Positions 1-64,000 of a stretch of DNA of 64,000 nucleotides are shown here, one piece after another (positions within the stretch are counted from its first letter, which is position 1; each line of letters opens with the position of its first letter). The position numbers were made by a program, and so were the translations under genes. The DNA lies in the IMG/VR virus record IMGVR_UViG_3300042558_004148, positions 1-64,000 of that record; one strand, written 5' to 3'. A model generated the notes under the pieces. The model made no database searches, was not told the origin of the DNA, and saw nothing but the letters and a program-made list of their open reading frames with translations.

Positions 1-2
1 CT

Positions 3-848
3 TCAGGTACTGATGGAACTTCAGGTACCGATGGAACAAGCGGAACAAGTGGTACCGATGGAACTTCTGGAACAAGTGGTACTGATGGAACTTCTGGAAC
101 AAGTGGTACTGATGGAACTTCAGGTACTGATGGAACAAGCGGAACTTCAGGTACTGATGGAACTTCTGGAACAAGTGGTACTGACGGAACAAGCGGAACA
201 AGTGGTACCGATGGAACTTCTGGAACAAGTGGTACTGATGGAACAAGTGGTACTGATGGAACAAGTGGTACTGATGGAACAAGCGGAACAAGTGGTACCG
301 ATGGAACTTCTGGAACAAGTGGTACTGATGGAACAAGTGGTACCAATGGAACTTCTGGAACATCAGGTACTGATGGAACAAGCGGAACAAGTGGTACTGA
401 TGGAACTTCTGGAACAAGTGGTACTGATGGAACTTCTGGAACAAGTGGTACTGATGGAACTTCAGGTACCGATGGAACAAGTGGTACCGATGGAACTTCT
501 GGAACAAGTGGTACTAATGGAACTTCTGGAACAAGTGGTACTGATGGAACCTCAGGAACTGATGGAACATCTGGAACCTCAGGAACTGATGGAACCTCAG
601 GAACTGATGGAACAAGTGGTACTGATGGAACAAGTGGTACTGATGGAACAAGTGGTACTGATGGAACAAGTGGTACTGATGGAACAAGTGGTACTGATGG
701 AACAAGTGGTACCGATGGAACAAGTGGTACCGATGGAACAAGTGGTACTAACGGTACATCGGGAACTGATGGAACTAATGGAACATCAGGTACTAACGGA
801 TCTTCAGGTACTAACGGAACATCAGGAACAGCTGGAACTAGCGGCGTA
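3..848 (+). repeat. Collagen-like Gly-X-Y block 1 (GTS/GTD-dominated)
   Basis: Tandem GGAACTTCA/GGTACTGAT/GGAACAAGT 9-mers encoding GTS-GTD; GTN appears only from about 745. Confidence 0.95.
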
Positions 849-3800
849 GATGGAATATCATCAGGTCAAATATATTTTTTCAATGAAAGTATTAATTCGG
901 ACGTTTCAGGTTACAAAGAATTAAGTTTAAATCCAACATCTACGGGTCAAGTAACGGTAACTACAAATTTAACAGGTAGTCAAACTGGTGCTTTAGTTCA
1001 AGATTTTATGACACCTGAATTAGGATTTTCAATAATACCTGGTGGTGTACAAAGATTTAAGTTATATTATTTACTACCTGCGGTAAACGCTGATGTTGAA
1101 GGGTATGTTGAAATCCAATTGGCTGATTCATCGGGGTCTTTAATGGGACCTACAATAACTTCTAATGTTAGTGCATTGCCTTATGTTGACCCAACTAATC
1201 CGGGATTACTTGAGGTTGATATAGTATTACCTACAACATCAATATCCACAACTGATAGAATGGCGATAAGACTTTATCTTAATAATTTAGATTCGACAAG
1301 TCGTAGTGTTGTATTTTATACTGAAGGTAATGCTAACTATTCATATATAATAACATCAGTTGGTCAAATCGCTGGTACATCAGGAACTTCAGGTACTAAC
1401 GGATCATCGGGATCAAACGGAACTTCAGGTACTAACGGTACTGACGGAACATCGGGAACTAATGGAACTTCAGGTACTAACGGTACTAATGGAACATCAG
1501 GTACTAACGGAACTAATGGAACTTCAGGTACTAACGGAACTAGTGGAACGGATGGTACGTCAGGAACTAATGGTACGTCAGGTACAAACGGAACCAATGG
1601 AACATCAGGAACCAATGGAACATCAGGAACCAATGGAACATCAGGAACAAACGGAACCAATGGTACCTCAGGTACTGACGGAACTTCAGGGACTGATGGA
1701 GGTAATTTAACAGCATCTAATTACGTTGCTAAAGGAGTTAAAGGAGGTACCATTCAAACAATAACAAATGGAAGTGACCAAGTTGTAACATTTGTTGATG
1801 AGTTTGACCCTAATGGTTGGATAACATCCAATAAATTCCAACCAAACATTGAAGGGTATTATATTATTCAAGTTTCGGTATGGTGGTATCCTGCGTCAAC
1901 AGTATCAGGGCAAAATAATATCCAACTTAGAAAAAATGGTAGTACACAAGTTGCGATTCAACAATTTCCACTTGTTACTACTGAAGGGTACGGTCAAGAA
2001 ATTGATATTATAGTATATTTTAATGGTTCTACTGATTATATCGAGGTTACTGCTTACACCTCTAATCCAACATCGCAAGACATACACGGTGAGAGTTCAG
2101 GTACTTGGATTACCGGATCATTAGTTGTTGGTGGCGGAACTTCAGGTACTGATGGAACTTCAGGTACTAATGGAACCAACGGAACATCAGGAACCAATGG
2201 AACCAATGGAACCAATGGTACTTCAGGTACTGACGGAACTTCAGGAACCAATGGAACATCAGGTACTAACGGAACATCAGGTACTAATGGATCCTCAGGA
2301 ACCAATGGAACATCAGGTACTAACGGTACTAACGGAACCTCAGGTACTAATGGATCCTCAGGAACCAATGGAACATCGGGTACTAACGGTACTGACGGAA
2401 CATCAGGTACTAACGGAACCTCAGGTACTAATGGATCCTCAGGTACTAACGGTACTGACGGAACATCAGGAGCCAATGGAACTTCAGGTACTAACGGTAC
2501 TAACGGAACCTCAGGTACTAACGGAACATCAGGTACTAACGGAACATCAGGAACTAACGGAACATCGGGTACTAACGGTACCAATGGAACATCAGGTACT
2601 AATGGATCCTCAGGTACTAACGGAACATCAGGAACCAATGGAACATCAGGTACTAACGGTACTAATGGAACATCAGGTACTAATGGAACATCAGGAACCA
2701 ATGGAACATCAGGAACCAATGGTACTGACGGAACATCAGGAACCAATGGAACATCAGGTACTAATGGATCCTCAGGTACTAACGGTACTAATGGAACATC
2801 AGGTACTAATGGAACATCAGGAACTAATGGAACCAACGGAACATCAGGTACTAATGGATCCTCAGGAACCAATGGAACATCAGGTACTAACGGTACTAAT
2901 GGAACATCTGGTACTAATGGATCCTCAGGAACCAATGGAACATCAGGTACTAACGGTACTAATGGAACATCTGGTACTAATGGATCCTCAGGAACCAATG
3001 GATCCTCAGGAACCAATGGAACATCAGGTACTAATGGAACCAACGGAACATCGGGTACTAATGGATCCTCAGGAACTAATGGAACATCAGGTACTAATGG
3101 AACCAACGGAACATCGGGTACTAATGGATCCTCAGGAACTAATGGAACATCAGGTACTAACGGTACTAATGGAACATCAGGAACCAACGGAACTAATGGA
3201 ACTTCAGGTACTAATGGAACTTCAGGTACTAATGGAACTTCAGGAACCAATGGAACTTCAGGAACTAACGGAACCAATGGAACTTCAGGAACCAATGGAA
3301 CATCAGGTACTAATGGAACTTCAGGAACCAATGGAACCAATGGAACTTCAGGTACTAACGGAACTTCAGGAACTAATGGAACCTCAGGAACCAACGGAAC
3401 TAATGGAACTTCAGGAACCAACGGAACTAATGGAACTTCAGGAACCAATGGAACTTCAGGAACCAATGGAACTAATGGAACCTCGGGTACTAACGGAACT
3501 TCGGGAACCAATGGAACCAATGGAACTTCAGGTACTAACGGAACTTCGGGAACCAATGGAACCAATGGAACTTCAGGTACTAACGGAACTTCAGGAACTA
3601 ATGGAACCTCAGGAACCAACGGAACTAATGGAACTTCAGGAACCAACGGAACCAATGGAACTTCAGGTGCTAACGGAACTTCAGGTACTAACGGTACTAA
3701 TGGATCTTCAGGTACTAATGGAACATCGGGTGTAAGCGGATTAAACGGTACTAATGGAACATCAGGTACTAATGGTACTAACGGAACATCGGGTACTAAC

Positions 3801-5582
3801 GGAACATCGGGTACTAACGGAACATCGGGTACTAACGGAACTAATGGAACTTCAGGAACTAATGGGACATCAGGTACTAACGGTACTAATGGAACTTCAG
3901 GAACTAATGGGACATCAGGTACTAACGGTACTAATGGAACTTCAGGAACCAATGGGACATCAGGTACTAATGGAACTTCAGGTACTAATGGAACTTCAGG
4001 TACTAATGGAACTTCAGGTACTAATGGAACATCAGGTATCAATGGTGTAGATGGTGCATCTGGAACATCGGGAACTAATGGAACTAATGGAACTTCAGGT
4101 ACTAACGGTAGTCCAGGTAGTCCAGGTAGCCCAGGAACATCTGGTACTAACGGTACTAACGGAACCTCAGGTACTAATGGAACTTCAGGTACTAACGGTA
4201 GTCCAGGTAGTCCAGGTAGCCCAGGAACATCAGGTACTAATGGTACTTCAGGTACTAGTAGTGGTGGTGCAGCTGCAGTTATTGTATTAGGTGGCGGTAT
4301 TTGTTCATCAATTAGATGTGGTGCGAATAACCAGGCAACTGCAAATTACAGTGCAGCCCTAAGCGGTAGATGCAATTCTTCAGGAGCTGCTTTTTCAGTA
4401 ATCAGTGGAGGTTGCTATAATCGAACAACTAACCTATCCTGTAATTCAGTAATCGGTGGAGGCCTTGTTAACTATATTAGCTCCTGTTATTCAACAATTG
4501 GTGGTGGTTGTCTTAACAGAGTTTGTATTCCAAGAGCTACCATTTCGGGAGGGTTATGTAACCTTATAACTGGTGCTTGCTCAACTATTGGTGGTGGATT
4601 TGATAATTCCATAGCTAGTCGTAGGGCAACTATCGGTGGAGGTAATACCAATAGTGCTGCAGGTGATTCAGATCTTGCAACAATTGGTGGTGGATGTGGA
4701 AATGAGATAGGTAGTTGTGGTATAGCTGCTGTGATTTCAGGAGGATATCAAAATTCCGTGGACGCTGGTTATTCAGCAATCGGAGGGGGAGCTTCAAATC
4801 AGATTGGTTCTGCTAGCCATAAATTTATCGGAGGAGGAAAGGGCAACTTTGTAACTAAAAACACAGGATGCTCCTCAGTTGTTGGAGGACAGGATAATGC
4901 CATTGATGGTGATGCCATAAGATCATTTATTGGAGGTGGATATGGAAATATTATCACTGGTTATGCTTGTCTTAGTTCGATCGCTGGTGGAAGGCAGAAT
5001 GCAATATATCAGGGTGCTTGCCATTCTTTTATCGGGGGCGGAAGATATCATAAAATTCGAAGTGGTTCATGTTATAGCTCCATAGGAGGTGGTTTTAATA
5101 ATGATACAGCAGGTTGCTATAATGTGCATATGTTAGGAAGTAATCTTACTGCTAATCAAAATAACGCAACATTTGTCCAATATATTGTTAAAACTGGTGG
5201 TGGTACTTTTAGTATTGACCACCCAAACCCTAAATTAAGTGATGAATTGAGATTAAATCACTCTTTTGTTGAATCACCAACAGCAGGGGATAATATTTAT
5301 AGATTTAATATTGTAGTTGTTAACGGGGAAGCAATAATTGACTTACCAGATTATTTCAAATATCTAAATAAAGACGCTCAAGTTTGGATAACACCTAAAA
5401 ATGGATTTGGAATTGCTTATGGTGTTATAGACGACACGTATTCAAAGATAACAATTAAGGCAAATCTTGATATAGAATATGATGTACTTGTTATAGGTAC
5501 AAGGAAAGATAAGAATACTAAATTCTGGAAAGGCGCTGAAACACCACAACCCAAAAGAACTGAAACCCCGCAATCAGAATAA
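3..5582 (+). CDS. Giant collagen-like tail or virion fibre protein, 5'-truncated by the window edge (at least about 1,860 aa)
   Basis: Frame 3 is open from base 3 through the listed ATG at 1008 (...GTSGVDGISSGQIYFFNESINSDVSGYKELSLNPTSTG...VQDF-MTPELG), so 1008 is an internal Met. Order: three G-T-[S/D/N] triplet blocks separated by globular domains, a GG beta-roll repeat, then a C-terminal FSIDHP...HSFVESP...IDLPDYF domain of the kind seen at phage fibre ends. Confidence 0.85.
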   Translation, partial: SGTDGTSGTDGTSGTSGTDGTSGTSGTDGTSGTSGTDGTSGTDGTSGTSGTDGTSGTSGTDGTSGTSGTDGTSGTSGTDGTSGTDGTSGTDGTSGTSGTDGTSGTSGTDGTSGTNGTSGTSGTDGTSGTSGTDGTSGTSGTDGTSGTSGTDGTSGTDGTSGTDGTSGTSGTNGTSGTSGTDGTSGTDGTSGTSGTDGTSGTDGTSGTDGTSGTDGTSGTDGTSGTDGTSGTDGTSGTDGTSGTDGTSGTNGTSGTDGTNGTSGTNGSSGTNGTSGTAGTSGVDGISSGQIYFFNESINSDVSGYKELSLNPTSTGQVTVTTNLTGSQTGALVQDFMTPELGFSIIPGGVQRFKLYYLLPAVNADVEGYVEIQLADSSGSLMGPTITSNVSALPYVDPTNPGLLEVDIVLPTTSISTTDRMAIRLYLNNLDSTSRSVVFYTEGNANYSYIITSVGQIAGTSGTSGTNGSSGSNGTSGTNGTDGTSGTNGTSGTNGTNGTSGTNGTNGTSGTNGTSGTDGTSGTNGTSGTNGTNGTSGTNGTSGTNGTSGTNGTNGTSGTDGTSGTDGGNLTASNYVAKGVKGGTIQTITNGSDQVVTFVDEFDPNGWITSNKFQPNIEGYYIIQVSVWWYPASTVSGQNNIQLRKNGSTQVAIQQFPLVTTEGYGQEIDIIVYFNGSTDYIEVTAYTSNPTSQDIHGESSGTWITGSLVVGGGTSGTDGTSGTNGTNGTSGTNGTNGTNGTSGTDGTSGTNGTSGTNGTSGTNGSSGTNGTSGTNGTNGTSGTNGSSGTNGTSGTNGTDGTSGTNGTSGTNGSSGTNGTDGTSGANGTSGTNGTNGTSGTNGTSGTNGTSGTNGTSGTNGTNGTSGTNGSSGTNGTSGTNGTSGTNGTNGTSGTNGTSGTNGTSGTNGTDGTSGTNGTSGTNGSSGTNGTNGTSGTNGTSGTNGTNGTSGTNGSSGTNGTSGTNGTNGTSGTNGSSGTNGTSGTNGTNGTSGTNGSSGTNGSSGTNGTSGTNGTNGTSGTNGSSGTNGTSGTNGTNGTSGTNGSSGTNGTSGTNGTNGTSGTNGTNGTSGTNGTSGTNGTSGTNGTSGTNGTNGTSGTNGTSGTNGTSGTNGTNGTSGTNGTSGTNGTSGTNGTNGTSGTNGTNGTSGTNGTSGTNGTNGTSGTNGTSGTNGTNGTSGTNGTSGTNGTNGTSGTNGTSGTNGTSGTNGTNGTSGTNGTNGTSGANGTSGTNGTNGSSGTNGTSGVSGLNGTNGTSGTNGTNGTSGTNGTSGTNGTSGTNGTNGTSGTNGTSGTNGTNGTSGTNGTSGTNGTNGTSGTNGTSGTNGTSGTNGTSGTNGTSGTNGTSGINGVDGASGTSGTNGTNGTSGTNGSPGSPGSPGTSGTNGTNGTSGTNGTSGTNGSPGSPGSPGTSGTNGTSGTSSGGAAAVIVLGGGICSSIRCGANNQATANYSAALSGRCNSSGAAFSVISGGCYNRTTNLSCNSVIGGGLVNYISSCYSTIGGGCLNRVCIPRATISGGLCNLITGACSTIGGGFDNSIASRRATIGGGNTNSAAGDSDLATIGGGCGNEIGSCGIAAVISGGYQNSVDAGYSAIGGGASNQIGSASHKFIGGGKGNFVTKNTGCSSVVGGQDNAIDGDAIRSFIGGGYGNIITGYACLSSIAGGRQNAIYQGACHSFIGGGRYHKIRSGSCYSSIGGGFNNDTAGCYNVHMLGSNLTANQNNATFVQYIVKTGGGTFSIDHPNPKLSDELRLNHSFVESPTAGDNIYRFNIVVVNGEAIIDLPDYFKYLNKDAQVWITPKNGFGIAYGVIDDTYSKITIKANLDIEYDVLVIGTRKDKNTKFWKGAETPQPKRTETPQSE
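1374..1700 (+). repeat. Collagen-like Gly-X-Y block 2 (GTS/GTN)
   Basis: GTSGTSGTNGSSGSNGTSGTNGTD... in the fibre frame. Confidence 0.95.
1713..2127 (+). other. C1q/TNF-like (BclA C-terminal-like) trimerisation domain inside the fibre
   Basis: Beta-rich ~140 aa between collagen blocks with the pattern F-x-P-x3-GYY-x-I...IQLRKNG...IVYFNGSTDYIEV...TWITGSLV, typical of C1q-like jelly rolls. Confidence 0.65.
2136..4259 (+). repeat. Collagen-like Gly-X-Y block 3 (~700 aa, GTS/GTN, two GSP inserts)
   Basis: About 2.1 kb of near-uninterrupted Gly every third residue; GSPGSPGSPG occurs twice near 4110 and 4200. Confidence 0.95.
4350..5115 (+). repeat. Cys-rich ~15-17 aa GG beta-roll repeats (adhesin-head-like)
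   Basis: About 15 repeats of [SA]-[TVF]-I-[GS]-G-G-x2-N, e.g. SVISGGCYN, STIGGGCLN, ATISGGLCN, SFIGGGYGN. Confidence 0.8.
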
Positions 5583-5589
5583 ATAATTT

Positions 5590-5617
5590 GAAATTTTTTT
5601 CATCAATCGCAGTATAA
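5590..5617 (+). promoter_or_regulatory. Candidate middle (ECF-type) promoter GAAAT-N18-TATAA
   Basis: Same motif and spacing recur upstream of several non-structural genes (34335, 41476, 45611, 46543, 59518). Confidence 0.45.
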
Positions 5618-5634
5618 TAATAAAAACATCTCGA

Positions 5635-6456
5635 TTGATGAAAAAAATAATATTCAACTCATCATTACCTAGATCTGGATCAACACTTTGGCAAAATATA
5701 ATTGCACAAAATCCTGATTTCTATTGCACTCCCACTTCGGGACTTGCTGACATGGTGCTTTCCTCCAAGAACGCTTATAATAATTCGCAAGCTGTTTTAG
5801 CTCAGGATCCGGAGGTCATGAAGAAAGCTTTCATAGGATATTGTATGGCAGGAATTCAGGGATATTTTAATGACATAACGGACAAACCATTTGTACTCGA
5901 AAAAAGTAGGGAATGGGGAGTAAATTACGGACTTCTTAATATGCTCCAGCACGAACCCAAGGTTGTCTGTATGGTTAGGGATCTTAGATCCGTATATTCA
6001 TCAATGGAGAAGAATTTTAGAAAAAACCCACATCGCGAGAATCATGTGCAGAATGTTCCGGAATTGGTCGGTACAACTCTCAGAAAAAGAATAGATATTT
6101 GGGCTGATGGTGTACCTGTTGGTGTTTCTGTTGATAGATTGAGAGATATAATAGATCAGGGAATAGATAAAAATATACTTTTTATTAGATACGAGGACCT
6201 TATGAGCGATCCAGAATCAGAGGTTAAAAGATTCTACGACTATATAGGGATTGACTATTATCCAGGACATAATTTTAAAACAATCGAGCAGGTAACACAT
6301 GAAAATGATTTAATTCATGGAATATACGGTGATCATAAATTAAGAACCGAATTTAAAAGACTACCTGATGATTATGAGGAGATATTAGGATTTGAGCTTT
6401 CTCAGGCAATCAAGAATACCTATGGATGGTTCTATGATTATTTTGAATATGTGTAA
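5635..6456 (+). CDS. PAPS-dependent sulfotransferase
   Basis: N-terminal 5'-PSB loop SSLPRSGSTL; 3'-PB-like MVRDLRSVYSS; IRYEDL motif. Confidence 0.85.
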   Translation: MMKKIIFNSSLPRSGSTLWQNIIAQNPDFYCTPTSGLADMVLSSKNAYNNSQAVLAQDPEVMKKAFIGYCMAGIQGYFNDITDKPFVLEKSREWGVNYGLLNMLQHEPKVVCMVRDLRSVYSSMEKNFRKNPHRENHVQNVPELVGTTLRKRIDIWADGVPVGVSVDRLRDIIDQGIDKNILFIRYEDLMSDPESEVKRFYDYIGIDYYPGHNFKTIEQVTHENDLIHGIYGDHKLRTEFKRLPDDYEEILGFELSQAIKNTYGWFYDYFEYV

Positions 6457-6485
6457 TAAATAATCGATAATTAATTTTTATAATA

Positions 6486-6935
6486 ATGGCAATTTATATA
6501 CTAACCGGTCAACCTCATTCAGGAAAAACAACCCTCGCTAATCATTTAAAAAATTCTTTGGATAAATCTTTCGTTATAGATGGTGACGATCTGAGGGAAA
6601 TACTGAATAATAAGGATTATTCTGAAGCGGGAAGAAGAAAGAACATAGAGACAGCTCATTCGATAGCTAAATACTTATCTAGGCAGGACGTTAATAACAA
6701 TATAATAATATCATTGGTTAGCCCGTATAAAGATCTTAGAGACAGTCTAAAATGCGAAAATGGAGCTGTCGAATTTTATATACATACTTCTGAAATAAGG
6801 GGAAGAGAATCTTTTCATGTAGCAGAATATCAAAAACCTACTGAAGATTTTACTGATATTGACACTACTGGAATATCAGAAACTGAATCACTAAAACAAA
6901 TATTATGGAAAATTGGTCAAAAAAAGTCCATGTAA
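6486..6935 (+). CDS. cysC: Adenylyl-sulfate (APS) kinase, compact form
   Basis: P-loop LTGQPHSGKTT; IDGDDLR; RRKNI; SLVSPY; YQKP. Confidence 0.85.
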   Translation: MAIYILTGQPHSGKTTLANHLKNSLDKSFVIDGDDLREILNNKDYSEAGRRKNIETAHSIAKYLSRQDVNNNIIISLVSPYKDLRDSLKCENGAVEFYIHTSEIRGRESFHVAEYQKPTEDFTDIDTTGISETESLKQILWKIGQKKSM

Positions 6936-7309
6936 AATCATCACTGCAGCCTAAAGATAGTCAATATGCTATGTTTATTGGTAGATGGCAACCACTTCAT
7001 CCAGGTCACAAAGCTATGTTTCAACAAGCTATAAACGATGGTAAGAAGGTATTAATTGCAATCAGAGATATTGAGCCAGATGAAAAAAATCCTTGGACTC
7101 CCAACGAAGTTATGCTTAATATACATTCCGAGATTAGAGATCTAGTTAGTGAAAGGCTAGCAAAGATCATAATAATTCCAGATATATGCTCAGTTGAATT
7201 TGGTAGAGGTGTTGGTTACGATATAATCGAACATATCCCACCAACTGAAATAGCCAATATATCAGCAACTGCGGTTAGAGAGGAATTAAGGAAAGAAGGA
7301 AAATTATAA
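6905..7309 (+). CDS. HxGH (cytidylyltransferase-like) nucleotidyltransferase
   Basis: FIGRWQPLHPGH and ISATAVR signature motifs; overlaps the APS kinase by 31 nt in the -1 frame. Confidence 0.8.
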   Translation: MENWSKKVHVKSSLQPKDSQYAMFIGRWQPLHPGHKAMFQQAINDGKKVLIAIRDIEPDEKNPWTPNEVMLNIHSEIRDLVSERLAKIIIIPDICSVEFGRGVGYDIIEHIPPTEIANISATAVREELRKEGKL

Positions 7310-7563
7310 TGGAAACTAATCAGGAAATTCTAAAAAAGTCAGATAGAAAAGAAAATAGATCTAATATGATAAGACACATATTAAAAACACTTTCTTATAG
7401 AATATTAGGCACGATGACAACTGTAATTACTGCATATATGTTAGGAGCTTCGGTAGAATTAGCATCATTACTAGGTATGGGAGAGATTGTTTTCAAGCCT
7501 ATTATATATTTTTTGCATGAGAGAATTTGGTATAAATTCATCAGGATAGGATCAAAAAAATAA
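7309..7563 (+). CDS. DUF2061-like small membrane protein
   Basis: RHILKTLSYRILGT...IYFLHERIW pattern with two hydrophobic stretches; ATG overlaps the upstream stop. Confidence 0.75.
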   Translation: METNQEILKKSDRKENRSNMIRHILKTLSYRILGTMTTVITAYMLGASVELASLLGMGEIVFKPIIYFLHERIWYKFIRIGSKK

Positions 7564-7567
7564 GCAC

Positions 7568-8443
7568 ATGAATATAATATTGGAGGTTTCTGGTGGATTG
7601 GGTAAAAGCTTTATGTCCACCGCTGTAGTAAAAGCTTTACGTAAACAGTATACTAGAGATAACATAATAGTGGTAACATCATATCCCGATGTTTTTAAAG
7701 GTAATAATAATGTTAATAGAATTATTACCCACGCAAATGCGGGTCCAATTTATAGGGATTTTATTAACAACAAGGAAGCTAAAGTATTTATTACCGATCC
7801 ATACACAACCTCCGATTTTATAACGGAAAAAAAACATCTTATCGAGATATGGTGCGATTTGTGTGGTGTCCCTTATGATGGGGAACTGCCTGAATTATTT
7901 ATAAGTAAATCTGAAAGACAATATTATGAGCAGTTTTATAAATTAGATAAGCCTATAATGGCTATACATCCGAATGGTGGAAGCATAGAGCAACCTCTAA
8001 AATATAGCTGGACCCGAGATATTCCGCAACCAATAATTGAGAATATTATAGAGCACTATAAAGATGATTATTCCGTGGTACATATAAGAAGGGAAGATCA
8101 ATTTCAATATGATAACACAATTTCTGCATTGGATAATTTTAGAAGCATTGCAATTATGCTGACCCTTTCAGAAAAAAGACTTCTTATAGACTCATCTGCG
8201 ATGCATATAGCATCTTCCCTGGGTTTACCGTCAACAGTTGCCTGGATCGGAACAAATCCCAAAGTTTTTGGCTATAATATACATGATAATATAATTGCTA
8301 ATCCACATACGGAAAAGCACGATATATCGAATAATTACTATCAGAAATATATGTTATTTGAGGATATCAGTAGAATACCATATTCCGATATGAATGACAT
8401 TTTTAATATTAGCGATATTATAGATAGCATAAATAAACAATAA
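7568..8443 (+). CDS. GT9-like (ADP-heptose-type) glycosyltransferase
   Basis: SGGLGK...TAVVKALRK N-terminus; LLIDSSAMHIASSLGLPSTVAW C-terminal GT-B motif. Confidence 0.7.
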   Translation: MNIILEVSGGLGKSFMSTAVVKALRKQYTRDNIIVVTSYPDVFKGNNNVNRIITHANAGPIYRDFINNKEAKVFITDPYTTSDFITEKKHLIEIWCDLCGVPYDGELPELFISKSERQYYEQFYKLDKPIMAIHPNGGSIEQPLKYSWTRDIPQPIIENIIEHYKDDYSVVHIRREDQFQYDNTISALDNFRSIAIMLTLSEKRLLIDSSAMHIASSLGLPSTVAWIGTNPKVFGYNIHDNIIANPHTEKHDISNNYYQKYMLFEDISRIPYSDMNDIFNISDIIDSINKQ

Positions 8444-8454
8444 AAATAAAAAAT

Positions 8455-8730
8455 ATGGAAAATGAATTAAAATTACCTGAAGATCTAATTTTAGAAATTC
8501 AAAATCTGAAAGAGGTTTTGATGGATAATATAATTAAAGTGGGTAGATTAAGTGTACAGAAATCCTTTTACGAGAAGGACCTTTCCGCTATAAACAACGA
8601 ATTAGAATCCTTACATAACGAAGCTTCTGACATATATGCTAGGGAGGAAGCTTTGCAGGAGAAGGTAGTCGGTAAATACGGTAAAGGTAAACTCGATTTT
8701 GAGACTGGATTATTTACGAAGGATATGTAA
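8455..8730 (+). CDS. Small acidic coiled-coil hypothetical protein
   Basis: Clean ORF with A-rich leader inside the operon; heptad-like helix. Confidence 0.6.
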   Translation: MENELKLPEDLILEIQNLKEVLMDNIIKVGRLSVQKSFYEKDLSAINNELESLHNEASDIYAREEALQEKVVGKYGKGKLDFETGLFTKDM

Positions 8731-8736
8731 TTCCTT

Positions 8737-9669
8737 ATGAAGAAACTCTGTATAGATATAAGCGAGGCTAGAGCTATTGGCGATACATTATGTGTATCGC
8801 CAGTTTTGCGTAAACTATATTACTCATATGGTAGAAAAATATCTATAATAACTCATCATACAGATATATTTAGAAATAATCCATATGTTGATTCTCTATA
8901 TCTTCCTGGTGATCTTGATTTGGATGATGATTTCGAAATATTTAGAACTTTCGATGTAAACTATAAATCCGATGGCATATGCAATAAGCATAATACTATT
9001 GACATTAGGCAGTTCCATGCAATTAGCCTTGGATTCATGTTAAATCAGGAGGAACTTACTTTGGATTTTTTCCCTTCTGATTTTGAAGAAATACAGGGAC
9101 TTCCCGATAGATACGTTCTTATACATCCCGTACAAAACTGGGAATCCAGAACATGGGATAGAGAAAAATGGATTCTATTAGTCAGAGCTTTGAATGCGGG
9201 CGGAATAAGTGTGGTTTCTGTCGGAAAGGAGTCATCCGAAATGGGTGGATCCAATGTTCAAAAGCCAACCTTTAATTTTGATATTGAATTGGGTATGAAT
9301 TTACAGAACAAAACATCATTATCTCAGACGTGGTGGCTGATTGAAAAAAGTGAATGCTTCGTTACTATGGATTCTGGTCTTCTACATTTAGCAGGTACTA
9401 CCGATTCTGAAATAATTCAATTAGGCAGTTCAATAGATAATAAGTTTAGAGCACCATATAGAAAGGGATCTCAGGAATATAAATACCATTATGTTTCTGG
9501 TGGATGTAATTTGAAATGTGCGTCTGATATAAAATATGGTGTAAGAGAATGGAACACGATACAGGGAATACCTTCGTTGGTCGGATGTCTGGAGGGAAAG
9601 AAAACTTTCGAATGCCATCCAAGCGTAATGAGTGTTTATAATAAAATAATGTCCACTGTTAATAAATAA
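8737..9669 (+). CDS. GT9-family glycosyltransferase with C-terminal Cys cluster
   Basis: AIGDTLCVSPVLRKL; FVTMDSGLLHLAG; C-x3-C...C-x8-C near the C-terminus. Confidence 0.8.
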   Translation: MKKLCIDISEARAIGDTLCVSPVLRKLYYSYGRKISIITHHTDIFRNNPYVDSLYLPGDLDLDDDFEIFRTFDVNYKSDGICNKHNTIDIRQFHAISLGFMLNQEELTLDFFPSDFEEIQGLPDRYVLIHPVQNWESRTWDREKWILLVRALNAGGISVVSVGKESSEMGGSNVQKPTFNFDIELGMNLQNKTSLSQTWWLIEKSECFVTMDSGLLHLAGTTDSEIIQLGSSIDNKFRAPYRKGSQEYKYHYVSGGCNLKCASDIKYGVREWNTIQGIPSLVGCLEGKKTFECHPSVMSVYNKIMSTVNK

Positions 9670-9677
9670 GTATCCGG

Positions 9678-10607
9678 ATGGGTAATAAAATAATATTGAT
9701 TAGTTCATATTGCGATAATGAGGAAAAGATTAGTGTATTAGAATCTAATATAAGAACACTAAAAAATCTCGGTCTGGATGTTATGCTTAATAGTCCTATT
9801 GATATACCAAATAGGGTCTCCTCATTATGCGATTATTATATAAGAACTAAAGATAATCCGATTATCGACTGGCCAATTAAATCGGTATCGGTTTGGTCTG
9901 AATATCGATGTAAAGGGAAGAAAATAATTATGAATAGATGTCTACCTGATTACGGATGGGCAAATATCCATCAGGTAAAAAAATTATCAGAATATGCATT
10001 AACGTATGATTATGAATATTTCTACCATATAATATATGATATAAAAATTGACGATACCGTTTTGAGTGGTATACTATCCGATGCGGAATGTAATTTCTAT
10101 CATTTCCATGAGCATTGGGTAAGTCTACATTTTATGCTATTTGATAGGAAAAACTTAGTATCATTTATATCTGGATTAAATATAAATGAATATATTGAAT
10201 TTTGTGGAATTGCTGAAACCTGGCTAAAAAACTACCTGGAGAATTCAGATTTGCCGTATAAAGTGGATGATTGTTATGTTGATGACCATATACTTTTTCA
10301 TAATGGAGTAGATCTTTTTAATTATTCGGGATTTTCTGAATTTAGGTATTTCATAGCTAAAAATGCTATGGAAAATAATTCTATTAAAATTTATTTCTAT
10401 GGTGTTAAAAATCATATTGATTTAAAAATCCACCTTAATTCAACCACAAAAATATACGAAATAGCTGATAGAGATATAATAGATCTTGAATTATCTCGCG
10501 ATGACATGATATCTGTCATAATTGAATATAACGGATTAACCGAAGATATAACTGAAAAAATAAGATCCATAACACACAATAATATTAATTTATATGAAGA
10601 GAATTAA
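9678..10607 (+). CDS. Hypothetical protein in the glycosylation cluster
   Basis: 309-aa ORF overlapping the next gene; no confident family. Confidence 0.6.
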   Translation: MGNKIILISSYCDNEEKISVLESNIRTLKNLGLDVMLNSPIDIPNRVSSLCDYYIRTKDNPIIDWPIKSVSVWSEYRCKGKKIIMNRCLPDYGWANIHQVKKLSEYALTYDYEYFYHIIYDIKIDDTVLSGILSDAECNFYHFHEHWVSLHFMLFDRKNLVSFISGLNINEYIEFCGIAETWLKNYLENSDLPYKVDDCYVDDHILFHNGVDLFNYSGFSEFRYFIAKNAMENNSIKIYFYGVKNHIDLKIHLNSTTKIYEIADRDIIDLELSRDDMISVIIEYNGLTEDITEKIRSITHNNINLYEEN

Positions 10608-13473
10608 ACTATTATATTTAACCCCACATCTATCAACCGGTGGAATGCCTCAGTTCGCACTGAAGAGAATACAGAAACTTAATGAATATAGTGATGAGAT
10701 AGAAATCTTTGTTGTCGAGTACTCCAAATTTAGTGATACCTATGTTGTCCAAAGAAATTCAATACTTGAAATGATTGACAGTGATCATTTCTTTACACTG
10801 GGGGATACATCCGATACTAGAAGAAAATATGAGATAATTCAGATAATTAAGGATAATGATATAGATTTAGTTCATTCAGAGGAAATATTAGAGGGATTTG
10901 AAAGTTTTAATAAGATCCCTGCTGATTTAATTAACATGTTATATTCCGATGATAGAAGCTGGAGAATGATTGAAACCTGTCATAATATTTGGTTTGATCC
11001 GAAAGAATTTAAAAAATTAAAACCTGATGCATATTCATTAATTTCACCACATCATACGGAAAAAACATTCGCATCTGAGTCCTCATATAAGGAGCTTCAT
11101 CTATATCCATATGAGAATAAAACAGATATAAGAATAAAAAATAGGAAGAATTCTATCAAAAAACTGGGATTTGATAGAAATAAGAAAAACGTTCTCAATG
11201 TTGGATTATGGACTAGTGGAAAGAATCAGGGAGAGGGAATAGAAATTGCTAGATTCATAGAATCATCTAGTCCTGATGTATTTTTTCATTTTGTAGGTAA
11301 TTTAGCTCCAAATTTCGAAAATTACTGGGGAGATATAACAAAGAATCTACCAAGCAATGTTAAGATATGGGGGGAGCGTGACGATGTTGATGAATTCATG
11401 ATAGCATGTGACGCCATGATGTTTAATTCTACCTGGGAATGCAATCCTTTAGTTATAAGAGAAGCCATAGGATATGGCATGAAGATATTAGCCAGAAATC
11501 TACCGCAATATTATAACATGTATGATGGATACATCACTCCGATAGAGGGTGATATAAAAGAAATATCGGGACGACTTATTGATATGCTTGAATCTGATAT
11601 TGAATATCAGGTACCTGATGATTCTAATTTTGGTAGGACATTATTGGATTTCTATAGGAAGGTAATGGAGATAGAAATAACACCACAGCCTAAAATAGAA
11701 AATGACTACGAGTTTATACAACATTTTGTTGGTCAGCCCTATTTCGAATTAAGAGGCAGTAGTAGTAATAAATTTAAGGTGGAATTCTCTGATGGTGGAA
11801 AAATTATACATTCGGATCTCCTAAATTTTAATAGCTGGTCGAAATTAAACAGAAAATATTATACCAAATGGGACACAACGGTATATGAAAATGGTGAAAT
11901 AATATATAAGAATTCATTAGATCTTAGGGACAGAAGAGTTTATATTGCATTTGGATCTAAATCTCTAGGTGATACTCTTGCGTGGATACCTTACATGGAG
12001 GAATTTAGAAAAATTCATAATTGCGAATTGATAGTTTCTACGTTCATTAATCACTTATTCATTGAACAGTATCCCAATATTACTTTTGTCAATCCAGGGG
12101 AAACTGTAAATAATTTATATGCCCAATATAATATTGGATGGTATTATGACAGTAACGGAAATATTGATTATAATAAGGTTCCAAACGACTTTAGAAAACA
12201 ACCTTTACAGAAGACAGCCACTGATATACTCGGTCTCGAATATAAGGAAATAAAGCCTCGTTTAAATTTACCTAACGTGAAAAAAAAGAAAAAAGTTGGG
12301 ATAGGATTTCATTCAACTGCTCAGGCCAAATACTGGAACAATCCTAACGGATGGCAAGAGGTAATTGATCATCTTAATTCGATTGGTTATGAATGCATGA
12401 TATATTCCAGAGAGGGAGACGGATATATGAATAATGCATATCCAAAAAATGTTGATGTGTTTAAAGGCGGAAATCTACAGGATGTAATAAATGATCTGTG
12501 TGAGTGTGAATTTTTCATTGGCTTGGGCTCTGGATTAAGTTGGCTAGCTTGGTCATGTAAATTACCAATCATTTTGATTTCTGGATTTAGTGAAAGATTT
12601 TCTGAAACTTCATCCGACACATATAGAATTATTAACGAGGATGTTTGCCACGGATGCTTTAATTCGGAAATGCTAGATGCTGGAGATTGGAATTGGTGTC
12701 CATTACATAAAAATTCGGAGAGAATGTTTGAGTGTACAAAACAAATTAATTCTAATATGGTTACCAAGGAAATAGATAGATTAATTGGGGAAAATCACAT
12801 ACCAAATTTTGATTGGGGTTGGATGAACGATGGTAGTTCTAATGGTAATTATCACAAGAAACTTATGTATAATGAGATATTTGAGCAAAAAATATATGAG
12901 AGATTCTTTGAAGTTGATCATTCCGATATTGTATTGGATGTTGGTTCTAGCGTCGGCCCATTCACATATTCGATATTAAAGAAAAATCCTAAACATGTAT
13001 TTTGTATAGAACCTAGTGAGAGTGAATTTACTACACTAGTTAAAAATACATTAGGTAATCCGGTTACTCATATAAATAAGGGATTATCAGATATAAATGG
13101 AGTTATCGAATATGATCAATTATTTGGAGGAGAAACACATATGGAATCCATTACCTTTGATAAGCTCGTTAAATTATACGGTCTGAATAGGATAGATTTC
13201 ATGAAAACTGATTGTGAGGGCGGTGAATATGAGATTTTTAAGAAAGATAATCTTGACTTTATTAAAAAAAATATAAAGAAGATTGCCGGCGAATGGCATT
13301 TAATGAGTAAAGAAAATAAAGAAAAATTCAGGGATTTCCGGGATAATATATTAATAGAGTTCGATCGATATGAGGTATTATCATTAGATGGTATTGATAT
13401 AAAATGGGATCTATGGAACGAACATTTTATAGAGTATTATAATGAGGTCCTTATATACATAGATAATAGATAG
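10594..13473 (+). CDS. Three-domain enzyme: GT4 glycosyltransferase + Aah/TibC-type (BAHT) protein O-heptosyltransferase + FkbM-family methyltransferase
   Basis: GT4: PHLSTGGMPQ, GERDDV, ECNPLVIREA. BAHT: RVYIAFGSKSLGDTLAWIPY and the iron-finger VCHGCFN...WNWCPLHK...FECTKQI. FkbM: VLDVGSSVGPF, IDFMKTDCEGGEY. Confidence 0.8.
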   Translation: MKRIKLLYLTPHLSTGGMPQFALKRIQKLNEYSDEIEIFVVEYSKFSDTYVVQRNSILEMIDSDHFFTLGDTSDTRRKYEIIQIIKDNDIDLVHSEEILEGFESFNKIPADLINMLYSDDRSWRMIETCHNIWFDPKEFKKLKPDAYSLISPHHTEKTFASESSYKELHLYPYENKTDIRIKNRKNSIKKLGFDRNKKNVLNVGLWTSGKNQGEGIEIARFIESSSPDVFFHFVGNLAPNFENYWGDITKNLPSNVKIWGERDDVDEFMIACDAMMFNSTWECNPLVIREAIGYGMKILARNLPQYYNMYDGYITPIEGDIKEISGRLIDMLESDIEYQVPDDSNFGRTLLDFYRKVMEIEITPQPKIENDYEFIQHFVGQPYFELRGSSSNKFKVEFSDGGKIIHSDLLNFNSWSKLNRKYYTKWDTTVYENGEIIYKNSLDLRDRRVYIAFGSKSLGDTLAWIPYMEEFRKIHNCELIVSTFINHLFIEQYPNITFVNPGETVNNLYAQYNIGWYYDSNGNIDYNKVPNDFRKQPLQKTATDILGLEYKEIKPRLNLPNVKKKKKVGIGFHSTAQAKYWNNPNGWQEVIDHLNSIGYECMIYSREGDGYMNNAYPKNVDVFKGGNLQDVINDLCECEFFIGLGSGLSWLAWSCKLPIILISGFSERFSETSSDTYRIINEDVCHGCFNSEMLDAGDWNWCPLHKNSERMFECTKQINSNMVTKEIDRLIGENHIPNFDWGWMNDGSSNGNYHKKLMYNEIFEQKIYERFFEVDHSDIVLDVGSSVGPFTYSILKKNPKHVFCIEPSESEFTTLVKNTLGNPVTHINKGLSDINGVIEYDQLFGGETHMESITFDKLVKLYGLNRIDFMKTDCEGGEYEIFKKDNLDFIKKNIKKIAGEWHLMSKENKEKFRDFRDNILIEFDRYEVLSLDGIDIKWDLWNEHFIEYYNEVLIYIDNR

Positions 13474-13510
13474 TATTAAAAATATGATAAATAGAAAAAC
13501 TTTTTAATTT

Positions 13511-13882
13511 ATGCGAATAGACGTTTCTGTGGGAGAAATTGTTGATAAGTTATCAATATTAGAAATTAAGAAAAATAATATATCGGATAGGGATAAACTT
13601 GTTAATATAAACAGTGAGTTTGAATACCTCTATTCGATTGTATTTAACGATCTTTTGATTGATTACGAAGATTTTTCCGGACTTGTTTTAATCAACGAGG
13701 AATTATGGAAGATAGAGGATAGGATAAGAATAAAGGAAAGAAGAAAAATATTTGACTCGGAATTTATATCTTTGGCTAGATCAGTTTATATAACTAATGA
13801 CAAAAGGTCAGAAATTAAAAAGTATATAAATTTAAAATATGGTTCTATTTTTACCGAGGAAAAATCATACGAAAAATACTAA
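13511..13882 (+). CDS. DUF6165-like protein
   Basis: VSVGEIVDKLSILEIK...NEELWKIEDRIR...ARSVYITNDKR pattern, typically found in glycosyltransferase clusters. Confidence 0.7.
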   Translation: MRIDVSVGEIVDKLSILEIKKNNISDRDKLVNINSEFEYLYSIVFNDLLIDYEDFSGLVLINEELWKIEDRIRIKERRKIFDSEFISLARSVYITNDKRSEIKKYINLKYGSIFTEEKSYEKY

Positions 13883-13895
13883 GTATTAGAAATTG

Positions 13896-13932
13896 AGAAA
13901 ATGCTGGATCATAAGTCCAGCATTTTCTTTTT
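13896..13932 (+). terminator. Rho-independent terminator closing the modification operon
   Basis: 13-bp perfect stem AGAAAATGCTGGA/TCCAGCATTTTCT followed by a T tract. Confidence 0.8.
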
Positions 13933-13933
13933 A

Positions 13934-13941
13934 GATATATA
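13934..13941 (+). promoter_or_regulatory. Candidate late promoter GATATATA
   Basis: 17 nt upstream of the neck gene; motif recurs before structural genes. Confidence 0.6.
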
Positions 13942-13958
13942 CATAAATAATTAAAAAG

Positions 13959-16448
13959 ATGAGTTTCGTACCAGAAGATAAGTTTCCAAAGCCAACCACT
14001 CCTGTATACAATACCAGTGGTGAGCAATATAATCTATCGGATCAGAGATTTAATTATCATGATGGACTACAGAATACAGACAAAGTAAAAAGCTCATCAA
14101 CTGATAATATATTCTCTACCCCCGAGGGTGCAATGGCTAGATCACAGCAGATAGGCTGTGGTGGATATCATCAGGTAACAATAAACGGGGAAACCTTTTA
14201 CAAACCGTGCGAGGATTCATCTTACTATGATCTAAGAATAGAACAATTAGATAGTGCATTAAACTTCACCTATATAGGTAATTATAGGGTGTTATCATGG
14301 GATAAACCTTTCGAGAATGTTACTAAATTTAATGGATGGATAATAGATGCATCGAATAGTAATAACTCAGGATCTATATTAGATGCGAATGACATATCAA
14401 TAGATTTTAGATATAGTATAGATGGTAAAAGCTGGTCTTTATGGACAAACGTAGGTACTGCTTTAGGTGGACTAACTAATGAATTTTCCTCTCTCTTTGA
14501 TATAGCATTAGATCCCAATAACAAATTCTATCCCGAATTTAGATTTACCTCGGTTCTAATTAATGATGACGGGACTATAATCTATAATACCGAGGAACCC
14601 ATAGATCCTACTATAGTTATAGTTTCTTTTGAATTGGACCTAGATTATGGGCCAACCCCGGAGGTTGTTATTTATAAACCAGCACCAGTTTGCACAAATG
14701 AGGTTTCATCTAGGCCGGTTGTATTTTCAAACTGTAATTTTACTTTTAATCCATATGCTGTTAATCGTGCTCTAAATTTATATCAGGATCTTAGTTTAAT
14801 GGTTAATAATGTTTTTGGACTGGAAGCAAACTATTATTCAATACAACCGCAAGCCCGAGGGAAAGATGTTATACTTAGGGAATATACTTTATTCAATGTA
14901 GTTGACGAGAAATGTGTTAAGATAGTGGTTCCGCAAAATCAGTTTCCTGACAATAAAATGAACTTTGACCCATTCGGTCTTCAGTTTGAAGAACCTTTTG
15001 AAATACAGATTGACAAAAGATATTTCGAGAGTATATTTGGTAAGGGATCGCAACCAAGGAAGAGAGATATTCTTTATTTTCCTATTGCAAATAGAATATA
15101 TGAAATAAATTCTACATATCTTTTTAGAGATTTTATGAATTCCCCTGTTTACTTTAAGGTTGAGCTTAAAAAATACACACCTAAAAGTAATACGTATTTT
15201 CAGGACCCAGCTTATAAAGAGGAGCTGGAGGGAATATCTTTAACAACAAGCGATCTATTTGGAGCTGAAACTAGAGACGAGGAAACTAAAGCTACCAAAC
15301 CACAGCAATACGCAACCACAATAACACAATTGTCTCAAGATCCTATAAGATCATATATCTATAAGGAGCTTCAAACAATTGAATATGACCTAAATAATAA
15401 CTGGACCATAGTTGCTAATAATTATTATGATTTATCTGCATCATTTAATGATGATTCTGAATTCGGGTATGACCCGGACAGATATAGAAATGCAATTAGA
15501 TATAAATTCTTACCAAAATCCGATTCGTCCACAGAATTAGCATTTACTACATGGTTTAATATAAGAAATTACTATGACAATCAGCAATTATTAAGAAGAC
15601 CATATCCTGTAATAAACTTGACCCTAGAGAATTCTACCGATGATTTATTATACTTTAATTCATTCCCTAAAAGACATAGACTTGAGAGCTGGCAATCATA
15701 CGCATCAAATCCTAATGGATATGTAGCTATTAAAGGTGACAAACATCATTCGGGTGGATATCAGGTAGTCTCAGTTTTGGATGAATATAGATTCACTGTT
15801 GTTAATAACACCACAGTTTTTTCCGAAGGCACCATAATATGGAGAATGCAAAAAGCACAAAGTCGAAATTTGATTAGTGGTTTATATCAGGATATGGATG
15901 ATTCGATAAAAGGATTCAGAGTGGATATAGTTCATTCCGGAGTAATGGATGATACAGGTAACCAGTTTTTAGAGACTGGTAGTTTAGTGATAAGATTGAA
16001 TGATACAATAATAAACTCACCTCTCCAATTTACACCAGTTTACGGTGATTGGTATTCAATCGTTGTAAACTTCTCCAATGTTTATAAGCAGATTTCTGCA
16101 AATGTATGGGAAATGTCATATGATCCGGTAAATCCTAATGAGCAGACTAGTAAACTTAACAAGGTTCACGAGGTTGTAAGAATGTTTACCGATCCTATAT
16201 TATTCAATGCTCCATCTGTAATAAATAACGATACAGCTAGTCCGTTCTATGGTACCGATGATAATTCATATAAAATATTTACTGGTCCGATATTCTTAAC
16301 TAATATTAGATTATTTAAGAATATGATAGATATAGATACACAATCTACAGTTCTGAATCAGAATGTAGTTAGAGATGCACAATTAGCACATATAATAGAT
16401 AACGCAAAACCATTATTAAAAGCACCTAAGTTTGCTAGAAATAGATAA
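13959..16448 (+). CDS. Neck/head-closure protein (T4 gp14-like core) with long N- and C-terminal extensions
   Basis: Central DVILREY...PFGLQFEEPFEIQIDKRYF...RDILYFPIANRIYEI resembles gp14; lies directly upstream of the terminase genes. Confidence 0.6.
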   Translation: MSFVPEDKFPKPTTPVYNTSGEQYNLSDQRFNYHDGLQNTDKVKSSSTDNIFSTPEGAMARSQQIGCGGYHQVTINGETFYKPCEDSSYYDLRIEQLDSALNFTYIGNYRVLSWDKPFENVTKFNGWIIDASNSNNSGSILDANDISIDFRYSIDGKSWSLWTNVGTALGGLTNEFSSLFDIALDPNNKFYPEFRFTSVLINDDGTIIYNTEEPIDPTIVIVSFELDLDYGPTPEVVIYKPAPVCTNEVSSRPVVFSNCNFTFNPYAVNRALNLYQDLSLMVNNVFGLEANYYSIQPQARGKDVILREYTLFNVVDEKCVKIVVPQNQFPDNKMNFDPFGLQFEEPFEIQIDKRYFESIFGKGSQPRKRDILYFPIANRIYEINSTYLFRDFMNSPVYFKVELKKYTPKSNTYFQDPAYKEELEGISLTTSDLFGAETRDEETKATKPQQYATTITQLSQDPIRSYIYKELQTIEYDLNNNWTIVANNYYDLSASFNDDSEFGYDPDRYRNAIRYKFLPKSDSSTELAFTTWFNIRNYYDNQQLLRRPYPVINLTLENSTDDLLYFNSFPKRHRLESWQSYASNPNGYVAIKGDKHHSGGYQVVSVLDEYRFTVVNNTTVFSEGTIIWRMQKAQSRNLISGLYQDMDDSIKGFRVDIVHSGVMDDTGNQFLETGSLVIRLNDTIINSPLQFTPVYGDWYSIVVNFSNVYKQISANVWEMSYDPVNPNEQTSKLNKVHEVVRMFTDPILFNAPSVINNDTASPFYGTDDNSYKIFTGPIFLTNIRLFKNMIDIDTQSTVLNQNVVRDAQLAHIIDNAKPLLKAPKFARNR

Positions 16449-16451
16449 ATT

Positions 16452-17240
16452 ATGCCAAGAAGAAAACCAAAACCGGAAAAAGTTCTGGAAGAAAAAATTA
16501 AAGAAAGCTTAGATTCCATTATAATGGAGGAAGCATTGGATAATATAGCAGCTGATACTGAAGATCTGCCAAGATTAAAAAGTACGGAAGTTATGGATTT
16601 TGCAACAGAAAAATCCACTGCATTATCGGAGGCAAAGGCTCTTTTAGATTCAATATCCAATTTTTATTTAGATAATTTATCTAAGAACGATGCTACCCAT
16701 GTTGAGTTTAAAAAAAAGATGGACACCATGAATATATCAGCGATGATGTTTCAGCTAAAGTCATCTCAACATGCAATTACCAAATTACTAGAGGAAATAG
16801 ATCTTGGTAACATGCACCCTAGACTGTTCGAAGTTCTTGCACAATTACAATCCCAAATCATGCAGATGCCCAAGGATTACCAGGGATATCTCGAGAAGAT
16901 GGAACAAAATTACAAGAAAACTAGGATTGAGTCGGACGAAAAAAGACATTCTAGTGGTGTTGTGATGGACCAAGAATATACCTCGGATGGATCTTATGCT
17001 CCAGCTATGAATAATGGCGATGGTATTAGATCCAGAGGAACTAGAGGTATAATGGAGGGTTTAAGAGATATTATAAATAGCTCTGAGGTTGTTGATTTAA
17101 CTCCCGAGATAGTCGATCCTAATTCGGTGGTAAATGCTAGACAGAAAAAGATAATAGATATTAATAATCCTAGAAGTATACAGGAAGATTTAGATTCTGG
17201 TATGGAGGATTATTCAGTTGAGGACGATATATTAGAATAA
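16452..17240 (+). CDS. Putative terminase small subunit
   Basis: Helical 262-aa protein immediately before the large terminase; assignment mainly from synteny. Confidence 0.4.
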   Translation: MPRRKPKPEKVLEEKIKESLDSIIMEEALDNIAADTEDLPRLKSTEVMDFATEKSTALSEAKALLDSISNFYLDNLSKNDATHVEFKKKMDTMNISAMMFQLKSSQHAITKLLEEIDLGNMHPRLFEVLAQLQSQIMQMPKDYQGYLEKMEQNYKKTRIESDEKRHSSGVVMDQEYTSDGSYAPAMNNGDGIRSRGTRGIMEGLRDIINSSEVVDLTPEIVDPNSVVNARQKKIIDINNPRSIQEDLDSGMEDYSVEDDILE

Positions 17241-17248
17241 TTGGATCA

Positions 17249-19069
17249 ATGAGTAATTTACCCGCAGCAGAGCAACAAGAAACATCCTACTGGACAACAG
17301 CCAGAGTTGATGAATTATTAAGAAGAGTCGATGAGGATGGATTGGATTATAAAGAGGTTGACAATCCCTTTCATGACCAGGATCCTGAACTGAAGAGATC
17401 TAATATTCTTTGGGAATATACCGGTGATGAAATATTAGAGATGAAAAAATGTGCGGAGGACGTTAGTTATTTTGCTAAGTATTGTAAAGTAATGACTGAC
17501 ACCGGATTGGATTATATACGTCTTAGAGATTACCAATCATCAGTTCTTAGAGAATACCAGAATAATAGATTTAATATATTCTTAGCACCCCGACAGGTTG
17601 GTAAATCTATAACTTCCTCGATTATATTAGTTTGGTATCTACTTTTCAATCACGATAAAAATGCGATGATTCTTGCTAACGTCGGTGACACTGCGGAGGA
17701 ATTAATGGATAAGATAAAATCAATTATAAAGGGACTTCCCTTTTACATGAAACCCGGTATGGTTGTCAATAATGTTATGACAATGAGATTTGATAATGGG
17801 TGTAGGGTATTAGCTAAAACCACAACTAAAACTTCAGGTATTGGTTTTACCATACATTTTCTATACATGGATGAGTTTGCCCATATTAATCCTAATTTTA
17901 TGGAGGCTTTCTTTAGATCGACTTACCCGACCGTATCATCATCCAAGGTTTCCCGAATAATAATAACATCGACCCCAAATGGAATGAATAAGTTCTATGA
18001 CATTTATCAGGGTGCAATAACGGGGGAAAATAGTTTTAATCCGATCAGAGTTGACTGGTGGCAAGTTCCAGGCAGGGATGATGAATGGAAAAAGAGGGAG
18101 ATTGGTAACCTTGGAAGCGAGGAATTATTTAATCAGGAGTACGGTAATCAATTTTTAAGCTCTTCGAGTTTACTTTTAGGTTCAGATGAATTAAAAAAGA
18201 TTAGAAGAAACGAGGTTGAGTATGAATGGAGGGAATTAAGTGCTCTTCATTATGGTGATGTAAATTACGAGAATCTATTATGGCATCCAAAGTTTGATAT
18301 AGATAAATGTAATCAGCCGGGGAAAAAATTTGTTATATCAATAGATCTAAGCGGTGGCGGTAGCGGTGACTTTACTGTTATAAATATATTTAAAGTAACG
18401 CCTCTTCCTAAGTTTATAATAGAAAAAATAGAAGAGTTTGAAGATGAAGCTGATTTTTTCGGCCTTGTCCAGGTTGGTGTGTTTAGGGATAATGAGATAA
18501 AATTAGAAGAGGTAACGAAGCTTCTTCAATTATTATGTAGCGAAATCCTTACTGTGGATAGAGTTAAAATAGCTCTCGAGATGAATTATAAAGGTGAATT
18601 GCTTTATGAGAAATTGATGGCGAGGGAGGATTTTTTCGATGAGATGTTTTTATTTACCAAGCACACAGAAGCTGCTAGAGTCATGAAAGTTGGTATAAAG
18701 TACAACGAGAAAAATAAAATGAAATATTGCGAGGTACTAAGAGGATTGATAAAAAGCGATAGAATACTGGTAAATGATAAAAAATGGACGGTACCTGAAC
18801 TTTTCACCTTTGGTCTAAATAACAGAGGCACATATTCTAGCCAGAGTGGACACGATGACGTTGCAATGACACTGGTTAATCTTCCCGGATTATTCGAGGG
18901 ATATGACTTTAACCAATTGGTCGGGGAGGTATTTGACGAACTTGAAGATAATTCATATAAGGATCTCATAATAAAAAAACTTGAGGATGGACAAACTGGA
19001 GAAGAAGACGGAAGAGGTCCAAGTACGAAGGACGGTAAAATGTTTGGAGACTTTAATAGCATGATGTAA
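17249..19069 (+). CDS. gp17: Terminase large subunit (T4 gp17-like)
   Basis: Walker A APRQVGKS, Walker B LYMDEFA, ITSTPNG motif, nuclease SIDLSGG...DF and HDD. Confidence 0.95.
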   Translation: MSNLPAAEQQETSYWTTARVDELLRRVDEDGLDYKEVDNPFHDQDPELKRSNILWEYTGDEILEMKKCAEDVSYFAKYCKVMTDTGLDYIRLRDYQSSVLREYQNNRFNIFLAPRQVGKSITSSIILVWYLLFNHDKNAMILANVGDTAEELMDKIKSIIKGLPFYMKPGMVVNNVMTMRFDNGCRVLAKTTTKTSGIGFTIHFLYMDEFAHINPNFMEAFFRSTYPTVSSSKVSRIIITSTPNGMNKFYDIYQGAITGENSFNPIRVDWWQVPGRDDEWKKREIGNLGSEELFNQEYGNQFLSSSSLLLGSDELKKIRRNEVEYEWRELSALHYGDVNYENLLWHPKFDIDKCNQPGKKFVISIDLSGGGSGDFTVINIFKVTPLPKFIIEKIEEFEDEADFFGLVQVGVFRDNEIKLEEVTKLLQLLCSEILTVDRVKIALEMNYKGELLYEKLMAREDFFDEMFLFTKHTEAARVMKVGIKYNEKNKMKYCEVLRGLIKSDRILVNDKKWTVPELFTFGLNNRGTYSSQSGHDDVAMTLVNLPGLFEGYDFNQLVGEVFDELEDNSYKDLIIKKLEDGQTGEEDGRGPSTKDGKMFGDFNSMM

Positions 19070-19100
19070 TAGTATAACACATAATTCCCATTTTGTTTTT

Positions 19101-19108
19101 GATATATA
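19101..19108 (+). promoter_or_regulatory. Candidate late promoter GATATATA
   Basis: 30 nt upstream of the sheath start. Confidence 0.6.
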
Positions 19109-19138
19109 GTCTAGAAGCAAAAATATCTTTAATAAATA

Positions 19139-22100
19139 ATGGCAAATAAGGTAAAAATAGACTATTCTCAATTCAGAGCATCTGGAGTCTACACACTTGA
19201 GTTTGACGCATCTCAGAATGTTATATTAACATCACAAACGATAAGACTGGTTGTTGGATTTTCTAACAAAGGTCCTTTTAATACTCCGGTTTATATACCG
19301 GATGTTACTACAATGATATCGATCTTTGGAGATGTTGATAGATCATTAGAAAACAAAGGATCTTTTTTCCAAAGATCCATACTAACATGTTTAAATACAG
19401 GTCCTGTTTTCGCGTTAAATCTTTTAAGATTAAATGATGATGAGGAGACTGCAAATCCTGATGAAGTTACGTATCAGTCATATTCACTTGATACCGAAGA
19501 ATATAACGGTGAAGTAACCAGTAGGTTATATTCATCATACTATAACAAGGAGAGATTTTGGTTCGCTGATCCAAATTATTTTCTTGCTACATTAAGTGTT
19601 GCTGATCAGGGTAAACTATTCAATCTAACAAATCTTGGTAAGTCACCTATGAGTATAATTACTAGAAAATCTACGGATTCGTCTAGACCACTTAGAGGAT
19701 ATGATATTTTTGCTATTGATTGGTATGGTGCAGATAACGTTCCTAGTTTTATGCATCCATATGACTATATGGCTGATTATTTCATAGACGTTATCGCAAT
19801 ATATGGTGATTGGACAAATTATCAAGCATTAGCTCTAGATCCTAAATGGAGCACGTACTTTACTGATAATGGATTTATAAAAAGTAGAATTGATAATTTC
19901 CTATCTGAACCTGATGTATCTATAGTTACTTCAGTTACTGGATGTATCATACCTGATTTCGTTGATCTTAATGGTGTTACTCAATACATTCAGGTATTAA
20001 TAAATAACAGTACTCCTTCAACAGGGTTATTTTGTGCAATAGATGAACAAGCTTTCGATGACATATGTGCTAATGGATCTAAAATAGATTTAGTAGGTAA
20101 TCACCTTATCGATGAATTAACCGGTGATAGTGATCTAGCTACTCCAAGAATAAATTTCTTAAGTTATGATCAGGTTCTTGTTTCTGACTACCTTTATACA
20201 CAGAACGTAATAGGAGTAACAGGAGCTACTGGATTTAATAGTGCTACTGGAGCAACTGTTTATACTACTGGATCTAAAGTGGGTACGCTATATACACTAA
20301 CCGGAAATTCTGGAGCAACAGCTGGTATCGTTCAGCAATCATTCTTACCTTATGATGCTAATGCATATGATGGTGGATTACACTATCTACAAACTAGTGG
20401 AACGTACGGAACAACAGCGGGATATTTACAGAATGCAGCTAATGTTAATTCACTTAAGACTTTCTTAACTGTAACATCGTCTAATGACGAGAAATTCATA
20501 TTGGGTGTTGTTTCTGGATATACTGGAGGTTTAACTGGCGCATTACTTAACCAATTTGCAGAGGCAGATTTAGTTAAACTTAAAGTTACTGGTACCAGAG
20601 ATATCTCGGGGGCACTTAGAATTTTCTGGACTCATCCATTAGATACATCATTCTATAGAGGACAGGGTATAACGGTTACACCTACTTTTAATTTAACGTC
20701 ATATAATACGGGAGCTTCTGGAAGTAATCCTTCATTCTATACTAATGCTTACCAATTTGGTAATTCCGATTATCTTGATATTATCAACGTAGCTACACCT
20801 AGTGGGGTTACAGGACCGGGAGCACCTACTGGAACATCAAATGTGCTTGTCGGATATAATGCTTCTGCTCTTTTCCAGGATAACAAATATGCTGAAATAA
20901 CTGATGGAGATATCGCTTGGACCAGCTCGGACGGAACTTCACTTAGATACTTAGGTTTTGAATCAACAGTTGATAAGGACCAGTTTAATATGGTTTATAC
21001 CAGAGCATTTAGTAATGTATCAAGAGCTAACGAAACAATTACAAACATACCGGCATTTGCTAGCACATATGCTTCAAATAATATAGGTCTTCCAGTAGGA
21101 ACACAAGATTTTGATATAATTTCTCAGGAAGGTTCAATTAACCAATTTGTAGATTGTACTAAAATAGACGTTACCACATTCTTGGTTACACTGGATAGTA
21201 ATAGTAACGTTCCATTCTCGGTAGGAGATTTGGTAGTTTCTACTGATCTTGATATATGTGAACCTGCTACGGGTAACAGACAAAGCAGATTAGCAAAGAT
21301 AACATCTGTTGCTATGACAACAACATTAGGAACTTATAGAGTTACCTCAGCTAGACCTGTACTTTATTATACATCAGGAACAGGAATTAGAGTTCAGAAA
21401 TTCAAATCAATTGCACAGTTTACAAGATCTTTTGATTTTAGTTATCTAAGCGGATTTACTATGAACGAATCTCATAGACCAAACGGAAGCGACGCTAGAA
21501 TTTCTGAAATATTGGATGTTATGTATGACACTAATATAGCTAAAACACTGGCTGCTAAGGACGTTATATCATTCAGATACATCGTGGATACTTTCTCTGG
21601 TCAAATATTACCTAACTCTAAATACCAATTAAGTAGATTGGCTAAGCTTAGACAACAGGCATTAGCATTAATAAACGCTCCTTCAATGGCTCAATTTAGA
21701 GCAAGTACGGATCCTAGATTTACTGATGCACCTACAGCGGCTAACCCATATCCAAGATTAAATACTGCTTATATTGTAGATGGTGGTAATTTATCTTTGA
21801 ATCCATCTTATACATTTAGTTTACCTAGTGAGGACGAAGGAGCTAAGTATGCTGCTTTCTATTCTCCTTATATCACAGTAAGAGAAAATAATAGAAACGT
21901 GGAGGTTCCACCTTCTGCTTACGTTTCTAATAACTTCCTAAGAAAATTTGCAAACGGTGAACCTTATGCAATTATAGCAGGACAGAAAAGAGGGGTTATC
22001 AGTGGAGGTAATATAGTTGGTGTTGAATATGATTTTACCGACGAGGATAGAGGAAATCTTGAACCATTCGGTATTAACCCAATTATAAAAAGAAGAGGTA

Positions 22101-22492
22101 TTGGAGTAGTTATTTTCGGTAACCAAACTGCATATCAGCAAGTTAATTCCGCATTTAACCTTGTTCACGTTAGAGATTTGCTAATCAGCGTAGAAAATGA
22201 CGTACAGGAAATATTAGCAAATTATCTATTTGACTTCAATGACGATTCTATCAGACTTGAAATAAAAACATTAGTGGATAACTACCTAGATGGAGTTAGA
22301 GCAGGTGGAGGTATTTATGCTTATCAGACTGTTATGGATGCTTCGAATAATACCCCTGCAATCATCGATATGAATATGGGAATAATCGACATCATAATCG
22401 AACCAGCTAGAGGTATACAGAAATTCATTAATAGAATCACTGTTACTAGAACTGGCGGAATCGCATCAGGAGGATTTATACAATTTGCATAA
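19139..22492 (+). CDS. gp18: Contractile tail sheath protein (gp18-like), enlarged to 1117 aa
   Basis: ASGVYTLEFD N-terminus; C-terminal VPPSAYVS, FGINPI...VIFGNQT, VHVRDLL sheath motifs. Confidence 0.92.
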   Translation: MANKVKIDYSQFRASGVYTLEFDASQNVILTSQTIRLVVGFSNKGPFNTPVYIPDVTTMISIFGDVDRSLENKGSFFQRSILTCLNTGPVFALNLLRLNDDEETANPDEVTYQSYSLDTEEYNGEVTSRLYSSYYNKERFWFADPNYFLATLSVADQGKLFNLTNLGKSPMSIITRKSTDSSRPLRGYDIFAIDWYGADNVPSFMHPYDYMADYFIDVIAIYGDWTNYQALALDPKWSTYFTDNGFIKSRIDNFLSEPDVSIVTSVTGCIIPDFVDLNGVTQYIQVLINNSTPSTGLFCAIDEQAFDDICANGSKIDLVGNHLIDELTGDSDLATPRINFLSYDQVLVSDYLYTQNVIGVTGATGFNSATGATVYTTGSKVGTLYTLTGNSGATAGIVQQSFLPYDANAYDGGLHYLQTSGTYGTTAGYLQNAANVNSLKTFLTVTSSNDEKFILGVVSGYTGGLTGALLNQFAEADLVKLKVTGTRDISGALRIFWTHPLDTSFYRGQGITVTPTFNLTSYNTGASGSNPSFYTNAYQFGNSDYLDIINVATPSGVTGPGAPTGTSNVLVGYNASALFQDNKYAEITDGDIAWTSSDGTSLRYLGFESTVDKDQFNMVYTRAFSNVSRANETITNIPAFASTYASNNIGLPVGTQDFDIISQEGSINQFVDCTKIDVTTFLVTLDSNSNVPFSVGDLVVSTDLDICEPATGNRQSRLAKITSVAMTTTLGTYRVTSARPVLYYTSGTGIRVQKFKSIAQFTRSFDFSYLSGFTMNESHRPNGSDARISEILDVMYDTNIAKTLAAKDVISFRYIVDTFSGQILPNSKYQLSRLAKLRQQALALINAPSMAQFRASTDPRFTDAPTAANPYPRLNTAYIVDGGNLSLNPSYTFSLPSEDEGAKYAAFYSPYITVRENNRNVEVPPSAYVSNNFLRKFANGEPYAIIAGQKRGVISGGNIVGVEYDFTDEDRGNLEPFGINPIIKRRGIGVVIFGNQTAYQQVNSAFNLVHVRDLLISVENDVQEILANYLFDFNDDSIRLEIKTLVDNYLDGVRAGGGIYAYQTVMDASNNTPAIIDMNMGIIDIIIEPARGIQKFINRITVTRTGGIASGGFIQFA

Positions 22493-22522
22493 TATCCCAA
22501 CCAAAGATAAATATTAATAACT

Positions 22523-23077
22523 ATGGCAGGATTACCACATTTTCAAAATTCACTTTCAGGAACAAACAGATTTGAACCTGTTTACCTGAATCAATTTGAA
22601 GTTACTATAATCCCACCAGCTGCAGTAGCTGGTGGTGATCTTTTATTGCAACATGTAACTAAAGTTAGTGGTTTATCTTTAGATAAACACCCTGGATTGG
22701 CTACTCAGAAATATAAGTTTGCTAAAAGAAATTATGCTGGTGCTAAACCAGACCAAACATACCTTGATTTAAGTTTAAGCTTCAATGTCAATCTTAATGA
22801 TGACAATTCGATGTATGTATTTAAGACTTTAAGACAATGGTCAGACCTTATATACAACCCATTAACTGGAGCTATGGGTCTTAAAAATGATTATGTTGGA
22901 ACCATAGTAATATCAATTTTCAATAAGCAAGGTGACGTTTACAGAAGAATCACATGTAAGGATGCTTTTATAACTAAACCAATAAGTCCGATGAATCTTA
23001 ACTATACCTCAACGGATCTTTATAAAATAGACGATCTTCAGTGGGCGGTTGATTATTGGGAAGATTTATTCCTATAA
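22523..23077 (+). CDS. gp19: Tail tube protein, copy 1 (gp19-like)
   Basis: Follows the sheath; NQFEV, LRQWSDLIYNP, VDYWE motifs; GATAAATA at 22506-22513. Confidence 0.85.
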   Translation: MAGLPHFQNSLSGTNRFEPVYLNQFEVTIIPPAAVAGGDLLLQHVTKVSGLSLDKHPGLATQKYKFAKRNYAGAKPDQTYLDLSLSFNVNLNDDNSMYVFKTLRQWSDLIYNPLTGAMGLKNDYVGTIVISIFNKQGDVYRRITCKDAFITKPISPMNLNYTSTDLYKIDDLQWAVDYWEDLFL

Positions 23078-23093
23078 AAATTAAAAAATATAA

Positions 23094-23669
23094 ATGGCAG
23101 GATTACCACATTTTACGAACTCTAGAGCAGCGATAAACAATTTTGAACCTGTTTATCTTAACCAGTTTGAGGTTATTATTAACCCACCTGCTGGTATAAT
23201 CGATGCATCAACTACATTCAATGGTGAGGGTATATTAGCTCAGCAAGTTAAATCTATCACAGGTTTAGCTGTTGATATAACTGCTAATGACCCAATACAG
23301 CAAAATTATAAATTTGCTACCAGAAGATATGCTGGCGGTGAACCATCAACAACAGATATGACATTATCAATGGAATTTGAGGTCAATCTAAATGATGCTA
23401 ATTCAATGACCGTATATAAGATACTTAGACAGTGGTCGGATTTAATATACAATCCATTAACTGGAGCAATGGGACTTAAATCTGATTATGTTGGATCCAT
23501 GAGTATATCAATATTTAATAAAAGAGGTGATGTATTCAGAAGAATTAGAATACCTTCTTGCTTTTTAAGTGAGGCAATAAACCCGATGGAGCTTGATTAT
23601 GAAACACCAGCAATATACACAATTAATGCTAGCTGGATATGTGATTACTGGGAAGATTTATTCCTATAA
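23094..23669 (+). CDS. gp19: Tail tube protein, copy 2 (gp19-like paralog)
   Basis: Shares MAGLPHF, FEPVYLNQFEV, LRQWSDLIYNPLTGAMGLK and DYWEDLFL with copy 1. Confidence 0.85.
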   Translation: MAGLPHFTNSRAAINNFEPVYLNQFEVIINPPAGIIDASTTFNGEGILAQQVKSITGLAVDITANDPIQQNYKFATRRYAGGEPSTTDMTLSMEFEVNLNDANSMTVYKILRQWSDLIYNPLTGAMGLKSDYVGSMSISIFNKRGDVFRRIRIPSCFLSEAINPMELDYETPAIYTINASWICDYWEDLFL

Positions 23670-23692
23670 TACTTTTTTTTATAATATTTTAA

Positions 23693-23721
23693 AAAAAGAG
23701 GTCAAATTTTGGCCTCTTTTT
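23693..23721 (+). terminator. Rho-independent terminator after the tube genes
   Basis: AAAAAGAGGTCA/TGGCCTCTTTTT stem with one G-U pair. Confidence 0.7.
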
Positions 23722-23759
23722 CTGTGTTTGGTTATATAATAAATAAAATTATATAAAAT

Positions 23760-24821
23760 ATGGACAACATATCGCCGGAACAAATATTAAAGGAAAAAGA
23801 ATTATCTAGTGGATTCGTTTACGATGATCCAGTGGAGGATGACAACAAGAGTGATGAATCTGTAAATAGAACATTACAGCAGCCAATTACTGAGGAATTC
23901 AATAAAGCTAGCGAACCTATTAAAACTGAGAAAATTGAAAATCCGGTTACATCTATGGGTAAGGCACAGTCGGTCGGTCCTTCATTCGATAGCGGATGGA
24001 AAAACGTACCAGTTACCATATTACCTTCAAGCGGTTTATTTTATCCAGATGGAACTAGAATAGCTATCCGTGCTGCTGAAGTAAGAGAGATAAGACACTT
24101 TTCTACCATCGACGAAGATGATAGATTGGATATAGAAGAAAAGTTAAGCTACGTGCTCGAAAGATGCCTTAGAATGGATTTCCCTGGTGAGGGAGTGGTT
24201 AGCTATTTGGACATCAAGCAGGAGGATAGGTTTTTTCTGATATTGGCCATAAGAGATTTAACCTTTGTGAAGGGGGAGAATTCAATAATATTAAGGACGA
24301 ATAAAAAATGTAAGGAAACCCCGGAATGTCCTTTTAATGACGGGATAGAATTAAGAACTGGTGTTCTTAATTCATATGACATAGATCCCAAGATAATGTC
24401 ATATTATAATTCAGAAACTAGAAGCTTTGTATTTGATGTAAAGAAAATAAATAAGGTAATAGAAATGACTGTCCCTAGTATAGGGGTTTCTAATAAGATC
24501 AGTGAATTTGTAATAAACTCAGGAATAAAAGGATTAGATATAGACGAAGGATTTTTAAAAATTGCTCCATTTATATTTAAGGAATGGAGGGATCTAACAA
24601 TTGATTCAATCAAGATAAAAATGAGGGAATCTGATTATTGGACAAAGGAGGAATACAGCTTATATTATGAACTTTCCGATAAAATTAGAATAGGCACTAA
24701 TTTGGAGGTTAAACAAAAATGCCCAGTATGCGGTGATGAGGAGGTCACCGCTGATATCAACTTTCCCAGCGGGCTCAGATCTCTTTTCGTTATTTCAGAT
24801 ATCTTTGGAGAACTTCTTTGA
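23760..24821 (+). CDS. Baseplate hub subunit (T4 gp26-like)
   Basis: LPSSGLFY...IAIRAAEVRE N-terminal motif; C-terminal CPVC and GLRSLF end as in gp26-like proteins. Confidence 0.7.
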   Translation: MDNISPEQILKEKELSSGFVYDDPVEDDNKSDESVNRTLQQPITEEFNKASEPIKTEKIENPVTSMGKAQSVGPSFDSGWKNVPVTILPSSGLFYPDGTRIAIRAAEVREIRHFSTIDEDDRLDIEEKLSYVLERCLRMDFPGEGVVSYLDIKQEDRFFLILAIRDLTFVKGENSIILRTNKKCKETPECPFNDGIELRTGVLNSYDIDPKIMSYYNSETRSFVFDVKKINKVIEMTVPSIGVSNKISEFVINSGIKGLDIDEGFLKIAPFIFKEWRDLTIDSIKIKMRESDYWTKEEYSLYYELSDKIRIGTNLEVKQKCPVCGDEEVTADINFPSGLRSLFVISDIFGELL

Positions 24822-24993
24822 TATTAAATTTAGATTATGGAAAGAACATGGATTAGATCCTGAATGGGTAGAATCCATACCATATTATGAATATCAGATA
24901 TGGATCGATAAGCTTAATTCGGCTATAGATCTGGAAAATGCGGAAAATCAAGCAGCCGGAGGACTTACTCAATTATTTAGCTTTACTAAATAA
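24805..24993 (+). CDS. Baseplate hub assembly catalyst (T4 gp51-like)
   Basis: LENFFDIKFRLWKEH...ESIPYYEYQIWI matches the gp51-type pattern; overlaps gp26 in the +1 frame. Start taken as TTG 24805, uncertain. Confidence 0.6.
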   Translation: MENFFDIKFRLWKEHGLDPEWVESIPYYEYQIWIDKLNSAIDLENAENQAAGGLTQLFSFTK

Positions 24994-25020
24994 AAAATTG
25001 AATATATACATTAATAAATT

Positions 25021-26595
25021 ATGGCAGACCAGAAATTAATATCGAGCATATTTGATCTCACTAAAAATGTGGATAAACTTTCTGGCGACATTAAAAAGAA
25101 TGCTGCTAGTACTTCCGAATTGGTAGCAGCTCAAGAAAAAAGCGCAGAGAGCACCAAGGATCTTGGTAAAGTTGCAGAGAGCATAAAGGGATTGGATCTG
25201 AAGAGTCTGAAGGGTGAATTTTCAGAGCTTACTAAAAGCATCGGAGGACTTGATTTTAAGGGTCTTTCCGGTGATCTTAAAGCACTTGATTTTAAAGGAC
25301 TTACCAAGGATCTAAAATCATTGGACTTTAAAGGATTAACTCAGGGATTAAAAGGACTTGATTTAAAGGGAATTGTAGGTGGAGCTAAAGGATTAGATCT
25401 TAAGGGCATTTCCGGGTCATTAGGAGACATCGGATCTCTTAAGGATACAATATCAGGATCACTTGGTGGATTATTAAAAGGCGGAGGAAAGGGAATATTA
25501 GGTGCTTTTGCAGAGGGTGGTGATGTTAAAAAGACTGGTAATTATCTTGTTGGAGAAAAAGGACCCGAAGTAGTTAAAATAAAGGCTGGAGCTGCTGTTA
25601 TACCTAATAACATTTTAAAGGAAAGACAGGATATTTTAAAAAAACTAGGATCTGATGCTCCTAGCGAAAAAGAAATATCCAGAAAAAGAAATGAACTTAT
25701 TGCTGAGGATCCCTCATATTATGAGGATGAGCCAGGCTGGCTAGAGGAGGACCTTAATTCGTATCTAGCGGGACTTCAGGGAAAAGCAACATCTGAATTT
25801 ACGCAAGAGGATTTAAAGAAATTATCTAAGCCCGTAGATAATAAGGCTGAAGAATTGGTGAACCCTTCAGCAGCTCCAGTAAAAACCGACAAAAAGGGAA
25901 AAAGTGAGGAAGATAAAGCCAAACTGAAGGAAAAAAAGGATGGATTATTTTCTAAGATTTTTGGAAAGAAAGATAAGGATGAAGCTGAGAGTGGTGATAA
26001 GAAATCAAAGTTCTCCGATCTAATATCTAAGGGTGGTGATCTACTAAAGGAAAATAAGGATGCACTTAAAGGAAAGGCTTCTGAATTAGGATTAGGTGGA
26101 ATAACAGATATTTTTAAATCCAAAAAAGATGGCGGTGGTCCGGGTGGAATGTTAAATTCTCTTAAAGGTTTAAATAAAAAATCTGGTGAAGACGGAGCTG
26201 GTGGATTATTAAGTTCTATTAAGGGACTGGGTAAAAAATCTGGTGATGGCGAATCAGGTGGCATTAAGAGTGATATAGTGAAGCTATCAAAAAAAGAGAA
26301 TAAATCTGGAACACCTGGTGATTCTCCTTCCGCACCAACAAATCAAGCTACTGATAATAAAAAATCAACAACAGTTTCATCAGCCACTCCATCCACTGAA
26401 TCTTCTAGCCCAACTACAGGAAAAGAAAAATCAGATGCATCCGCTGCAGCATCTTCCATGGACGGAGGTCAATTAACAGCAGCAGACGGAGCTGAAATAA
26501 AGATACTTTTAGCAAGAATGGCATCTGCACTGGAAGGTACGTTAACCGTTTCCTCACTAGAATCACCATTTAGACCGGATTCTAGAAAATTCTAA
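25021..26595 (+). CDS. Tape-measure-like / baseplate hub protein
   Basis: AFAEGG-x-V...YLVGEKGPEVV motif common in tape-measure proteins; position after gp26/gp51; N-terminal 12-aa repeats. Confidence 0.55.
   Translation: MADQKLISSIFDLTKNVDKLSGDIKKNAASTSELVAAQEKSAESTKDLGKVAESIKGLDLKSLKGEFSELTKSIGGLDFKGLSGDLKALDFKGLTKDLKSLDFKGLTQGLKGLDLKGIVGGAKGLDLKGISGSLGDIGSLKDTISGSLGGLLKGGGKGILGAFAEGGDVKKTGNYLVGEKGPEVVKIKAGAAVIPNNILKERQDILKKLGSDAPSEKEISRKRNELIAEDPSYYEDEPGWLEEDLNSYLAGLQGKATSEFTQEDLKKLSKPVDNKAEELVNPSAAPVKTDKKGKSEEDKAKLKEKKDGLFSKIFGKKDKDEAESGDKKSKFSDLISKGGDLLKENKDALKGKASELGLGGITDIFKSKKDGGGPGGMLNSLKGLNKKSGEDGAGGLLSSIKGLGKKSGDGESGGIKSDIVKLSKKENKSGTPGDSPSAPTNQATDNKKSTTVSSATPSTESSSPTTGKEKSDASAAASSMDGGQLTAADGAEIKILLARMASALEGTLTVSSLESPFRPDSRKF
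25249..25428 (+). repeat. Five tandem 12-aa repeats LD[FL]KG[LI]xxx[LA]Kx
   Basis: LDFKGLSGDLKA / LDFKGLTKDLKS / LDFKGLTQGLKG / LDLKGIVGGAKG / LDLKGISGSLGD. Confidence 0.85.
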
Positions 26596-26637
26596 AAATA
26601 AACATCATTTTTATTTTTTTTTATCGATTTAGTTTCT

Positions 26638-26645
26638 TATATTTG
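26638..26645 (+). promoter_or_regulatory. Bacteroidota-type -7 promoter box TAnnTTTG (TATATTTG)
   Basis: Intergenic, upstream of the dCMP deaminase-sigma operon; identical 8-mer before DNA ligase. Confidence 0.55.
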
Positions 26646-26667
26646 TAAGAAATTAATATACCAGAAA

Positions 26668-27237
26668 TTGATACCAAGTAAAGATCCATATAATTACCAA
26701 CAATATTACAAAAGTGACCTGGATTTTTTGGATCAGGATTTTTTAAATATCCCGAATTGGAGGATAAGAAAAAATGTAGATGGACAGGAATCATACGAGA
26801 TCACTGTGGGTAAAATATCAGATATAATTAGTCATAGAAGTGACGAGATATATTTAGAGATGTCCGGAGTCTGGTCAAAAAATTCACATTGTAAAAGAAT
26901 GCAGGTTGGATGCCTGATTGTTAAAAATAAATCAATTATTTCTGATGGCTATAATGGATCGCCATCAGGGTTTCCGAATGTATGTGAATCCGATACGAAT
27001 GATACCTTACCATATGTTTTACACGCTGAGGCAAATGCAATAACAAAGTTAGCTAGAGGAACACAGAGTTCCAATAATTCAACACTATATGTTACATTAT
27101 CACCATGTTTTGAATGCTCCAAACTAATAATACAATCCGGAATAAAACGGGTTTTATTTTCCGAAGTATATAGGAAACCCGAATCAATTGCTTTTTTAGC
27201 AGAGGCTGGAATAGAAATAATCAAATTGACCAAATAA
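26668..27237 (+). CDS. dCMP deaminase
   Basis: HAEANAI and SPCFEC Zn ligands; CKRMQVGC, SDGYNGSPSG. True start may be downstream. Confidence 0.9.
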   Translation: MIPSKDPYNYQQYYKSDLDFLDQDFLNIPNWRIRKNVDGQESYEITVGKISDIISHRSDEIYLEMSGVWSKNSHCKRMQVGCLIVKNKSIISDGYNGSPSGFPNVCESDTNDTLPYVLHAEANAITKLARGTQSSNNSTLYVTLSPCFECSKLIIQSGIKRVLFSEVYRKPESIAFLAEAGIEIIKLTK

Positions 27238-27241
27238 AAAC

Positions 27242-27874
27242 ATGCAAAAGAAAGAGAAAAACATCCAAAAATTAGCAGAAGATTTCATAGTAGCTAGAAC
27301 TGATTCGTCATTTAGCCTATTATTCGAAAGACTTAGACCAGGAATACTCAATCACTGTTTCCTTATTGTAAAAGAGCAAGAATTGGCACAGGATGCTTTT
27401 CTAAACACCATGACAAAGATATGGACAAAAATTGAACAGTATAACGGTGAGCGTGGAAATTTTTCGACATGGTGCTATAATATAGCTAGAAATGAATCAT
27501 TACTTCTGATGAAATCTAGAAAAAGATATTATAATCACAGTGACAGCGAACTTGAATTTCTATCTTCCAAAAATACAATAGGTGATCTTGGAGGAATTTA
27601 TATGATAGAAGATGATCCAACAAATACCTTTTTTAATGACGGTGAAAGCTTGGATGTAATATACGAATCTGTTTTGGATGAGATTAGAGCACTACCCGAA
27701 TTATATAGGGACATAATGATAGATCGTGAGATAAATAATATGAAGTATAAGGACATAGCTGAAAAATACGACATAAAGAAAAGATCTATAGCTACCAGAA
27801 TAAGAAGGGCTAGATGTAAAATTAGAAAAAGTATAGACGGAAACATTACGCTTATGAGCGGATATAAAAAATAA
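27242..27874 (+). CDS. Sigma-70 family (ECF-like) sigma factor
   Basis: Region 2 AQDAFLNT...NFSTWCYNIARNE; region 4 helix-turn-helix MKYKDIAEKY...SIATRIRRAR. Confidence 0.88.
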   Translation: MQKKEKNIQKLAEDFIVARTDSSFSLLFERLRPGILNHCFLIVKEQELAQDAFLNTMTKIWTKIEQYNGERGNFSTWCYNIARNESLLLMKSRKRYYNHSDSELEFLSSKNTIGDLGGIYMIEDDPTNTFFNDGESLDVIYESVLDEIRALPELYRDIMIDREINNMKYKDIAEKYDIKKRSIATRIRRARCKIRKSIDGNITLMSGYKK

Positions 27875-27881
27875 AGCTTTT

Positions 27882-28316
27882 ATGTTAAGATTAATTAAAG
27901 TAATTAAGGAGATAATTCTCTATAGGGAATATTCCAGAATAATTAAGAAGGAATCAGAGAATGCACAGCTTTGGAGCAGAAGAAAATTAAGACTTGATTT
28001 TTTTAATAGAATATACACGGTTATAAATTTACCTCCTGAGGTTTTATATGCTACTGATTTACCCAAGGAATCAAGACCTTCCTTTGTTATAAGTGAAACT
28101 AAGGATATTAACGACTACCTTAAGGCCTTAAATCTCGAGGAATTACTTACAATGTGGATCGAACCAGTAAAGGATACTGATGAGGAGTCATATCTTGTTG
28201 TTTATCAGTTTTTATTTAGATATTTGAGCTGGCTTTGGTTAATCAGGTTTATACTTGAGATAGCTATAGTGGTAACGATACTTTGTAATCTAAATTGGAT
28301 AATATCACTATTTTAA
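27882..28316 (+). CDS. Hypothetical protein with C-terminal membrane anchor
   Basis: Hydrophobic C-terminal stretch WLWLIRFILEIAIVVTILCNLNWIISLF. Confidence 0.6.
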   Translation: MLRLIKVIKEIILYREYSRIIKKESENAQLWSRRKLRLDFFNRIYTVINLPPEVLYATDLPKESRPSFVISETKDINDYLKALNLEELLTMWIEPVKDTDEESYLVVYQFLFRYLSWLWLIRFILEIAIVVTILCNLNWIISLF

Positions 28317-29123
28317 ATGGTTACCGATAAATTCAAGGAGGATCTTGAAAAAAAATTAGAATTTTTCAATGATCCCAAATTTATATTCAATGAGGATATC
28401 CATGTTTATAGATATGATGGGATAAAGTTTGATTCAGTCACCACATTTTTAAAGAATTTCAAAACTGCTTTTGATAAAACATATTGGTCGAAAAGAAAAG
28501 CTCAGGAAAGAGGTGTAGACGTATCGGTAGTTCTTAATGAGTGGCAAAATAAGGCTGATGTTGCTAATGACCTAGGTACAAGAGTTCATAAGTTTATAGA
28601 AGATTTTTGGAGCGGTTTAAATCCAATAAATCCTAATGATGGTAGCGAATACGCTAAAAGAATAGATAAATTTATGGTTGCCTATGATAAGGTACTAAAG
28701 CATATGGTACCTCTCAAATCGGAACTTAGAGTATTTTCTAAAAAATGGAGAATAGCTGGTACAATAGACCAACCATTTCTTTTCTACGATAAGAAGAGAG
28801 ACAAAATATTTCTTATTATAGGTGATTGGAAAACTAATGGTGAATTTAAGGATGATAACCACCCTAAGGGGAGATATCAGAAATTACTAAGACCTTTTAC
28901 TAATCTATATGCAAACCACCATAATGAGTATTCCATACAAATAAGCATGTATAGATTAATTCTTGAGGAGGAATTGGGGATAGAAACCGAGAGTGGATTC
29001 CTTTGTCATATTGGACCTGATGATGCTCCCAGAATATTCCCAGCAAAGGATTTAAGAGAACCCTTAAGAGCTTATTTAAACCAAAATAGAGAAAATAATT
29101 TAGATATTTTTGATCTAAATTAG
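28317..29123 (+). CDS. PD-(D/E)XK (Cas4/YqaJ-like) exonuclease
   Basis: SVTT, GTRVH, AGTID, IGDWKT and Y-x-x-Q motifs. Confidence 0.8.
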   Translation: MVTDKFKEDLEKKLEFFNDPKFIFNEDIHVYRYDGIKFDSVTTFLKNFKTAFDKTYWSKRKAQERGVDVSVVLNEWQNKADVANDLGTRVHKFIEDFWSGLNPINPNDGSEYAKRIDKFMVAYDKVLKHMVPLKSELRVFSKKWRIAGTIDQPFLFYDKKRDKIFLIIGDWKTNGEFKDDNHPKGRYQKLLRPFTNLYANHHNEYSIQISMYRLILEEELGIETESGFLCHIGPDDAPRIFPAKDLREPLRAYLNQNRENNLDIFDLN

Positions 29124-29167
29124 AAACAAATAGAGAATAATAACTAAAATAATAAAAATATAATATT

Positions 29168-29689
29168 ATGAACAAGAAAGAATCAGAAGCAATGGAAAAT
29201 CAATTCCCTGGAGGATCTACTGAGATCGATTTTAGTAACGATCCTATCATGAGCAGTCTTAATATCGACAATGAATTGGTAAAATCTTTGGAGAATTCTA
29301 TTTCTGAAAAAAAGGAGGAAATAAAAAATAAAGTTTATGCAGTTTCTTTTGACGATAAACTTTTTGCTGAGTATGATAAATTTATTGCTGATTATGCAGA
29401 ATGGACTTCTACTGAGGCATTAGGAATTGTACAAGTTAATAAAACTATCCAGAAAATTAAAAAAGAGGGAATCAAAGACGGTGTAATCTATCTAGGTGCT
29501 TTACCTCTTGAGGCAAGTCACTATTTTCTTTCTAAATCTAAAGGAACAGGAAAGGAAAGTGCAGAATCTTTCATAAGACTTTATAAACCTTTAGATATGG
29601 CATTATCAGATGCTAAATCTGATGTAGCTGAGGTTAAAGATCTAGAAAAACAACTAGCTGCAGCAATGCAGGGTGTTACATTGGGATAA
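29168..29689 (+). CDS. Hypothetical protein
   Basis: Clean ORF with A-rich leader, followed by a terminator. Confidence 0.65.
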   Translation: MNKKESEAMENQFPGGSTEIDFSNDPIMSSLNIDNELVKSLENSISEKKEEIKNKVYAVSFDDKLFAEYDKFIADYAEWTSTEALGIVQVNKTIQKIKKEGIKDGVIYLGALPLEASHYFLSKSKGTGKESAESFIRLYKPLDMALSDAKSDVAEVKDLEKQLAAAMQGVTLG

Positions 29690-29712
29690 TCCAGAATTTA
29701 TATATAGATTTT

Positions 29713-29739
29713 AAAAGCTAGCATTTGCTAGCTTTTTTT
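29713..29739 (+). terminator. Rho-independent terminator
   Basis: AAAAGCTAGCA/TGCTAGCTTTT inverted repeat plus T tract. Confidence 0.75.
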
Positions 29740-29744
29740 ATGTG

Positions 29745-29752
29745 GATATATA
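29745..29752 (+). promoter_or_regulatory. Candidate late promoter GATATATA
   Basis: Just after the terminator, 25 nt before 29778. Confidence 0.6.
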
Positions 29753-29777
29753 ATGAATAAATTAAAATAAATTAGTT

Positions 29778-30062
29778 ATGTTAGAAAAAATTAAAAACAA
29801 TTCTTGGTCAATAAACATGGTTTTACTACTATTAGTATTATTGAGACAATGTGGTGTTAATAGCGACATTGATAGACTTGAGAAAAATTCAAAATCTACA
29901 AAGGCTGTAGTTGATTCGTTACTTATTATTACTCCTTCTAATACGGAGATAAAAGAGGAAATGAATCAGACAATGTTTAATTTCCTGATATATGAAGATG
30001 ATTTTGATAAAGGAAAAACTTCACTATCCGAAATAAAATCAAAGATAAATGAATCAAAATAA
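29778..30062 (+). CDS. Small membrane-anchored (possibly lipoprotein) protein
   Basis: N-terminal hydrophobic helix VLLLLVLLRQC followed by a coiled coil. Confidence 0.55.
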   Translation: MLEKIKNNSWSINMVLLLLVLLRQCGVNSDIDRLEKNSKSTKAVVDSLLIITPSNTEIKEEMNQTMFNFLIYEDDFDKGKTSLSEIKSKINESK

Positions 30063-30699
30063 AAGAGAATCCACCATAAAGTGGTTTATCATTGGTACCT
30101 TCGTTACATTATATCTAATAGTTTCGATCATATCAACTATCCACGTTATTGATTTTTTTAGATTATCCAATCCCGAATGGTTAGCTATATCTCTGGCGTT
30201 AGCATTTGAGATAGGTGCTGCTGCATCTTTGGCATCGCTAATAGCTCTGGATAAAATGAATAAAACTATAGTTTGGATGCTATTTATTATTCTTACTTTA
30301 ATGCAAGCTATGGGTAATACTTATTATGCATATACGAATCTCTCAGATTTTTCTAAATGGAGCGAGCTATTTGGCTTAGTCGAGGAAGAAATAATATATC
30401 AAAAAAGAATTTTGTCACTGATAAGCGGTGCTATACTTCCTTTAGTTTCTTTAGGATTCATAAAATCACTGGTTGATTATATAAGACCAGAAGCTAAAGA
30501 AACAACTAATTATACTCATGTAGATTCAGACGAACCGGATTCCGTACAGATTAAAGAGGCTGATGAGATCATGGAAACACCCATTGTCGATAGTTCTAAT
30601 GAAATAGATTTAAAGTCAATTGACGCTGGAGGGAGCGGATCTGAATTAAAGGACCTAATATATAAGGATGGTCATGTGGATCCAACCAGTCTTAGATAA
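30049..30699 (+). CDS. Multi-pass membrane protein
   Basis: About four hydrophobic helices and an acidic C-terminal tail. Confidence 0.65.
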   Translation: MNQNKRESTIKWFIIGTFVTLYLIVSIISTIHVIDFFRLSNPEWLAISLALAFEIGAAASLASLIALDKMNKTIVWMLFIILTLMQAMGNTYYAYTNLSDFSKWSELFGLVEEEIIYQKRILSLISGAILPLVSLGFIKSLVDYIRPEAKETTNYTHVDSDEPDSVQIKEADEIMETPIVDSSNEIDLKSIDAGGSGSELKDLIYKDGHVDPTSLR

Positions 30700-30722
30700 A
30701 TATGTAAAAAAATTATAAAGAT

Positions 30723-31400
30723 TTGTCAAATACAGAAACCCAAAACATAGATAATTTCGACGGAGGATCTGCAGCATCTTCCGGACCAATCGAATTTATA
30801 GGTGGTTCATCAGAATTTGCTACCGATCCTCTAGGTGGTGCTACTGCAGGATTCGATACATTATATACTAATATTGCTCTTACTTACTCTGATATTGATA
30901 GGGTAAAAGCAACATTTGAGAGATTTAATGATCCTAGTGAGATTAGATTTATAAAAGAAGCTCTCACAGTAACAAAGCAGTCACAAACATTAAATAAACT
31001 TGATTTGGTTGATTTTTTTCACCCATTGCAGGATTTTTCTGAATATCAGAAACAGAGTATGATAATAGGTCCAAGATCATCAGTCAATATAGATGCTGGA
31101 TCTTTTTATGGCACTACAGGTGAGGTTTCAATGTTTATCGCTAAGGCAAATTATCTGCCGGAGGCTGAAGATAACGATAGAATTTTATTCTGGGATTATA
31201 AGGCTAATGTCAGAAATATTATGGGAAGTATAATGATCCTAACCGGTGCGGTAAAAGATGGTTCTCAATGGAGAGGGTGGGACATTGATCCATTTTCAAC
31301 ATATGGACATACTGGGAATGCTAATAGTTCCCAAGGAGGTTTTATATTCACTAATCCAACGGATTATAGTGTTAACCTAACAGTAATAGCAGCTAATTAA
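30723..31400 (+). CDS. Late hypothetical (probable virion) protein, paralog A
   Basis: TTG start after GATAAATA (30695-30702); C-terminal half similar to 31402-31887. Confidence 0.6.
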   Translation: MSNTETQNIDNFDGGSAASSGPIEFIGGSSEFATDPLGGATAGFDTLYTNIALTYSDIDRVKATFERFNDPSEIRFIKEALTVTKQSQTLNKLDLVDFFHPLQDFSEYQKQSMIIGPRSSVNIDAGSFYGTTGEVSMFIAKANYLPEAEDNDRILFWDYKANVRNIMGSIMILTGAVKDGSQWRGWDIDPFSTYGHTGNANSSQGGFIFTNPTDYSVNLTVIAAN

Positions 31401-31401
31401 T

Positions 31402-31887
31402 ATGGCAACACAACCAATAACTTGCCCATATCTGGTAGACGAAGGATTTAGATTCTATAACGGTAATCTAGTATTAGATAACGGGCAGACCAATAATCCA
31501 CCAGTATATTTACCTATGAATGACCTCGAATTAAAAGTAGATACATTTGCAAGGAATAGAGCGATACTAAGAGTATCCAGCTGTTTTCTTTTAAGTCAAG
31601 GTGATATTGCTAATTCCGATGGCTATGTTGATCTTATAGCAGTAAAAGCGATATTCCCAGCTAATATAGTGGAATCTAAGAAATATATAACGTGGGAATA
31701 TCAAGGTGTCACCAATTATATGGGTGAATTAATGGTTCTTAGTGGAAAGATGCTTTCGTCGACAGATTCAACTTACGAGGGGTGGAATTTAGCTAAACCT
31801 GGCACTGCTTTTAATAACGGCGGTATAACTTTCTGTAATCCACATACCGATATAGAGATAAGATTAGAAATATTAATAGGATCCTAA
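31402..31887 (+). CDS. Late hypothetical (probable virion) protein, paralog B
   Basis: W[DE]Y...[IY]MG-x-[IL]M-x-L-x-G...GW...GG-x2-F-x-NP shared with paralog A. Confidence 0.6.
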   Translation: MATQPITCPYLVDEGFRFYNGNLVLDNGQTNNPPVYLPMNDLELKVDTFARNRAILRVSSCFLLSQGDIANSDGYVDLIAVKAIFPANIVESKKYITWEYQGVTNYMGELMVLSGKMLSSTDSTYEGWNLAKPGTAFNNGGITFCNPHTDIEIRLEILIGS

Positions 31888-31939
31888 AAATCGCTATTAA
31901 AATGAAATATATAATGTAAAAGTTTCTTGTCCCTTGATG

Positions 31940-31947
31940 GATATATA
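31940..31947 (+). promoter_or_regulatory. Candidate late promoter GATATATA
   Basis: 22 nt before 31970. Confidence 0.6.
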
Positions 31948-31969
31948 AACTGTAAAAAAAAATTTAACC

Positions 31970-34141
31970 ATGGACTTCATAAACCAAGTAAAAAAATTAA
32001 AAGAAGTAACTAAATCACCTGAGGTTAGAACTCTATGTGAAAGTTTTCTTAACGGGGGATCAGTTTCGGAGAGCGATCTAGTTAAATCTATTAATGAACA
32101 TAATATAACTCCAGACTTCGTATCAAATACGCAAAACCATTTAGATATGATAAGAAAAGAGGAAGCAGAACTTTCTAAAAAGAATGCTGCAGCTCTTATG
32201 GAATCTTGGGGAGGTTTGAAAAATGCATCTTTAAATAATGCAGGATCATACATCTCTAGGAAAGAAGAAAAAGAAGACGTATCACTTTTAGAGAGCTTAT
32301 CGCAATTAGAAGGAAGTGATTTGGATTCTACCGCTAAGTCATTTATTAAATCGCAAGAAGTAAATAATCTAGGAATAAGATTAGCATTAAATTCTATTAA
32401 GGAATCTTCAATTTATAGCTATCCGAAAGCTAAGATTATGGTTGAACAATACAGTAATCTTTTGGAAAATAAAGGAGTTCCTGAATTTTCATTAGTTCAT
32501 AATTTCCTAAATGATATTAAATCTTTATCATGGGATAAAGACGTAGCACAAGTTGCTGAATCTGTTAAGGAGAAATGTGAATCATTGAGCAGAGAAATAG
32601 AGGTAGCTAAAGTTTTGGAAGCTCTAAAGAATAGTGGTAACTCTTCATTCTATTCTGAATTGAACGAAACGTTGAATGCTTGGTTAGTATCGGAAAAAAA
32701 ATCTAATGGTCTACTTGTTAAGAATATTTCAAAATGGAATTTTAATCCAATGGTTAGAGGATTAATAAATTATCTTAATGTTAATGAAACTGAGGATAAA
32801 AGAAAACTTGAAATACCTGAAACTATACAGGGTGAATCTAGCGTATCAAGGGTATATTCTCCAGTTTTATTAGAAAATGGTAGATCACTATTTTACCTTG
32901 GTGGATTTATATTCGAGGCTAATGAGGAAGGTTTAAGAAAAATATCTGATAAAGAAATATCAGCATTGCCACAAGAATATCTTTCATTAGTTTATACATA
33001 CGGTAAAAAACATGTTAGAGTTAACGAAAACGGTATCTTTATTAAATTAGGAAAAAGCATAGTTAGATTGGTTGAAGAAAATGACGAGGTAACTGCTTAT
33101 ATGGGAAAAACTAGATTGAAATTTAGTGATCCTAGTGGTCTTGCTAAGATTGTTGGATTGGAATCCGGATCTTATTTCGGAGTTAATGAATCCGATGTGG
33201 TTAATGACATAATGAATCTTTATACTAATTATAGTAACATCGTAGAATTAGACTTTGCTAAAAGTTTAACTTCAAATGTATATGAAGGTGTTGGTGTTAA
33301 TTTATTCAAATGGATGGATCAAATTTATCTTCAGAAGATAAATGATTCAATGAATGAGAATTCAATACACAAAGTAACTGGAACACAAGCAGTTTCGGTT
33401 GTTAAAAATTATCTTAGATACGATATCTCAGAAGGTTTAACAGAATTCTTGGAAGGTGAGAGCAAGGTTAAATCCGTTATGATTAACGATAGAGAGAAAG
33501 TCATTTCAAACATATCTAAAGTTGATGAGGAATTAAATAAAATAAATACCCTAATAGGATCAAGTCCATTGTACGGAGAATCAGATCAGATCAAAACAGC
33601 TAAAAGAATGCTTGAGTCTGAACTTGTTATGCTAAGAGAAAAATGGAACCAAATAAATCTTGAAATTGAAAAAATAGAGCTTGATATTAATATGAGCGGA
33701 AGCTTAGATCTATTCGAGGATGAAAAATTCAATATCGGTTCTTATATAAAAGTTAAAGAGTCTGGTGAGACTGGAAAAATTATATCTATGGATGGTACAT
33801 CAGGAAGATATACAGTATTATTAGACAATGGCAAAACCTCAGACTTCCTAATAAATGAAATTAGTGACCTTGAGGAAGCATTATCTCAGGCAGCTGAAAA
33901 GAATGCTGAATCATCTGATGAGGACGGTGAGGAAGAAGTTAAAGAATCTAACAATCTTAATAAATCTGACCTTTCAATAGAGGAGCAAAAAAATATACTA
34001 AAGAATTTTGCTGATATGCACGGATTTACTAAAGCTCCTAAAGGTGAAACAGAAGAAAAAATAGAATTAGGTCTAGATAGCTTACATGGTTACAATATAT
34101 CAATGAACGAAGAATCTAGTGAAGATTTAAAAAAAAAGTAA
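31970..34141 (+). CDS. Large late head-associated protein with C-terminal SH3/KOW-like domain; probably extended by -1 frameshift to 34296
   Basis: IGSYIKVKESGETGKIISMD...RYTVLLDNG SH3-like motif; several [LI]-x-E protease-type sites; ends in TTA AAA AAA AAG TAA. Confidence 0.7.
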   Translation: MDFINQVKKLKEVTKSPEVRTLCESFLNGGSVSESDLVKSINEHNITPDFVSNTQNHLDMIRKEEAELSKKNAAALMESWGGLKNASLNNAGSYISRKEEKEDVSLLESLSQLEGSDLDSTAKSFIKSQEVNNLGIRLALNSIKESSIYSYPKAKIMVEQYSNLLENKGVPEFSLVHNFLNDIKSLSWDKDVAQVAESVKEKCESLSREIEVAKVLEALKNSGNSSFYSELNETLNAWLVSEKKSNGLLVKNISKWNFNPMVRGLINYLNVNETEDKRKLEIPETIQGESSVSRVYSPVLLENGRSLFYLGGFIFEANEEGLRKISDKEISALPQEYLSLVYTYGKKHVRVNENGIFIKLGKSIVRLVEENDEVTAYMGKTRLKFSDPSGLAKIVGLESGSYFGVNESDVVNDIMNLYTNYSNIVELDFAKSLTSNVYEGVGVNLFKWMDQIYLQKINDSMNENSIHKVTGTQAVSVVKNYLRYDISEGLTEFLEGESKVKSVMINDREKVISNISKVDEELNKINTLIGSSPLYGESDQIKTAKRMLESELVMLREKWNQINLEIEKIELDINMSGSLDLFEDEKFNIGSYIKVKESGETGKIISMDGTSGRYTVLLDNGKTSDFLINEISDLEEALSQAAEKNAESSDEDGEEEVKESNNLNKSDLSIEEQKNILKNFADMHGFTKAPKGETEEKIELGLDSLHGYNISMNEESSEDLKKK

Positions 34142-34296
34142 GTCGTAACTTTTATTTTGCTCCTAAAGGGGAAAATCAAAATAAACCAGGCGAGACTTTC
34201 GTTCAATCTTCGGATGGTAAATTAAGTAAAGCTCCTGACGGTAAAGAAATTGAATCCTCTGATGAAAACGAGGAGGATGAAGAAGATAAAGAATAA
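34138..34296 (+). other. -1-frame coding extension (52 codons) after the A_AAA_AAG slippery site
   Basis: VSRNFYFAPKGENQNKPGETFVQSSDGKLSKAPDGKEIESSDENEEDEEDKE*; no own start codon; ends just before a terminator. Confidence 0.65.
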
Positions 34297-34298
34297 TT

Positions 34299-34332
34299 AA
34301 AGAATGTAGCTCATAAGCTACATTCTTTTTTT
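34299..34332 (+). terminator. Rho-independent terminator
   Basis: 13-bp perfect stem AAAGAATGTAGCT-cata-AGCTACATTCTTT plus T tract. Confidence 0.85.
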
Positions 34333-34334
34333 AT

Positions 34335-34362
34335 GAAATCATTTATCTATTTTATACTAAAA
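34335..34362 (+). promoter_or_regulatory. Candidate middle promoter GAAAT-N18-TAAAA upstream of the late sigma gene
   Basis: Directly after the terminator; same spacing as the other members of the motif class. Confidence 0.45.
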
Positions 34363-34387
34363 CTATAAACCAACCAAATAACAAACA

Positions 34388-34747
34388 ATGGCTAAAGAAT
34401 ATGTTAAAAACAGCGAGCTTTTAGCAGCTGTAATAGAATCTAAAAGTAAGGGTCAACTTACACCCGATACAATAGATATGTTTATGTTAATGATAAACGG
34501 AATATCTAAAAAAATGTCATATAAGGATCCGGAAGATAAGGAGGATTGTATGGCATTTGCAATGGAGGATCTTTGTAAATATTGGAATAGATTTAACCCA
34601 GAGAAATCAAATAATCCATTTGCTTATTATACACAGATAGCTAAAAATGGATTTGCTAAGGGATGGAAAAAAATACATCCGCCAAAAAATCCTAAAACAA
34701 TACCTTTCAGCTATATAACTGGTGAGGATAATTCGTATAACGTTTAA
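34388..34747 (+). CDS. gp55: Late-transcription sigma factor (T4 gp55-like), very short (119 aa)
   Basis: EYVKNSELL and RFNPEKSNNPFAYYTQIAKN signature motifs. Confidence 0.8.
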   Translation: MAKEYVKNSELLAAVIESKSKGQLTPDTIDMFMLMINGISKKMSYKDPEDKEDCMAFAMEDLCKYWNRFNPEKSNNPFAYYTQIAKNGFAKGWKKIHPPKNPKTIPFSYITGEDNSYNV

Positions 34748-34753
34748 TCTATT

Positions 34754-35239
34754 ATGGTAGATATAAAGAAAGTAAAACCTAACGGAGATCATAAATCTGG
34801 AAAATATGCACCAAGAAATCCGGATAAGTATATAGGAGATATACACAATATCATCTATAGATCTTCGTGGGAATATAGATTCTGTATCTACTGTGATACT
34901 AATGATTCTATATTAAAGTGGAGCTCAGAACCAGTTGCTATAGATTATTATAACCCTCTTGATAAAAAAGATCACAAGTATAATGTTGATTTTTATATAA
35001 AGGTGCAAAGGGAAGATCAAACCGAACAGGACTGGATAATAGAAATAAAACCAGAAAATCAAACGAAGAAACCCATATATGAGGGGGTTAATACATTAGC
35101 AAAACTTAAATCATATAATAGAAATATGCAGATTTGGATAACAAATCAGGCAAAATTCAAATCTGCCAAAGTATGGGCGGAGAAGAGAGGATATAAATTT
35201 GGTGTTGTTGATGAGAATTTTTTATTTAAAAGTAAATAA
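34754..35239 (+). CDS. gp4: Head completion nuclease (T4 gp4 / TnsA-N-like)
   Basis: IIYRSSWE, WSSEP, Y-x-VDFY, IEIKP, NQAK...AK motifs. Confidence 0.85.
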   Translation: MVDIKKVKPNGDHKSGKYAPRNPDKYIGDIHNIIYRSSWEYRFCIYCDTNDSILKWSSEPVAIDYYNPLDKKDHKYNVDFYIKVQREDQTEQDWIIEIKPENQTKKPIYEGVNTLAKLKSYNRNMQIWITNQAKFKSAKVWAEKRGYKFGVVDENFLFKSK

Positions 35240-35841
35240 TGTATTCTAATCTTGTTTTGGAATATAGAGATTCCATTGAAATTGGTAAAAACGTATTTAC
35301 CGAGACCGATTTATATTTTTCTGACAATTACTTCTTTTCTAATAAGGAAATAATACAATTTAAACCACCGTTTATACCGGGTACAATATATAATTTTAAT
35401 TACTTAACTGATACCAGGTTAAGTGAGACCAGAAAATTCATAGATAGAAGACCATTGATATTATGTACAAATGTATACCAGAATCCAAGTTCAGGCACGA
35501 TTATAGAAGGAATAGATATTATAACAGTTCCACCCCGCATAAGAATAGATATAATAGGAAATTTTTATGACCAATTCTATTCTCAGGTAGAATCCAATTA
35601 TCTATCATTTCAGACAGGAGGTGCAATTACCCCTGTTAATTTAAAAAAGCCAATATTAGAAAATCTACTAAGGAATACCGGATATAATTTCTCACTGTTC
35701 GGTTTTAAATATAAATTTATAAGAAATCCAAGAATAATATCCAATAAAGATTGGGCTAAAATTCCATATCTTACTGATAGTAACATAGAGGGGTTAAGCT
35801 TACAAACGATATATAAGGAATATCAATCGAAATTAATTTAA
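35239..35841 (+). CDS. DNA end-protector-like protein (T4 gp2-like)
   Basis: PG-x-IY-x-F-x-Y...D-x2-PL pattern; synteny between gp4 and the portal. Confidence 0.55.
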   Translation: MYSNLVLEYRDSIEIGKNVFTETDLYFSDNYFFSNKEIIQFKPPFIPGTIYNFNYLTDTRLSETRKFIDRRPLILCTNVYQNPSSGTIIEGIDIITVPPRIRIDIIGNFYDQFYSQVESNYLSFQTGGAITPVNLKKPILENLLRNTGYNFSLFGFKYKFIRNPRIISNKDWAKIPYLTDSNIEGLSLQTIYKEYQSKLI

Positions 35842-35878
35842 TCTTTTGACTAGAATAAAACATATACTTTATAAATAA

Positions 35879-37477
35879 ATGGCAGGTTTTGTAGATAATA
35901 ATGATCCTTCTCAAACTCCGGTAATACAGAGAATTAGAGATTCTGTAAGAAAAATTAGTTCATTTGGTATGAAATACGATGACATGGTCATCCGTAATTC
36001 ACAGGCTGTCGGTGTTACTGAGGCTGCTTTTCTTAATAAGAATAAGTCCAACGTTGAGGATGAAAGCATGCTATGGACTTTAGCGAAGCAGGATATATCA
36101 TCCAGACAATTCATAGGATATTTTGACAAGGATTATAAAGGAAAAAGAGACTATCTTAGAAAATTCTCATTAAACCCTGAAGTTGAATGGGTTCTTGATA
36201 CCATATGTGACGAAGCAATATCTTACGATCCATCAAATTTCTTTGCATATCCTGATTTCATAGATCTTAGCGACGTTAATGAAAAAATCAAGGATGATTT
36301 ATATGACTCGTATAAAAAACTTTACGATGTTTGGGGATTTTCTGATGACATAACAGCTTGGCAATATTTTAGACAATTTATAGTAGATGGATTTCTCTCA
36401 TTTGAAATAATATATGATAATAAAGGTGAAAATATAATCGGATTTAAGGAACTAGATCCAATTACACTTATACCTAGTGTTGAGAAACAAATAGACGGTA
36501 GCTATCTTAGTACATGGACGCAATATCCTCAGGATCCCAAAAGAAAAAGAGTATTATATGATCCGCAGATTATATACATTTCATATGCAAAGGGAAATAG
36601 CATATCAAGAGTTAGCTACATAGAGAGATTAATAAGACCTTATAATATTCTAAGAATTATAGAATATACTAGGGTTATATGGTCAGTCATGAATGCATCG
36701 TTTAAACTTAAGATGACCATTCCAATAGGAAGCAAATCTCAGCAGAAGGGTATGCAAACTCTGGGTGAACTGATGAGCATCTATAAGGAGGATATCCAAT
36801 TGAATGATGATAGTGGCGAGCTTACAGTCGACGGTAGACCTAAAATACAGTTTTATAAAAACTATTTGATGCCTTCCGGTGTTAACGGAACTCCAACCAT
36901 AGAGCCTATAAACACTGAGGGACCAAATCTTAATGATCCACAACCTTTATCATATTTCTTTGACAAATATATTTTAGAATCTAAAGTTCCTCCCTCCAGA
37001 TTTCATAATCCAGACGGCGGAACAACTTCACCATATTCGAATGGTGCGGAAGGGCTTGATAAGGAAGAAATTAGATTTGCCAAATTTATAGATAGACTTA
37101 GATCAGTATTCCAGGAGATATTATTAAAACCTTTATGGATACAAATGGTTAAAAAGCATAAATCACTTGACGATGATTTTATGTTTAAGAGTCAGCTTGG
37201 ATTGGATTATGTTTCCGATAACCCATTCAAGTTAAATCAGGAGATGGATTTAATAAATAAAAGGAAGGAAGCAGTTGTCGCAATGACTGGATTAATGGGT
37301 GATGAGGAAAAACCATATTTTTCTAGTGCATTTCTTATAGAGACTTTTCTTGGAATATCCAAACAGGATATTGATGCAAATAAAGAAGCATTGGAAAGAA
37401 AAGAAAAAGAGAAGAAAAAAGAGGAAGGTAAAAAAGAAGAGGGCGGAGAAGAGGAAGCTCCGGAAGTAACACTATAA
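35879..37477 (+). CDS. gp20: Portal protein, copy 1 (T4 gp20-like)
   Basis: PEVEWVLDTICDEAI, FRQFIVDG, YIERLIRPYNILRIIE, SKVPPSR, EEIRFAKFIDRLR. Confidence 0.9.
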   Translation: MAGFVDNNDPSQTPVIQRIRDSVRKISSFGMKYDDMVIRNSQAVGVTEAAFLNKNKSNVEDESMLWTLAKQDISSRQFIGYFDKDYKGKRDYLRKFSLNPEVEWVLDTICDEAISYDPSNFFAYPDFIDLSDVNEKIKDDLYDSYKKLYDVWGFSDDITAWQYFRQFIVDGFLSFEIIYDNKGENIIGFKELDPITLIPSVEKQIDGSYLSTWTQYPQDPKRKRVLYDPQIIYISYAKGNSISRVSYIERLIRPYNILRIIEYTRVIWSVMNASFKLKMTIPIGSKSQQKGMQTLGELMSIYKEDIQLNDDSGELTVDGRPKIQFYKNYLMPSGVNGTPTIEPINTEGPNLNDPQPLSYFFDKYILESKVPPSRFHNPDGGTTSPYSNGAEGLDKEEIRFAKFIDRLRSVFQEILLKPLWIQMVKKHKSLDDDFMFKSQLGLDYVSDNPFKLNQEMDLINKRKEAVVAMTGLMGDEEKPYFSSAFLIETFLGISKQDIDANKEALERKEKEKKKEEGKKEEGGEEEAPEVTL

Positions 37478-37481
37478 TAAG

Positions 37482-39098
37482 ATGGCAGGATTTTTAGACT
37501 TTTTAAAACCGAATCAATCAGCTTTAGGTAATATACTAAAGAATCTTGGAAACATATCAAAATTTGGTATGGAGTACGATGATATGGTTGTAAAAAATTC
37601 TCAGGCTATTGGTAAGACTGAGGGATTTTTCTATAATCAGGATGGTAATGGATTTACAGAAAATGATGCTTTCTATTGGACATCATCTTATCAGGACACT
37701 AAGGTAAGAAAATATATTGCATATTTTGACCGTGATTATATTGAGAAAAGAAATTATCTTAGAAAATTTTCACTTAATGGCGAAATAGAGTTCATATTAG
37801 ATACAATAACTGATGAAGCCATAGTATATGATGATAGAAATTATTTTGCTCAGCCTTCGTTCGTAAATCTGGATCTTAAGGATAAAGTAAAGGATAAGAT
37901 ATCAGAACATTATAATAAGATTTATAATGTATTTGGGTTTCAGAACACAATACTAGGATGGCAATATTTTAAGCAGTTTTTAATTGATGGATTTCTTGCA
38001 TTTGAAATAATATATGACAGTAAGGGAAAAAATGTGATAGGATTTAAAGAATTGGATCCAACTTCACTTCAGCCCATAGTCGAAAAGGTAGGGGAAGAGG
38101 AACATAAACAATTTTGGATACAATATCCAAAGAATCCTCAGATGACCAGGAAGTTGACCAACGAGCAGGTAATTTATATTTCTTATGCTAAAGGAAATAT
38201 GATAACTAGAGTTAGCTATGTTGAGAGATTAGTTAGATCATATAATATTCTTAGAATAATGGAAAATTCCAGAATTATATGGAACGTAATGAACTCGTCA
38301 TATAGATTAAAATTCATTATACCTATAGGTACCCAATCACAGCAAAAAGCAATGCAGAATCTTGGTCAATTAATGTCAAACTACAAGGAGGACATTAATA
38401 TCAATGATTCATCTGGTGAATTAACAATAAACGGTAAACCTAAAATTCAATTCTACAAGAATTATTTATTTCCCGAAAAGGATGGACAAAGTCCACAAAT
38501 AGAATCCCTTAATCCTAGTGGTCCTGATTTCAACGTAATGGAAAATGTGGTTTATTTTTTCAATAAGCTTAAAATGGATTCTAAGATACCCTACGCTAGA
38601 TTTGCGTCTAGAAACAGCACTCCTGGGAATTATCAGACAAGCATAGATCAATTGGAGAGAGATGAAATTAGATTCGAGAAGTTTCTGAGAAGACTTAGAT
38701 CAATTTTTCAGGAAATATTAACGAAGCCACTCTATATCCAGATGTGTCTGGATAATCCTGAATTGTCCAGAGATAAGAACTTTAAAGCAAATATAGGACT
38801 TAATTATAATAGGGATAGCGAATTTGAGGAAATGGTCGAGATGACCAATTACACAAAAAGAACCGAATTTATAAATGGTCTTGGCGAGCTCAAAGTTAAG
38901 ATAGGCGAGGAGGAGAAAGGATATTTTGATAAGAACTTTTTAATACAAAGATTCCTTGGTATGAATCCGGATCAAATAAGAATGAACGAGAAGTATAAGG
39001 AAGCTGAAGAAAAATTAGCTGAAAAAGCGGGAGGTGAAAAACCTGCTGAGGGTGAAGCCCCTGCTGAGGGAGAAGAAGCACCGGAAGTAACACTATAA
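37482..39098 (+). CDS. gp20: Portal protein, copy 2 (T4 gp20-like paralog)
   Basis: Same motif set as copy 1 (EIEFILDTITDEAI, YVERLVRSYNILRIME, DEIRFEKFLRRLR); both end EEAPEVTL. Confidence 0.9.
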   Translation: MAGFLDFLKPNQSALGNILKNLGNISKFGMEYDDMVVKNSQAIGKTEGFFYNQDGNGFTENDAFYWTSSYQDTKVRKYIAYFDRDYIEKRNYLRKFSLNGEIEFILDTITDEAIVYDDRNYFAQPSFVNLDLKDKVKDKISEHYNKIYNVFGFQNTILGWQYFKQFLIDGFLAFEIIYDSKGKNVIGFKELDPTSLQPIVEKVGEEEHKQFWIQYPKNPQMTRKLTNEQVIYISYAKGNMITRVSYVERLVRSYNILRIMENSRIIWNVMNSSYRLKFIIPIGTQSQQKAMQNLGQLMSNYKEDININDSSGELTINGKPKIQFYKNYLFPEKDGQSPQIESLNPSGPDFNVMENVVYFFNKLKMDSKIPYARFASRNSTPGNYQTSIDQLERDEIRFEKFLRRLRSIFQEILTKPLYIQMCLDNPELSRDKNFKANIGLNYNRDSEFEEMVEMTNYTKRTEFINGLGELKVKIGEEEKGYFDKNFLIQRFLGMNPDQIRMNEKYKEAEEKLAEKAGGEKPAEGEAPAEGEEAPEVTL

Positions 39099-39126
39099 AT
39101 TATTAATCTTTAATCTTCATTAAATT

Positions 39127-40095
39127 TTGGATTTATTAGATAAATTTAGATCTGTTAGAATATTGATTGTTGGCGATGTGATGCTGGATCATTATGTCCA
39201 TGGTAGCGTTACAAGAATCTCACCGGAGGCACCTGTCCCTATATTGGATGTAATACGCTCTGAATATTATTTGGGCGGATCTGGTAATATTTTACGTAAT
39301 ATAAAATCGATGGGAGGTAATGCTGATATAATTACTACGGTTGGCGATGATATTCACGGAAATACTATAAAAAATCTAGTAGCTGAATACAGCGACAATT
39401 CATTTATTTTTGAAGATTCTACCAGAAGAACAACACTAAAATCAAGATACATTTCAGGATCAAATCATCAATTATTTAGAGTCGATGACGAAAACCGTAA
39501 TTATATTGACTCGTTAACAGAAGAAATTATAATTTCTAGATTTAACGAGATGTACATTAATTATGATTGCGTTTTAATTGAGGATTATAATAAAGGTCTT
39601 TTGACACCAGCTATGATATCTAATATAATATCAAAATGTAATATTTCTGGTATTCCAGCTATAGCAGACCCCAAGATTTTAAATATTCCTAGTTATTCAG
39701 GTTGTAGCTTACTCAAGCCAAATCTATCTGAATTTTCTAACATGACTGGATTTAATGGTTCTAATTTGGATCTAATTAGTATAGAGCAGCATGCTAGGAA
39801 ATTTATATCCGATAATGATATTGATTCAATATTGGTAACCTTATCAGAAAGAGGATTAATCTATATCAACAAGGATGAATCCGTTTATGATCCTGGATAT
39901 CCAATGGATGTATATGATGTTTCGGGAGCGGGAGACACTGTTATATCGATTTTATCATTATGCATGGTAAGTAATATAGGGATCAGGGAATCATTATCGA
40001 TTTGTAATATAGCTGCTTCCATAGCTTGTTCTAAATCAGGAACTGTTGCTGTCGATATTAATGATATTTTAAATTCAAAATTTTATACATTCTAA
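39127..40095 (+). CDS. rfaE: D-glycero-D-manno-heptose-7-phosphate kinase (RfaE/HldE domain I, PfkB family)
   Basis: ILIVGDVMLDHY-x2-GSVTRISPEAPVP, EDYNKG, DVSGAGDT signature motifs. Confidence 0.9.
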   Translation: MDLLDKFRSVRILIVGDVMLDHYVHGSVTRISPEAPVPILDVIRSEYYLGGSGNILRNIKSMGGNADIITTVGDDIHGNTIKNLVAEYSDNSFIFEDSTRRTTLKSRYISGSNHQLFRVDDENRNYIDSLTEEIIISRFNEMYINYDCVLIEDYNKGLLTPAMISNIISKCNISGIPAIADPKILNIPSYSGCSLLKPNLSEFSNMTGFNGSNLDLISIEQHARKFISDNDIDSILVTLSERGLIYINKDESVYDPGYPMDVYDVSGAGDTVISILSLCMVSNIGIRESLSICNIAASIACSKSGTVAVDINDILNSKFYTF

Positions 40096-40119
40096 TTTTT
40101 TTGATTCGTATATTTTTTC

Positions 40120-40127
40120 TATATTTG
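40120..40127 (+). promoter_or_regulatory. Bacteroidota-type -7 promoter box TATATTTG
   Basis: 16 nt upstream of DNA ligase; TTG about 16 nt further upstream. Confidence 0.55.
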
Positions 40128-40143
40128 TGAAAAAATAAATAAG

Positions 40144-41475
40144 ATGATAAAGGAAATTAGAATTTTTTGTAGTTTAGAAAAAATGACCGGCAACGGATCT
40201 CAAAAATCTAAGCAAGATCTCATAAGGGAATCAATGAATGATAGAATGGAATACATTCTTGATGTTTGCTTCAACCCATTTGTTACTACAAAGCTACATA
40301 GGATAGGATTTAACGCTGTATTATCCGAACCTAATGAAAATCTATGGAACGATTTTAAAAGCCTTGTAGAGGACTTAAAAAAAGCTCCAGCTGCTAACGA
40401 TCTTTTAAGGGAGAGAGCTCAATTATTAATATCTACCAGGATTTCGGATAATCAGGAGGAGGATCTGGAACTTAGAACGATATTGATGAAGATCATTACC
40501 AAAAGAATGAATATTGGGATTGGAGCAAAATTAATCAATAAAGCTGTGGGGAAGGAATTAGTACCTGATCCTTCATTAATGCTAGCAACCGACGATGAGA
40601 AGGTAATGGCTTCTTGGGATTCTGTTTACTGTGAAGAAAAATATGACGGAGTCCGTGTTATAGCTCTATATAAGGATGGCGAATTTTCATATTTCACTAG
40701 AGCATTTAACGAACTGGATTCCTGTTATTTCCCTGCTATAACATTCGCATTAAAAACAGCTATTATAAATAGCGGAATAATGGGTGATTGGTTTTTTGAT
40801 GGTGAGTTAACTGATCTTAATAGAAAATCAGTTAGCGGAAAAGTTACTCAAATACTTAGAGGCACCGCTAATAGTAATATTGAGGAGGGATTCCTATTCA
40901 ATGTTTTTGATTTTGAAGAGCACTCAACTCTTTCCCATGGTTCTGGTGTAATTGATTACCTAACCAGAAGAGATACGCTGGAGAAAATATTATCATATGT
41001 TCCGGAAGATTCCCCTGTAAAATTAGCACAATTATGGAAACTAGATTCTGTTTCCGAAGTTACTAAAATCTATAATGATATAGTAGCACTTGGCGGGGAA
41101 GGCGTTATATGTAAATCAAATTCGGTCTATGAATGTAAGAGATCCAAGACATGGATTAAGATAAAGGAAGTTAATGAATGTGATCTTGAGATTTGTGGAT
41201 GGTATCCTGGTGAAGGAAAAAGAGAGGGTCTTATAGGAGGATTTATATGCACAGATAAATCCAAGACATTAAATGTTAAAGTTGGTTCAGGATTTAGCGA
41301 CGATGATCTTAAATTATTTAGCACCAATCCAGATTCTTATATAGGGAAAATAATTGCTGTTCAATACAATGTTGTTATAACGGATAAGCATGATAATAGA
41401 TCATTATTCCTTCCTAGACTTGTTGAAGTTAGATATGATAAAAATGAATCTGACGATCTTTCCTCGAAATTTTAA
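40144..41475 (+). CDS. lig: ATP-dependent DNA ligase
   Basis: Motif I EEKYDGVR; FDGE, VFD, EGVICK, WIKIK; OB-fold VKVGSGF, LFLPR. Confidence 0.93.
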   Translation: MIKEIRIFCSLEKMTGNGSQKSKQDLIRESMNDRMEYILDVCFNPFVTTKLHRIGFNAVLSEPNENLWNDFKSLVEDLKKAPAANDLLRERAQLLISTRISDNQEEDLELRTILMKIITKRMNIGIGAKLINKAVGKELVPDPSLMLATDDEKVMASWDSVYCEEKYDGVRVIALYKDGEFSYFTRAFNELDSCYFPAITFALKTAIINSGIMGDWFFDGELTDLNRKSVSGKVTQILRGTANSNIEEGFLFNVFDFEEHSTLSHGSGVIDYLTRRDTLEKILSYVPEDSPVKLAQLWKLDSVSEVTKIYNDIVALGGEGVICKSNSVYECKRSKTWIKIKEVNECDLEICGWYPGEGKREGLIGGFICTDKSKTLNVKVGSGFSDDDLKLFSTNPDSYIGKIIAVQYNVVITDKHDNRSLFLPRLVEVRYDKNESDDLSSKF

Positions 41476-41503
41476 GAAACAACTTACCCAATTAGCGATA
41501 AAA
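41476..41503 (+). promoter_or_regulatory. Candidate middle promoter GAAAC-N18-TAAAA
   Basis: Upstream of the clamp-loader operon. Confidence 0.4.
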
Positions 41504-41508
41504 ATAGT

Positions 41509-42453
41509 ATGATAAAAGAATTATTGACAGAAAAACTTAGACCGAAAGAACTAAGACATATGATTCTGCCTTCCAGAATCTCTAAGATATTTGAGAATGG
41601 CCTTGGACATAATGTATTATTAAGCGGACCTCCCGGCTGTGGAAAAACAACATTAGCTAAAATATTAGCTTCACCGTATCCTAGCCTATTTATAAATGTT
41701 TCGGATGAGAGCTCAGTTGAAACTATTAGAGTTAAGATAACTGATTTTTGCTCAACCATCTCGGTAATGGACGGTAAATCATCTAAGAAAATAGTAATCT
41801 TAGATGAGTTCGATGGTGCATCGGACCAATTCTATAAAGCACTTAGAGGAACTATAGAAAAGTTTGCTACAAATACAAGATTTGTTGCTACCTGTAACTA
41901 TATAAATAAGGTTCCCGATGCTATACAGAGTAGATTTGAAGTAATTGATTTCAACCCGGTAACTACTGAGGAGGATGATGCATTAAAGCAAGAATGGAGA
42001 AAAAGAGTTAATCTTATATTATCCAAGCTTAATATATCAATTGACGAAGATTCAATATTGGAATTTCAGAAAAATTATTATCCTGACTTTAGATCAGCAT
42101 TAAACAAAATACAAACATGGACTCTGGAAGGTGTTACTGTTGTAGATTCTGCAAAGATAAAAGAATTTGGATGGTCTTATGAGGAATTATATTCTCTTAT
42201 TGTTACTTCAAAGGATCCAGTTAAGAATTATCAGGCTATAGTGGGAGAATATCAAGGCAAGGTTGACGAGGTTATGTCAGCCTTAGGTGAGGAGTTTATT
42301 GATTGGATAATAAACAATAAGCCGGATCTTATTAAGATAATTCCCGCGGTGGTGGTATTGGTTGCTGAGCATCAGGCTCAAAGAATACAAGTCATAGATC
42401 CTATGGTATCCCTTCTTTCACTAGTATTTCAGATACAAAAATTAGTTGCGTAA
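41509..42453 (+). CDS. gp44: Sliding clamp loader ATPase subunit (T4 gp44 / RFC small-like)
   Basis: EKLRP, GPPGCGKTT, ILDEFD, IQSRF sensor motif. Confidence 0.92.
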   Translation: MIKELLTEKLRPKELRHMILPSRISKIFENGLGHNVLLSGPPGCGKTTLAKILASPYPSLFINVSDESSVETIRVKITDFCSTISVMDGKSSKKIVILDEFDGASDQFYKALRGTIEKFATNTRFVATCNYINKVPDAIQSRFEVIDFNPVTTEEDDALKQEWRKRVNLILSKLNISIDEDSILEFQKNYYPDFRSALNKIQTWTLEGVTVVDSAKIKEFGWSYEELYSLIVTSKDPVKNYQAIVGEYQGKVDEVMSALGEEFIDWIINNKPDLIKIIPAVVVLVAEHQAQRIQVIDPMVSLLSLVFQIQKLVA

Positions 42454-42999
42454 ATGGAGAAGAAAAGAGTTATATTGGTAGGAAAGGGTGGATCTGGTAA
42501 GGATCATGCTAGAAAAGTATTGGAAGATATGGGATTTAGATATTGTGTATCACACACCACGAGACCTCCAAGAGATGGTGAGGTTGATGGGAAGGATTAC
42601 CATTTCATATCAAGAGATTCTGCTGCACATCAATTCGCAGCTAAGGGTCTTTTTTATGAGTATGTGATATTCAATGGATGGGTGTATGGAACTTCACGGG
42701 ATGAATTTGATACTGCTGATCTTTTCATAATGACCCCTTCAGGTATATCGAAGATAGAACCGGAGGACAGGAAAGAATCATTCATAATCTACCTTGATAT
42801 TCAGGAGGATGTAAGGAAAGAAAGATTATCCGGAAGAAGAGATGCTGATGATGTCTCAAGGAGATTGGATGCCGATGACCTGGATTTTGCTGAGTTTAAT
42901 GATTTCGATTTTAGAGTTATAGACCCATTGTTTGATATAAAATCAACTTGGGAGAAAATAAAGGTGGAGTATTCCATTAAAATAAAGGATAAGCTATGA
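42454..42999 (+). CDS. Guanylate kinase-like nucleotide kinase
   Basis: GKGGSGKD; SHTTRPPRDGEVDGKDYHFIS; YGT. Confidence 0.85.
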   Translation: MEKKRVILVGKGGSGKDHARKVLEDMGFRYCVSHTTRPPRDGEVDGKDYHFISRDSAAHQFAAKGLFYEYVIFNGWVYGTSRDEFDTADLFIMTPSGISKIEPEDRKESFIIYLDIQEDVRKERLSGRRDADDVSRRLDADDLDFAEFNDFDFRVIDPLFDIKSTWEKIKVEYSIKIKDKL

Positions 43000-44135
43000 T
43001 TAATATATTGGTTGACGGGAATTACATATTCCATAAGACGTTTGGCGTTTTTGGAGGATACGGGAAAGCTGATCCTGGTAAGATATTAAAATCTAAAAGC
43101 GAGCAAGGTGCTTTTATCAGGAAAGTTTCTACTGATTTGTGTTCCTCTCTTAAACTTTTGCCAACTGGTGGGAGAATGATATTTACTACTGATAGTAGGA
43201 GCTGGAGAAAAGACGTTGAGATAGAAGATGGTGGATATAAATCAGGTAGGGTCAGAGATGATGAAACTGATTGGACTATATTTTTTGAACTCATGAAATC
43301 TTTTGGAGATCATATGGAGAAGATGGGATTTATTTTTTCCAGAGTTGATGGTGCAGAGGGTGACGATCTTTTAATGTATTGGAGTAATTATTTCAATGGT
43401 AATGGTGAAAATTGTATTATTATAACAGGTGATAAAGATTTACATCAGTTATCTAGAAATACTGACAGCTCATGGACAGCAGTATGGAATAACAATTCTA
43501 AGAAAAATGTTCTATCGGTTCCCCAGGGATGGAAAGAATCTTGGCTAAATAGGGACGAGAGTGTTAGTATATTTAACATGGCTTCTGCTATTTCGCCTGA
43601 AAAAGAATCATTTAAGGTTTTTCTGAAGAAGGTTGAAATAGAGGAAATTGATAGTGACTTCTTCATATTGAATAAAGTGCTGGTTGGTGATAAGGGGGAT
43701 TCAGTACCTAGTGTCTGGGAAACTCTTAGCGGTACAAGAACTATGGGATTTACTCCTAAGAAAGCTGAATCGGTTCATGAGGCATTCAAATCCTCTGAAT
43801 GGAAATCTTTGGATTTTAAACAGATGCTAGATTCTGCAGATTTTCTGGATTGGCTAGCTGGAATGGTTCTAAGATCATCGAAATCTGTCGATAGCTCGGA
43901 TAATAGGAAAAAAGTAAAAGCAAACATTGAGAGAAATTTTAAACTTATGTGGCTTAATCAGTTAATGATACCTGATTTTGTTGCCTCTGGTTGTAATTTG
44001 GAAATAGAAAGAGGTATATCCCTACTTAGAAAACCAATAACACTAGACAGGATAAAGATATTAGAGGGAACCGAGTGGATTACCTCTGGTTACCAACCTA
44101 AAGGTTTTGATCCATTTGAACATATACTGGACTAA
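42996..44135 (+). CDS. 5'-3' exonuclease / RNase H (T4 Rnh, PolI-exo-like)
   Basis: LVDGN, D-SRSWRK, EGDD, TGDKDLHQL, GDKGDSVP acidic motifs. Confidence 0.88.
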   Translation: MINILVDGNYIFHKTFGVFGGYGKADPGKILKSKSEQGAFIRKVSTDLCSSLKLLPTGGRMIFTTDSRSWRKDVEIEDGGYKSGRVRDDETDWTIFFELMKSFGDHMEKMGFIFSRVDGAEGDDLLMYWSNYFNGNGENCIIITGDKDLHQLSRNTDSSWTAVWNNNSKKNVLSVPQGWKESWLNRDESVSIFNMASAISPEKESFKVFLKKVEIEEIDSDFFILNKVLVGDKGDSVPSVWETLSGTRTMGFTPKKAESVHEAFKSSEWKSLDFKQMLDSADFLDWLAGMVLRSSKSVDSSDNRKKVKANIERNFKLMWLNQLMIPDFVASGCNLEIERGISLLRKPITLDRIKILEGTEWITSGYQPKGFDPFEHILD

Positions 44136-44137
44136 CT

Positions 44138-44560
44138 ATGCAGCTTTTTGATATAATAAAGAATATATTTTCCACCAATAATAAAACGTGGGATCAAGTG
44201 GGTAGAATAGATAAGTCTAGAAATTTTTTCATGATTAATCGGATTATGGCTATTCAATTTCCGGTACAGGCAAACCAATTTAATAGAATGCGTATAGTAC
44301 CTGGTCCTGTAGTAGATTGGTGGAGAAGTACATTGTCTGGCAGATATTCGAAACCACCTAATTGGATATACACAAAAACAAAAAAGATATCATCTGAAGA
44401 TAAAATAAAGGAAACTAAGAATTTTGACCAGGTAGAGATCTTTATAAGGGAAAAATATTCTGTTTCAAAGAGGGAACTTTCCGATATAAAAAACTTTTAC
44501 CCTGATAGATATAATAAATGGATATCCGATGTTGCTGATCAGCTAGGTATTCAAAAATAA
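44138..44560 (+). CDS. Clamp loader small subunit (T4 gp62-like)
   Basis: FFMINRIM...ANQFN and WIYTKTKK patterns; located near gp44. Confidence 0.6.
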   Translation: MQLFDIIKNIFSTNNKTWDQVGRIDKSRNFFMINRIMAIQFPVQANQFNRMRIVPGPVVDWWRSTLSGRYSKPPNWIYTKTKKISSEDKIKETKNFDQVEIFIREKYSVSKRELSDIKNFYPDRYNKWISDVADQLGIQK

Positions 44561-44572
44561 GATATATAAGAG

Positions 44573-45109
44573 ATGAAGGGTAAAAACAGTAAGTTAATAG
44601 ACAAAGTTATTCTGAGTCTGGACTGGGATACAATTTTTGAGGTTAATAAATGCTTTAAAATAGGTGTCGGAGAGGGAATTTCAGGAATCCCTGGGCTTAA
44701 AAGGAAACCCTTTCTGACTGGGGTAACCAAAAATGATATAAAAAACGAGCTTAAAAATTTACTTAAGCACGTAATCGATAACGATATATCTGAATTTATA
44801 TACAGTCACTGGATGATTTTTTGGAATAATGCTGAATGGTCACTAGAGGAACTAAATAAGATAAAGGATGAGATGGATGATCCTGAAGATTATTACGATG
44901 ATCATTTGATAATAGATTCCACATTAGAGGTTATATATTCCCCACAGAGAGTATTAGCTATGGAACCAGTTTCCATAACCAGTATATCGGGTGAGGATTC
45001 AGATGAAAGTAAGCTAGAAGAAATGCTAAAGAAAGCTCTGGAAAATGAGCACTATGAATTGGCTTCAAAAATTAGGGATGTACTGAAGGTGCAGAAAAAC
45101 CAGCAATAA
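44573..45109 (+). CDS. Hypothetical protein with C-terminal UVR (UvrB/UvrC) motif
   Basis: LEEMLKKALENEHYELASKIRD; GATATATA at 44561-44568. Confidence 0.65.
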   Translation: MKGKNSKLIDKVILSLDWDTIFEVNKCFKIGVGEGISGIPGLKRKPFLTGVTKNDIKNELKNLLKHVIDNDISEFIYSHWMIFWNNAEWSLEELNKIKDEMDDPEDYYDDHLIIDSTLEVIYSPQRVLAMEPVSITSISGEDSDESKLEEMLKKALENEHYELASKIRDVLKVQKNQQ

Positions 45110-45127
45110 CAAAGGATACATACTCTA

Positions 45128-45610
45128 ATGAAACACTTAAAATCTATATACGAATTTGATTCTGCCTTTGGTGATAGCTACGGGTATGGAGGTGCTAATG
45201 GGGTTCTTAAAATAAACTATAAACCATTTAGCGATTTATCGGTATCTGTAGGACAGGATCCTAATATCGAAACAACTGTGAAGGGTTCACAATTTACTAT
45301 AGGTGATATAGTTATTGCTAGCCCTATAGATTCTGATTCTAAGAAGAAAGTAATTGGTGTGATAGTTAGATCATTTAGAAATCCTGATAATAAACAATAT
45401 AGGTATTTTATACAAGTTTATAATAAGGGTAAAGAAACTGAGAGAGTAATAGAGGTAAAATCAGATTCTATAAAATTTGCTCCAGGCGGGGAACATGGAA
45501 ACATGGAAACTGTATCTAAAATGAAGGCAAGCGATGTACCTGCTTCAGCATATAATTCAAAAACGGTATATAGTGCGAGTGAACTCGGGCTTGAAACTAC
45601 CGGTGGATAA
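45128..45610 (+). CDS. Late hypothetical protein, SH3/KOW-like, with capsid-targeting-like N-terminus
   Basis: MKHLKSIYEF start; FTIGDIVIA...VIGVIV beta-barrel; GATACATA at 45115-45122. Confidence 0.6.
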   Translation: MKHLKSIYEFDSAFGDSYGYGGANGVLKINYKPFSDLSVSVGQDPNIETTVKGSQFTIGDIVIASPIDSDSKKKVIGVIVRSFRNPDNKQYRYFIQVYNKGKETERVIEVKSDSIKFAPGGEHGNMETVSKMKASDVPASAYNSKTVYSASELGLETTGG

Positions 45611-45651
45611 GGAACCAAAACAGCTTTATACGGTACAATAATAAAAAGATT

Positions 45652-46551
45652 ATGGTATCAGGAAGCAATCCAAATATTTCATATTTAGGTTTACCTAAGG
45701 CTCTAGCACTAGGAAGTTTTTATATTAGATCCCACGAGGAAATATTAACCCTTATATTAGACCTTGCAAATACAAACTTTTCTATAGGATCCAATATGAT
45801 TTGTTTGGATCTTAATGAGATGGATTTCCACGAGGATTTTTTTAATACGGTCAGCGACGAGGAAAATCCTAAATTGTCCTCCATAATAGATTCCATAAAT
45901 TTAATATTAAATAAGAATTCAATTAGGGTATCCTTTTTCATAGGAAAAGAATATTTTATGGGCAGTCAATTAGAAGGTGTTAAGGAATCAACGATAAGAG
46001 TGATAAATTCAATCTCTGCACTGCTGGACTTAATTGGTGTGGATTATCCTTCGATAATAATTAGAATTGGATCAGCATATGGTAACAGGAAGCAAACAAT
46101 GTCTAATTTCTGTAATAGAATAAAATTACTAGATAAAAATGCAGTAAATAAATTATGCGTTACTAATGACGAAAAACCAAGTTTATTTTCTGTGACCGAT
46201 TTACTTACTGGAATATATTATGAAACTAAAATACCTATATGTTTTAGAACATTAGCTCATCATTTTAATAATGGTGGATTAAGTATAAGGGAAGCAATGT
46301 TTTTGAGTTCTTCCACATGGAAAGATGAACACGTTCCATTTTTTATACACTCTGAATCCGTTGATATTAATGAAGATGGCGTATCATTGTCACCTAATCC
46401 ATCAGCGTATTTAAAAAATAGAATACCCACTTTCGGTCTTTCCTGCGATATTATAATAGAATCTCCAGAAAGAGAAAATAGCTATATTCATTATATCAAA
46501 AATCAAAAATCCTTACCTCCCGTTGTAATTAATAAAATATCAGGAAAATAA
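45652..46551 (+). CDS. UV-damage endonuclease (UvdE/UvsE)-like protein with degenerate active site
   Basis: GSAYGNRK...FC, NDEK-x-SLFSV-x-DL, IPI-x-F, GGLS, STW, HSES scaffold motifs; the metal ligands appear substituted. Confidence 0.7.
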   Translation: MVSGSNPNISYLGLPKALALGSFYIRSHEEILTLILDLANTNFSIGSNMICLDLNEMDFHEDFFNTVSDEENPKLSSIIDSINLILNKNSIRVSFFIGKEYFMGSQLEGVKESTIRVINSISALLDLIGVDYPSIIIRIGSAYGNRKQTMSNFCNRIKLLDKNAVNKLCVTNDEKPSLFSVTDLLTGIYYETKIPICFRTLAHHFNNGGLSIREAMFLSSSTWKDEHVPFFIHSESVDINEDGVSLSPNPSAYLKNRIPTFGLSCDIIIESPERENSYIHYIKNQKSLPPVVINKISGK

Positions 46552-46601
46552 TTTTTTAATTCCGTTATAATATATTAAATTTACAGCTTAATGTAAATAA
46601 G

Positions 46602-47303
46602 ATGTTAAGAAAAGAAGCAATACACAATCTCCTATATTTTGATGTTGAAACTGCAGCATTGTATCCAAATATAGAAACCCTACATGACGAAAATCCAAGA
46701 CTTTATCATCTCTGGAGAAAGAGAGATGAATATTATAGAGGAGCTTATCCTGCATTAGCCAATGAGTCTGACGAATCGGTGTATAAACAGAAAGCAGGCT
46801 TGGAGCCGGAATTTTCAAGAGTTGTCTGTGTTTCATTTGGTTCTTTTACTGAGGACGGAGATCAAAAATATGTTTCCTTCTCTGGTAATGACGAAAGGGA
46901 AATATTAAATAAAGCAAACAAGGTTTTTAATAACGCTATGGCCAAGGGATGGAAACTTTGCGGACATAACATAAAAGGTTTCGACGTGCCTTGTTTGGGC
47001 AAGAGAATGATCTATAATGGTATAAATCCTTCCGGTAATCTTCAGATATGGGATAAGAAACCATGGGAAGTTCCTTATATGGACACATCGGATATATTTG
47101 CATTCGGAAGCTGGACACACCAGAAATACTTGAGTCTGGACCTTTTAACTTGTTCACTTGGTATAGATTCACCAAAGGGTGATATGGACGGATCTAAGGT
47201 TAATGATGTTTTCTGGATCGATAAGGATTTCGAAAAAATAGAATCATACTGTGAAGCTGATGTTAGAGCAGTTATGACAGTAATGGAAAAAATTTGTTTC
47301 TAG
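46602..47303 (+). CDS. 3'-5' exonuclease (DnaQ/PolB-exo-like)
   Basis: ExoI FDVET, ExoII GHNIKGFD, ExoIII YCEADV. Confidence 0.88.
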   Translation: MLRKEAIHNLLYFDVETAALYPNIETLHDENPRLYHLWRKRDEYYRGAYPALANESDESVYKQKAGLEPEFSRVVCVSFGSFTEDGDQKYVSFSGNDEREILNKANKVFNNAMAKGWKLCGHNIKGFDVPCLGKRMIYNGINPSGNLQIWDKKPWEVPYMDTSDIFAFGSWTHQKYLSLDLLTCSLGIDSPKGDMDGSKVNDVFWIDKDFEKIESYCEADVRAVMTVMEKICF

Positions 47304-47363
47304 ACAAACGATAATTTAAAATAATATGCTTGCGTAATATAATATAAAATAGCTAATACATTT

Positions 47364-47399
47364 AAAAGCTTTCCTTGATATATAGAGGAAAGCTTTTTT
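47364..47399 (+). terminator. Terminator hairpin whose loop carries the late-promoter motif
   Basis: 12-bp perfect stem AAAAGCTTTCCT/AGGAAAGCTTTT with loop TGATATATAG, then a T tract. Confidence 0.75.
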
Positions 47400-47400
47400 C

Positions 47401-48216
47401 GTGAATACAGTATTAGATTTTAATGATTTTTTAAATAATAATGGGATTGCTCTTAATGAAAGGGAGAATAGTCCATATTACCATGATGTGCTAAATCCAG
47501 TTTTTTGGACTCAGAAAAAAACAAAATCTGGTGAGATATCCTGGGTTTTTGACCAGAGAGTCAGAAGAAAACTTATTAGGATAGCGGAAGATTTTTATAC
47601 AAAATTTGAAGATATTCTGGGAGATAGAGCAATAAGGGACATTCAATTAACTGGATCATTAGCAAATTTTAACTACACTGATTTTTCTGATCTTGATGTT
47701 CATGTTCTTATTAACATGGATGGCATAGACGATGATAATCCAAAAATACTAAAATCCGCAATCGACGGTATTAAATTCGTATGGAATCTTAGACATAACA
47801 TAACAATAAGAGGTTATGATGTTGAACTATATCTGCAGGATCAGCATGAACCACATACGGCATCCGCATTGTTTTCTTTAAAAAATAATGATTGGATAAG
47901 AAAGCCTGTTTATAATTTTCCCGAGGTTGACGATATGGACGTGGAGAAAAAATATTCAGCCATAGTTTCGGATATAGAGGAATTACAGACAAGACTTATA
48001 ACCACGGACATTTTGCCATCAAATGCTAAGTCTTTATATAACAGAGCATCTAAACTAAAATCAAAAATTCAGAAAATGAGAAAAGAAGAGCTTGCTAAGG
48101 GCGGAGAAATGGCAATCGGTAATCTTGTTTTTAAAAAGCTTAGAAATTCTGGATATATAGAAAAATTAATAGATTTGATTTCCAAATCTTATGATAAAAT
48201 TTACACTGAAAAATAA
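47401..48216 (+). CDS. Pol-beta-superfamily nucleotidyltransferase
   Basis: LTGSLANFNY...SDLDVHV (GS...DxD) plus third Asp in YDVELY; GTG start. Confidence 0.85.
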   Translation: MNTVLDFNDFLNNNGIALNERENSPYYHDVLNPVFWTQKKTKSGEISWVFDQRVRRKLIRIAEDFYTKFEDILGDRAIRDIQLTGSLANFNYTDFSDLDVHVLINMDGIDDDNPKILKSAIDGIKFVWNLRHNITIRGYDVELYLQDQHEPHTASALFSLKNNDWIRKPVYNFPEVDDMDVEKKYSAIVSDIEELQTRLITTDILPSNAKSLYNRASKLKSKIQKMRKEELAKGGEMAIGNLVFKKLRNSGYIEKLIDLISKSYDKIYTEK

Positions 48217-48223
48217 TTAGATT

Positions 48224-50815
48224 ATGATAATATTATTACCAGCAGGAACTAGATATAAAATAGGAAATAATTTTCCTCTTATGACAATCCCGTTAGATAT
48301 GCCAAATGCTCAAAGTACTTCATTCGAAGATTTTCAGTGGTGGGCATTATCTTCAGATTTTCAAAAATGGTTAAAAAAGAATCCTAGAAAATGGGTGGCT
48401 GAATCTAACGATCTTGGTAAATATGAGGGATCTGTTTCGGAATATTTGAAAGAAAACTACAGCTTCTTAGAACCACTATACAATGATATTAATGAATCTG
48501 ATGTTCTGTCATTCGAAGATTTTTCTAGAGAAAAAATGGTTTTCGAAGATGAGCAGGGTGATGCTGATAGTGCGGAGTATAAAGAAGCTATAAAATTTCA
48601 CTTTGCATATAATAGTTTAAAAAGTAAAGGTAAGATAGTTGATTCAATGACCGCATCGGATATCAAGAAGGGTGACGATAAAGCGGTTTTCTTATTATTA
48701 GAGGATCCTGCTAACGGTGAAAACATGATGGAAACAATGAAAGCCTATAGAATGACGGGCTATATTGATGTTGACGGTAAATCTAAGATAAGACTCATTG
48801 ATGTTAGTGAAATGCTACCAGGCGGACCAATAAAGGACGACGAGAAAACTGAGGATGTTATAGGTAAGGTTGTACAGGATGCTGCAGTAATAGCTGCTGC
48901 TGGTGGAGTAGGACTTGTTCTTTATAGCGCTTTGAAAATTGCTGGAGGCGGATTAGCTGCTAGAGCTTTACTTAAAACGATACAAGGATTTTCTCCTAAT
49001 GCAGCTAGCGCAGGAGCTTCCGCTGCTCCTTCTCTTCTGGGTAAAATAAGAGCAGGTGGAGTTAAAGGTATTAAAAGTCTATGGGGAGGCGTTAAAGATA
49101 TCGCTACATTAAAAAATACAAGAGCTTTGGTAACCAGAGGGTTTAAAGGTGCTAAGGCAGCTTATACTTTAGGTAAAGTTGGAGTTGGTGGTGCTATTAA
49201 GGCTTTTGCTAAAGGAGTAACGAGAGGAGGTAGCAAACTAGGAAGTAGAGCAATACCTTTTGTTGGCGAGGTACTTATGATTATAGATGCTGTTGGATCT
49301 ACATGGAATTGGTACAGTGATAACCAGGCACCAAGATATGGTGAAGTTGAATCTTTTGCAAAAAATGAAATGAATCCAGCCAATCTTCCGGTTGGTGTTC
49401 CTATTACTGTATGTTGGTCACAACCAGCTGGTGGAGCTTTAGGTACAGGTATAAGTTTCCTATTCAGTAACGAAACTAGAACAACTGCGGAACTTATTAA
49501 GATAGGAGATAAAAATGGCGAGTCAATATTCATAATGACCCAGATTAACTCTAAGGAAGTCCAAAAGGAACTTGCAAGTCATGATTTAACTTTGATATCA
49601 TTGGATAATAGCAATGTAGTTAATGACCAGGCATCATCTAAGGAAGGTGTACTTGCTCAAATAGGTACAGCTATACAAAGAACTTTTGATAACGAGGATC
49701 TTGATTTTAAGATATCTCACGTAGACGGAATAAATGATATTGCTGCTATGTTTAATTTTCAAGGTATCTGTGACTGGAGCGAATTTGAAACTGCTTACCA
49801 GTCAGCTGGAGATCAGTTAATAGTAGTTGATCCGAATGCACCTGAAACTTATGAATTTTACTACAAGGATAATGAAGAAAATGTAGTAAACGTATCAGGT
49901 AGAATAGTATCAAATGATGAACTTAAAAATTCAAATCCGGAGGAACTTCAAAAAATATTCTATTCTGAGGAAATAGAAGGATCAGCAGAAAAAAAGAATG
50001 AAGAACATGACAATTCTGCTATTCTGGGTGAACTAATTAATGAATCCACAGTGATAACTAGTTTTGATGATTTCAGTGGTAGATTAGCGGGAATATACGA
50101 GAATAAGGATATTGATTCTAAAAAAGAAAAAACAACTCTTGAATTAAGTCGTGAGCAATCAAGTACTCCAGCAGAGGTTGCTGTATATGTAGTTACCGAG
50201 AGAGAATATGCAGATCCCGAACTTAGAAAATACAAAGTTGGTGTATTTAGAAACTTTATGATAAATGCAGATGATTATAAGGCTAAGGTTAATTCACCGA
50301 TTGATGTTGAGACGAATACAGTTAACGAAGATATAGATGAACCTAAAAGAGGAGTTTATGTATTTAAGAAAGAAGCAGATAAAGTTAAACCTAAGCCTAG
50401 CGAGGAAGAAGAAATTAAAAGAAATACCCAACCTTTAACTGATGAGGATCCTAAGCAGGATGATCAGAAAGTAAAGGATGATTATTACATAACCGTTGAT
50501 CCGAAGGACGTTATCATAAAGGATAAGAAGAATTCAACTGTAATAAGGGATAATAGTTTTGCTGGTGGTATTAATCTGGTTGATACCTTCCTTACTGATA
50601 AGGATAAGGAGATTATGAACATAGCAAATTGGAAAGCGGTATCATATGCTAAGGCATCATTGGATACAAGAGGAGATATAATAGAGGTTAAGATAAAAAA
50701 TAAATTTGCACCATTTGGTGATAAGGTAAGAAAGTTTAAAGTATCTGATGGTGAAGCATTCGAGATAGCTAAAAAATTTGCTACTGAAGTTGAAAGTAGA
50801 ATAAAATATCAATAA
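48224..50815 (+). CDS. Large late protein with Gly/Ala-rich hydrophobic segments (candidate internal or ejection protein)
   Basis: AAVIAAAGGVGLVLYSALKIAGGGLAARALL and AIPFVGEVLMIIDAVG segments; internal INES...SF[ED]DF motifs. Confidence 0.55.
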   Translation: MIILLPAGTRYKIGNNFPLMTIPLDMPNAQSTSFEDFQWWALSSDFQKWLKKNPRKWVAESNDLGKYEGSVSEYLKENYSFLEPLYNDINESDVLSFEDFSREKMVFEDEQGDADSAEYKEAIKFHFAYNSLKSKGKIVDSMTASDIKKGDDKAVFLLLEDPANGENMMETMKAYRMTGYIDVDGKSKIRLIDVSEMLPGGPIKDDEKTEDVIGKVVQDAAVIAAAGGVGLVLYSALKIAGGGLAARALLKTIQGFSPNAASAGASAAPSLLGKIRAGGVKGIKSLWGGVKDIATLKNTRALVTRGFKGAKAAYTLGKVGVGGAIKAFAKGVTRGGSKLGSRAIPFVGEVLMIIDAVGSTWNWYSDNQAPRYGEVESFAKNEMNPANLPVGVPITVCWSQPAGGALGTGISFLFSNETRTTAELIKIGDKNGESIFIMTQINSKEVQKELASHDLTLISLDNSNVVNDQASSKEGVLAQIGTAIQRTFDNEDLDFKISHVDGINDIAAMFNFQGICDWSEFETAYQSAGDQLIVVDPNAPETYEFYYKDNEENVVNVSGRIVSNDELKNSNPEELQKIFYSEEIEGSAEKKNEEHDNSAILGELINESTVITSFDDFSGRLAGIYENKDIDSKKEKTTLELSREQSSTPAEVAVYVVTEREYADPELRKYKVGVFRNFMINADDYKAKVNSPIDVETNTVNEDIDEPKRGVYVFKKEADKVKPKPSEEEEIKRNTQPLTDEDPKQDDQKVKDDYYITVDPKDVIIKDKKNSTVIRDNSFAGGINLVDTFLTDKDKEIMNIANWKAVSYAKASLDTRGDIIEVKIKNKFAPFGDKVRKFKVSDGEAFEIAKKFATEVESRIKYQ

Positions 50816-50849
50816 TTGAGAAAGTATTAAAATTATTCGAATTTGAATT

Positions 50850-50857
50850 GATATATA
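50850..50857 (+). promoter_or_regulatory. Candidate late promoter GATATATA
   Basis: 26 nt before the protease/capsid operon. Confidence 0.65.
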
Positions 50858-50883
50858 AATAACATAAAAAACACAATTAAGAA

Positions 50884-52854
50884 ATGCCAACAACCCAAAA
50901 GCTTAATGAAGATTTAGTTTTCATCCTTGAGAGACAGGAGAGAGTACTTGAATCTAAGAAGACAGATTCTGAGGATGATTATGTTCTGGAAGGTATAGCA
51001 GCTGTTTTCGGAAAGGAAAACAATAATAATAGAATATACGAGGAAAATGAATATTTACCTCATTTGGACTATCTTAAAGACAAAATTGCACAGAAGAGAT
51101 TAGTTGGTGAATTAGATCATCCTGAAAAATTCGACGTTTCTCTTAAGAACATTTCACATATCATCGAAGATCTTGCATACGATAAGGATAAGAGAGAACT
51201 TAAAATAAAAGTTAGACTTTTAGATACGCCAGCAGGTATTATAGCTAAAAAATTAGTTGATGCCGGAGTACCACTTTCAATATCATCAAGAGCAGCTGGT
51301 TCGGTTGGCAATGATAAGAAGGTTCAGATCAAGAAAATATTTACATATGATTTAGTTGCTGATCCTGGTTTTCAGGATGCACAATTGGAAAGAGTATACG
51401 AAAGTGCAGGATTTAGTTTCGAAGACGTTTATAAAATGAGAAATAATACAATTCTAAACGGATTAACTTGTGTTAATGAATCTTTCGGTCTTAAAAATGA
51501 ATCTTCAATGAAGATATATAAAGTTGAAAATAACGAAGAATTCAACAATCTCGTAACAAAAACAGAAAAAAATAAAGAAATCCTTATGGAGAATAAAGAA
51601 TTTGTTACTGCTGATGACCTAAATCAATATTCTATTTTCTTGAAGAAAGAAATGGATTCAATGAAATCGGCTATAGCAGAAATTAACGAAAAGAGAGACT
51701 CAATTCAAGAATCTGAAAAAACATCTAATGAGGATGTTGTTACAGCATTAGAAGAAAGAGTAGCTAAATTGGAAAAATATTCTGAGTACTTAGCTGAAAA
51801 CTTGGATAATGCAATTAAGTATGGAGAATACGTTGCTGAAAATCTAGATCAAAACATAACTTATTCTAAGTATTTAGCTGAGAATTTGGATAAAAATATT
51901 TCTTATTCTAAATATTTAGCTGAGAATGTTGACAAATCTATATCTTATTCTGAATATGTAGCAGAGAGTGTAGATAAGAACATAGAATATTCTAAATATT
52001 TAGCTGAAAAAGTAGATCAAAATATTTCTTATTCTGAATACTTAGCTGAGAATGTAGATAATAGTATTTCTTACAGTGAACATTTAGCAGAAAACCTAAA
52101 TAAAGGTATTGCTTATACTGAATACGTTGCAGAGAAACTAAATGATGGTATCGAATACGCAGAGTATTTAGGTGAGAACTTGAATAAGAATATACAATAT
52201 TCAGACTATTTAGCTGAAAATCTAAACAAAGGTTTAGATTATTCTGAATACTTAGCTGAAAAAGTTAAAAGATCTATATCTTACAGTGAATATATAGCAG
52301 AAAGTTTAAACAATTCTGATATGAAAGCAGTAGGACAAGATTTAATGGAAAGTGCATCAGTATCAGCATCAGCAGGTTTAAACGAATCTGGATTTGCAGG
52401 TAATTACGATAACCTTTCAGACAAAATTGATAGTTTGGTAGAATCAGTTAAAACACAAAAAACTGAATCAAATATAAACGAAGCTTCAAAATCATTTGAA
52501 GCGCCAGCCAACACACAAAAGGCACAAGAATCAGCTCTTAATGAAAACGAGAGCACAACAAAAACAGGTCTTAAGTTTATTGACGAAATGCCTGAAGAAT
52601 TTGCACAAGTTTGGGAATCACTTAATGAAGGACACAAGCAATCAATAGTTGCTCAGAGTAACTTCTATAGATTAGATTCTCCTTACCAAATCAAAAACTT
52701 CTGGTCTACAAGACAACTTGGAACTAAAACAGTTGGAGTTCAAAAATTGAACGAGAGCGAAGAAACAGTGCCAAGTGCAACAACTCAAGGTTATTCAAGC
52801 GATTATATGGCTTCAATAGCTGCTGCACTAGAGCAAAAATTTCCAAAAAGATAA
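50884..52854 (+). CDS. gp21: Prohead protease (gp21-like) fused to scaffold/core protein (gp22-like)
   Basis: N-terminal NNNNRIY, GELDHP (catalytic His), ISSRAAGS (catalytic Ser), YDLVADPG; C-terminal coiled-coil repeats; directly upstream of the major capsid gene. Confidence 0.88.
   Translation: MPTTQKLNEDLVFILERQERVLESKKTDSEDDYVLEGIAAVFGKENNNNRIYEENEYLPHLDYLKDKIAQKRLVGELDHPEKFDVSLKNISHIIEDLAYDKDKRELKIKVRLLDTPAGIIAKKLVDAGVPLSISSRAAGSVGNDKKVQIKKIFTYDLVADPGFQDAQLERVYESAGFSFEDVYKMRNNTILNGLTCVNESFGLKNESSMKIYKVENNEEFNNLVTKTEKNKEILMENKEFVTADDLNQYSIFLKKEMDSMKSAIAEINEKRDSIQESEKTSNEDVVTALEERVAKLEKYSEYLAENLDNAIKYGEYVAENLDQNITYSKYLAENLDKNISYSKYLAENVDKSISYSEYVAESVDKNIEYSKYLAEKVDQNISYSEYLAENVDNSISYSEHLAENLNKGIAYTEYVAEKLNDGIEYAEYLGENLNKNIQYSDYLAENLNKGLDYSEYLAEKVKRSISYSEYIAESLNNSDMKAVGQDLMESASVSASAGLNESGFAGNYDNLSDKIDSLVESVKTQKTESNINEASKSFEAPANTQKAQESALNENESTTKTGLKFIDEMPEEFAQVWESLNEGHKQSIVAQSNFYRLDSPYQIKNFWSTRQLGTKTVGVQKLNESEETVPSATTQGYSSDYMASIAAALEQKFPKR
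51778..52323 (+). repeat. 13 tandem 14-aa (42-nt) repeats YS[EK]Y[LV]AE[NK][LV][DN]xxI[SE]
   Basis: YSEYLAENLDNAIK through YSEYIAESLNNSDM, read directly from the translation. Confidence 0.92.
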
Positions 52855-52870
52855 AAAATAAAAACAAATC

Positions 52871-54574
52871 ATGAAATTGATCAACGAACAAGAAATCTAT
52901 GATACATGGTCTCCGATTATCGAGAGCAAAGCTGGTATCACAGAAGAAGGAAAAAAAGGATGGTTGACTAAATATTGTCATTATCATTCATTAAACGAGT
53001 CTGCAGGTGCTTATAACACTTTAGGAGTTGTTAACGGTATGGGTGCAGTTGCGCCTCCAACATACCCAGGAATGGGTTCATTCTCAGGTTCTAATGCTAA
53101 CGCTGGTTTCTATAACACAGCAAACCAAGGATCTGGTGACAAATTCCCATCATTATTACCATTAGCTATTCAGGTAGCTGCTAAGACTGTAGGTTTTGAT
53201 ATCGTTCCTGTTATCCCTATGTCAGGACCAACTGGTATCTTATCTTACTTAGATTACGTATACTCAGGTGGTAAACTTGCTGGTGCTACATCTGCTACTT
53301 CAGGAGATTCATTAGCTAAAGCTCCTACAATGATTAAATTCCCAGTTGCACAAGGATCTTCTGCAGGTCTTACAGGTGCTACTGCTGGTTCATTCCAAGT
53401 AGGTGCTTCTTATACAGTTACTAATGGAGGTGTATTAACACTTAAATTCGTAGGTTTATCAAGAATCGATGGTTTCCCAATCTACGAGATTGAAAACATT
53501 ACGGATGGTTACAACGTAGCTGGTATTATCACAGCTTCAGGAAGCTTCCAAGTTACTGGAGGTTCTCCAGCTTCAACTCTTTTTACTGCAGGTTCTGCAC
53601 AATTAGTTAAAGCTTTAGAAGATCATATCCAAGGTTTCTCTGGTGCTGGTTTCAACAACACTACAGATTGGCAAGGTCCTTACGTAGATGGTACTAAAAC
53701 TTACAACCCTATGTTAAGAGGAGTTGGTGAGTCTACTTACTACAACTCAATGGGTCTTTCTACTTTCACTAAATTCGTGGAGGCTGAAACTTTCCAAGTT
53801 GCTGCTTCAGTTACAACTGAGCAAATCCAAGATCTTAACAAACAATTCGGTATCGACGTTATCTCAATGATCGAGAACGCATTGGTTAATGAGGTTTCTC
53901 AAGCAATTAACAAACACATCTTATCAAGAGCATTCGCTTTAGGTTGGTCTAACCATAACCAATTCTTCAATGTTGAAAACCAAAACCTTAACTTGAACTT
54001 AGTTCTTGGTGGTGCTGCTGGTACAACTTCAGCTTATGTTAACAAATCGGATGCTACACAATCTATGCCTATCCCAGCTGGTCCAGCTACAGGAGGTTAC
54101 GAGAACTTATCAACTCTACAAAGAAGATTATTCTCAAGAATCCTTGCTGGTGCTAACGTGGTAGCTAATAGAGGTAGAAGAGGTCCTGCTAATTTCGTAG
54201 TAACGAATGCTGCAGTTGCAAGTGCACTTCAAGATATTTCTCAGTTCACTTTCGCTCCATTCTCTAATACACTTACTCAAAATAACGGTACTTTATACCC
54301 TGTAGGTTCTCTTGCTGGTATGACAGTTTACGTAGATCAGAACATGAACTACAGCGATACAAGAGTATTAATTGGTAGAAAAGGTGGTGATGATGAGCCA
54401 GGATTAAAATTCATGCCTTACATGATGGCAGAATCAATTCAGACTATCTCTGAAGGTACTATGTCACCTAAAATCGCAGTTAAATCTAGATATGCTTTAG
54501 TAGAAGCTGGTTTCTTACCTGAAACTATGTACTTAACATTATACGTTAACGTACCTGCTGGTGGTTTAGCATAA
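52871..54574 (+). CDS. gp23: Major capsid protein (T4 gp23-like)
   Basis: GFDIVPVIPMSGPTG, EVSQAINKHIL, ANRGRRGPANF, YPVGSL...VYVD, KSRYALV. Confidence 0.93.
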   Translation: MKLINEQEIYDTWSPIIESKAGITEEGKKGWLTKYCHYHSLNESAGAYNTLGVVNGMGAVAPPTYPGMGSFSGSNANAGFYNTANQGSGDKFPSLLPLAIQVAAKTVGFDIVPVIPMSGPTGILSYLDYVYSGGKLAGATSATSGDSLAKAPTMIKFPVAQGSSAGLTGATAGSFQVGASYTVTNGGVLTLKFVGLSRIDGFPIYEIENITDGYNVAGIITASGSFQVTGGSPASTLFTAGSAQLVKALEDHIQGFSGAGFNNTTDWQGPYVDGTKTYNPMLRGVGESTYYNSMGLSTFTKFVEAETFQVAASVTTEQIQDLNKQFGIDVISMIENALVNEVSQAINKHILSRAFALGWSNHNQFFNVENQNLNLNLVLGGAAGTTSAYVNKSDATQSMPIPAGPATGGYENLSTLQRRLFSRILAGANVVANRGRRGPANFVVTNAAVASALQDISQFTFAPFSNTLTQNNGTLYPVGSLAGMTVYVDQNMNYSDTRVLIGRKGGDDEPGLKFMPYMMAESIQTISEGTMSPKIAVKSRYALVEAGFLPETMYLTLYVNVPAGGLA

Positions 54575-54594
54575 TCTTAACCAACTTAAATATT

Positions 54595-54626
54595 AAAACC
54601 CTAGGATTAGTCCTAGGGTTTTTTTT
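54595..54626 (+). terminator. Rho-independent terminator after the major capsid gene
   Basis: AAAACCCTAGGA-ttag-TCCTAGGGTTTT plus T tract. Confidence 0.88.
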
Positions 54627-54634
54627 ATTGTTGG

Positions 54635-54642
54635 GATATATA
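54635..54642 (+). promoter_or_regulatory. Candidate late promoter GATATATA
   Basis: 25 nt before 54668. Confidence 0.6.
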
Positions 54643-54667
54643 GATTATAAAAATTAAAGAATTCAAT

Positions 54668-55810
54668 ATGAAAAATTTACCTTCATTCGAAGAATATAAA
54701 AAATACGATCATTTTCTGGAAAGAACCGAAAGTGATTTAGTTGCTGAACTTAGATCACTCGAAACTGCTGATCCATATCATTCTGTTAATGAGGGACAAA
54801 TTATGAATTCGCTAAAAAATACATTATCCAAGTTCTTTTTGGGTTCAGCTTCCAGAGTAAGTATGCTGGACGAGGCTAGAAAGATAATACTTGAGCTTGA
54901 GCTTGATTTAATAGAGAAAAGAAATGAATTCGAATTAGCTGTTGATAAAATAAATTCACAGATTGACGAATTAAGTAAAACCGAAGAGAATGATAAAGTC
55001 GTTGCACTTGGTAAAGAAAGAGAAGCTAAAGCTAAAGAAATGGAGGCTTATATAAAGGCTCAGAGACTTAAAATTAAAAAATCCAAAGAAGTTGCTAATA
55101 AATTAGTTGATGGTAATGCCAGAAGAAGAGAATATCTTATGGCAGGATATTCTGAGGATGAGATTGCTATTGCTGAATTGGAATATAAATTAGCTAAGGA
55201 AAGATCTGAAGAATCATCAGTTCTTAAAGATTATGAGGATAAGATAAAAACTGCCAAAGCTGAATATGAGGAAAAAAGTTCGGATCTTAAATCAAAAATG
55301 GAGGATGTAGAAAAGGAAAAAGCGGACGATGAATCAACCGGTAATTTAAGAGTGGATCCACGAGAGGAGAAAAAGAAAATCTCCAGCAGAAAAGGTAGAG
55401 ATATTATACAAAGAAAGAATGAATTGGAAAAAGATATAGCTGATATTAGATCGTCCATTGAGAGAAAGCTAAATAGATTATCTGATAAAATAAGCAAATC
55501 AAAAACACCAATTAGTGCTAGATCCGTGAATCCATATAAGATGGATCTTTTAGAATTGGCATCATCCCTTGATTCAAAAACAAATCTTCTAGCACTATTT
55601 AGAAATTTAGGTAAAACAGAGAATGAAATAACTAACAGTCTTAAAGGTGAATCAGATTTTACTAAGATGGCAAATCAGATAAATCAAGTTATAAGTGATG
55701 GTAACGATGCTAATTCTGGTACTAAGAAGATCATAAGTGAAGTATTTTCAGGGGGTAATACAGTTACTGTTGATATCATAAATTCAGCTAGGAAAAAACT
55801 AAATAAATAA
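54668..55810 (+). CDS. Coiled-coil late protein (candidate internal head protein)
   Basis: MKNLPSFEEY start, SVNE site, charged helical sequence. Confidence 0.6.
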   Translation: MKNLPSFEEYKKYDHFLERTESDLVAELRSLETADPYHSVNEGQIMNSLKNTLSKFFLGSASRVSMLDEARKIILELELDLIEKRNEFELAVDKINSQIDELSKTEENDKVVALGKEREAKAKEMEAYIKAQRLKIKKSKEVANKLVDGNARRREYLMAGYSEDEIAIAELEYKLAKERSEESSVLKDYEDKIKTAKAEYEEKSSDLKSKMEDVEKEKADDESTGNLRVDPREEKKKISSRKGRDIIQRKNELEKDIADIRSSIERKLNRLSDKISKSKTPISARSVNPYKMDLLELASSLDSKTNLLALFRNLGKTENEITNSLKGESDFTKMANQINQVISDGNDANSGTKKIISEVFSGGNTVTVDIINSARKKLNK

Positions 55811-55816
55811 TAAATA

Positions 55817-56707
55817 ATGACTCTTAAATTTAAAGAATGGAATGAGCTGAATGAAGCTAATATCTTTGATAAGGTTAAAGATTGGTTTAGTGTCAATTTC
55901 GGAGGTGCCCTAAATAAGATGGAGAATCTAATAACTGAATATAGATCTGCCGAGGAAGAGTATATTGATGAGTGGGAAAAGGTTAATATAGAATTGGATA
56001 AACTAGATCTACAAAAGGATCAGACCAAATCGGATCCTGCTGAATATAAGAAAATCGAAAGATACGTACAAAGAAATCAGGAATTGCTTTCTAATATGAA
56101 GAAATCACATGTTAAGAAGATAGATCACATAATGGTCAAGGTAAAATCCCTAATAAATGACAATGCTAAACTTAGAACATACTGGGAAGTTAATAAGACA
56201 CGAGTTGATTCGGAGATAGCTGAAGACATGTACAAAAGATCCAAAGATCTTGCTGACGAGACATTGTCTAGAGACCTTTATAATAAATACAAGGATTCTG
56301 TATTAAAAGCAAAGAAAAAGGATGATGAATTCAAGGAAAAGTATGGTGATCTATTAAAGGGTTCTTATAAAAAAACTCAGACCGCTCAACAAAAAACTAC
56401 CTCAAAATCTGGTATATCGGAGGCAACTCTAGATCTTTACATAGCCATGTCACTTAGTGAATTTACTAAGGAAATAGAATCTCTGGATCCTAAGGAGAGA
56501 AGAGAATTGACAAATCTTCTGATAAAGAACCGAAATGAGCTATATGTTCAGATGGATATGGAAAGAGAAAATATAAACTCTTTGATATCTAAGGGCCAAT
56601 TAACAAAAGAGGAGGCTTCCAAAGAACTAAAAGACATCAGAGAGAAGCACATGAGTGATATAAGAGAATTAAGATCTAAAATAACAATATCTAGAAAGAA
56701 TGCTTAA
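55817..56707 (+). CDS. Coiled-coil late protein (candidate internal head protein), related to 54668
   Basis: MTLKFKEWNELNE start; FF/WF...G...[ML]D/N pattern followed by a charged coiled coil, as in 54668. Confidence 0.6.
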   Translation: MTLKFKEWNELNEANIFDKVKDWFSVNFGGALNKMENLITEYRSAEEEYIDEWEKVNIELDKLDLQKDQTKSDPAEYKKIERYVQRNQELLSNMKKSHVKKIDHIMVKVKSLINDNAKLRTYWEVNKTRVDSEIAEDMYKRSKDLADETLSRDLYNKYKDSVLKAKKKDDEFKEKYGDLLKGSYKKTQTAQQKTTSKSGISEATLDLYIAMSLSEFTKEIESLDPKERRELTNLLIKNRNELYVQMDMERENINSLISKGQLTKEEASKELKDIREKHMSDIRELRSKITISRKNA

Positions 56708-56954
56708 TTTCAAAGATTTTAAAATGAATGAAATCGAAGGAAAGGGTAGAGTTCAAGAAATTAAACTCGAAATAACAAAAAAATTCGATGATATAAAGGA
56801 AGCTAAAGCTTCTAAAAAAGAGGGGGATGTTAATTCTGAAGTTTCCAGTATAGATAAGCAAGCATTAATATATGCTGAGATTTCTGGACTTATGAAAGAA
56901 TTATCTGCAGAGATTAAAAAATTACCAAAGGATGAGTCCTCTAATATATACTAA
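56700..56954 (+). CDS. Small late protein (candidate internal head protein)
   Basis: MLNFKDFKMNE start. Confidence 0.55.
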   Translation: MLNFKDFKMNEIEGKGRVQEIKLEITKKFDDIKEAKASKKEGDVNSEVSSIDKQALIYAEISGLMKELSAEIKKLPKDESSNIY

Positions 56955-56956
56955 AT

Positions 56957-59449
56957 ATGATGAATAAGAAGAACCCATATATTAATAATCCAGTAGCTTC
57001 AATGCTTTTTGAAAGCTATAATTCAGGCATATTGGAAAATGAAAAAGTTGATGCATTATTAAATAAAATAGCAGATAATGCTCTTAATACATTTAAAATA
57101 TTAACATTCGATCTAGCTCCTAAAAGAGATAGGAATCCTGATGTTATGAGAGTTAAATTATCGGACATATCTAATTCAACTAGTGTTAAAGAGCTTACCG
57201 CAAAACTTGTTGATTATTCCGATGATAATGAACTTTCAAATTCAAAATATGCTGAGGCTAAAAGACTCTATTTACAGTCATTAAATAAGTTTGCTGAAGC
57301 TTTAAATAGAGCTTCAGAGATTTCTAAGAGTAAGGACGAGGTCATTCTAAAAAGCTTTAAATTAGCTCCTATGAAGCTTCAAAGCAGTCTTGATAATATC
57401 GCTAAGCAGGCTGAGGATGAAGCAAAAATAAAAGCAACTAGTGAATCTTTCGAATATCTGGGTGATTCTATAAATGAATCTATATTTACTGGATATAGAG
57501 GAAGGATAGAGAAGCTAAAAAAATTGTTAACAAATCTTATTTCATCTGCTGAGGGAAAAAATCAAAAGAATGGATATGGTAGGGACTGGAAAAGAACTTT
57601 CATTGATCTTGACGAGAAAAGAAAGGTTCTTGATACAACCAGATCTGGATTTGGCGAGAAGGACAAAAAATCTTTGGATGAACTGGAGAAGCAAGTAAAT
57701 AAATTTCAGGACGAATTCAATAACGTTTTAGTTCAAACTGCTAATAGATCCCTACAAGCACTAGAGGATGATGAAGAAATTTATACCACATATAGTGATG
57801 TCGGAGAGTTAACAAATGTGGCATTAGATTTATTAACAAGAGCAAAAGCACAGTACACATTAGCTGATAAGGAAATTGTTGATGATTATGATGCTCAGGA
57901 GTCGACATTCAATAAAACTTTATTTCCTTTAAAGAGAGGTGATAGAGACTCTGATAAAAAAATGAAAGGCAGCGGACTTGTTTATGCTATACAGAATGCT
58001 ATATCAAACGGGATACCTTCGGCTGGAAAATTAATCAGATCTAAAGGTGGACCTAATGGAATATATGGTCCTGCTACAACGTCTGTTATCACAACCATAC
58101 AGAAGCTATCAGGAAATAAGAATGCTAATGGTGAGATAGATAAGAATTTATTAGAGGATATAATAGCATCTGACTGGGTTTCGGAAAAAGATAAAAAAGC
58201 AATACAGAAGTCGATAGATTCAGCTAGAATAAAGATGAACGAGTCAGCTTTTGGTAGTTTCGGATTTGTTGGTATAGATTCCTTTATGTCTCCAATAAAC
58301 GAAGGTAAGATAGTAATTAATAATTCTGAATTTGAGAAAGAATTAGGTAATCAATACAAGGAGGTCAAGGCAAAAACACCATCAGGAGATGGATCTGGAG
58401 TTAAAAAGTCCGCTAATTCTAGTGGTACTGTTAAGGAACTTGCTAAAGCTCTAAGGCAAAACTATAGTCTTAAGGTTGAGTCTGATGATTTTCTTAAAAC
58501 TGACGGTTCCCTTAAGGCATCATTCACACCTCAATTTATCGGTGCTTGGAATAAAGCTGTAAATAAGGTGGAAAAAACGAAGGATGATTATTCATATTTC
58601 TTTTTCTCTGGTGGTGTATATCCAATCAAATTATCATCTACTTCACTTAAAAATCCTGCCAACTGGAACAAATGGGCAGATTCAAGACAGCTAAAAGGAT
58701 TGGGTAATGATGATGCGGTTGATTTTCTTAGTGATTATCTTAGAAATTGGAAAACATTTGGTATGGTTAAACCCGATAGCAGATGGAATGGTATAAAATC
58801 TGTGATCAAAGTAAGAGAAAATTCGGATCTTGCTTCAGGCTATGAAATGATGGAGACATCAATACAGAATAAAGGAATCCCTTTTATTGATTTTGATAAT
58901 TTAAAGGGTGATATAACAAAGGCATTCAATATGGCTTTGCAAAAGTCTGAAAAATCACCGGATCTTGGTGTTGAAGATTTTACTGCAGTAAATGATTTCA
59001 TGGTAATGCTATCCAATGCCGTATCATTTGACGGAAAGAAATTCATAAGTTGTATAAAATGGATACATGACCATGTGCTTGGTGAAGCAACATCTAAAAG
59101 AATAGCTAAGGATTCCATCTATATGGAGAAAAGCTTATCTGAGGATGAAATATTAAGTTACGTTGGAAGCGATATTAAATTAGTTAAAAGATCTTCAATA
59201 GGTACGGGATGGGGAAAAAATTTAGCAGATAGTAAGAATAGTCCTAGTGAGGATCTTTCTGGATTTTCTCCGCTAATATATTTGAAAGATAGCGATTCGA
59301 AATATAAAAAAGTTCTTGGGGTAAACGTATTCTATATTGCAGCTGATATTTATCCTTCACTTAAATCACATATTAGAAGAATGAATGCTACTAACTTTGA
59401 ACAGGTTCCTCAATTTAAACCTTTTAAATGTGTGGACGTTAATCTATAA
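56957..59449 (+). CDS. Large late protein with a peptidoglycan-binding-like domain
   Basis: LKRGD...AIQ...NGIYGPATTSVITTIQ...NGEID resembles PG_binding_1; several [IM]NE sites. Confidence 0.55.
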   Translation: MMNKKNPYINNPVASMLFESYNSGILENEKVDALLNKIADNALNTFKILTFDLAPKRDRNPDVMRVKLSDISNSTSVKELTAKLVDYSDDNELSNSKYAEAKRLYLQSLNKFAEALNRASEISKSKDEVILKSFKLAPMKLQSSLDNIAKQAEDEAKIKATSESFEYLGDSINESIFTGYRGRIEKLKKLLTNLISSAEGKNQKNGYGRDWKRTFIDLDEKRKVLDTTRSGFGEKDKKSLDELEKQVNKFQDEFNNVLVQTANRSLQALEDDEEIYTTYSDVGELTNVALDLLTRAKAQYTLADKEIVDDYDAQESTFNKTLFPLKRGDRDSDKKMKGSGLVYAIQNAISNGIPSAGKLIRSKGGPNGIYGPATTSVITTIQKLSGNKNANGEIDKNLLEDIIASDWVSEKDKKAIQKSIDSARIKMNESAFGSFGFVGIDSFMSPINEGKIVINNSEFEKELGNQYKEVKAKTPSGDGSGVKKSANSSGTVKELAKALRQNYSLKVESDDFLKTDGSLKASFTPQFIGAWNKAVNKVEKTKDDYSYFFFSGGVYPIKLSSTSLKNPANWNKWADSRQLKGLGNDDAVDFLSDYLRNWKTFGMVKPDSRWNGIKSVIKVRENSDLASGYEMMETSIQNKGIPFIDFDNLKGDITKAFNMALQKSEKSPDLGVEDFTAVNDFMVMLSNAVSFDGKKFISCIKWIHDHVLGEATSKRIAKDSIYMEKSLSEDEILSYVGSDIKLVKRSSIGTGWGKNLADSKNSPSEDLSGFSPLIYLKDSDSKYKKVLGVNVFYIAADIYPSLKSHIRRMNATNFEQVPQFKPFKCVDVNL

Positions 59450-59468
59450 CAATCCCATTAAATTTTAT

Positions 59469-59495
59469 AAAAACGGTCCAAATTGGGCCGTTTTT
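59469..59495 (+). terminator. Rho-independent terminator
   Basis: AAAAACGGTCCA/TGGGCCGTTTTT stem with one G-U pair. Confidence 0.75.
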
Positions 59496-59517
59496 AGTGT
59501 TTATAAGAAAAATATAT

Positions 59518-59545
59518 GAAATCATATTGTTTTAATTGCATATAA
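59518..59545 (+). promoter_or_regulatory. Candidate middle promoter GAAAT-N18-TATAA
   Basis: After the terminator, upstream of the kinase-AsnB pair. Confidence 0.45.
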
Positions 59546-59561
59546 CTTCTAAACTTTAAGA

Positions 59562-60131
59562 ATGATTTATGTATTCGAAGGGGTCAGAAACTCCGGTAAA
59601 ACCTACCTGTCAAATCACATAGCCGATGAATTTGGAATAGAAAGATTCCAATTCAATTTCGGATCTTATTTTAATTTACTTGACTTGGAAAGCAAAAACA
59701 ATAGGGAAGCTCACTCGTTCTCTATGGGTAAGGAACTTATGCTAATGCAACTGTCTAAGGACCTATCCAACAAATCAATTGGTAATTTTATACATGACAG
59801 AGGTATACTTACGGTTTTATCCTGGGGATTATCAGAAAATAGAATAAGTAAGGATGATGTAATTAAACAGCTTGAATTTATAAGGGACAATGAACTACTT
59901 TCAGAAATAACAATAATCCACATATGTGGAAATAATCCAAATACTGGTGACAGAAATAAAGATCAGTGGGATTATGCTGATAGCAGCGATTCTGAATCAA
60001 TAGCATTCGATTATGTTAAGACAAAACTTATTGAAATATGTAATCCTGAGATTCATACATTTCAGAATGCATTCGATGTAGAATCAACATCTTCTCTTGA
60101 TCTTTTATTTAAAACCATAATACATAATTAA
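59562..60131 (+). CDS. P-loop dNMP/thymidylate kinase-like protein
   Basis: FEGVRNSGKT; IHDRG motif. Confidence 0.75.
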   Translation: MIYVFEGVRNSGKTYLSNHIADEFGIERFQFNFGSYFNLLDLESKNNREAHSFSMGKELMLMQLSKDLSNKSIGNFIHDRGILTVLSWGLSENRISKDDVIKQLEFIRDNELLSEITIIHICGNNPNTGDRNKDQWDYADSSDSESIAFDYVKTKLIEICNPEIHTFQNAFDVESTSSLDLLFKTIIHN

Positions 60132-60132
60132 T

Positions 60133-61542
60133 ATGTGCGGAATACTACTAACAACCGGAGCAAAGGCTAATCCAGAAATATTAGATTCAATAAGTCATAG
60201 AGGTATAGAGAAATCTATTGAGACTGTAGGTAACGTAACGATGTGCCATCATAGATTACCTATACAGACATTGGATGGTGATGACTGGAGTCAACCAATA
60301 GAAATGTCGGAGGGAGTATATCTCATGTTCAACGGTGAAATATTTAATTATGATTCTAGCCTATTTGAATCTGATACCGAATACCTCTGCAATTTATTTG
60401 GAAATTTTAAAAGTGGTGGTACGCTGGGATTTTTTATTGCAATGTATCTTCCGTATATAGTTAAATGGGATGGGTTTTGGGCCATTGTTATATACGATTC
60501 TAAGACAGGAAACATAATAACTTTTACCGATCCTCTTGGTAAGAAATGTTTATATAAAAATGAGCTTGGTGAGATTTGTTCAGAAATGAAGGGATTATAT
60601 ACGGACAATTCCGATATAGACGATAAATTTATAAGCTCCGTTAGAAAATGGGGATATAATAAAGATGATCGGACACCATATACGAATATAAAAAGATTGC
60701 TACCTAATAAGATATATTCGTATAATATCGGATCTCCGTTATTTGAAAATATCTATCATGAATATTATAGATCTTGGAATCTACCAATTCCAGAACTTAT
60801 CGATGCGGACTACGATACCCATATGGAATGGCTATGGTCGAAAATGATCGAAAGTGTTCAGAATAGATTGGTATCTAGAAATTATCCAATATCAATATTA
60901 GTTTCGGGTGGATTGGATTCTGCTATCATAGCCGGTATACTTAAGGAGATGAATGCTAATGTAACATGGTTTAGTATAGAGAATGGTGAGACACCATTTG
61001 TTAATGATTTAAGCAGCCATTTAAGCACTCCTGTTAATTTTCTGGACTATTCTATGGATAGCGATAAAAATGCTCTTATATACGCTAAATGGAATGAAAG
61101 TCCGATAGATTTAGGATCTGTTATCCCGCAGTATCATTTATTTGAGGCTATTAAGAAAAATACCGATTATAGAATTGTTATAAGCGGTGACGGATCGGAT
61201 GAATTATTTGGCGGATACTCAAGAATACATGAGTATGATTCACAAAAATCAGATATATTCGAGGAACTTAGCTTTTATCATTTACCAAGACTCGATAAAA
61301 TGTCAATGGCTCATACGCTGGAGCTCAGAAGTCCTTTCCTAAATCTAGATATAGTTAGATTCGCTATGCATCTTCCTTTGGAATGGAGGAAGGATAAAAA
61401 AATACTGAAGGATACGTTCGGTCCTCTTTTACCGACGTCCATCGTGGATAGAAAGAAGGAGGCACTTAAAAATCCTGAAATAAAGCAGGACAAAATAGCA
61501 TACAGATATAAGGCGGTGGATCTTTTCCTTTCCCTGGCTTAG
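60133..61542 (+). CDS. asnB: Asparagine synthetase B-like glutamine amidotransferase
   Basis: N-terminal MCGI (Ntn Cys), HRG, FNGEIFNY, PP-loop SGGLDS, SGDGSDELFGGY, LELRSPFL. Confidence 0.9.
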   Translation: MCGILLTTGAKANPEILDSISHRGIEKSIETVGNVTMCHHRLPIQTLDGDDWSQPIEMSEGVYLMFNGEIFNYDSSLFESDTEYLCNLFGNFKSGGTLGFFIAMYLPYIVKWDGFWAIVIYDSKTGNIITFTDPLGKKCLYKNELGEICSEMKGLYTDNSDIDDKFISSVRKWGYNKDDRTPYTNIKRLLPNKIYSYNIGSPLFENIYHEYYRSWNLPIPELIDADYDTHMEWLWSKMIESVQNRLVSRNYPISILVSGGLDSAIIAGILKEMNANVTWFSIENGETPFVNDLSSHLSTPVNFLDYSMDSDKNALIYAKWNESPIDLGSVIPQYHLFEAIKKNTDYRIVISGDGSDELFGGYSRIHEYDSQKSDIFEELSFYHLPRLDKMSMAHTLELRSPFLNLDIVRFAMHLPLEWRKDKKILKDTFGPLLPTSIVDRKKEALKNPEIKQDKIAYRYKAVDLFLSLA

Positions 61543-61566
61543 TGAATGTTTATTATTTTCTGATTG

Positions 61567-61574
61567 GATATATA
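61567..61574 (+). promoter_or_regulatory. Candidate late promoter GATATATA
   Basis: 19 nt before 61594. Confidence 0.6.
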
Positions 61575-61593
61575 GTTTAAATAAAAAAATAAG

Positions 61594-62256
61594 ATGCAGA
61601 GAATACTTAGACTAGATCAATTTAAGAGCAATGCTATATCTTTAGATGAGAATATAGATATTTCAGGAATACTTGGTAAGGTTATACCCTCATTAGGAAC
61701 TGGATTTATTAAAACACTTAAACAAAAATTAGCAGCAGTGCTAATGGAAAAAATAGGGGTTAAGGAAAATTCAAAATTTTCTATTATTATACAGGAATTA
61801 GTAGATTCAATAGAATTTAAAGAAATGCCAGGTTTAATAACTGGTGAAAATGCAAATGCAGAATTTCTAGCACCTAGACTAGCTCAGGCTGTTCAGGAAT
61901 ATATACAAAGGAAAGGTATGGATTCACTAATCGAGCCTTTTGGTTTGGAACCTAACGGATGGATGTACTCAACTATTAGAGAATCCCTACAAGGTGAATT
62001 AGGTAAAGAAAAATTAACAGCATTTTTCATGTCCGCATTTTCTGATGAACCTATAGGAGCAAAAACTATCTCATCATTAAGCGATAAAGAAAAAGAAGCA
62101 TTTAAGGGTGAATTTTTACAAAAAGCTTCTAAAGCTTATCCAACATCGGCTTCTGCAAGAAACATAACTTCTGATAAAAAAGAAAATGGTGGCGGTGGCG
62201 TATTGGATACGTTATCTGGAATTTGGGACGGTTTTGTGGCAGGAGCTAAAAAATAA
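61594..62256 (+). CDS. Late hypothetical protein (candidate internal head protein)
   Basis: MQRILRLDQF...SLDE N-terminus. Confidence 0.6.
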   Translation: MQRILRLDQFKSNAISLDENIDISGILGKVIPSLGTGFIKTLKQKLAAVLMEKIGVKENSKFSIIIQELVDSIEFKEMPGLITGENANAEFLAPRLAQAVQEYIQRKGMDSLIEPFGLEPNGWMYSTIRESLQGELGKEKLTAFFMSAFSDEPIGAKTISSLSDKEKEAFKGEFLQKASKAYPTSASARNITSDKKENGGGGVLDTLSGIWDGFVAGAKK

Positions 62257-62283
62257 AATAAAATAAAATAAAATAAAATAAAT
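62250..62283 (+). repeat. (AAAAT)6+ microsatellite in the leader of a small ORF
   Basis: Six perfect AAAAT units at 62250-62279 plus AAAT. Confidence 0.9.
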
Positions 62284-62284
62284 T

Positions 62285-62356
62285 ATGAAAACTATTTGCA
62301 ATTTAATAACCAAAATGACCTTCGGTATTGTTTGTTTCGGTTTATGTAAAAAATAA
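62285..62356 (+). CDS. 23-aa Cys-containing cationic microprotein MKTICNLITKMTFGIVCFGLCKK (absent from the ORF track)
   Basis: ATG after an A-rich leader like those of the neighbouring genes; fills the gap between two late genes. Confidence 0.5.
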   Translation: MKTICNLITKMTFGIVCFGLCKK

Positions 62357-62367
62357 AATTATAGAAT

Positions 62368-62715
62368 ATGAACGTACAGGACGTAGAAAAAAGAGAGGTT
62401 CTTGATTATAAACAATTTTTAGGTAAAGTACATGACGATACCTATAAACCTTTCGCAGCGGACAATCAAAAAGATTCCAGTGATAGAACGGGTCTTTCAG
62501 TAATAAAAAGAGAACCAGCTTTTGATTTTGTTGGATATGCAGATTCTGTATTTGGTAATAAATCCAAAATAGATGTACCTGCTTATAGAATAGATATGGA
62601 CGGAAAGCAAGGTGAAGTAGATGCTCAGCAATTTGGAAATGTTTTTAATATGGATACTAGTGAATCCGCTAACAATTCAGGCTATTCATTTATAAAAAAT
62701 CTTAGTGATTTTTAA
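62368..62715 (+). CDS. Late hypothetical protein
   Basis: VLDYKQFL near the N-terminus and FIKNLSDF at the C-terminus. Confidence 0.6.
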   Translation: MNVQDVEKREVLDYKQFLGKVHDDTYKPFAADNQKDSSDRTGLSVIKREPAFDFVGYADSVFGNKSKIDVPAYRIDMDGKQGEVDAQQFGNVFNMDTSESANNSGYSFIKNLSDF

Positions 62716-62733
62716 ATCTAATATAAGTATAAA

Positions 62734-62766
62734 AAAAAGGCTTCGTTTTTAAACGAAGCCTTTTTT
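62734..62766. terminator. Bidirectional terminator between convergent genes
   Basis: AAAAAGGCTTCGTTT/AAACGAAGCCTTTTT with an A tract before and a T tract after. Confidence 0.85.
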
Positions 62767-63490
62767 ATGATATTTTTTCTATGAATTTTTCTTTTGCTAA
62801 TCTATATATTTCTGAATTTTCCTCAAAATTTTCATATATCTGAATTACATATAGACTCGGAGATGATTTTTTTTCTAGATTAGCCTCAGCCAATATTTCA
62901 TGATAGATGTATTCATAATTTAGAGAAAATTTGGAATTCTTTAAATATATTCTTTTTAATATACATATTTCCTTGTCTCCATCATCGGTTTTCATCGTTA
63001 ATGATCCTTGCCAATGATAAGGTATGATTTTATCGTTTATCATGTTTCTAATTATAAGAATTCCTGAATTTGGTTTTTTGGTAGAATTCTTTTCTATTTC
63101 CGTTTCAACCTCAAATATTTTTATCTTTGATTCCTCATCCTTTAGTATATCCATACATATTTCTGAATATTCATATAATGTTTCCAATGAGCTATCTACT
63201 ATATTTAATATCTTCTCCTGAGTTGGTTCGTCAAGGGCATTAAATTTAAAATTGGCTATAATATCTCTATCCTCGGGTTTCCACCCATTGAATGATTTTA
63301 ATTCCACCGAATTTTTTGATTTAAAATTTGTTAATATTCTAAGTAATCTAGAAACCTCCCTTAGCGTGGAGTAGCAATTCCCAGAGTTTAAATTTTTACT
63401 GAGCTCTTTTAGATAATCCAGTAGGATATACTCTTTGTGCTCCTGATCGATCGGTTCTTTTATGAACCAAATTGGACTTATATTTTTCAT
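62765..63490 (-). CDS. Hypothetical protein, the only convincing minus-strand gene
   Basis: Likely start MKNISPIWFIKEPIDQEHKEYILLDYL at 63490; the longer listed start overlaps the next gene's promoter. Confidence 0.7.
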   Translation of the reverse strand: MKNISPIWFIKEPIDQEHKEYILLDYLKELSKNLNSGNCYSTLREVSRLLRILTNFKSKNSVELKSFNGWKPEDRDIIANFKFNALDEPTQEKILNIVDSSLETLYEYSEICMDILKDEESKIKIFEVETEIEKNSTKKPNSGILIIRNMINDKIIPYHWQGSLTMKTDDGDKEICILKRIYLKNSKFSLNYEYIYHEILAEANLEKKSSPSLYVIQIYENFEENSEIYRLAKEKFIEKIS

Positions 63491-63544
63491 TTCTTTTAAA
63501 TGGAATCTTATTTTATATATTTGACTAGATAAAAAGTTACGAAT

Positions 63545-63552
63545 GATATATA
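63545..63552 (+). promoter_or_regulatory. Candidate late promoter GATATATA
   Basis: 24 nt before ATG 63577. Confidence 0.55.
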
Positions 63553-63576
63553 CAATAACTAAAATAAAATTCAAAT

Positions 63577-64000
63577 ATGGCTAAAATATATGATTATGCT
63601 GCATTCGCTGGTAGTTCTAAAGGTGCTAAATATAACGATTACTCATTCGGAGTTGAATTAAAGTATATTGACGTGGACATATATGATAGACCGGAGGAGT
63701 ATGCTGATATTTCTGATGCTAAAGTTTTTATTGATTATTCAGTTGATCTTGTTGTTAATAAATCTGGGATAGAGGGAATGAATTTTAGTGTTAGTTCGGT
63801 TGAGCTTGAGTTTATGGTTGACGATCACCCAAACGAAGACAAGGAGTTTGATATAGATCTAATACCTGGTAAAACTATAGACTTTAGTCAGCTTAAAATT
63901 GATGCCAAGGAAAATACAATACCGTCATATCCAACAAATGTATCTATCAATATGAGAAACTCGACGGATCCTAAGAATTTTGAAATAACCGTGGAGTTCG
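63577..64000 (+). CDS. Hypothetical acidic beta-rich protein, 3'-truncated by the window edge
   Basis: Open from ATG 63577 (MAKIYDYAAFAGSSKGAKYNDYSFGVELK...) to the end of the window. Confidence 0.7.
   Translation, partial: MAKIYDYAAFAGSSKGAKYNDYSFGVELKYIDVDIYDRPEEYADISDAKVFIDYSVDLVVNKSGIEGMNFSVSSVELEFMVDDHPNEDKEFDIDLIPGKTIDFSQLKIDAKENTIPSYPTNVSINMRNSTDPKNFEITVEF

What the first reader, a model, noticed from the sequence alone, without database searches (positions are those of the whole stretch)
35879..39098. Two full-length tandem portal genes sharing an identical C-terminal tag
Seen: two intact gp20-like paralogs, well diverged internally, both ending in acidic/Lys-rich linkers and EEAPEVTL (CCGGAAGTAACACTATAA identical at 37460 and 39081). 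Established: tailed phages normally have one portal gene forming a homo-dodecamer at a unique vertex. Inference: a hetero-dodecamer (for example 6+6), a second specialised vertex, or alternative heads. The conserved C-terminal octapeptide may be a shared docking or cleavage signal.
Basis: partly seen in the sequence, partly recalled or inferred. Interest (0 to 1): 0.62.

Follow-up and report, generated by a model that had tools for sequence, protein, structure and literature searches.

The report
Conserved pair of portal genes
A widespread group of giant freshwater phages carries two diverged T4-type portal genes side by side, both kept under strong selection, which suggests a portal ring built from two different proteins, something not reported for any tailed phage.

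Summary
Window 35879-37477 (532 aa, "A") and 37482-39098 (538 aa, "B") are intact T4 gp20-type portal genes, 51% identical and 4 nt apart. Both end in EEAPEVTL.

The window is the start of a complete 373-kb freshwater jumbo-phage genome. The pair comes from one old tandem duplication:
- 117 related IMG/VR contigs belong to the same clade, and every one not cut at the gene edge has the A-B tandem.
- A and B form mirror-image sister clades.
- The nearest single-copy relatives lie outside both clades.

Both copies evolve under equally strong purifying selection (dN/dS about 0.02), so neither is decaying or redundant. Differences fixed between A and B cluster in the stem, clip and channel loops and are nearly absent from the capsid-facing wing.

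The C-terminal tag is selected at protein level and co-varies between A and B within genomes. It is a lineage version of an ancestral gp20 trait, since T4 gp20 ends ...EQEDF.

My best reading is that both are essential subunits of one hetero-oligomeric portal, most simply A6B6. This is inferred and not shown: no expression, proteomic or usable complex-model evidence was obtained. I found no published precedent. A tandem tail-tube duplication is present in all four related dual-portal genomes checked.

The parts
35879..37477 (+). Portal paralog A (532 aa), T4 gp20-like; the less gp20-like copy by score
   Evidence: ORF. PF07230 at 193.7 bits and phrog_213. phmmer hits T4 gp20 structures 6uzc, 3ja7 and 9lu6. 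The AF2 model's top Foldseek hits are T4 gp20, E 4e-16. Orthologs are 64-100% identical across the IMG/VR contigs. dN/dS 0.023.
37482..39098 (+). Portal paralog B (538 aa), T4 gp20-like; slightly closer to single-copy relatives
   Evidence: ORF. PF07230 at 233.4 bits. phmmer to 3ja7, E 5e-23. The AF2 model's top Foldseek hits are T4 gp20, E 4e-17. Orthologs are 66-100% identical. dN/dS 0.016. Single-copy sisters are 46-48% identical to B and 43-44% to A.
37478..37481 (+). 4-nt spacer between the stop of A (TAA, followed in frame by a second TAA) and the ATG of B; no room for a promoter or terminator, so co-transcription is likely
   Evidence: Sequence. In 72 loci with complete pairs the spacer is 1-23 nt, most often 4 or 9. 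No terminator-like site lies between the genes.
37394..37474 (+). C-terminal low-complexity tail of A (about residues 506-532, K/E/G-rich), ending in the tag EEAPEVTL (37451-37474)
   Evidence: Translation. pLDDT below 50 for residues 518-532. Tail length and sequence vary between relatives but the x-V-T-L end is kept in 41 of 54 distinct A orthologs.
39012..39095 (+). C-terminal low-complexity tail of B (about residues 511-538, E/A/G/P-rich), ending in the tag EEAPEVTL (39072-39095)
   Evidence: Translation. pLDDT below 50 for residues 517-538. The tag is kept in 48 of 54 distinct B orthologs, and 53 of 54 genomes keep it on at least one copy. The last 6 residues co-vary with those of A within genomes.
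34388..34747 (+). gp55-like late sigma factor, part of the conserved gene block upstream of the portal pair
   Evidence: phrog_234, E 1e-15. Present upstream in 49 of 49 full-flank loci and in the single-copy sister loci.
34754..35239 (+). gp4-like head completion (head closure) nuclease
   Evidence: phrog_218, E 6e-46, and PF08722. Conserved upstream in 49 of 49 loci and in single-copy sisters.
35239..35841 (+). Conserved 200-aa protein of unknown function directly upstream of portal A
   Evidence: No Pfam or PHROG hit. Detected in 44 of 49 full-flank loci and weakly in the single-copy lineage L178.

Best explanation
One ancient in-place tandem duplication of the T4-type portal gene gave two paralogs, and both became indispensable. 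They are probably co-transcribed as neighbours in a late morphogenesis block. Most likely they co-assemble into a single hetero-oligomeric portal ring at the unique capsid vertex. The simplest arrangement is alternating A6B6, which lowers the ring's symmetry from 12-fold to 6-fold.

Both subunits keep the same capsid-facing wing and the same N-terminal motif. Each has its own fixed version of the channel loop, the tunnel loop and parts of the clip. In T4 these are the elements that touch DNA, terminase and neck.

Both carry a flexible acidic C-terminal tail ending in a hydrophobic tip (x-V-T-L) that would lie inside the head. The tails probably bind one common partner, perhaps the scaffold or protease core, or serve as part of the headful sensor.

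Shown: the duplication, its age and retention, the selection, where the fixed differences lie, and the tag's co-variation. Inferred: co-transcription, co-assembly in one ring, the stoichiometry, and the tail's partner.
For: 1. Both proteins are full portal proteins. Pfam, PHROG, PDB sequence and fold matches are all to T4 gp20, and the two models have the same order of secondary-structure elements.
2. There was a single duplication. The A clade (SH-aLRT 100), the B clade (100) and A+B (96) exclude all single-copy relatives, and the two subtrees mirror each other.
3. Neither copy has been lost. Of 117 clade contigs from many samples, all 113 that are long enough show both genes.
4. Purifying selection is strong and equal. 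dN/dS is 0.023 and 0.016, mean dN is 0.170 for both, r = 0.95. This argues against redundancy or either/or use.
5. The genes are tightly linked, 1-23 nt apart with no terminator between them, as expected for matched dosage.
6. Of 28 fixed A/B differences, 17 lie in the stem, clip and tunnel (146 columns) and only 1 in the 165-column outer wing. Odds ratio 4.2, p = 3.6e-4.
7. Each paralog conserves its own channel loop (A GPNLNDP, B GPDFNVM), tunnel loop and inner clip loop. Both therefore appear to line a DNA channel and to face the capsid in the same way.
8. The N-terminal motif (MAGF...FGM.YDDM) is shared and invariant.
9. The C-terminal tag co-varies within genomes. Using 14 cluster representatives, 3.43 of the last 6 residues match against 2.43 expected, p = 0.0003. 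The tag is unique to these two proteins among about 490 ORFs.
10. [quoted passage not shown] An A/B ring would offer two kinds of inter-subunit groove.
Against: - There is no direct evidence of co-assembly. The complex prediction returned 'no answer'.
- No RNA or proteomic data were found.
- The AF2 monomer models have only moderate confidence (mean pLDDT 59.6), and the clip and stem are poorly modelled.
- Clustering of fixed differences in the clip and channel fits equally well with two separate homo-dodecamers that have different outside partners.
- Domain boundaries were transferred from T4 gp20 at about 20% identity and are approximate.
- The shuffle test for tag co-variation reduces but does not remove phylogenetic non-independence.
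- No heteromeric portal has been described, so the prior probability is low.
Confidence: 0.5

Rival explanations
1. Two separate homo-dodecameric rings with different jobs. For example, one portal could serve packaging and terminase docking while the other serves neck and tail attachment and ejection, at two different vertices. Alternatively a second portal-like ring could be stacked inside the head.
For: Fixed differences concentrate in the clip, stem and channel, the parts that meet terminase, neck and DNA. The capsid-facing wing is the same in both. Both copies are essential. Mimivirus uses distinct exit and packaging portals, though built of unrelated proteins (PMC2430901).
Against: In tailed phages head assembly is nucleated by a single portal (established knowledge; PMC9958956). 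No tailed phage with two portal vertices is on record in the searched literature. Both paralogs keep every portal element, the same N-terminal motif and the same co-varying C-terminal tag, so neither looks specialised for a different location. There is one terminase and one neck gp14-like gene.
Confidence: 0.15
2. Either/or use. The two paralogs form alternative homo-dodecamers used in different hosts or conditions or for different particle types, so a given virion contains only one.
For: Two complete genes, each with all portal features. A tandem pair of tail-tube paralogs in the same genomes could be read as a second set of parts.
Against: Conditional use predicts weaker or unequal constraint and occasional loss. 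Instead dN/dS is about 0.02 for both, rates are equal, and no copy is lost on any of 113 informative contigs. The 1-23 nt spacing leaves no room for separate regulation. Only one major capsid protein, protease, sheath and terminase gene is present.
Confidence: 0.1
3. One true portal plus a portal-derived accessory. B would be the portal and A would have taken a non-ring or regulatory role, such as an assembly chaperone, a decoy against portal-sensing host defence, or a minor subunit present in only a few copies.
For: A scores lower against Portal_T4 (193.7 against 233.4 bits). A is slightly further from single-copy relatives (43-44% against 46-48%). A had the longer stem branch in one tree (1.21 against 0.84).
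Against: With better sampling the stems are equal (0.50 and 0.48). A keeps the channel loop, tunnel loop, clip, crown, termini and tag, each conserved. A's constraint equals B's. Nothing has been lost that a non-portal role would make dispensable.
Confidence: 0.1

Closest known systems
Bacteriophage T4 portal protein gp20 (Pfam PF07230; PDB 3JA7, 6UZC, 9MKB, 9LU6)
   Same: - Same family and fold for both paralogs.
- The surrounding gene set is T4-like: terminase, sheath, tube, gp4-like, gp55-like, gp21-like protease and gp23-like capsid protein.
- T4 gp20 also has an acidic C-terminal tail with a hydrophobic last residue...QDPDQEQEDF.
   Different: - T4 and about 1,800 other GenBank phages with this portal type have one gene that forms a homo-dodecamer (PMC4493910). 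Here there are two genes, 51% identical, both conserved.
- The tails are longer low-complexity linkers ending in x-V-T-L.
- Sequence identity to gp20 is only 21-23%.
Single-copy portals of other huge phages (LR756500, LR756501, LR756502, Lak megaphages; IMG/VR lineages L094 and L178)
   Same: - These are the closest relatives, at 34-48% identity.
- They have the same upstream gp55-like and gp4-like genes.
- They have low-complexity C-terminal tails with a hydrophobic or aromatic residue at or near the end.
   Different: - Each has one full-length portal gene. LR756501 has an extra 101-aa fragment only.
- They lie outside the A+B clade.
Virion rings and shells made heteromeric by duplication: T4 gp23/gp24 (capsid hexamers and vertex pentamers) and T5 tail tube pb6 (a fused duplicate forming a pseudo-hexameric trimer). 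From my own knowledge, not tested here.
   Same: A structural paralog is retained after duplication and takes a distinct, fixed position in one symmetric assembly, changing its effective symmetry.
   Different: None of these involves the portal. Here the two genes are unfused, similar in size and equally constrained. Co-assembly is only inferred.
Cellular homomeric rings that became obligate hetero-rings after duplication (for example group II chaperonins, the V-ATPase c-ring, archaeal PCNA). From my own knowledge.
   Same: The same evolutionary pattern: an old duplication, both copies essential, mirrored phylogenies, and fixed differences near subunit contacts.
   Different: These are unrelated proteins. 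This is an analogy of mechanism only.

Membership tests
T4-like portal protein (gp20; Pfam PF07230 Portal_T4) | Sequence match to the family profile above the curated threshold | tested here: met
   A scores 193.7 bits and B 233.4 bits against a cut-off of 22.9, each covering nearly the whole 433-position model. Both match phrog_213 portal protein.
T4-like portal protein (gp20; Pfam PF07230 Portal_T4) | Portal fold with wing, stem, clip and crown regions | tested here: met
   The top Foldseek matches of both AF2 models are T4 gp20 chains (E 4e-16 and 4e-17, probability 1.0), followed by other phage portals. Model confidence is only moderate (pLDDT 59.6), and the clip and stem are poorly resolved.
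T4-like portal protein (gp20; Pfam PF07230 Portal_T4) | Assembles into a dodecameric ring at one capsid vertex | not testable with these tools
   Complex prediction on the two cores returned 'no answer' (score 0.01). No structural or proteomic data exist for this phage.
T4-like portal protein (gp20; Pfam PF07230 Portal_T4) | Encoded among T4-type morphogenesis genes | tested here: met
   The window encodes a large terminase, sheath, tube, gp14-like neck domain, gp4-like, gp55-like, gp21-like protease and gp23-like capsid protein.
Canonical single-gene homo-dodecameric portal (the usual state in tailed phages) | One portal gene per genome | tested here: not met
   There are two full-length Portal_T4 genes in the complete 373-kb genome and on 113 related contigs. 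Among 1,816 GenBank records, only LR756501 and LR756503 show a second hit, and in LR756501 it is a fragment.
Obligate heteromeric ring formed by paralogs (proposed) | Both paralogs retained and under purifying selection across the clade | tested here: met
   dN/dS is 0.023 and 0.016 with equal dN. No losses were seen. The A and B clades mirror each other.
Obligate heteromeric ring formed by paralogs (proposed) | Physical co-assembly of the two paralogs in one ring at defined stoichiometry | tested here: inconclusive
   The one complex prediction gave no answer. The indirect evidence (linkage, shared wing and termini, paralog-specific channel loops) is compatible but not decisive.

The most novel reading that the evidence does not exclude
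This clade of 270-435 kb freshwater jumbo phages builds its portal as an obligate hetero-dodecamer of two paralogs (A6B6). That would give a six-fold rather than twelve-fold DNA channel with two alternating sets of channel, tunnel and clip loops. It would be the first heteromeric portal known in any tailed phage or herpesvirus. It may be paired with a tail tube made of two paralogs.
Probability: 0.45. Interest if true: 0.85.

Novelty: new variant of a known kind. Interest (0 to 1): 0.72.

Why it matters
The portal is the most conserved machine of tailed phages and herpesviruses. It is taken to be a ring of twelve identical subunits, and models of the symmetry mismatch with the five-fold vertex, the pentameric terminase and the six-fold tail all start from that.

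A natural, ancient and strictly retained two-gene portal would show that the ring can work with two kinds of subunit. It would also provide a system in which alternate subunits can be altered independently, to ask which channel, tunnel and clip loops act in packaging, headful sensing, genome retention and neck docking.

It is also a clear viral example of a duplicated ring subunit becoming indispensable. The phages are common in lakes, rivers, estuaries and wastewater (19 studies), so material for proteomics or cryo-EM is within reach even without a cultured host.

Tried and rejected
- **Complex prediction.** A residues 84-508 with B residues 84-512 gave 'no answer' (score 0.01, controls not run). 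It counts neither for nor against binding.
- **Expression.** No run holding the region is on record as RNA. The one guessed-RNA run (a viral metagenome) has a few short contigs over both genes, and the estuary metatranscriptome has none.
- **Tag as an overlapping T4-type late promoter (CTATAAAT).** Rejected. The final Leu and Thr codons vary freely among relatives while the peptide is kept. TATAAATA is not enriched in the window: 12 found, 16 expected.
- **Tag identity due only to recent gene conversion.** Largely rejected. Codon identity at shared residues is 0.59 in the tail and 0.50 in the body. Occasional conversion remains likely, for example a 31-nt exact run in L050.
- **Assembly artefact or collapsed strains.** Rejected.
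- **Tag as a general targeting signal on other virion proteins.** Rejected. No other ORF among about 490 has an acidic tail ending in x-T-L.
- **Other duplicated head or neck genes.** The neighbouring 310-aa and 309-aa ORFs at 8737-10607 are unrelated to each other, and one is a glycosyltransferase. There is only one terminase, sheath, protease and main capsid gene.
- **Alternative genetic code.** Not needed. Coding density under code 11 is 90%. Lak phages are recoded, with 6 in-frame TAG codons in their portal.
- **Large protein-database searches.** The family assignment was already clear.
- **Literature.** Four full-text searches found no report of two portal paralogs in one phage.
Full report
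**What is there.** The window is the first 64 kb of a 373,485-bp IMG/VR virus genome with direct terminal repeats, rated 100% complete. GC content is about 33% and nearly all genes are on the + strand. At 35879-37477 and 37482-39098 lie two intact ORFs of 532 aa (A) and 538 aa (B). They are 51% identical over 523 residues. Both match Pfam Portal_T4 (PF07230), at 193.7 and 233.4 bits against a cut-off of 22.9, and both match phrog_213. Both hit the solved T4 gp20 structures by sequence. AlphaFold2 models of both have mean pLDDT 59.6, with a confident wing and a poorly modelled clip and stem. The two models share the same order of helices and strands. Their best structural matches are T4 gp20 chains, E 4e-16 and 4e-17. 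These are the only Portal_T4 matches in the genome. The shared ending EEAPEVTL and the 18-nt identity are at the stated coordinates.

**Context.** The surrounding genes are T4-like:
- a gp14-like neck domain (13959-16448)
- large terminase (17249-19069)
- sheath (19139-22492)
- two tube-like genes (22523-23669)
- a gp55-like late sigma factor (34388)
- a gp4-like head-completion nuclease (34754)
- a conserved 200-aa protein of unknown function (35239)
- the two portal genes
- a PfkB kinase and a DNA ligase
- further on, a gp21-like protease/scaffold gene (50884) and a gp23-like capsid gene (52871)

A and B are 4 nt apart, and no terminator-like site lies between them.

**Not an artefact, and not rare in nature.** Independent contigs from two other metagenomes cross the A/B junction without a single difference. 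Near-identical DNA occurs in lake, river, estuary and wastewater metagenomes from 19 studies. Two scans of IMG/VR gave 117 contigs of the same clade, and the first scan alone found 218 relatives of which only the best 80 were kept. All 113 contigs that are not cut off at the gene edge carry the A-B tandem in the same order. A orthologs are 64-100% identical and B orthologs 66-100%, while A against B stays near 50%. The five whole genomes of the clade examined (CheckV completeness 99-100%, three with terminal repeats) are 270-435 kb. The gene block from the 723-aa ORF through gp55-like, gp4-like, the 200-aa ORF, A, B, an optional PfkB gene and the ligase is conserved.

**One old duplication.** In maximum-likelihood trees the A and B orthologs form two reciprocally monophyletic groups, with SH-aLRT 100 and 99 in the large tree and 100 and 100 in the second. 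Their internal topologies mirror each other. A+B together form a clade (96) that excludes every single-copy relative: IMG/VR lineages L178 and L094/L092, the published huge phages LR756500, LR756501 and LR756502, and Lak-A1. Whole-record scans show one full portal gene in LR756500, LR756502 and Lak-A1, and one plus a 101-aa fragment in LR756501. The other sister loci show one portal gene within their flanks. Among 1,816 GenBank phage records with a gp20-like portal, only LR756501 and LR756503 have a second match. Those two records have the same length and identical hit coordinates. The single-copy sisters have the same gp55-like and gp4-like genes upstream, so the duplication happened in place.

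**Both copies are needed.** Pairwise Nei-Gojobori estimates give dN/dS of 0.023 for A and 0.016 for B. Mean dN is 0.170 for both, with r = 0.95 across genome pairs. Together with the absence of losses, it makes plain redundancy, dosage or conditional either/or use unlikely.

**Where A and B differ.** I used the T4 gp20 domain limits (PMC4493910), transferred through the alignments, so the boundaries are approximate. I classed each column by conservation within A and within B across 54 distinct pairs. Of 28 positions fixed differently in A and B, 17 lie in the stem, clip and tunnel-loop segment (146 columns). Only 1 lies in the 165-column outer wing, the part that contacts the capsid in T4. The odds ratio is 4.2, p = 3.6e-4. 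Each paralog conserves its own channel loop (A GPNLNDP, B GPDFNVM), tunnel loop and inner clip loop. At the equivalent of T4 N323, a neck-contact residue, A has a fixed D and B a fixed N (PMC12929587). Both share invariant N-terminal residues (MAGF...G-M-x-Y-x-D-M). So both look like working channel-forming portal subunits that face the capsid in the same way but present different surfaces to DNA and to outside partners.

**The tails.** Nearly all orthologs end in a low-complexity E/K/G/A/P linker of variable length, predicted disordered, and a terminal x-V-T-L with variants VTI, ITL, FTL and ATL. Of 54 distinct genomes, 36 have the tag on both copies and 53 on at least one. Some lineages have replaced it on A (...PPAT...PPQE) or on B (...EETA). 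The last residues change in parallel in both paralogs of a lineage: APEVTL/APEVTL, APAVTL/APAVTL, PPQVTL/PPQVTL, TPAVTI/TPAVTI and ETATL/DTATL. With one representative for each of 14 sequence clusters, within-genome identity of the last six residues is 3.43 against 2.43 in shuffles, p = 0.0003. Synonymous differences between the two tags are common, and codon identity is only slightly raised, 0.59 against 0.50 in the body. The tag is therefore kept mainly by selection on the peptide, with occasional gene conversion, such as a 31-nt exact run in L050. It is not a DNA signal; the overlapping late-promoter idea was tested and dropped. No other protein of the genome carries it. The general design is ancestral. 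T4 gp20 ends ...QDPDQEQEDF, and the single-copy huge-phage portals end in G/A/P/E-rich tails with a hydrophobic or aromatic residue at or near the end...APTF...EFEF...SGY and ...IDLGL. In T4 the C-terminus belongs to the crown, inside the head, and its last residues are disordered (PMC4493910). I found no stated function for it.

**Interpretation.** The most economical reading is that A and B are two subunits of one portal ring, most simply alternating A6B6. This accounts for five things:
- the strict co-retention
- the equal constraint
- the tight linkage, which suggests matched dosage
- the common capsid-facing and terminal features
- the paralog-specific inner and clip surfaces

It would turn a 12-fold ring into a 6-fold one. 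In T4 the 12-to-6 step is made between gp13 and gp14, and gp13 docks between the clips of neighbouring gp20 subunits. An A/B ring would have two kinds of such groove. I put this reading at about 0.5.

The main rival is two separate homo-dodecamers with different partners, for instance a packaging portal and a tail portal. It fits the clip and channel differences equally well. It conflicts with single-portal nucleation of heads, has no precedent in tailed phages, and is not suggested by any loss of portal features in either copy. Either/or use and 'portal plus derived accessory' are disfavoured by the selection data.

For the tails, I favour a tethered short motif that binds one shared partner inside the prohead, or that takes part in sensing the packaged DNA. 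This is inference only.

**What failed.** No RNA or protein evidence is available. The models' clip and stem are of low confidence, so no interface analysis in three dimensions was possible.

**Novelty.** Both proteins are members of a well-known family, which makes this a new variant of a known kind. The conserved two-gene state is, as far as four full-text searches show, undescribed. If co-assembly is confirmed it would be the first heteromeric portal.

**A related observation.** The same genomes carry a tandem pair of tail-tube-like genes, 56% identical, at 22523-23077 and 23094-23669. The pair is conserved in all four dual-portal genomes checked. Three single-copy huge phages and one sister contig, itself only about 50% complete, show one such gene, and one sister genome shows no match. 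Two ring-forming parts of the DNA conduit were therefore duplicated in the same lineage.

Noticed in passing
window 22523-23077 and 23094-23669: A second tandem paralog pair lies directly after the sheath gene. The two tail-tube-like proteins (184 and 191 aa, 56% identical) match phrog_32623 and, weakly, tail-tube PHROGs. Both are conserved in tandem in all four dual-portal genomes checked. Single-portal relatives (the L094 contig, which is only about 50% complete, LR756501, LR756502 and Lak-A1) show one match, and the LR756500-like genome shows none. The tube and the portal may have been duplicated in the same lineage.
   Followed up: partly
window 1008-5582, and genome 370838-373486: A very large ORF (1,524 aa as called from 1008, open back to the window start) is made of many 110-aa repeats that are 74-84% identical to each other. 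Similar repeats occur at the other end of the genome, so the gene probably runs across the record ends. A 662-aa ORF is open on the opposite strand, as expected for repeats.
   Followed up: no
window 5635-7309 and 8737-9669: This is a cluster of host-like sugar and sulfur metabolism genes next to the structural genes: a sulfotransferase, an APS-kinase-like P-loop protein, a cytidylyltransferase-like protein and a family 9 (heptosyl)transferase. It suggests modification of the cell envelope or virion.
   Followed up: no
window 35870-35877: The T4 late-promoter consensus TATAAATA sits 1 nt before the ATG of portal A, too close to drive that start codon. Another copy lies 22 nt before the protease gene (50854-50861). 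The motif is not enriched overall, with 12 found against 16 expected.
   Followed up: partly
window 27242-27874 and 34388-34747: There are two phage sigma-factor-like genes in the window: a 210-aa sigma-like protein (phrog_1740) and the 119-aa gp55-like late sigma factor.
   Followed up: no
genome 242317-243219 (outside the window; locus L103): A second, short gp23-like gene (300 aa, PF07068 at 40.6 bits) lies far from the main capsid gene at window 52871-54574. It may be the gp24-like vertex protein.
   Followed up: no
locus L091 (LR756501, 15166-15351): The 735-kb published huge phage LR756501 has a 101-aa open frame matching only the C-terminal end of Portal_T4 (22.4 bits), far from its full portal gene. 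It may be a remnant or a crown-only protein.
   Followed up: no

What the first reader, a model, noticed from the sequence alone, without database searches (positions are those of the whole stretch)
47401..48216. Pol-beta-family nucleotidyltransferase that looks virion-packaged
Seen: an intact GS/DxD/D catalytic set, a late promoter, a capsid-targeting-like N-terminus with an LNE site, and tight translational control (previous finding). Established: T4 packages and injects Alt, an ADP-ribosyltransferase; this superfamily includes CD-NTases, protein AMPylases and tRNA CCA-adding enzymes. Inference: an injected enzyme acting at the start of infection, for example host-protein nucleotidylation, tRNA repair or interference with nucleotide-signal defences.
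Basis: inference. Interest (0 to 1): 0.6.

Follow-up and report, generated by a model that had tools for sequence, protein, structure and literature searches.

The report
Capsid-addressed nucleotidyltransferase of a huge phage
A 373-kb freshwater phage with a T4-like head encodes a late-expressed nucleotidyltransferase carrying the same short N-terminal "address tag plus protease cut site" that phage T4 uses to load proteins into its capsid, so the enzyme is probably delivered into the host with the DNA, although what it modifies is still unknown.

Summary
The ORF at 47401-48216 is real: 271 aa, GTG start, about 4,300 relatives at 50% clustering, nearly all viral. It has an intact Pol-beta catalytic set: G85-S86, D97-x-D99 and E142 (the third acid is Glu, not Asp). 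A phage-specific promoter motif, GATATATAG, lies 15 nt upstream. That motif also precedes the tail sheath, head protease, tail fibre-like and endolysin-like genes.

Residues 1-20 are a flexible add-on ending in L18-N19-E20. The leader pattern [FY]-x-x-[FY]-[LIV]-x-E covers the four positions shown experimentally to matter in the T4 capsid targeting sequence MKTYQEFIAE. About 15-30 other ORFs of the same genome share it, including adenylate kinase, ATP-grasp, SLT and CHAP proteins. The pattern also recurs 13 times in the scaffold-like tail of the S77 prohead protease, two genes downstream.

A 33%-identical homologue, cyanophage S-CREM2 ORF156, was detected by mass spectrometry in purified virions. 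Packaging is therefore well supported (about 0.7).

The acceptor is unresolved. Fold matches are generic (Z at most 6.2). Fusions in relatives (Nudix, 2H/Acb1, GNAT, adenylate kinase) and the ANT-like two-domain layout favour a nucleotide-like small molecule. RNA 3' ends and host proteins come next. A CCA-repair role is unlikely, because the phage has its own PF01743 enzyme.

The parts
47364..47397 (+). Hairpin: 13-bp stem (47364-47376 pairing with 47385-47397) with an 8-nt loop GAUAUAUA, followed by U residues. Read as a terminator-like insulator after the 3'-5' exonuclease gene.
   Evidence: dG -17.5 kcal/mol, z -4.87, 0 of 200 shuffles as stable; conserved in L019, with compensatory arms in L021
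47377..47385 (+). GATATATAG, the phage-specific (late-type) promoter motif, 15 nt before the start codon
   Evidence: 44 of 59 genome sites lie in sense orientation within 70 nt upstream of ORFs, against 2.8 expected; downstream genes include tail sheath, tail fibre-like, endolysin-like and virion structural protein; head protease; invariant in 4 relatives
47401..47460 (+). Leader or propeptide, residues 1-20 (MNTVLDFNDFLNNNGIALNE). F7 and F10 are candidate targeting residues. L18-N19-E20 (47452-47460) is the candidate prohead-protease site, with cleavage predicted between E20 and R21.
   Evidence: T4 CTS determinants from PMC9026906 and PMC8442874
47461..47934 (+). Pol-beta-type nucleotidyltransferase core, residues 21-178. 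It consists of an N-terminal beta-hairpin (LNPxxW motif) followed by an alpha/beta NTase fold.
   Evidence: model pLDDT 92, pTM 0.87; best matches are minimal NTases, TENT5, MNT, PAP/TUTases, ANT and CdnE, Z 5-6.2; 29 of 91 relatives hit PF01909
47653..47658 (+). G85-S86 of the hG[GS] motif
   Evidence: invariant or nearly invariant
47689..47697 (+). D97-L98-D99, the metal-binding DxD, followed by conserved H101
47824..47826 (+). E142, the third catalytic carboxylate, on strand 139-147
47923..48213 (+). C-terminal three-helix bundle, residues 175-271, carrying conserved basic and polar residues (R227, N241, K245, R248). Presumed to bind the NTP or the acceptor.
48224..50815 (+). 863-aa ORF of unknown family, 8 nt after the NTase stop codon and probably co-transcribed. 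Syntenic in all close relatives examined.
50884..52854 (+). T4 gp21-type (S77) prohead protease fused to a scaffold-like C-terminal region. It has its own GATATATAA promoter, and its N-terminus reads MPTTQKLNE|D.
51778..52302 (+). 13 tandem 14-residue repeats Y-S-E/K-Y-L-A-E-N-L-D-K-N-I-S. Each contains the same [FY]xx[FYH][LIV]xE unit as the leaders.
52871..54574 (+). gp23-like major capsid protein. Conserved N-terminal MKLINE|Q and ...YHSLNE|SAGAY are candidate propeptide cleavage sites.
54668..56707 (+). Two ORFs after the capsid gene that have leader-like N-termini (MKNLPSFEEYKKYDHFLE..., MTLKFKEWNELNE...). The first has a GATATATAG promoter.
34388..34747 (+). gp55-like late sigma factor, a candidate reader of the GATATATAR promoters
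   Evidence: E 8.3e-10 against S-CREM2 gp153

Best explanation
The gene encodes a catalytically intact but divergent Pol-beta-superfamily nucleotidyltransferase, made late in infection as a pro-enzyme.

Proposed sequence of events:
1. Transcription starts from the GATATATAG promoter, which sits in the loop of a hairpin that ends transcription from the upstream repair genes. The gene is therefore expressed together with the head genes that follow it (863-aa protein, protease/scaffold, capsid).
2. The 20-residue N-terminal leader works like the T4 capsid targeting sequence. Its aromatic pair (F7, F10) takes the protein into the scaffolding core of the prohead. The core is itself built of 13 repeats of the same Y-x-x-Y-L-A-E unit.
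3. The S77 prohead protease cuts after L18-N19-E20. This leaves the mature enzyme (R21-K271) free inside the capsid, next to a cohort of similarly tagged proteins (adenylate kinase, ATP-grasp enzyme, SLT and CHAP wall hydrolases).
4. On infection the enzyme enters the cell with the DNA and, using host NTPs, transfers an NMP onto a hydroxyl group of a host target.

What is shown: the ORF, the motifs, the fold class, the promoter statistics, the sharing of the leader, the synteny, and a homologue in virions.
What is inferred: targeting, cleavage at E20, and ejection.
My guess for the acceptor: a nucleotide-like small molecule such as an immune signal or an NAD-derived compound about 0.35, an RNA 3' end about 0.25, a host protein about 0.2.
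For: Enzyme:
- The G-S, D-x-D and E residues are invariant or nearly invariant.
- The core model has pLDDT 92 and its best structural matches are all NTases.
- 29 of 91 diverse relatives hit PF01909 and 18 hit the PAP palm domain.

Late expression:
- The GATATATAR motif is 16-fold enriched upstream of ORFs.
- It precedes the tail sheath, head protease, tail fibre-like, endolysin-like and virion structural genes.
- A gp55-like sigma factor is present.
- The motif and the hairpin are conserved in relatives.

Leader:
- It is low-confidence and flexible in the model.
- It is optional across the family: some relatives start at the enzyme core.
- The h-x-E motif is kept in 113 of 115 close relatives and 37 of 48 distant ones.
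- A scoring matrix built only from NTase-family leaders finds 15 other ORF N-termini in this genome at 10 bits or more, against 2.6 +/- 1.5 in composition-preserving shuffles.
- [LIV]NE is 2.3-fold enriched at residues 5-25 (p = 4e-5), while control tripeptides are not.
- Leader-bearing ORFs are associated with the late promoter (odds ratio 8.5, p = 1.7e-7).
- The conserved positions coincide with T4 IPIII CTS residues 4 and 7 (targeting) and 8 and 10 (processing).

Protease and scaffold:
- The S77 protease lies two genes downstream and carries 13 repeats of the same motif.
- The capsid-protein propeptide has conserved LNE|S.

Other cargo: SLT, CHAP, endolysin-like, adenylate kinase and ATP-grasp proteins carry the leader.

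Direct precedent: S-CREM2 ORF156 (126012-126725) is the homologue (33% identity, E 1e-30). It was detected in CsCl-purified virions with 6 unique peptides (PMC10665884, Table 3). Its N-terminus reads MKKLISE|L.

Acceptor:
- The best full-length Foldseek hits are two-domain small-molecule O-nucleotidyltransferases (AAD(9), ANT(4'), AadA, LinB) and CdnE.
- Fusions in relatives include Nudix, 2H/Acb1, GNAT, adenylate kinase, 5'-nucleotidase and a HIGH-type NTase.
- Cytidylyltransferase-like genes lie nearby in S-CREM2, Cr30 and L026.
Against: - There is no proteomic or transcript evidence for this phage itself. It is known only from metagenomes.
- In the window protein the canonical F-x-x-F-L-x-E is broken (F-N-D-F-L-N-N), and the Glu comes 7 residues later.
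- In T4-like cyanophages and in Cr30 the homologue sits among replication-type genes (DSL-LC02, S-CRM01, Cr30) or near the gp55 late-sigma gene (S-B68, S-CREM2), not among head genes.
- The S-CREM2 virion list has 52 proteins, including several unexpected enzymes, so carry-over cannot be excluded.
- The synteny with head genes is shared by a single clade and may simply reflect overall collinearity.
- Structural similarity to every characterised NTase is weak (Z at most 6.2, TM about 0.2-0.35), so the acceptor class rests on a handful of fusions.
Confidence: 0.62

Rival explanations
1. The enzyme is not packaged. It is a cytoplasmic late enzyme, and the N-terminal segment is an ordinary amphipathic helix or a sequence that favours translation, common at the N-termini of this AT-rich phage's proteins. 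Its position beside the head genes is just clade-wide collinearity.
For: - A loose regular expression for the leader is barely enriched at N-termini (53 of 514 against 28 of 343 interior windows).
- Homologues in DSL-LC02, S-CRM01 and Cr30 lie among replication genes.
- The window's leader deviates from the canonical spacing.
- There are no proteomic data for this phage.
Against: - Composition-preserving shuffles do not reproduce the leader matches (15 against 2.6).
- [LIV]NE is enriched at N-termini, but [LIV]ND and [LIV]NK are not.
- The leader associates with the late promoter.
- The motif recurs in the scaffold repeats and at the capsid-protein propeptide.
- Wall hydrolases, typical ejection proteins, carry it.
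- The S-CREM2 homologue is found in virions.
Confidence: 0.2
2. The enzyme is a packaged RNA 3'-end nucleotidyltransferase (poly(A)/poly(U)-polymerase-like, or RNA-end repair). It would tail host RNAs to speed their decay, or heal RNA ends damaged by host ribonucleases.
For: - The PAP/TUTase palm model PF22600 hits 18 of 91 relatives.
- TENT5, Tailor, PAP, Trf4 and TUT matches have Z 4.4-6.
- 2H phosphoesterase fusions occur in relatives.
- Jumbo phages are known to use Pol-beta NTases in RNA repair (PMC7824862).
- The C-terminal bundle is basic.
Against: - The genome already has a PF01743 CCA/PAP-type enzyme and RNA ligases elsewhere, unlinked to this gene.
- There is no RlaP signature.
- No ligase or polynucleotide-kinase fusions were seen.
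- The structural matches are no better than those to non-RNA NTases.
Confidence: 0.25
3. The enzyme is a packaged protein AMPylase (DrrA/GlnE- or MntA-like). It would nucleotidylate a host protein at the start of infection, by analogy with ADP-ribosylation of RNA polymerase by T4 Alt, or it would neutralise a HEPN-type abortive-infection toxin.
For: - There are weak SidM_N/DrrA matches over the G-S...D-x-D region (E 0.02-0.3 for the window protein; below 1e-3 in 4 of 91 relatives).
- MNT antitoxins and minimal NTases are among the best structural matches (Z 5.5-6.2).
- T4 Alt provides a precedent for an injected protein-modifying enzyme (PMC9026906).
Against: - The matches cover only the universal catalytic motif.
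- None reaches a curated threshold.
- No HEPN partner or target is evident.
- The fusion partners are nucleotide-metabolism domains rather than protein-recognition domains.
Confidence: 0.2

Closest known systems
T4 internal proteins IPI/IPII/IPIII and Alt (CTS-bearing, gp21-processed, ejected capsid proteins)
   Same: - A short N-terminal propeptide of 10-20 residues, with aromatic residues three apart, followed by [LI]-x-E.
- A gp21-family (S77) protease and a gp23-like capsid protein encoded next to it.
- A late promoter and a gp55-like sigma factor.
- An enzyme as cargo, as with Alt.
- The gene sits just upstream of the protease gene, where T4 has the core genes 67 and 68 (T4 gene order from my own knowledge).
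   Different: - The cargo is a Pol-beta nucleotidyltransferase, not an ADP-ribosyltransferase or a small basic protein.
- There is no sequence homology to the mature IPs or to Alt.
- The leader consensus prefers Asn at P2 (h-N-E).
- In this protein the cut site lies 7 residues beyond the canonical position.
- The tag appears on many more proteins (about 15-30).
- The scaffold is fused to the protease and is made of repeats of the tag-like unit.
- Packaging and cleavage are not demonstrated for this phage.
Synechococcus phage S-CREM2 ORF156 / gp156 (and its orthologues in S-CRM01, S-B68 and Cr30)
   Same: - Homologous over 85% of the length (33% identity, E 1e-30).
- The same G-[GS], D-x-D and E motifs and the same C-terminal GE..ENLxFKxLRNxGY motif.
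- An N-terminal [LI]-S-E seven residues from the start.
- Detected in purified virions by mass spectrometry.
   Different: - Shorter leader (7 residues).
- The gene lies near gp55 and a virion cytidylyltransferase, not beside the head protease.
- Annotated only as a hypothetical protein.
- No activity is known.
ANT-type O-nucleotidyltransferases (AAD(9), ANT(4')/KNTase, AadA, LinB)
   Same: The same two-domain layout: an N-terminal Pol-beta NTase domain plus a C-terminal helical domain, at about 250-270 aa. These are the best full-length Foldseek hits (6xz0, E 7.5e-4, probability 0.92).
   Different: - TM-scores are only about 0.2 and sequence identity is 11-14%.
- No Pfam or NCBIfam match to these families.
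- The extra N-terminal beta-hairpin with the LNPxxW motif is absent from ANTs.
- The C-terminal domain here is a three-helix bundle.
- The family is virus-specific.
CD-NTases (CdnE, CdnC, CdnD) and non-canonical poly(A)/(U) polymerases (TENT5, Tailor, TUT7)
   Same: They share the Pol-beta palm with G-S, D-x-D and a third acid. Structural matches to the core have Z 4.4-6.
   Different: - The characteristic second lobe of these families is missing.
- PADLOC gives no CD-NTase hit.
- The matches are no better than those to minimal NTases.
Giant-phage ejection proteins processed by gp175-type proteases (phiKZ, 201phi2-1, SPN3US)
   Same: Many head-internal proteins carry N-terminal propeptides that are cut after Glu by a T4-gp21-related protease and are then ejected into the cell (PMC5694885).
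   Different: Those propeptides are mostly longer than 100 residues and the cleavage motif is S/A/G-x-E. Here the leaders are short and T4-like, with a hydrophobic P3 residue.

Membership tests
Pol-beta superfamily nucleotidyltransferase (NTP_transf_2-like) | hG[GS] motif followed 9-13 residues later by [DE]h[DE]h | tested here: met
   L83-T-G85-S86 ... S96-D97-L98-D99-V-H101. These are invariant or nearly invariant in alignments A1, A3 and A4.
Pol-beta superfamily nucleotidyltransferase (NTP_transf_2-like) | Third catalytic carboxylate on a later beta-strand | tested here: met
   E142 lies on strand 139-147. It is invariant in A1 and A3 and nearly invariant in A4.
Pol-beta superfamily nucleotidyltransferase (NTP_transf_2-like) | Match to the curated Pfam model above its gathering score | tested here: not met
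   The window protein scores 14.6 bits against PF01909, below the 21-bit cut-off. Relatives do pass: P0216 scores 23.7 bits and P0236 scores 25.9 bits, and 29 of 91 hit at E below 1e-3. Membership therefore holds by transitivity.
Pol-beta superfamily nucleotidyltransferase (NTP_transf_2-like) | Alpha/beta NTase fold | tested here: met
   The core model has pLDDT 92. The top structural matches are NTases (2rff Z 6.2, TENT5B Z 5.9, 1ylq Z 5.8, MNT Z 5.5), but all are weak.
T4-type CTS-bearing, protease-processed capsid-internal proteins | N-terminal propeptide of 10-20 residues with targeting residues equivalent to IPIII positions 4 and 7 | tested here: met
   F7 and F10 are spaced as Y4 and F7 are in MKTYQEFIAE. 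The pattern is shared by about 15 or more other ORFs, well above shuffles.
T4-type CTS-bearing, protease-processed capsid-internal proteins | [LI]-x-E cleavage motif ending the propeptide, in an accessible segment | tested here: met
   L18-N19-E20 has pLDDT below 50 and is kept in 113 of 115 close relatives. It is offset by 7 residues from the canonical position in this protein.
T4-type CTS-bearing, protease-processed capsid-internal proteins | Cognate gp21-family prohead protease and scaffolding core in the same phage | tested here: met
   ORF 50884-52854 hits Peptidase_S77 at 1.1e-7 and phrog_207 at 4.6e-37. It has 13 scaffold-like repeats, and a gp23-like capsid protein follows.
T4-type CTS-bearing, protease-processed capsid-internal proteins | Late expression | tested here: inconclusive
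   The promoter motif is shared with structural and lysis genes, but no transcript data exist.
T4-type CTS-bearing, protease-processed capsid-internal proteins | Presence in virions, N-terminal processing, and ejection into the host | not testable with these tools
   Only a homologue has virion mass-spectrometry evidence: S-CREM2 ORF156, 6 peptides.
CD-NTase (CBASS cyclic-oligonucleotide synthases) | cGAS/DncV-like bilobed fold and a match to CD-NTase profiles | tested here: not met
   PADLOC gives only PDC-S09 at 2.4e-4 and no Cdn model. Foldseek to CdnE gives E 3.7e-3 to 1.3e-2 and TM 0.2-0.33.
Class II CCA-adding enzyme / poly(A) polymerase (PF01743) | Match to the PolyA_pol head domain | tested here: not met
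   There is no hit in the window protein or in 91 relatives. The genome has a separate PF01743 gene at 218324-218743.
RlaP (RNA-ligase-associated Pol-beta NTase, PF10127) | Match to the RlaP profile and linkage to an RNA ligase | tested here: not met
   There is no PF10127 hit in the protein, in its relatives or in the genome. The RNA ligases lie more than 75 kb away.
ANT-type aminoglycoside/lincosamide O-nucleotidyltransferases | NTase domain plus C-terminal helical substrate domain, with family-level sequence or structure similarity | tested here: inconclusive
   The architecture is alike and these are the best full-length Foldseek hits (E 7.5e-4, TM 0.23). There is no sequence-family match.
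DrrA/GlnE-type protein adenylyltransferases | Significant match beyond the G-x11-D-x-D core | tested here: inconclusive
   SidM_N gives E 0.023, and DrrA chains give E 0.12-0.5 over about 50 residues only.

The most novel reading that the evidence does not exclude
The leader is a portable copy of one scaffold repeat. This would be a general address tag that lets this widespread clade of huge freshwater T4-like phages load a whole arsenal of enzymes into the capsid (NTase, adenylate kinase, ATP-grasp ligase, several wall hydrolases). Under this reading the NTase is an injected counter-defence enzyme that nucleotidylates, and so inactivates, a nucleotide-derived immune signal or NAD-related metabolite before any phage gene is expressed.
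Probability: 0.15. Interest if true: 0.85.

Novelty: new variant of a known kind. Interest (0 to 1): 0.62.

Why it matters
What large phages carry into the cell besides DNA is largely unknown for uncultured lineages. A short, recognisable tag of the form [FY]xx[FY][LIV]xE, tied to a T4-type protease, would allow the injected proteome of such phages to be read directly from sequence. In this genome it points to a set of enzymes rather than only structural or basic proteins.

The nucleotidyltransferase belongs to a very large, virus-specific and uncharacterised family (about 4,300 clusters at 50% identity). One member has already been seen in virions without being recognised as an enzyme. Cultured phages with homologues (S-CREM2, S-CRM01, Cr30, Maribacter Molly/Colly) make its activity and its delivery directly testable.

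Tried and rejected
- Full-length VIA-align searches were dominated by generic three-helix bundles and gave no information about function.
- A second, core-only model gave cleaner but still generic NTase matches.
- Sequence searches of solved structures found only the DrrA catalytic motif, at E above 0.06.
- NCBIfam gave nothing. PADLOC gave only a weak PDC-S09 hit.
- I tested whether the long C-terminal extensions of relatives fused to the NTase (P0133, P0139, P0155) correspond to the downstream 863-aa ORF. They do not.
- The N-terminal extensions of ten relatives have no Pfam family.
- A host-type bipartite Bacteroidota promoter (TTTG...TAnnTTTG) was not found upstream of any ORF, so I make no host claim from promoters.
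- The consensus terminator scan did not flag the hairpin, because its U-run is partly inside the stem.
- Expression evidence: no run on record as RNA holds the stretch. The two possible RNA runs contain only diverged fragments kept as contigs, so nothing can be said about transcription.
- The S-CRM01 virion paper is not held.
- The first Atlas call failed. The repeat showed only that the family is viral and of NTP_transf_2 type.
- The loose regular expression for the leader proved too permissive to show N-terminal enrichment. The matrix-with-shuffles test and the [LIV]NE test were used instead.
Full report
**What is there**

The window is the first 64 kb of a 373,485-bp virus record with direct terminal repeats. 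Near-identical DNA occurs in lake, river and estuary metagenomes from 17 studies.

ORF 47401-48216 (+ strand, GTG start, 271 aa) is a real gene.
- The word search finds 962 relatives, many of them full length.
- A profile search of 1.84 billion representatives finds 4,301 clusters at E of 1e-3 or better.
- It belongs to phrog_36119, function unknown, at 2.4e-40.
- ESM-Atlas neighbours are 94-100% viral and partly carry PF01909.
- Named phage relatives are uncultured 630-735-kb phages, Lak megaphages, cluster-C T4-like cyanophages (S-CREM2, S-CRM01, S-B68, DSL-LC02/03 and others), Maribacter phages Molly and Colly, and Caulobacter phage Cr30.

**The enzyme**

The Pol-beta signature is intact: L-T-G85-S86, S96-D97-L-D99-V-H101, and E142 on a later strand. 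These residues are invariant or nearly invariant among 28 close relatives and across 91-112 diverse ones.

The window protein itself stays below Pfam's cut-off (PF01909, 14.6 bits against 21). However, 29 of 91 relatives hit PF01909, 18 hit the PAP palm model PF22600, and 9 hit Polbeta.

- The full-length model (pLDDT 82) shows a disordered N-terminus, an NTase domain and a C-terminal three-helix bundle.
- A core-only model reaches pLDDT 92.
- Structural neighbours are all nucleotidyltransferases, but none is close: minimal NTase 2rff Z 6.2, TENT5B Z 5.9, MNT Z 5.5, Tailor Z 5.5, PAP Z 5.2, ANT(4') Z 5.1, CdnE Z 5.0.
- Foldseek on the full model favours two-domain small-molecule O-nucleotidyltransferases (AAD(9), E 7.5e-4) and CdnE.

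This is a distinct, virus-specific branch of the superfamily. It is not a CD-NTase, not a class II CCA/PAP enzyme, and not RlaP. The genome has its own PF01743 enzyme and RNA ligases elsewhere.

**Promoter and hairpin**

The 97-nt gap before the gene holds GATATATAG at 47377-47385. GATATATA is the most enriched 8-mer in upstream regions of this genome. Of 59 GATATATA[AG] sites, 44 lie in sense orientation within 70 nt upstream of an ORF, against 2.8 expected.

Genes that follow the motif include:
- the tail sheath;
- the head protease;
- a tail fibre-like protein;
- an endolysin-like protein;
- a virion structural protein.

The neighbouring ligase, clamp-loader, FEN, UvdE and exonuclease genes lack the motif. 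A gp55-like late sigma factor is encoded at 34388-34747. I therefore read the motif as this phage's late-type promoter. This rests on inference from gene classes, not on transcripts.

The motif forms the loop of a 13-bp hairpin (dG -17.5 kcal/mol, z -4.9). Relatives keep both the motif and the hairpin, and one relative shows compensatory changes in the arms. A transcript started from this promoter would lack the 5' arm. Read-through from the upstream repair genes would meet a terminator-like structure. The likely effect is insulation of the gene from earlier transcription, rather than translational control as such.

**The leader**

Residues 1-25 are modelled with low confidence, and residues 18-22 have pLDDT below 50. 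Across the family this segment is an optional add-on.
- Some representatives start directly at the conserved LNPxxW core.
- Others carry unrelated N-terminal domains.
- Many carry M-x-x-V-x-x-F-x-x-F-[LIV]-x-E.
- A hydrophobic-x-Glu motif precedes the core in 113 of 115 close relatives and 37 of 48 distant ones.

The same leader heads many other ORFs of this genome. Examples are MEKLKSFSEFLAE, MGKIKSFNEYINE, MESKIKAFNEFLNE, MENIKIYSDFVNE and MLNINSYEDFLFE.

| Test | Result |
|---|---|
| Matrix built only from NTase-family leaders, scored on the other ORFs' N-termini (10 bits or more) | 15 observed, 2.6 +/- 1.5 in composition-preserving shuffles (maximum 8 in 200) |
| [LIV]NE at residues 5-25 | 2.3-fold enriched, p = 4e-5; [LIV]ND, [LIV]NK and the reversed tripeptide are not |
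| Leader-bearing ORFs against the late promoter | odds ratio 8.5, p = 1.7e-7 |

Carriers of the leader include an adenylate kinase (ADK, 6e-37), an SLT transglycosylase, a CHAP peptidase, an endolysin-like protein and an ATP-grasp enzyme. The two ORFs after the capsid gene also carry it.

**Link to the head machinery**

Two genes downstream lies a T4 gp21-type S77 protease.
- Its C-terminal half consists of 13 tandem 14-residue repeats, Y-S-E/K-Y-L-A-E-N-L-D-K-N-I-S.
- Its N-terminus reads ...KLNE|D.
- The gp23-like capsid protein that follows has a conserved ...YHSLNE|SAGAY.

The T4 capsid targeting sequence is MKTYQEFIAE (PMC8442874). Suppressor mapping placed targeting at residues 4 and 7 and processing at residues 8 and 10 (PMC9026906). 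These are the four positions conserved here: [FY]-x-x-[FY]-[LIV]-x-E.

In the window protein the aromatic pair is F7 and F10. The Glu of the canonical spacing is replaced, and L18-N19-E20 follows 7 residues later.

The gene order exonuclease, NTase, large unknown ORF of about 830-930 aa, protease, capsid is kept in four relatives at 55-67% identity. This may reflect clade-wide collinearity.

**Independent experimental support**

S-CREM2 ORF156 (126012-126725) is the homologue (33% identity, E 1e-30). In Table 3 of PMC10665884 it is listed among proteins found by mass spectrometry in CsCl-purified virions, with 6 unique peptides and 15.2% coverage. It is annotated only as a hypothetical protein. 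Its N-terminus is MKKLISE|LKL. A 7-residue propeptide is the length removed from T4 Alt.

**Function**

Packaging is the well-supported part. The acceptor is not identified. Relatives are fused to:
- Nudix (3);
- 2H / Acb1 / LigT phosphoesterases (3 + 2 + 1 hits);
- GNAT (3);
- adenylate kinase (1);
- 5'-nucleotidase (1);
- a HIGH-type NTase (1);
- M23 peptidase or peptidoglycan-binding domains (2).

Cytidylyltransferase-like genes lie nearby in S-CREM2 (itself a virion protein), Cr30 and one metagenomic contig.

Together with the ANT-like architecture, this favours a nucleotide-like small molecule as acceptor (my estimate 0.35). RNA 3' ends come next (0.25), then host proteins (0.2). The M23 fusions, and the wall hydrolases that carry the leader, fit co-delivery with ejection proteins.

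**Comparison and novelty**

This works like the T4 CTS / internal-protein system, with Alt as the enzyme precedent, but there are differences.
- The cargo is a Pol-beta nucleotidyltransferase.
- The tag appears on many enzymes.
- The scaffold seems to be made of repeats of the tag-like unit and is fused to the protease.
- The phage is a 373-kb uncultured freshwater virus.

Among the 12 top-ranked papers in a search combining 'capsid targeting' with jumbo or huge phages or cyanophages, none contained that phrase. Earlier searches did find the SPN3US paper, which concerns long phiKZ-type propeptides.

I class this as a new variant of a known kind.

**Limits**

- There are no proteomic or transcript data for this phage.
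- Cleavage at E20 and ejection are inferred.
- The leader-scaffold complex prediction could not be run.

Noticed in passing
window 51778-52302 (within ORF 50884-52854): The S77 prohead protease is fused to 13 exact-period (14 aa) repeats, Y-S-E/K-Y-L-A-E-N-L-D-K-N-I-S. Each repeat carries the same [FY]xx[FYH][LIV]xE unit as the cargo leaders and the T4 CTS. This suggests a scaffold built of tag-like, protease-cleavable units.
   Followed up: partly
G000 (whole genome): for example 142406-143035, 154303-155766, 287360-288181(-), 288840-289667(-), 314559-315953(-), 358247-359521, 361089-361580: About 15-30 ORFs start with the leader M-x-x-[ILV]-K-x-[FY]-x-[ED]-[FY]-[LIV]-x-E. They include an adenylate kinase, an ATP-grasp (RimK-like) enzyme, SLT and CHAP wall hydrolases and an endolysin-like protein. 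This is a candidate injected proteome.
   Followed up: partly
window 52871-54574: The gp23-like capsid protein has conserved MKLINE|Q and ...YCHYHSLNE|SAGAY (residue 43) in four relatives. These are likely propeptide cleavage sites, which would make the propeptide shorter than T4's 65 residues.
   Followed up: partly
window 48224-50815: An 863-aa ORF with no family match, 8 nt after the NTase stop codon. It has a Gly/Ala-rich hydrophobic stretch at about residues 215-345, and relatives conserve F-x-D-F-Q-W-W near the N-terminus. It may be a head-core or ejection protein.
   Followed up: partly
window 34388-34747: A small ORF similar to T4-type late sigma factor gp55 (E 8.3e-10 against the cyanophage S-CREM2 protein).
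   Followed up: partly
whole genome; window examples at 19101, 29745, 31940, 44561, 47377, 50850, 54635, 61567: GATATATA[AG] behaves as a phage-specific promoter: 59 sites, 44 of them correctly oriented upstream of ORFs. In several cases it sits only 3-6 nt before the start codon, which would give leaderless or nearly leaderless mRNAs.
   Followed up: partly
G000 218324-218743; 210926-211465; 125316-125936; 201471-201893: The phage has a separate PF01743 (CCA-adding / poly(A) polymerase type) gene and two or three RNA-ligase-like genes. No RlaP gene is present.
   Followed up: no
window 40144-47303: A replication and repair block (ATP-dependent DNA ligase, clamp loader, guanylate-kinase-like gene in relatives, FEN/5'-3' exonuclease, UVR-motif protein, UvdE-like endonuclease, 3'-5' exonuclease) is inserted between the portal gene and the head-core genes.
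   Followed up: partly
window 60133-61542: An asparagine-synthase-like gene (GATase plus Asn_synthase domains) lies downstream of the head module.
   Followed up: no
P0001 (98% identical relative): One public source names the near-identical protein 'ribosomal protein L17', which is an evident mis-annotation.
   Followed up: no
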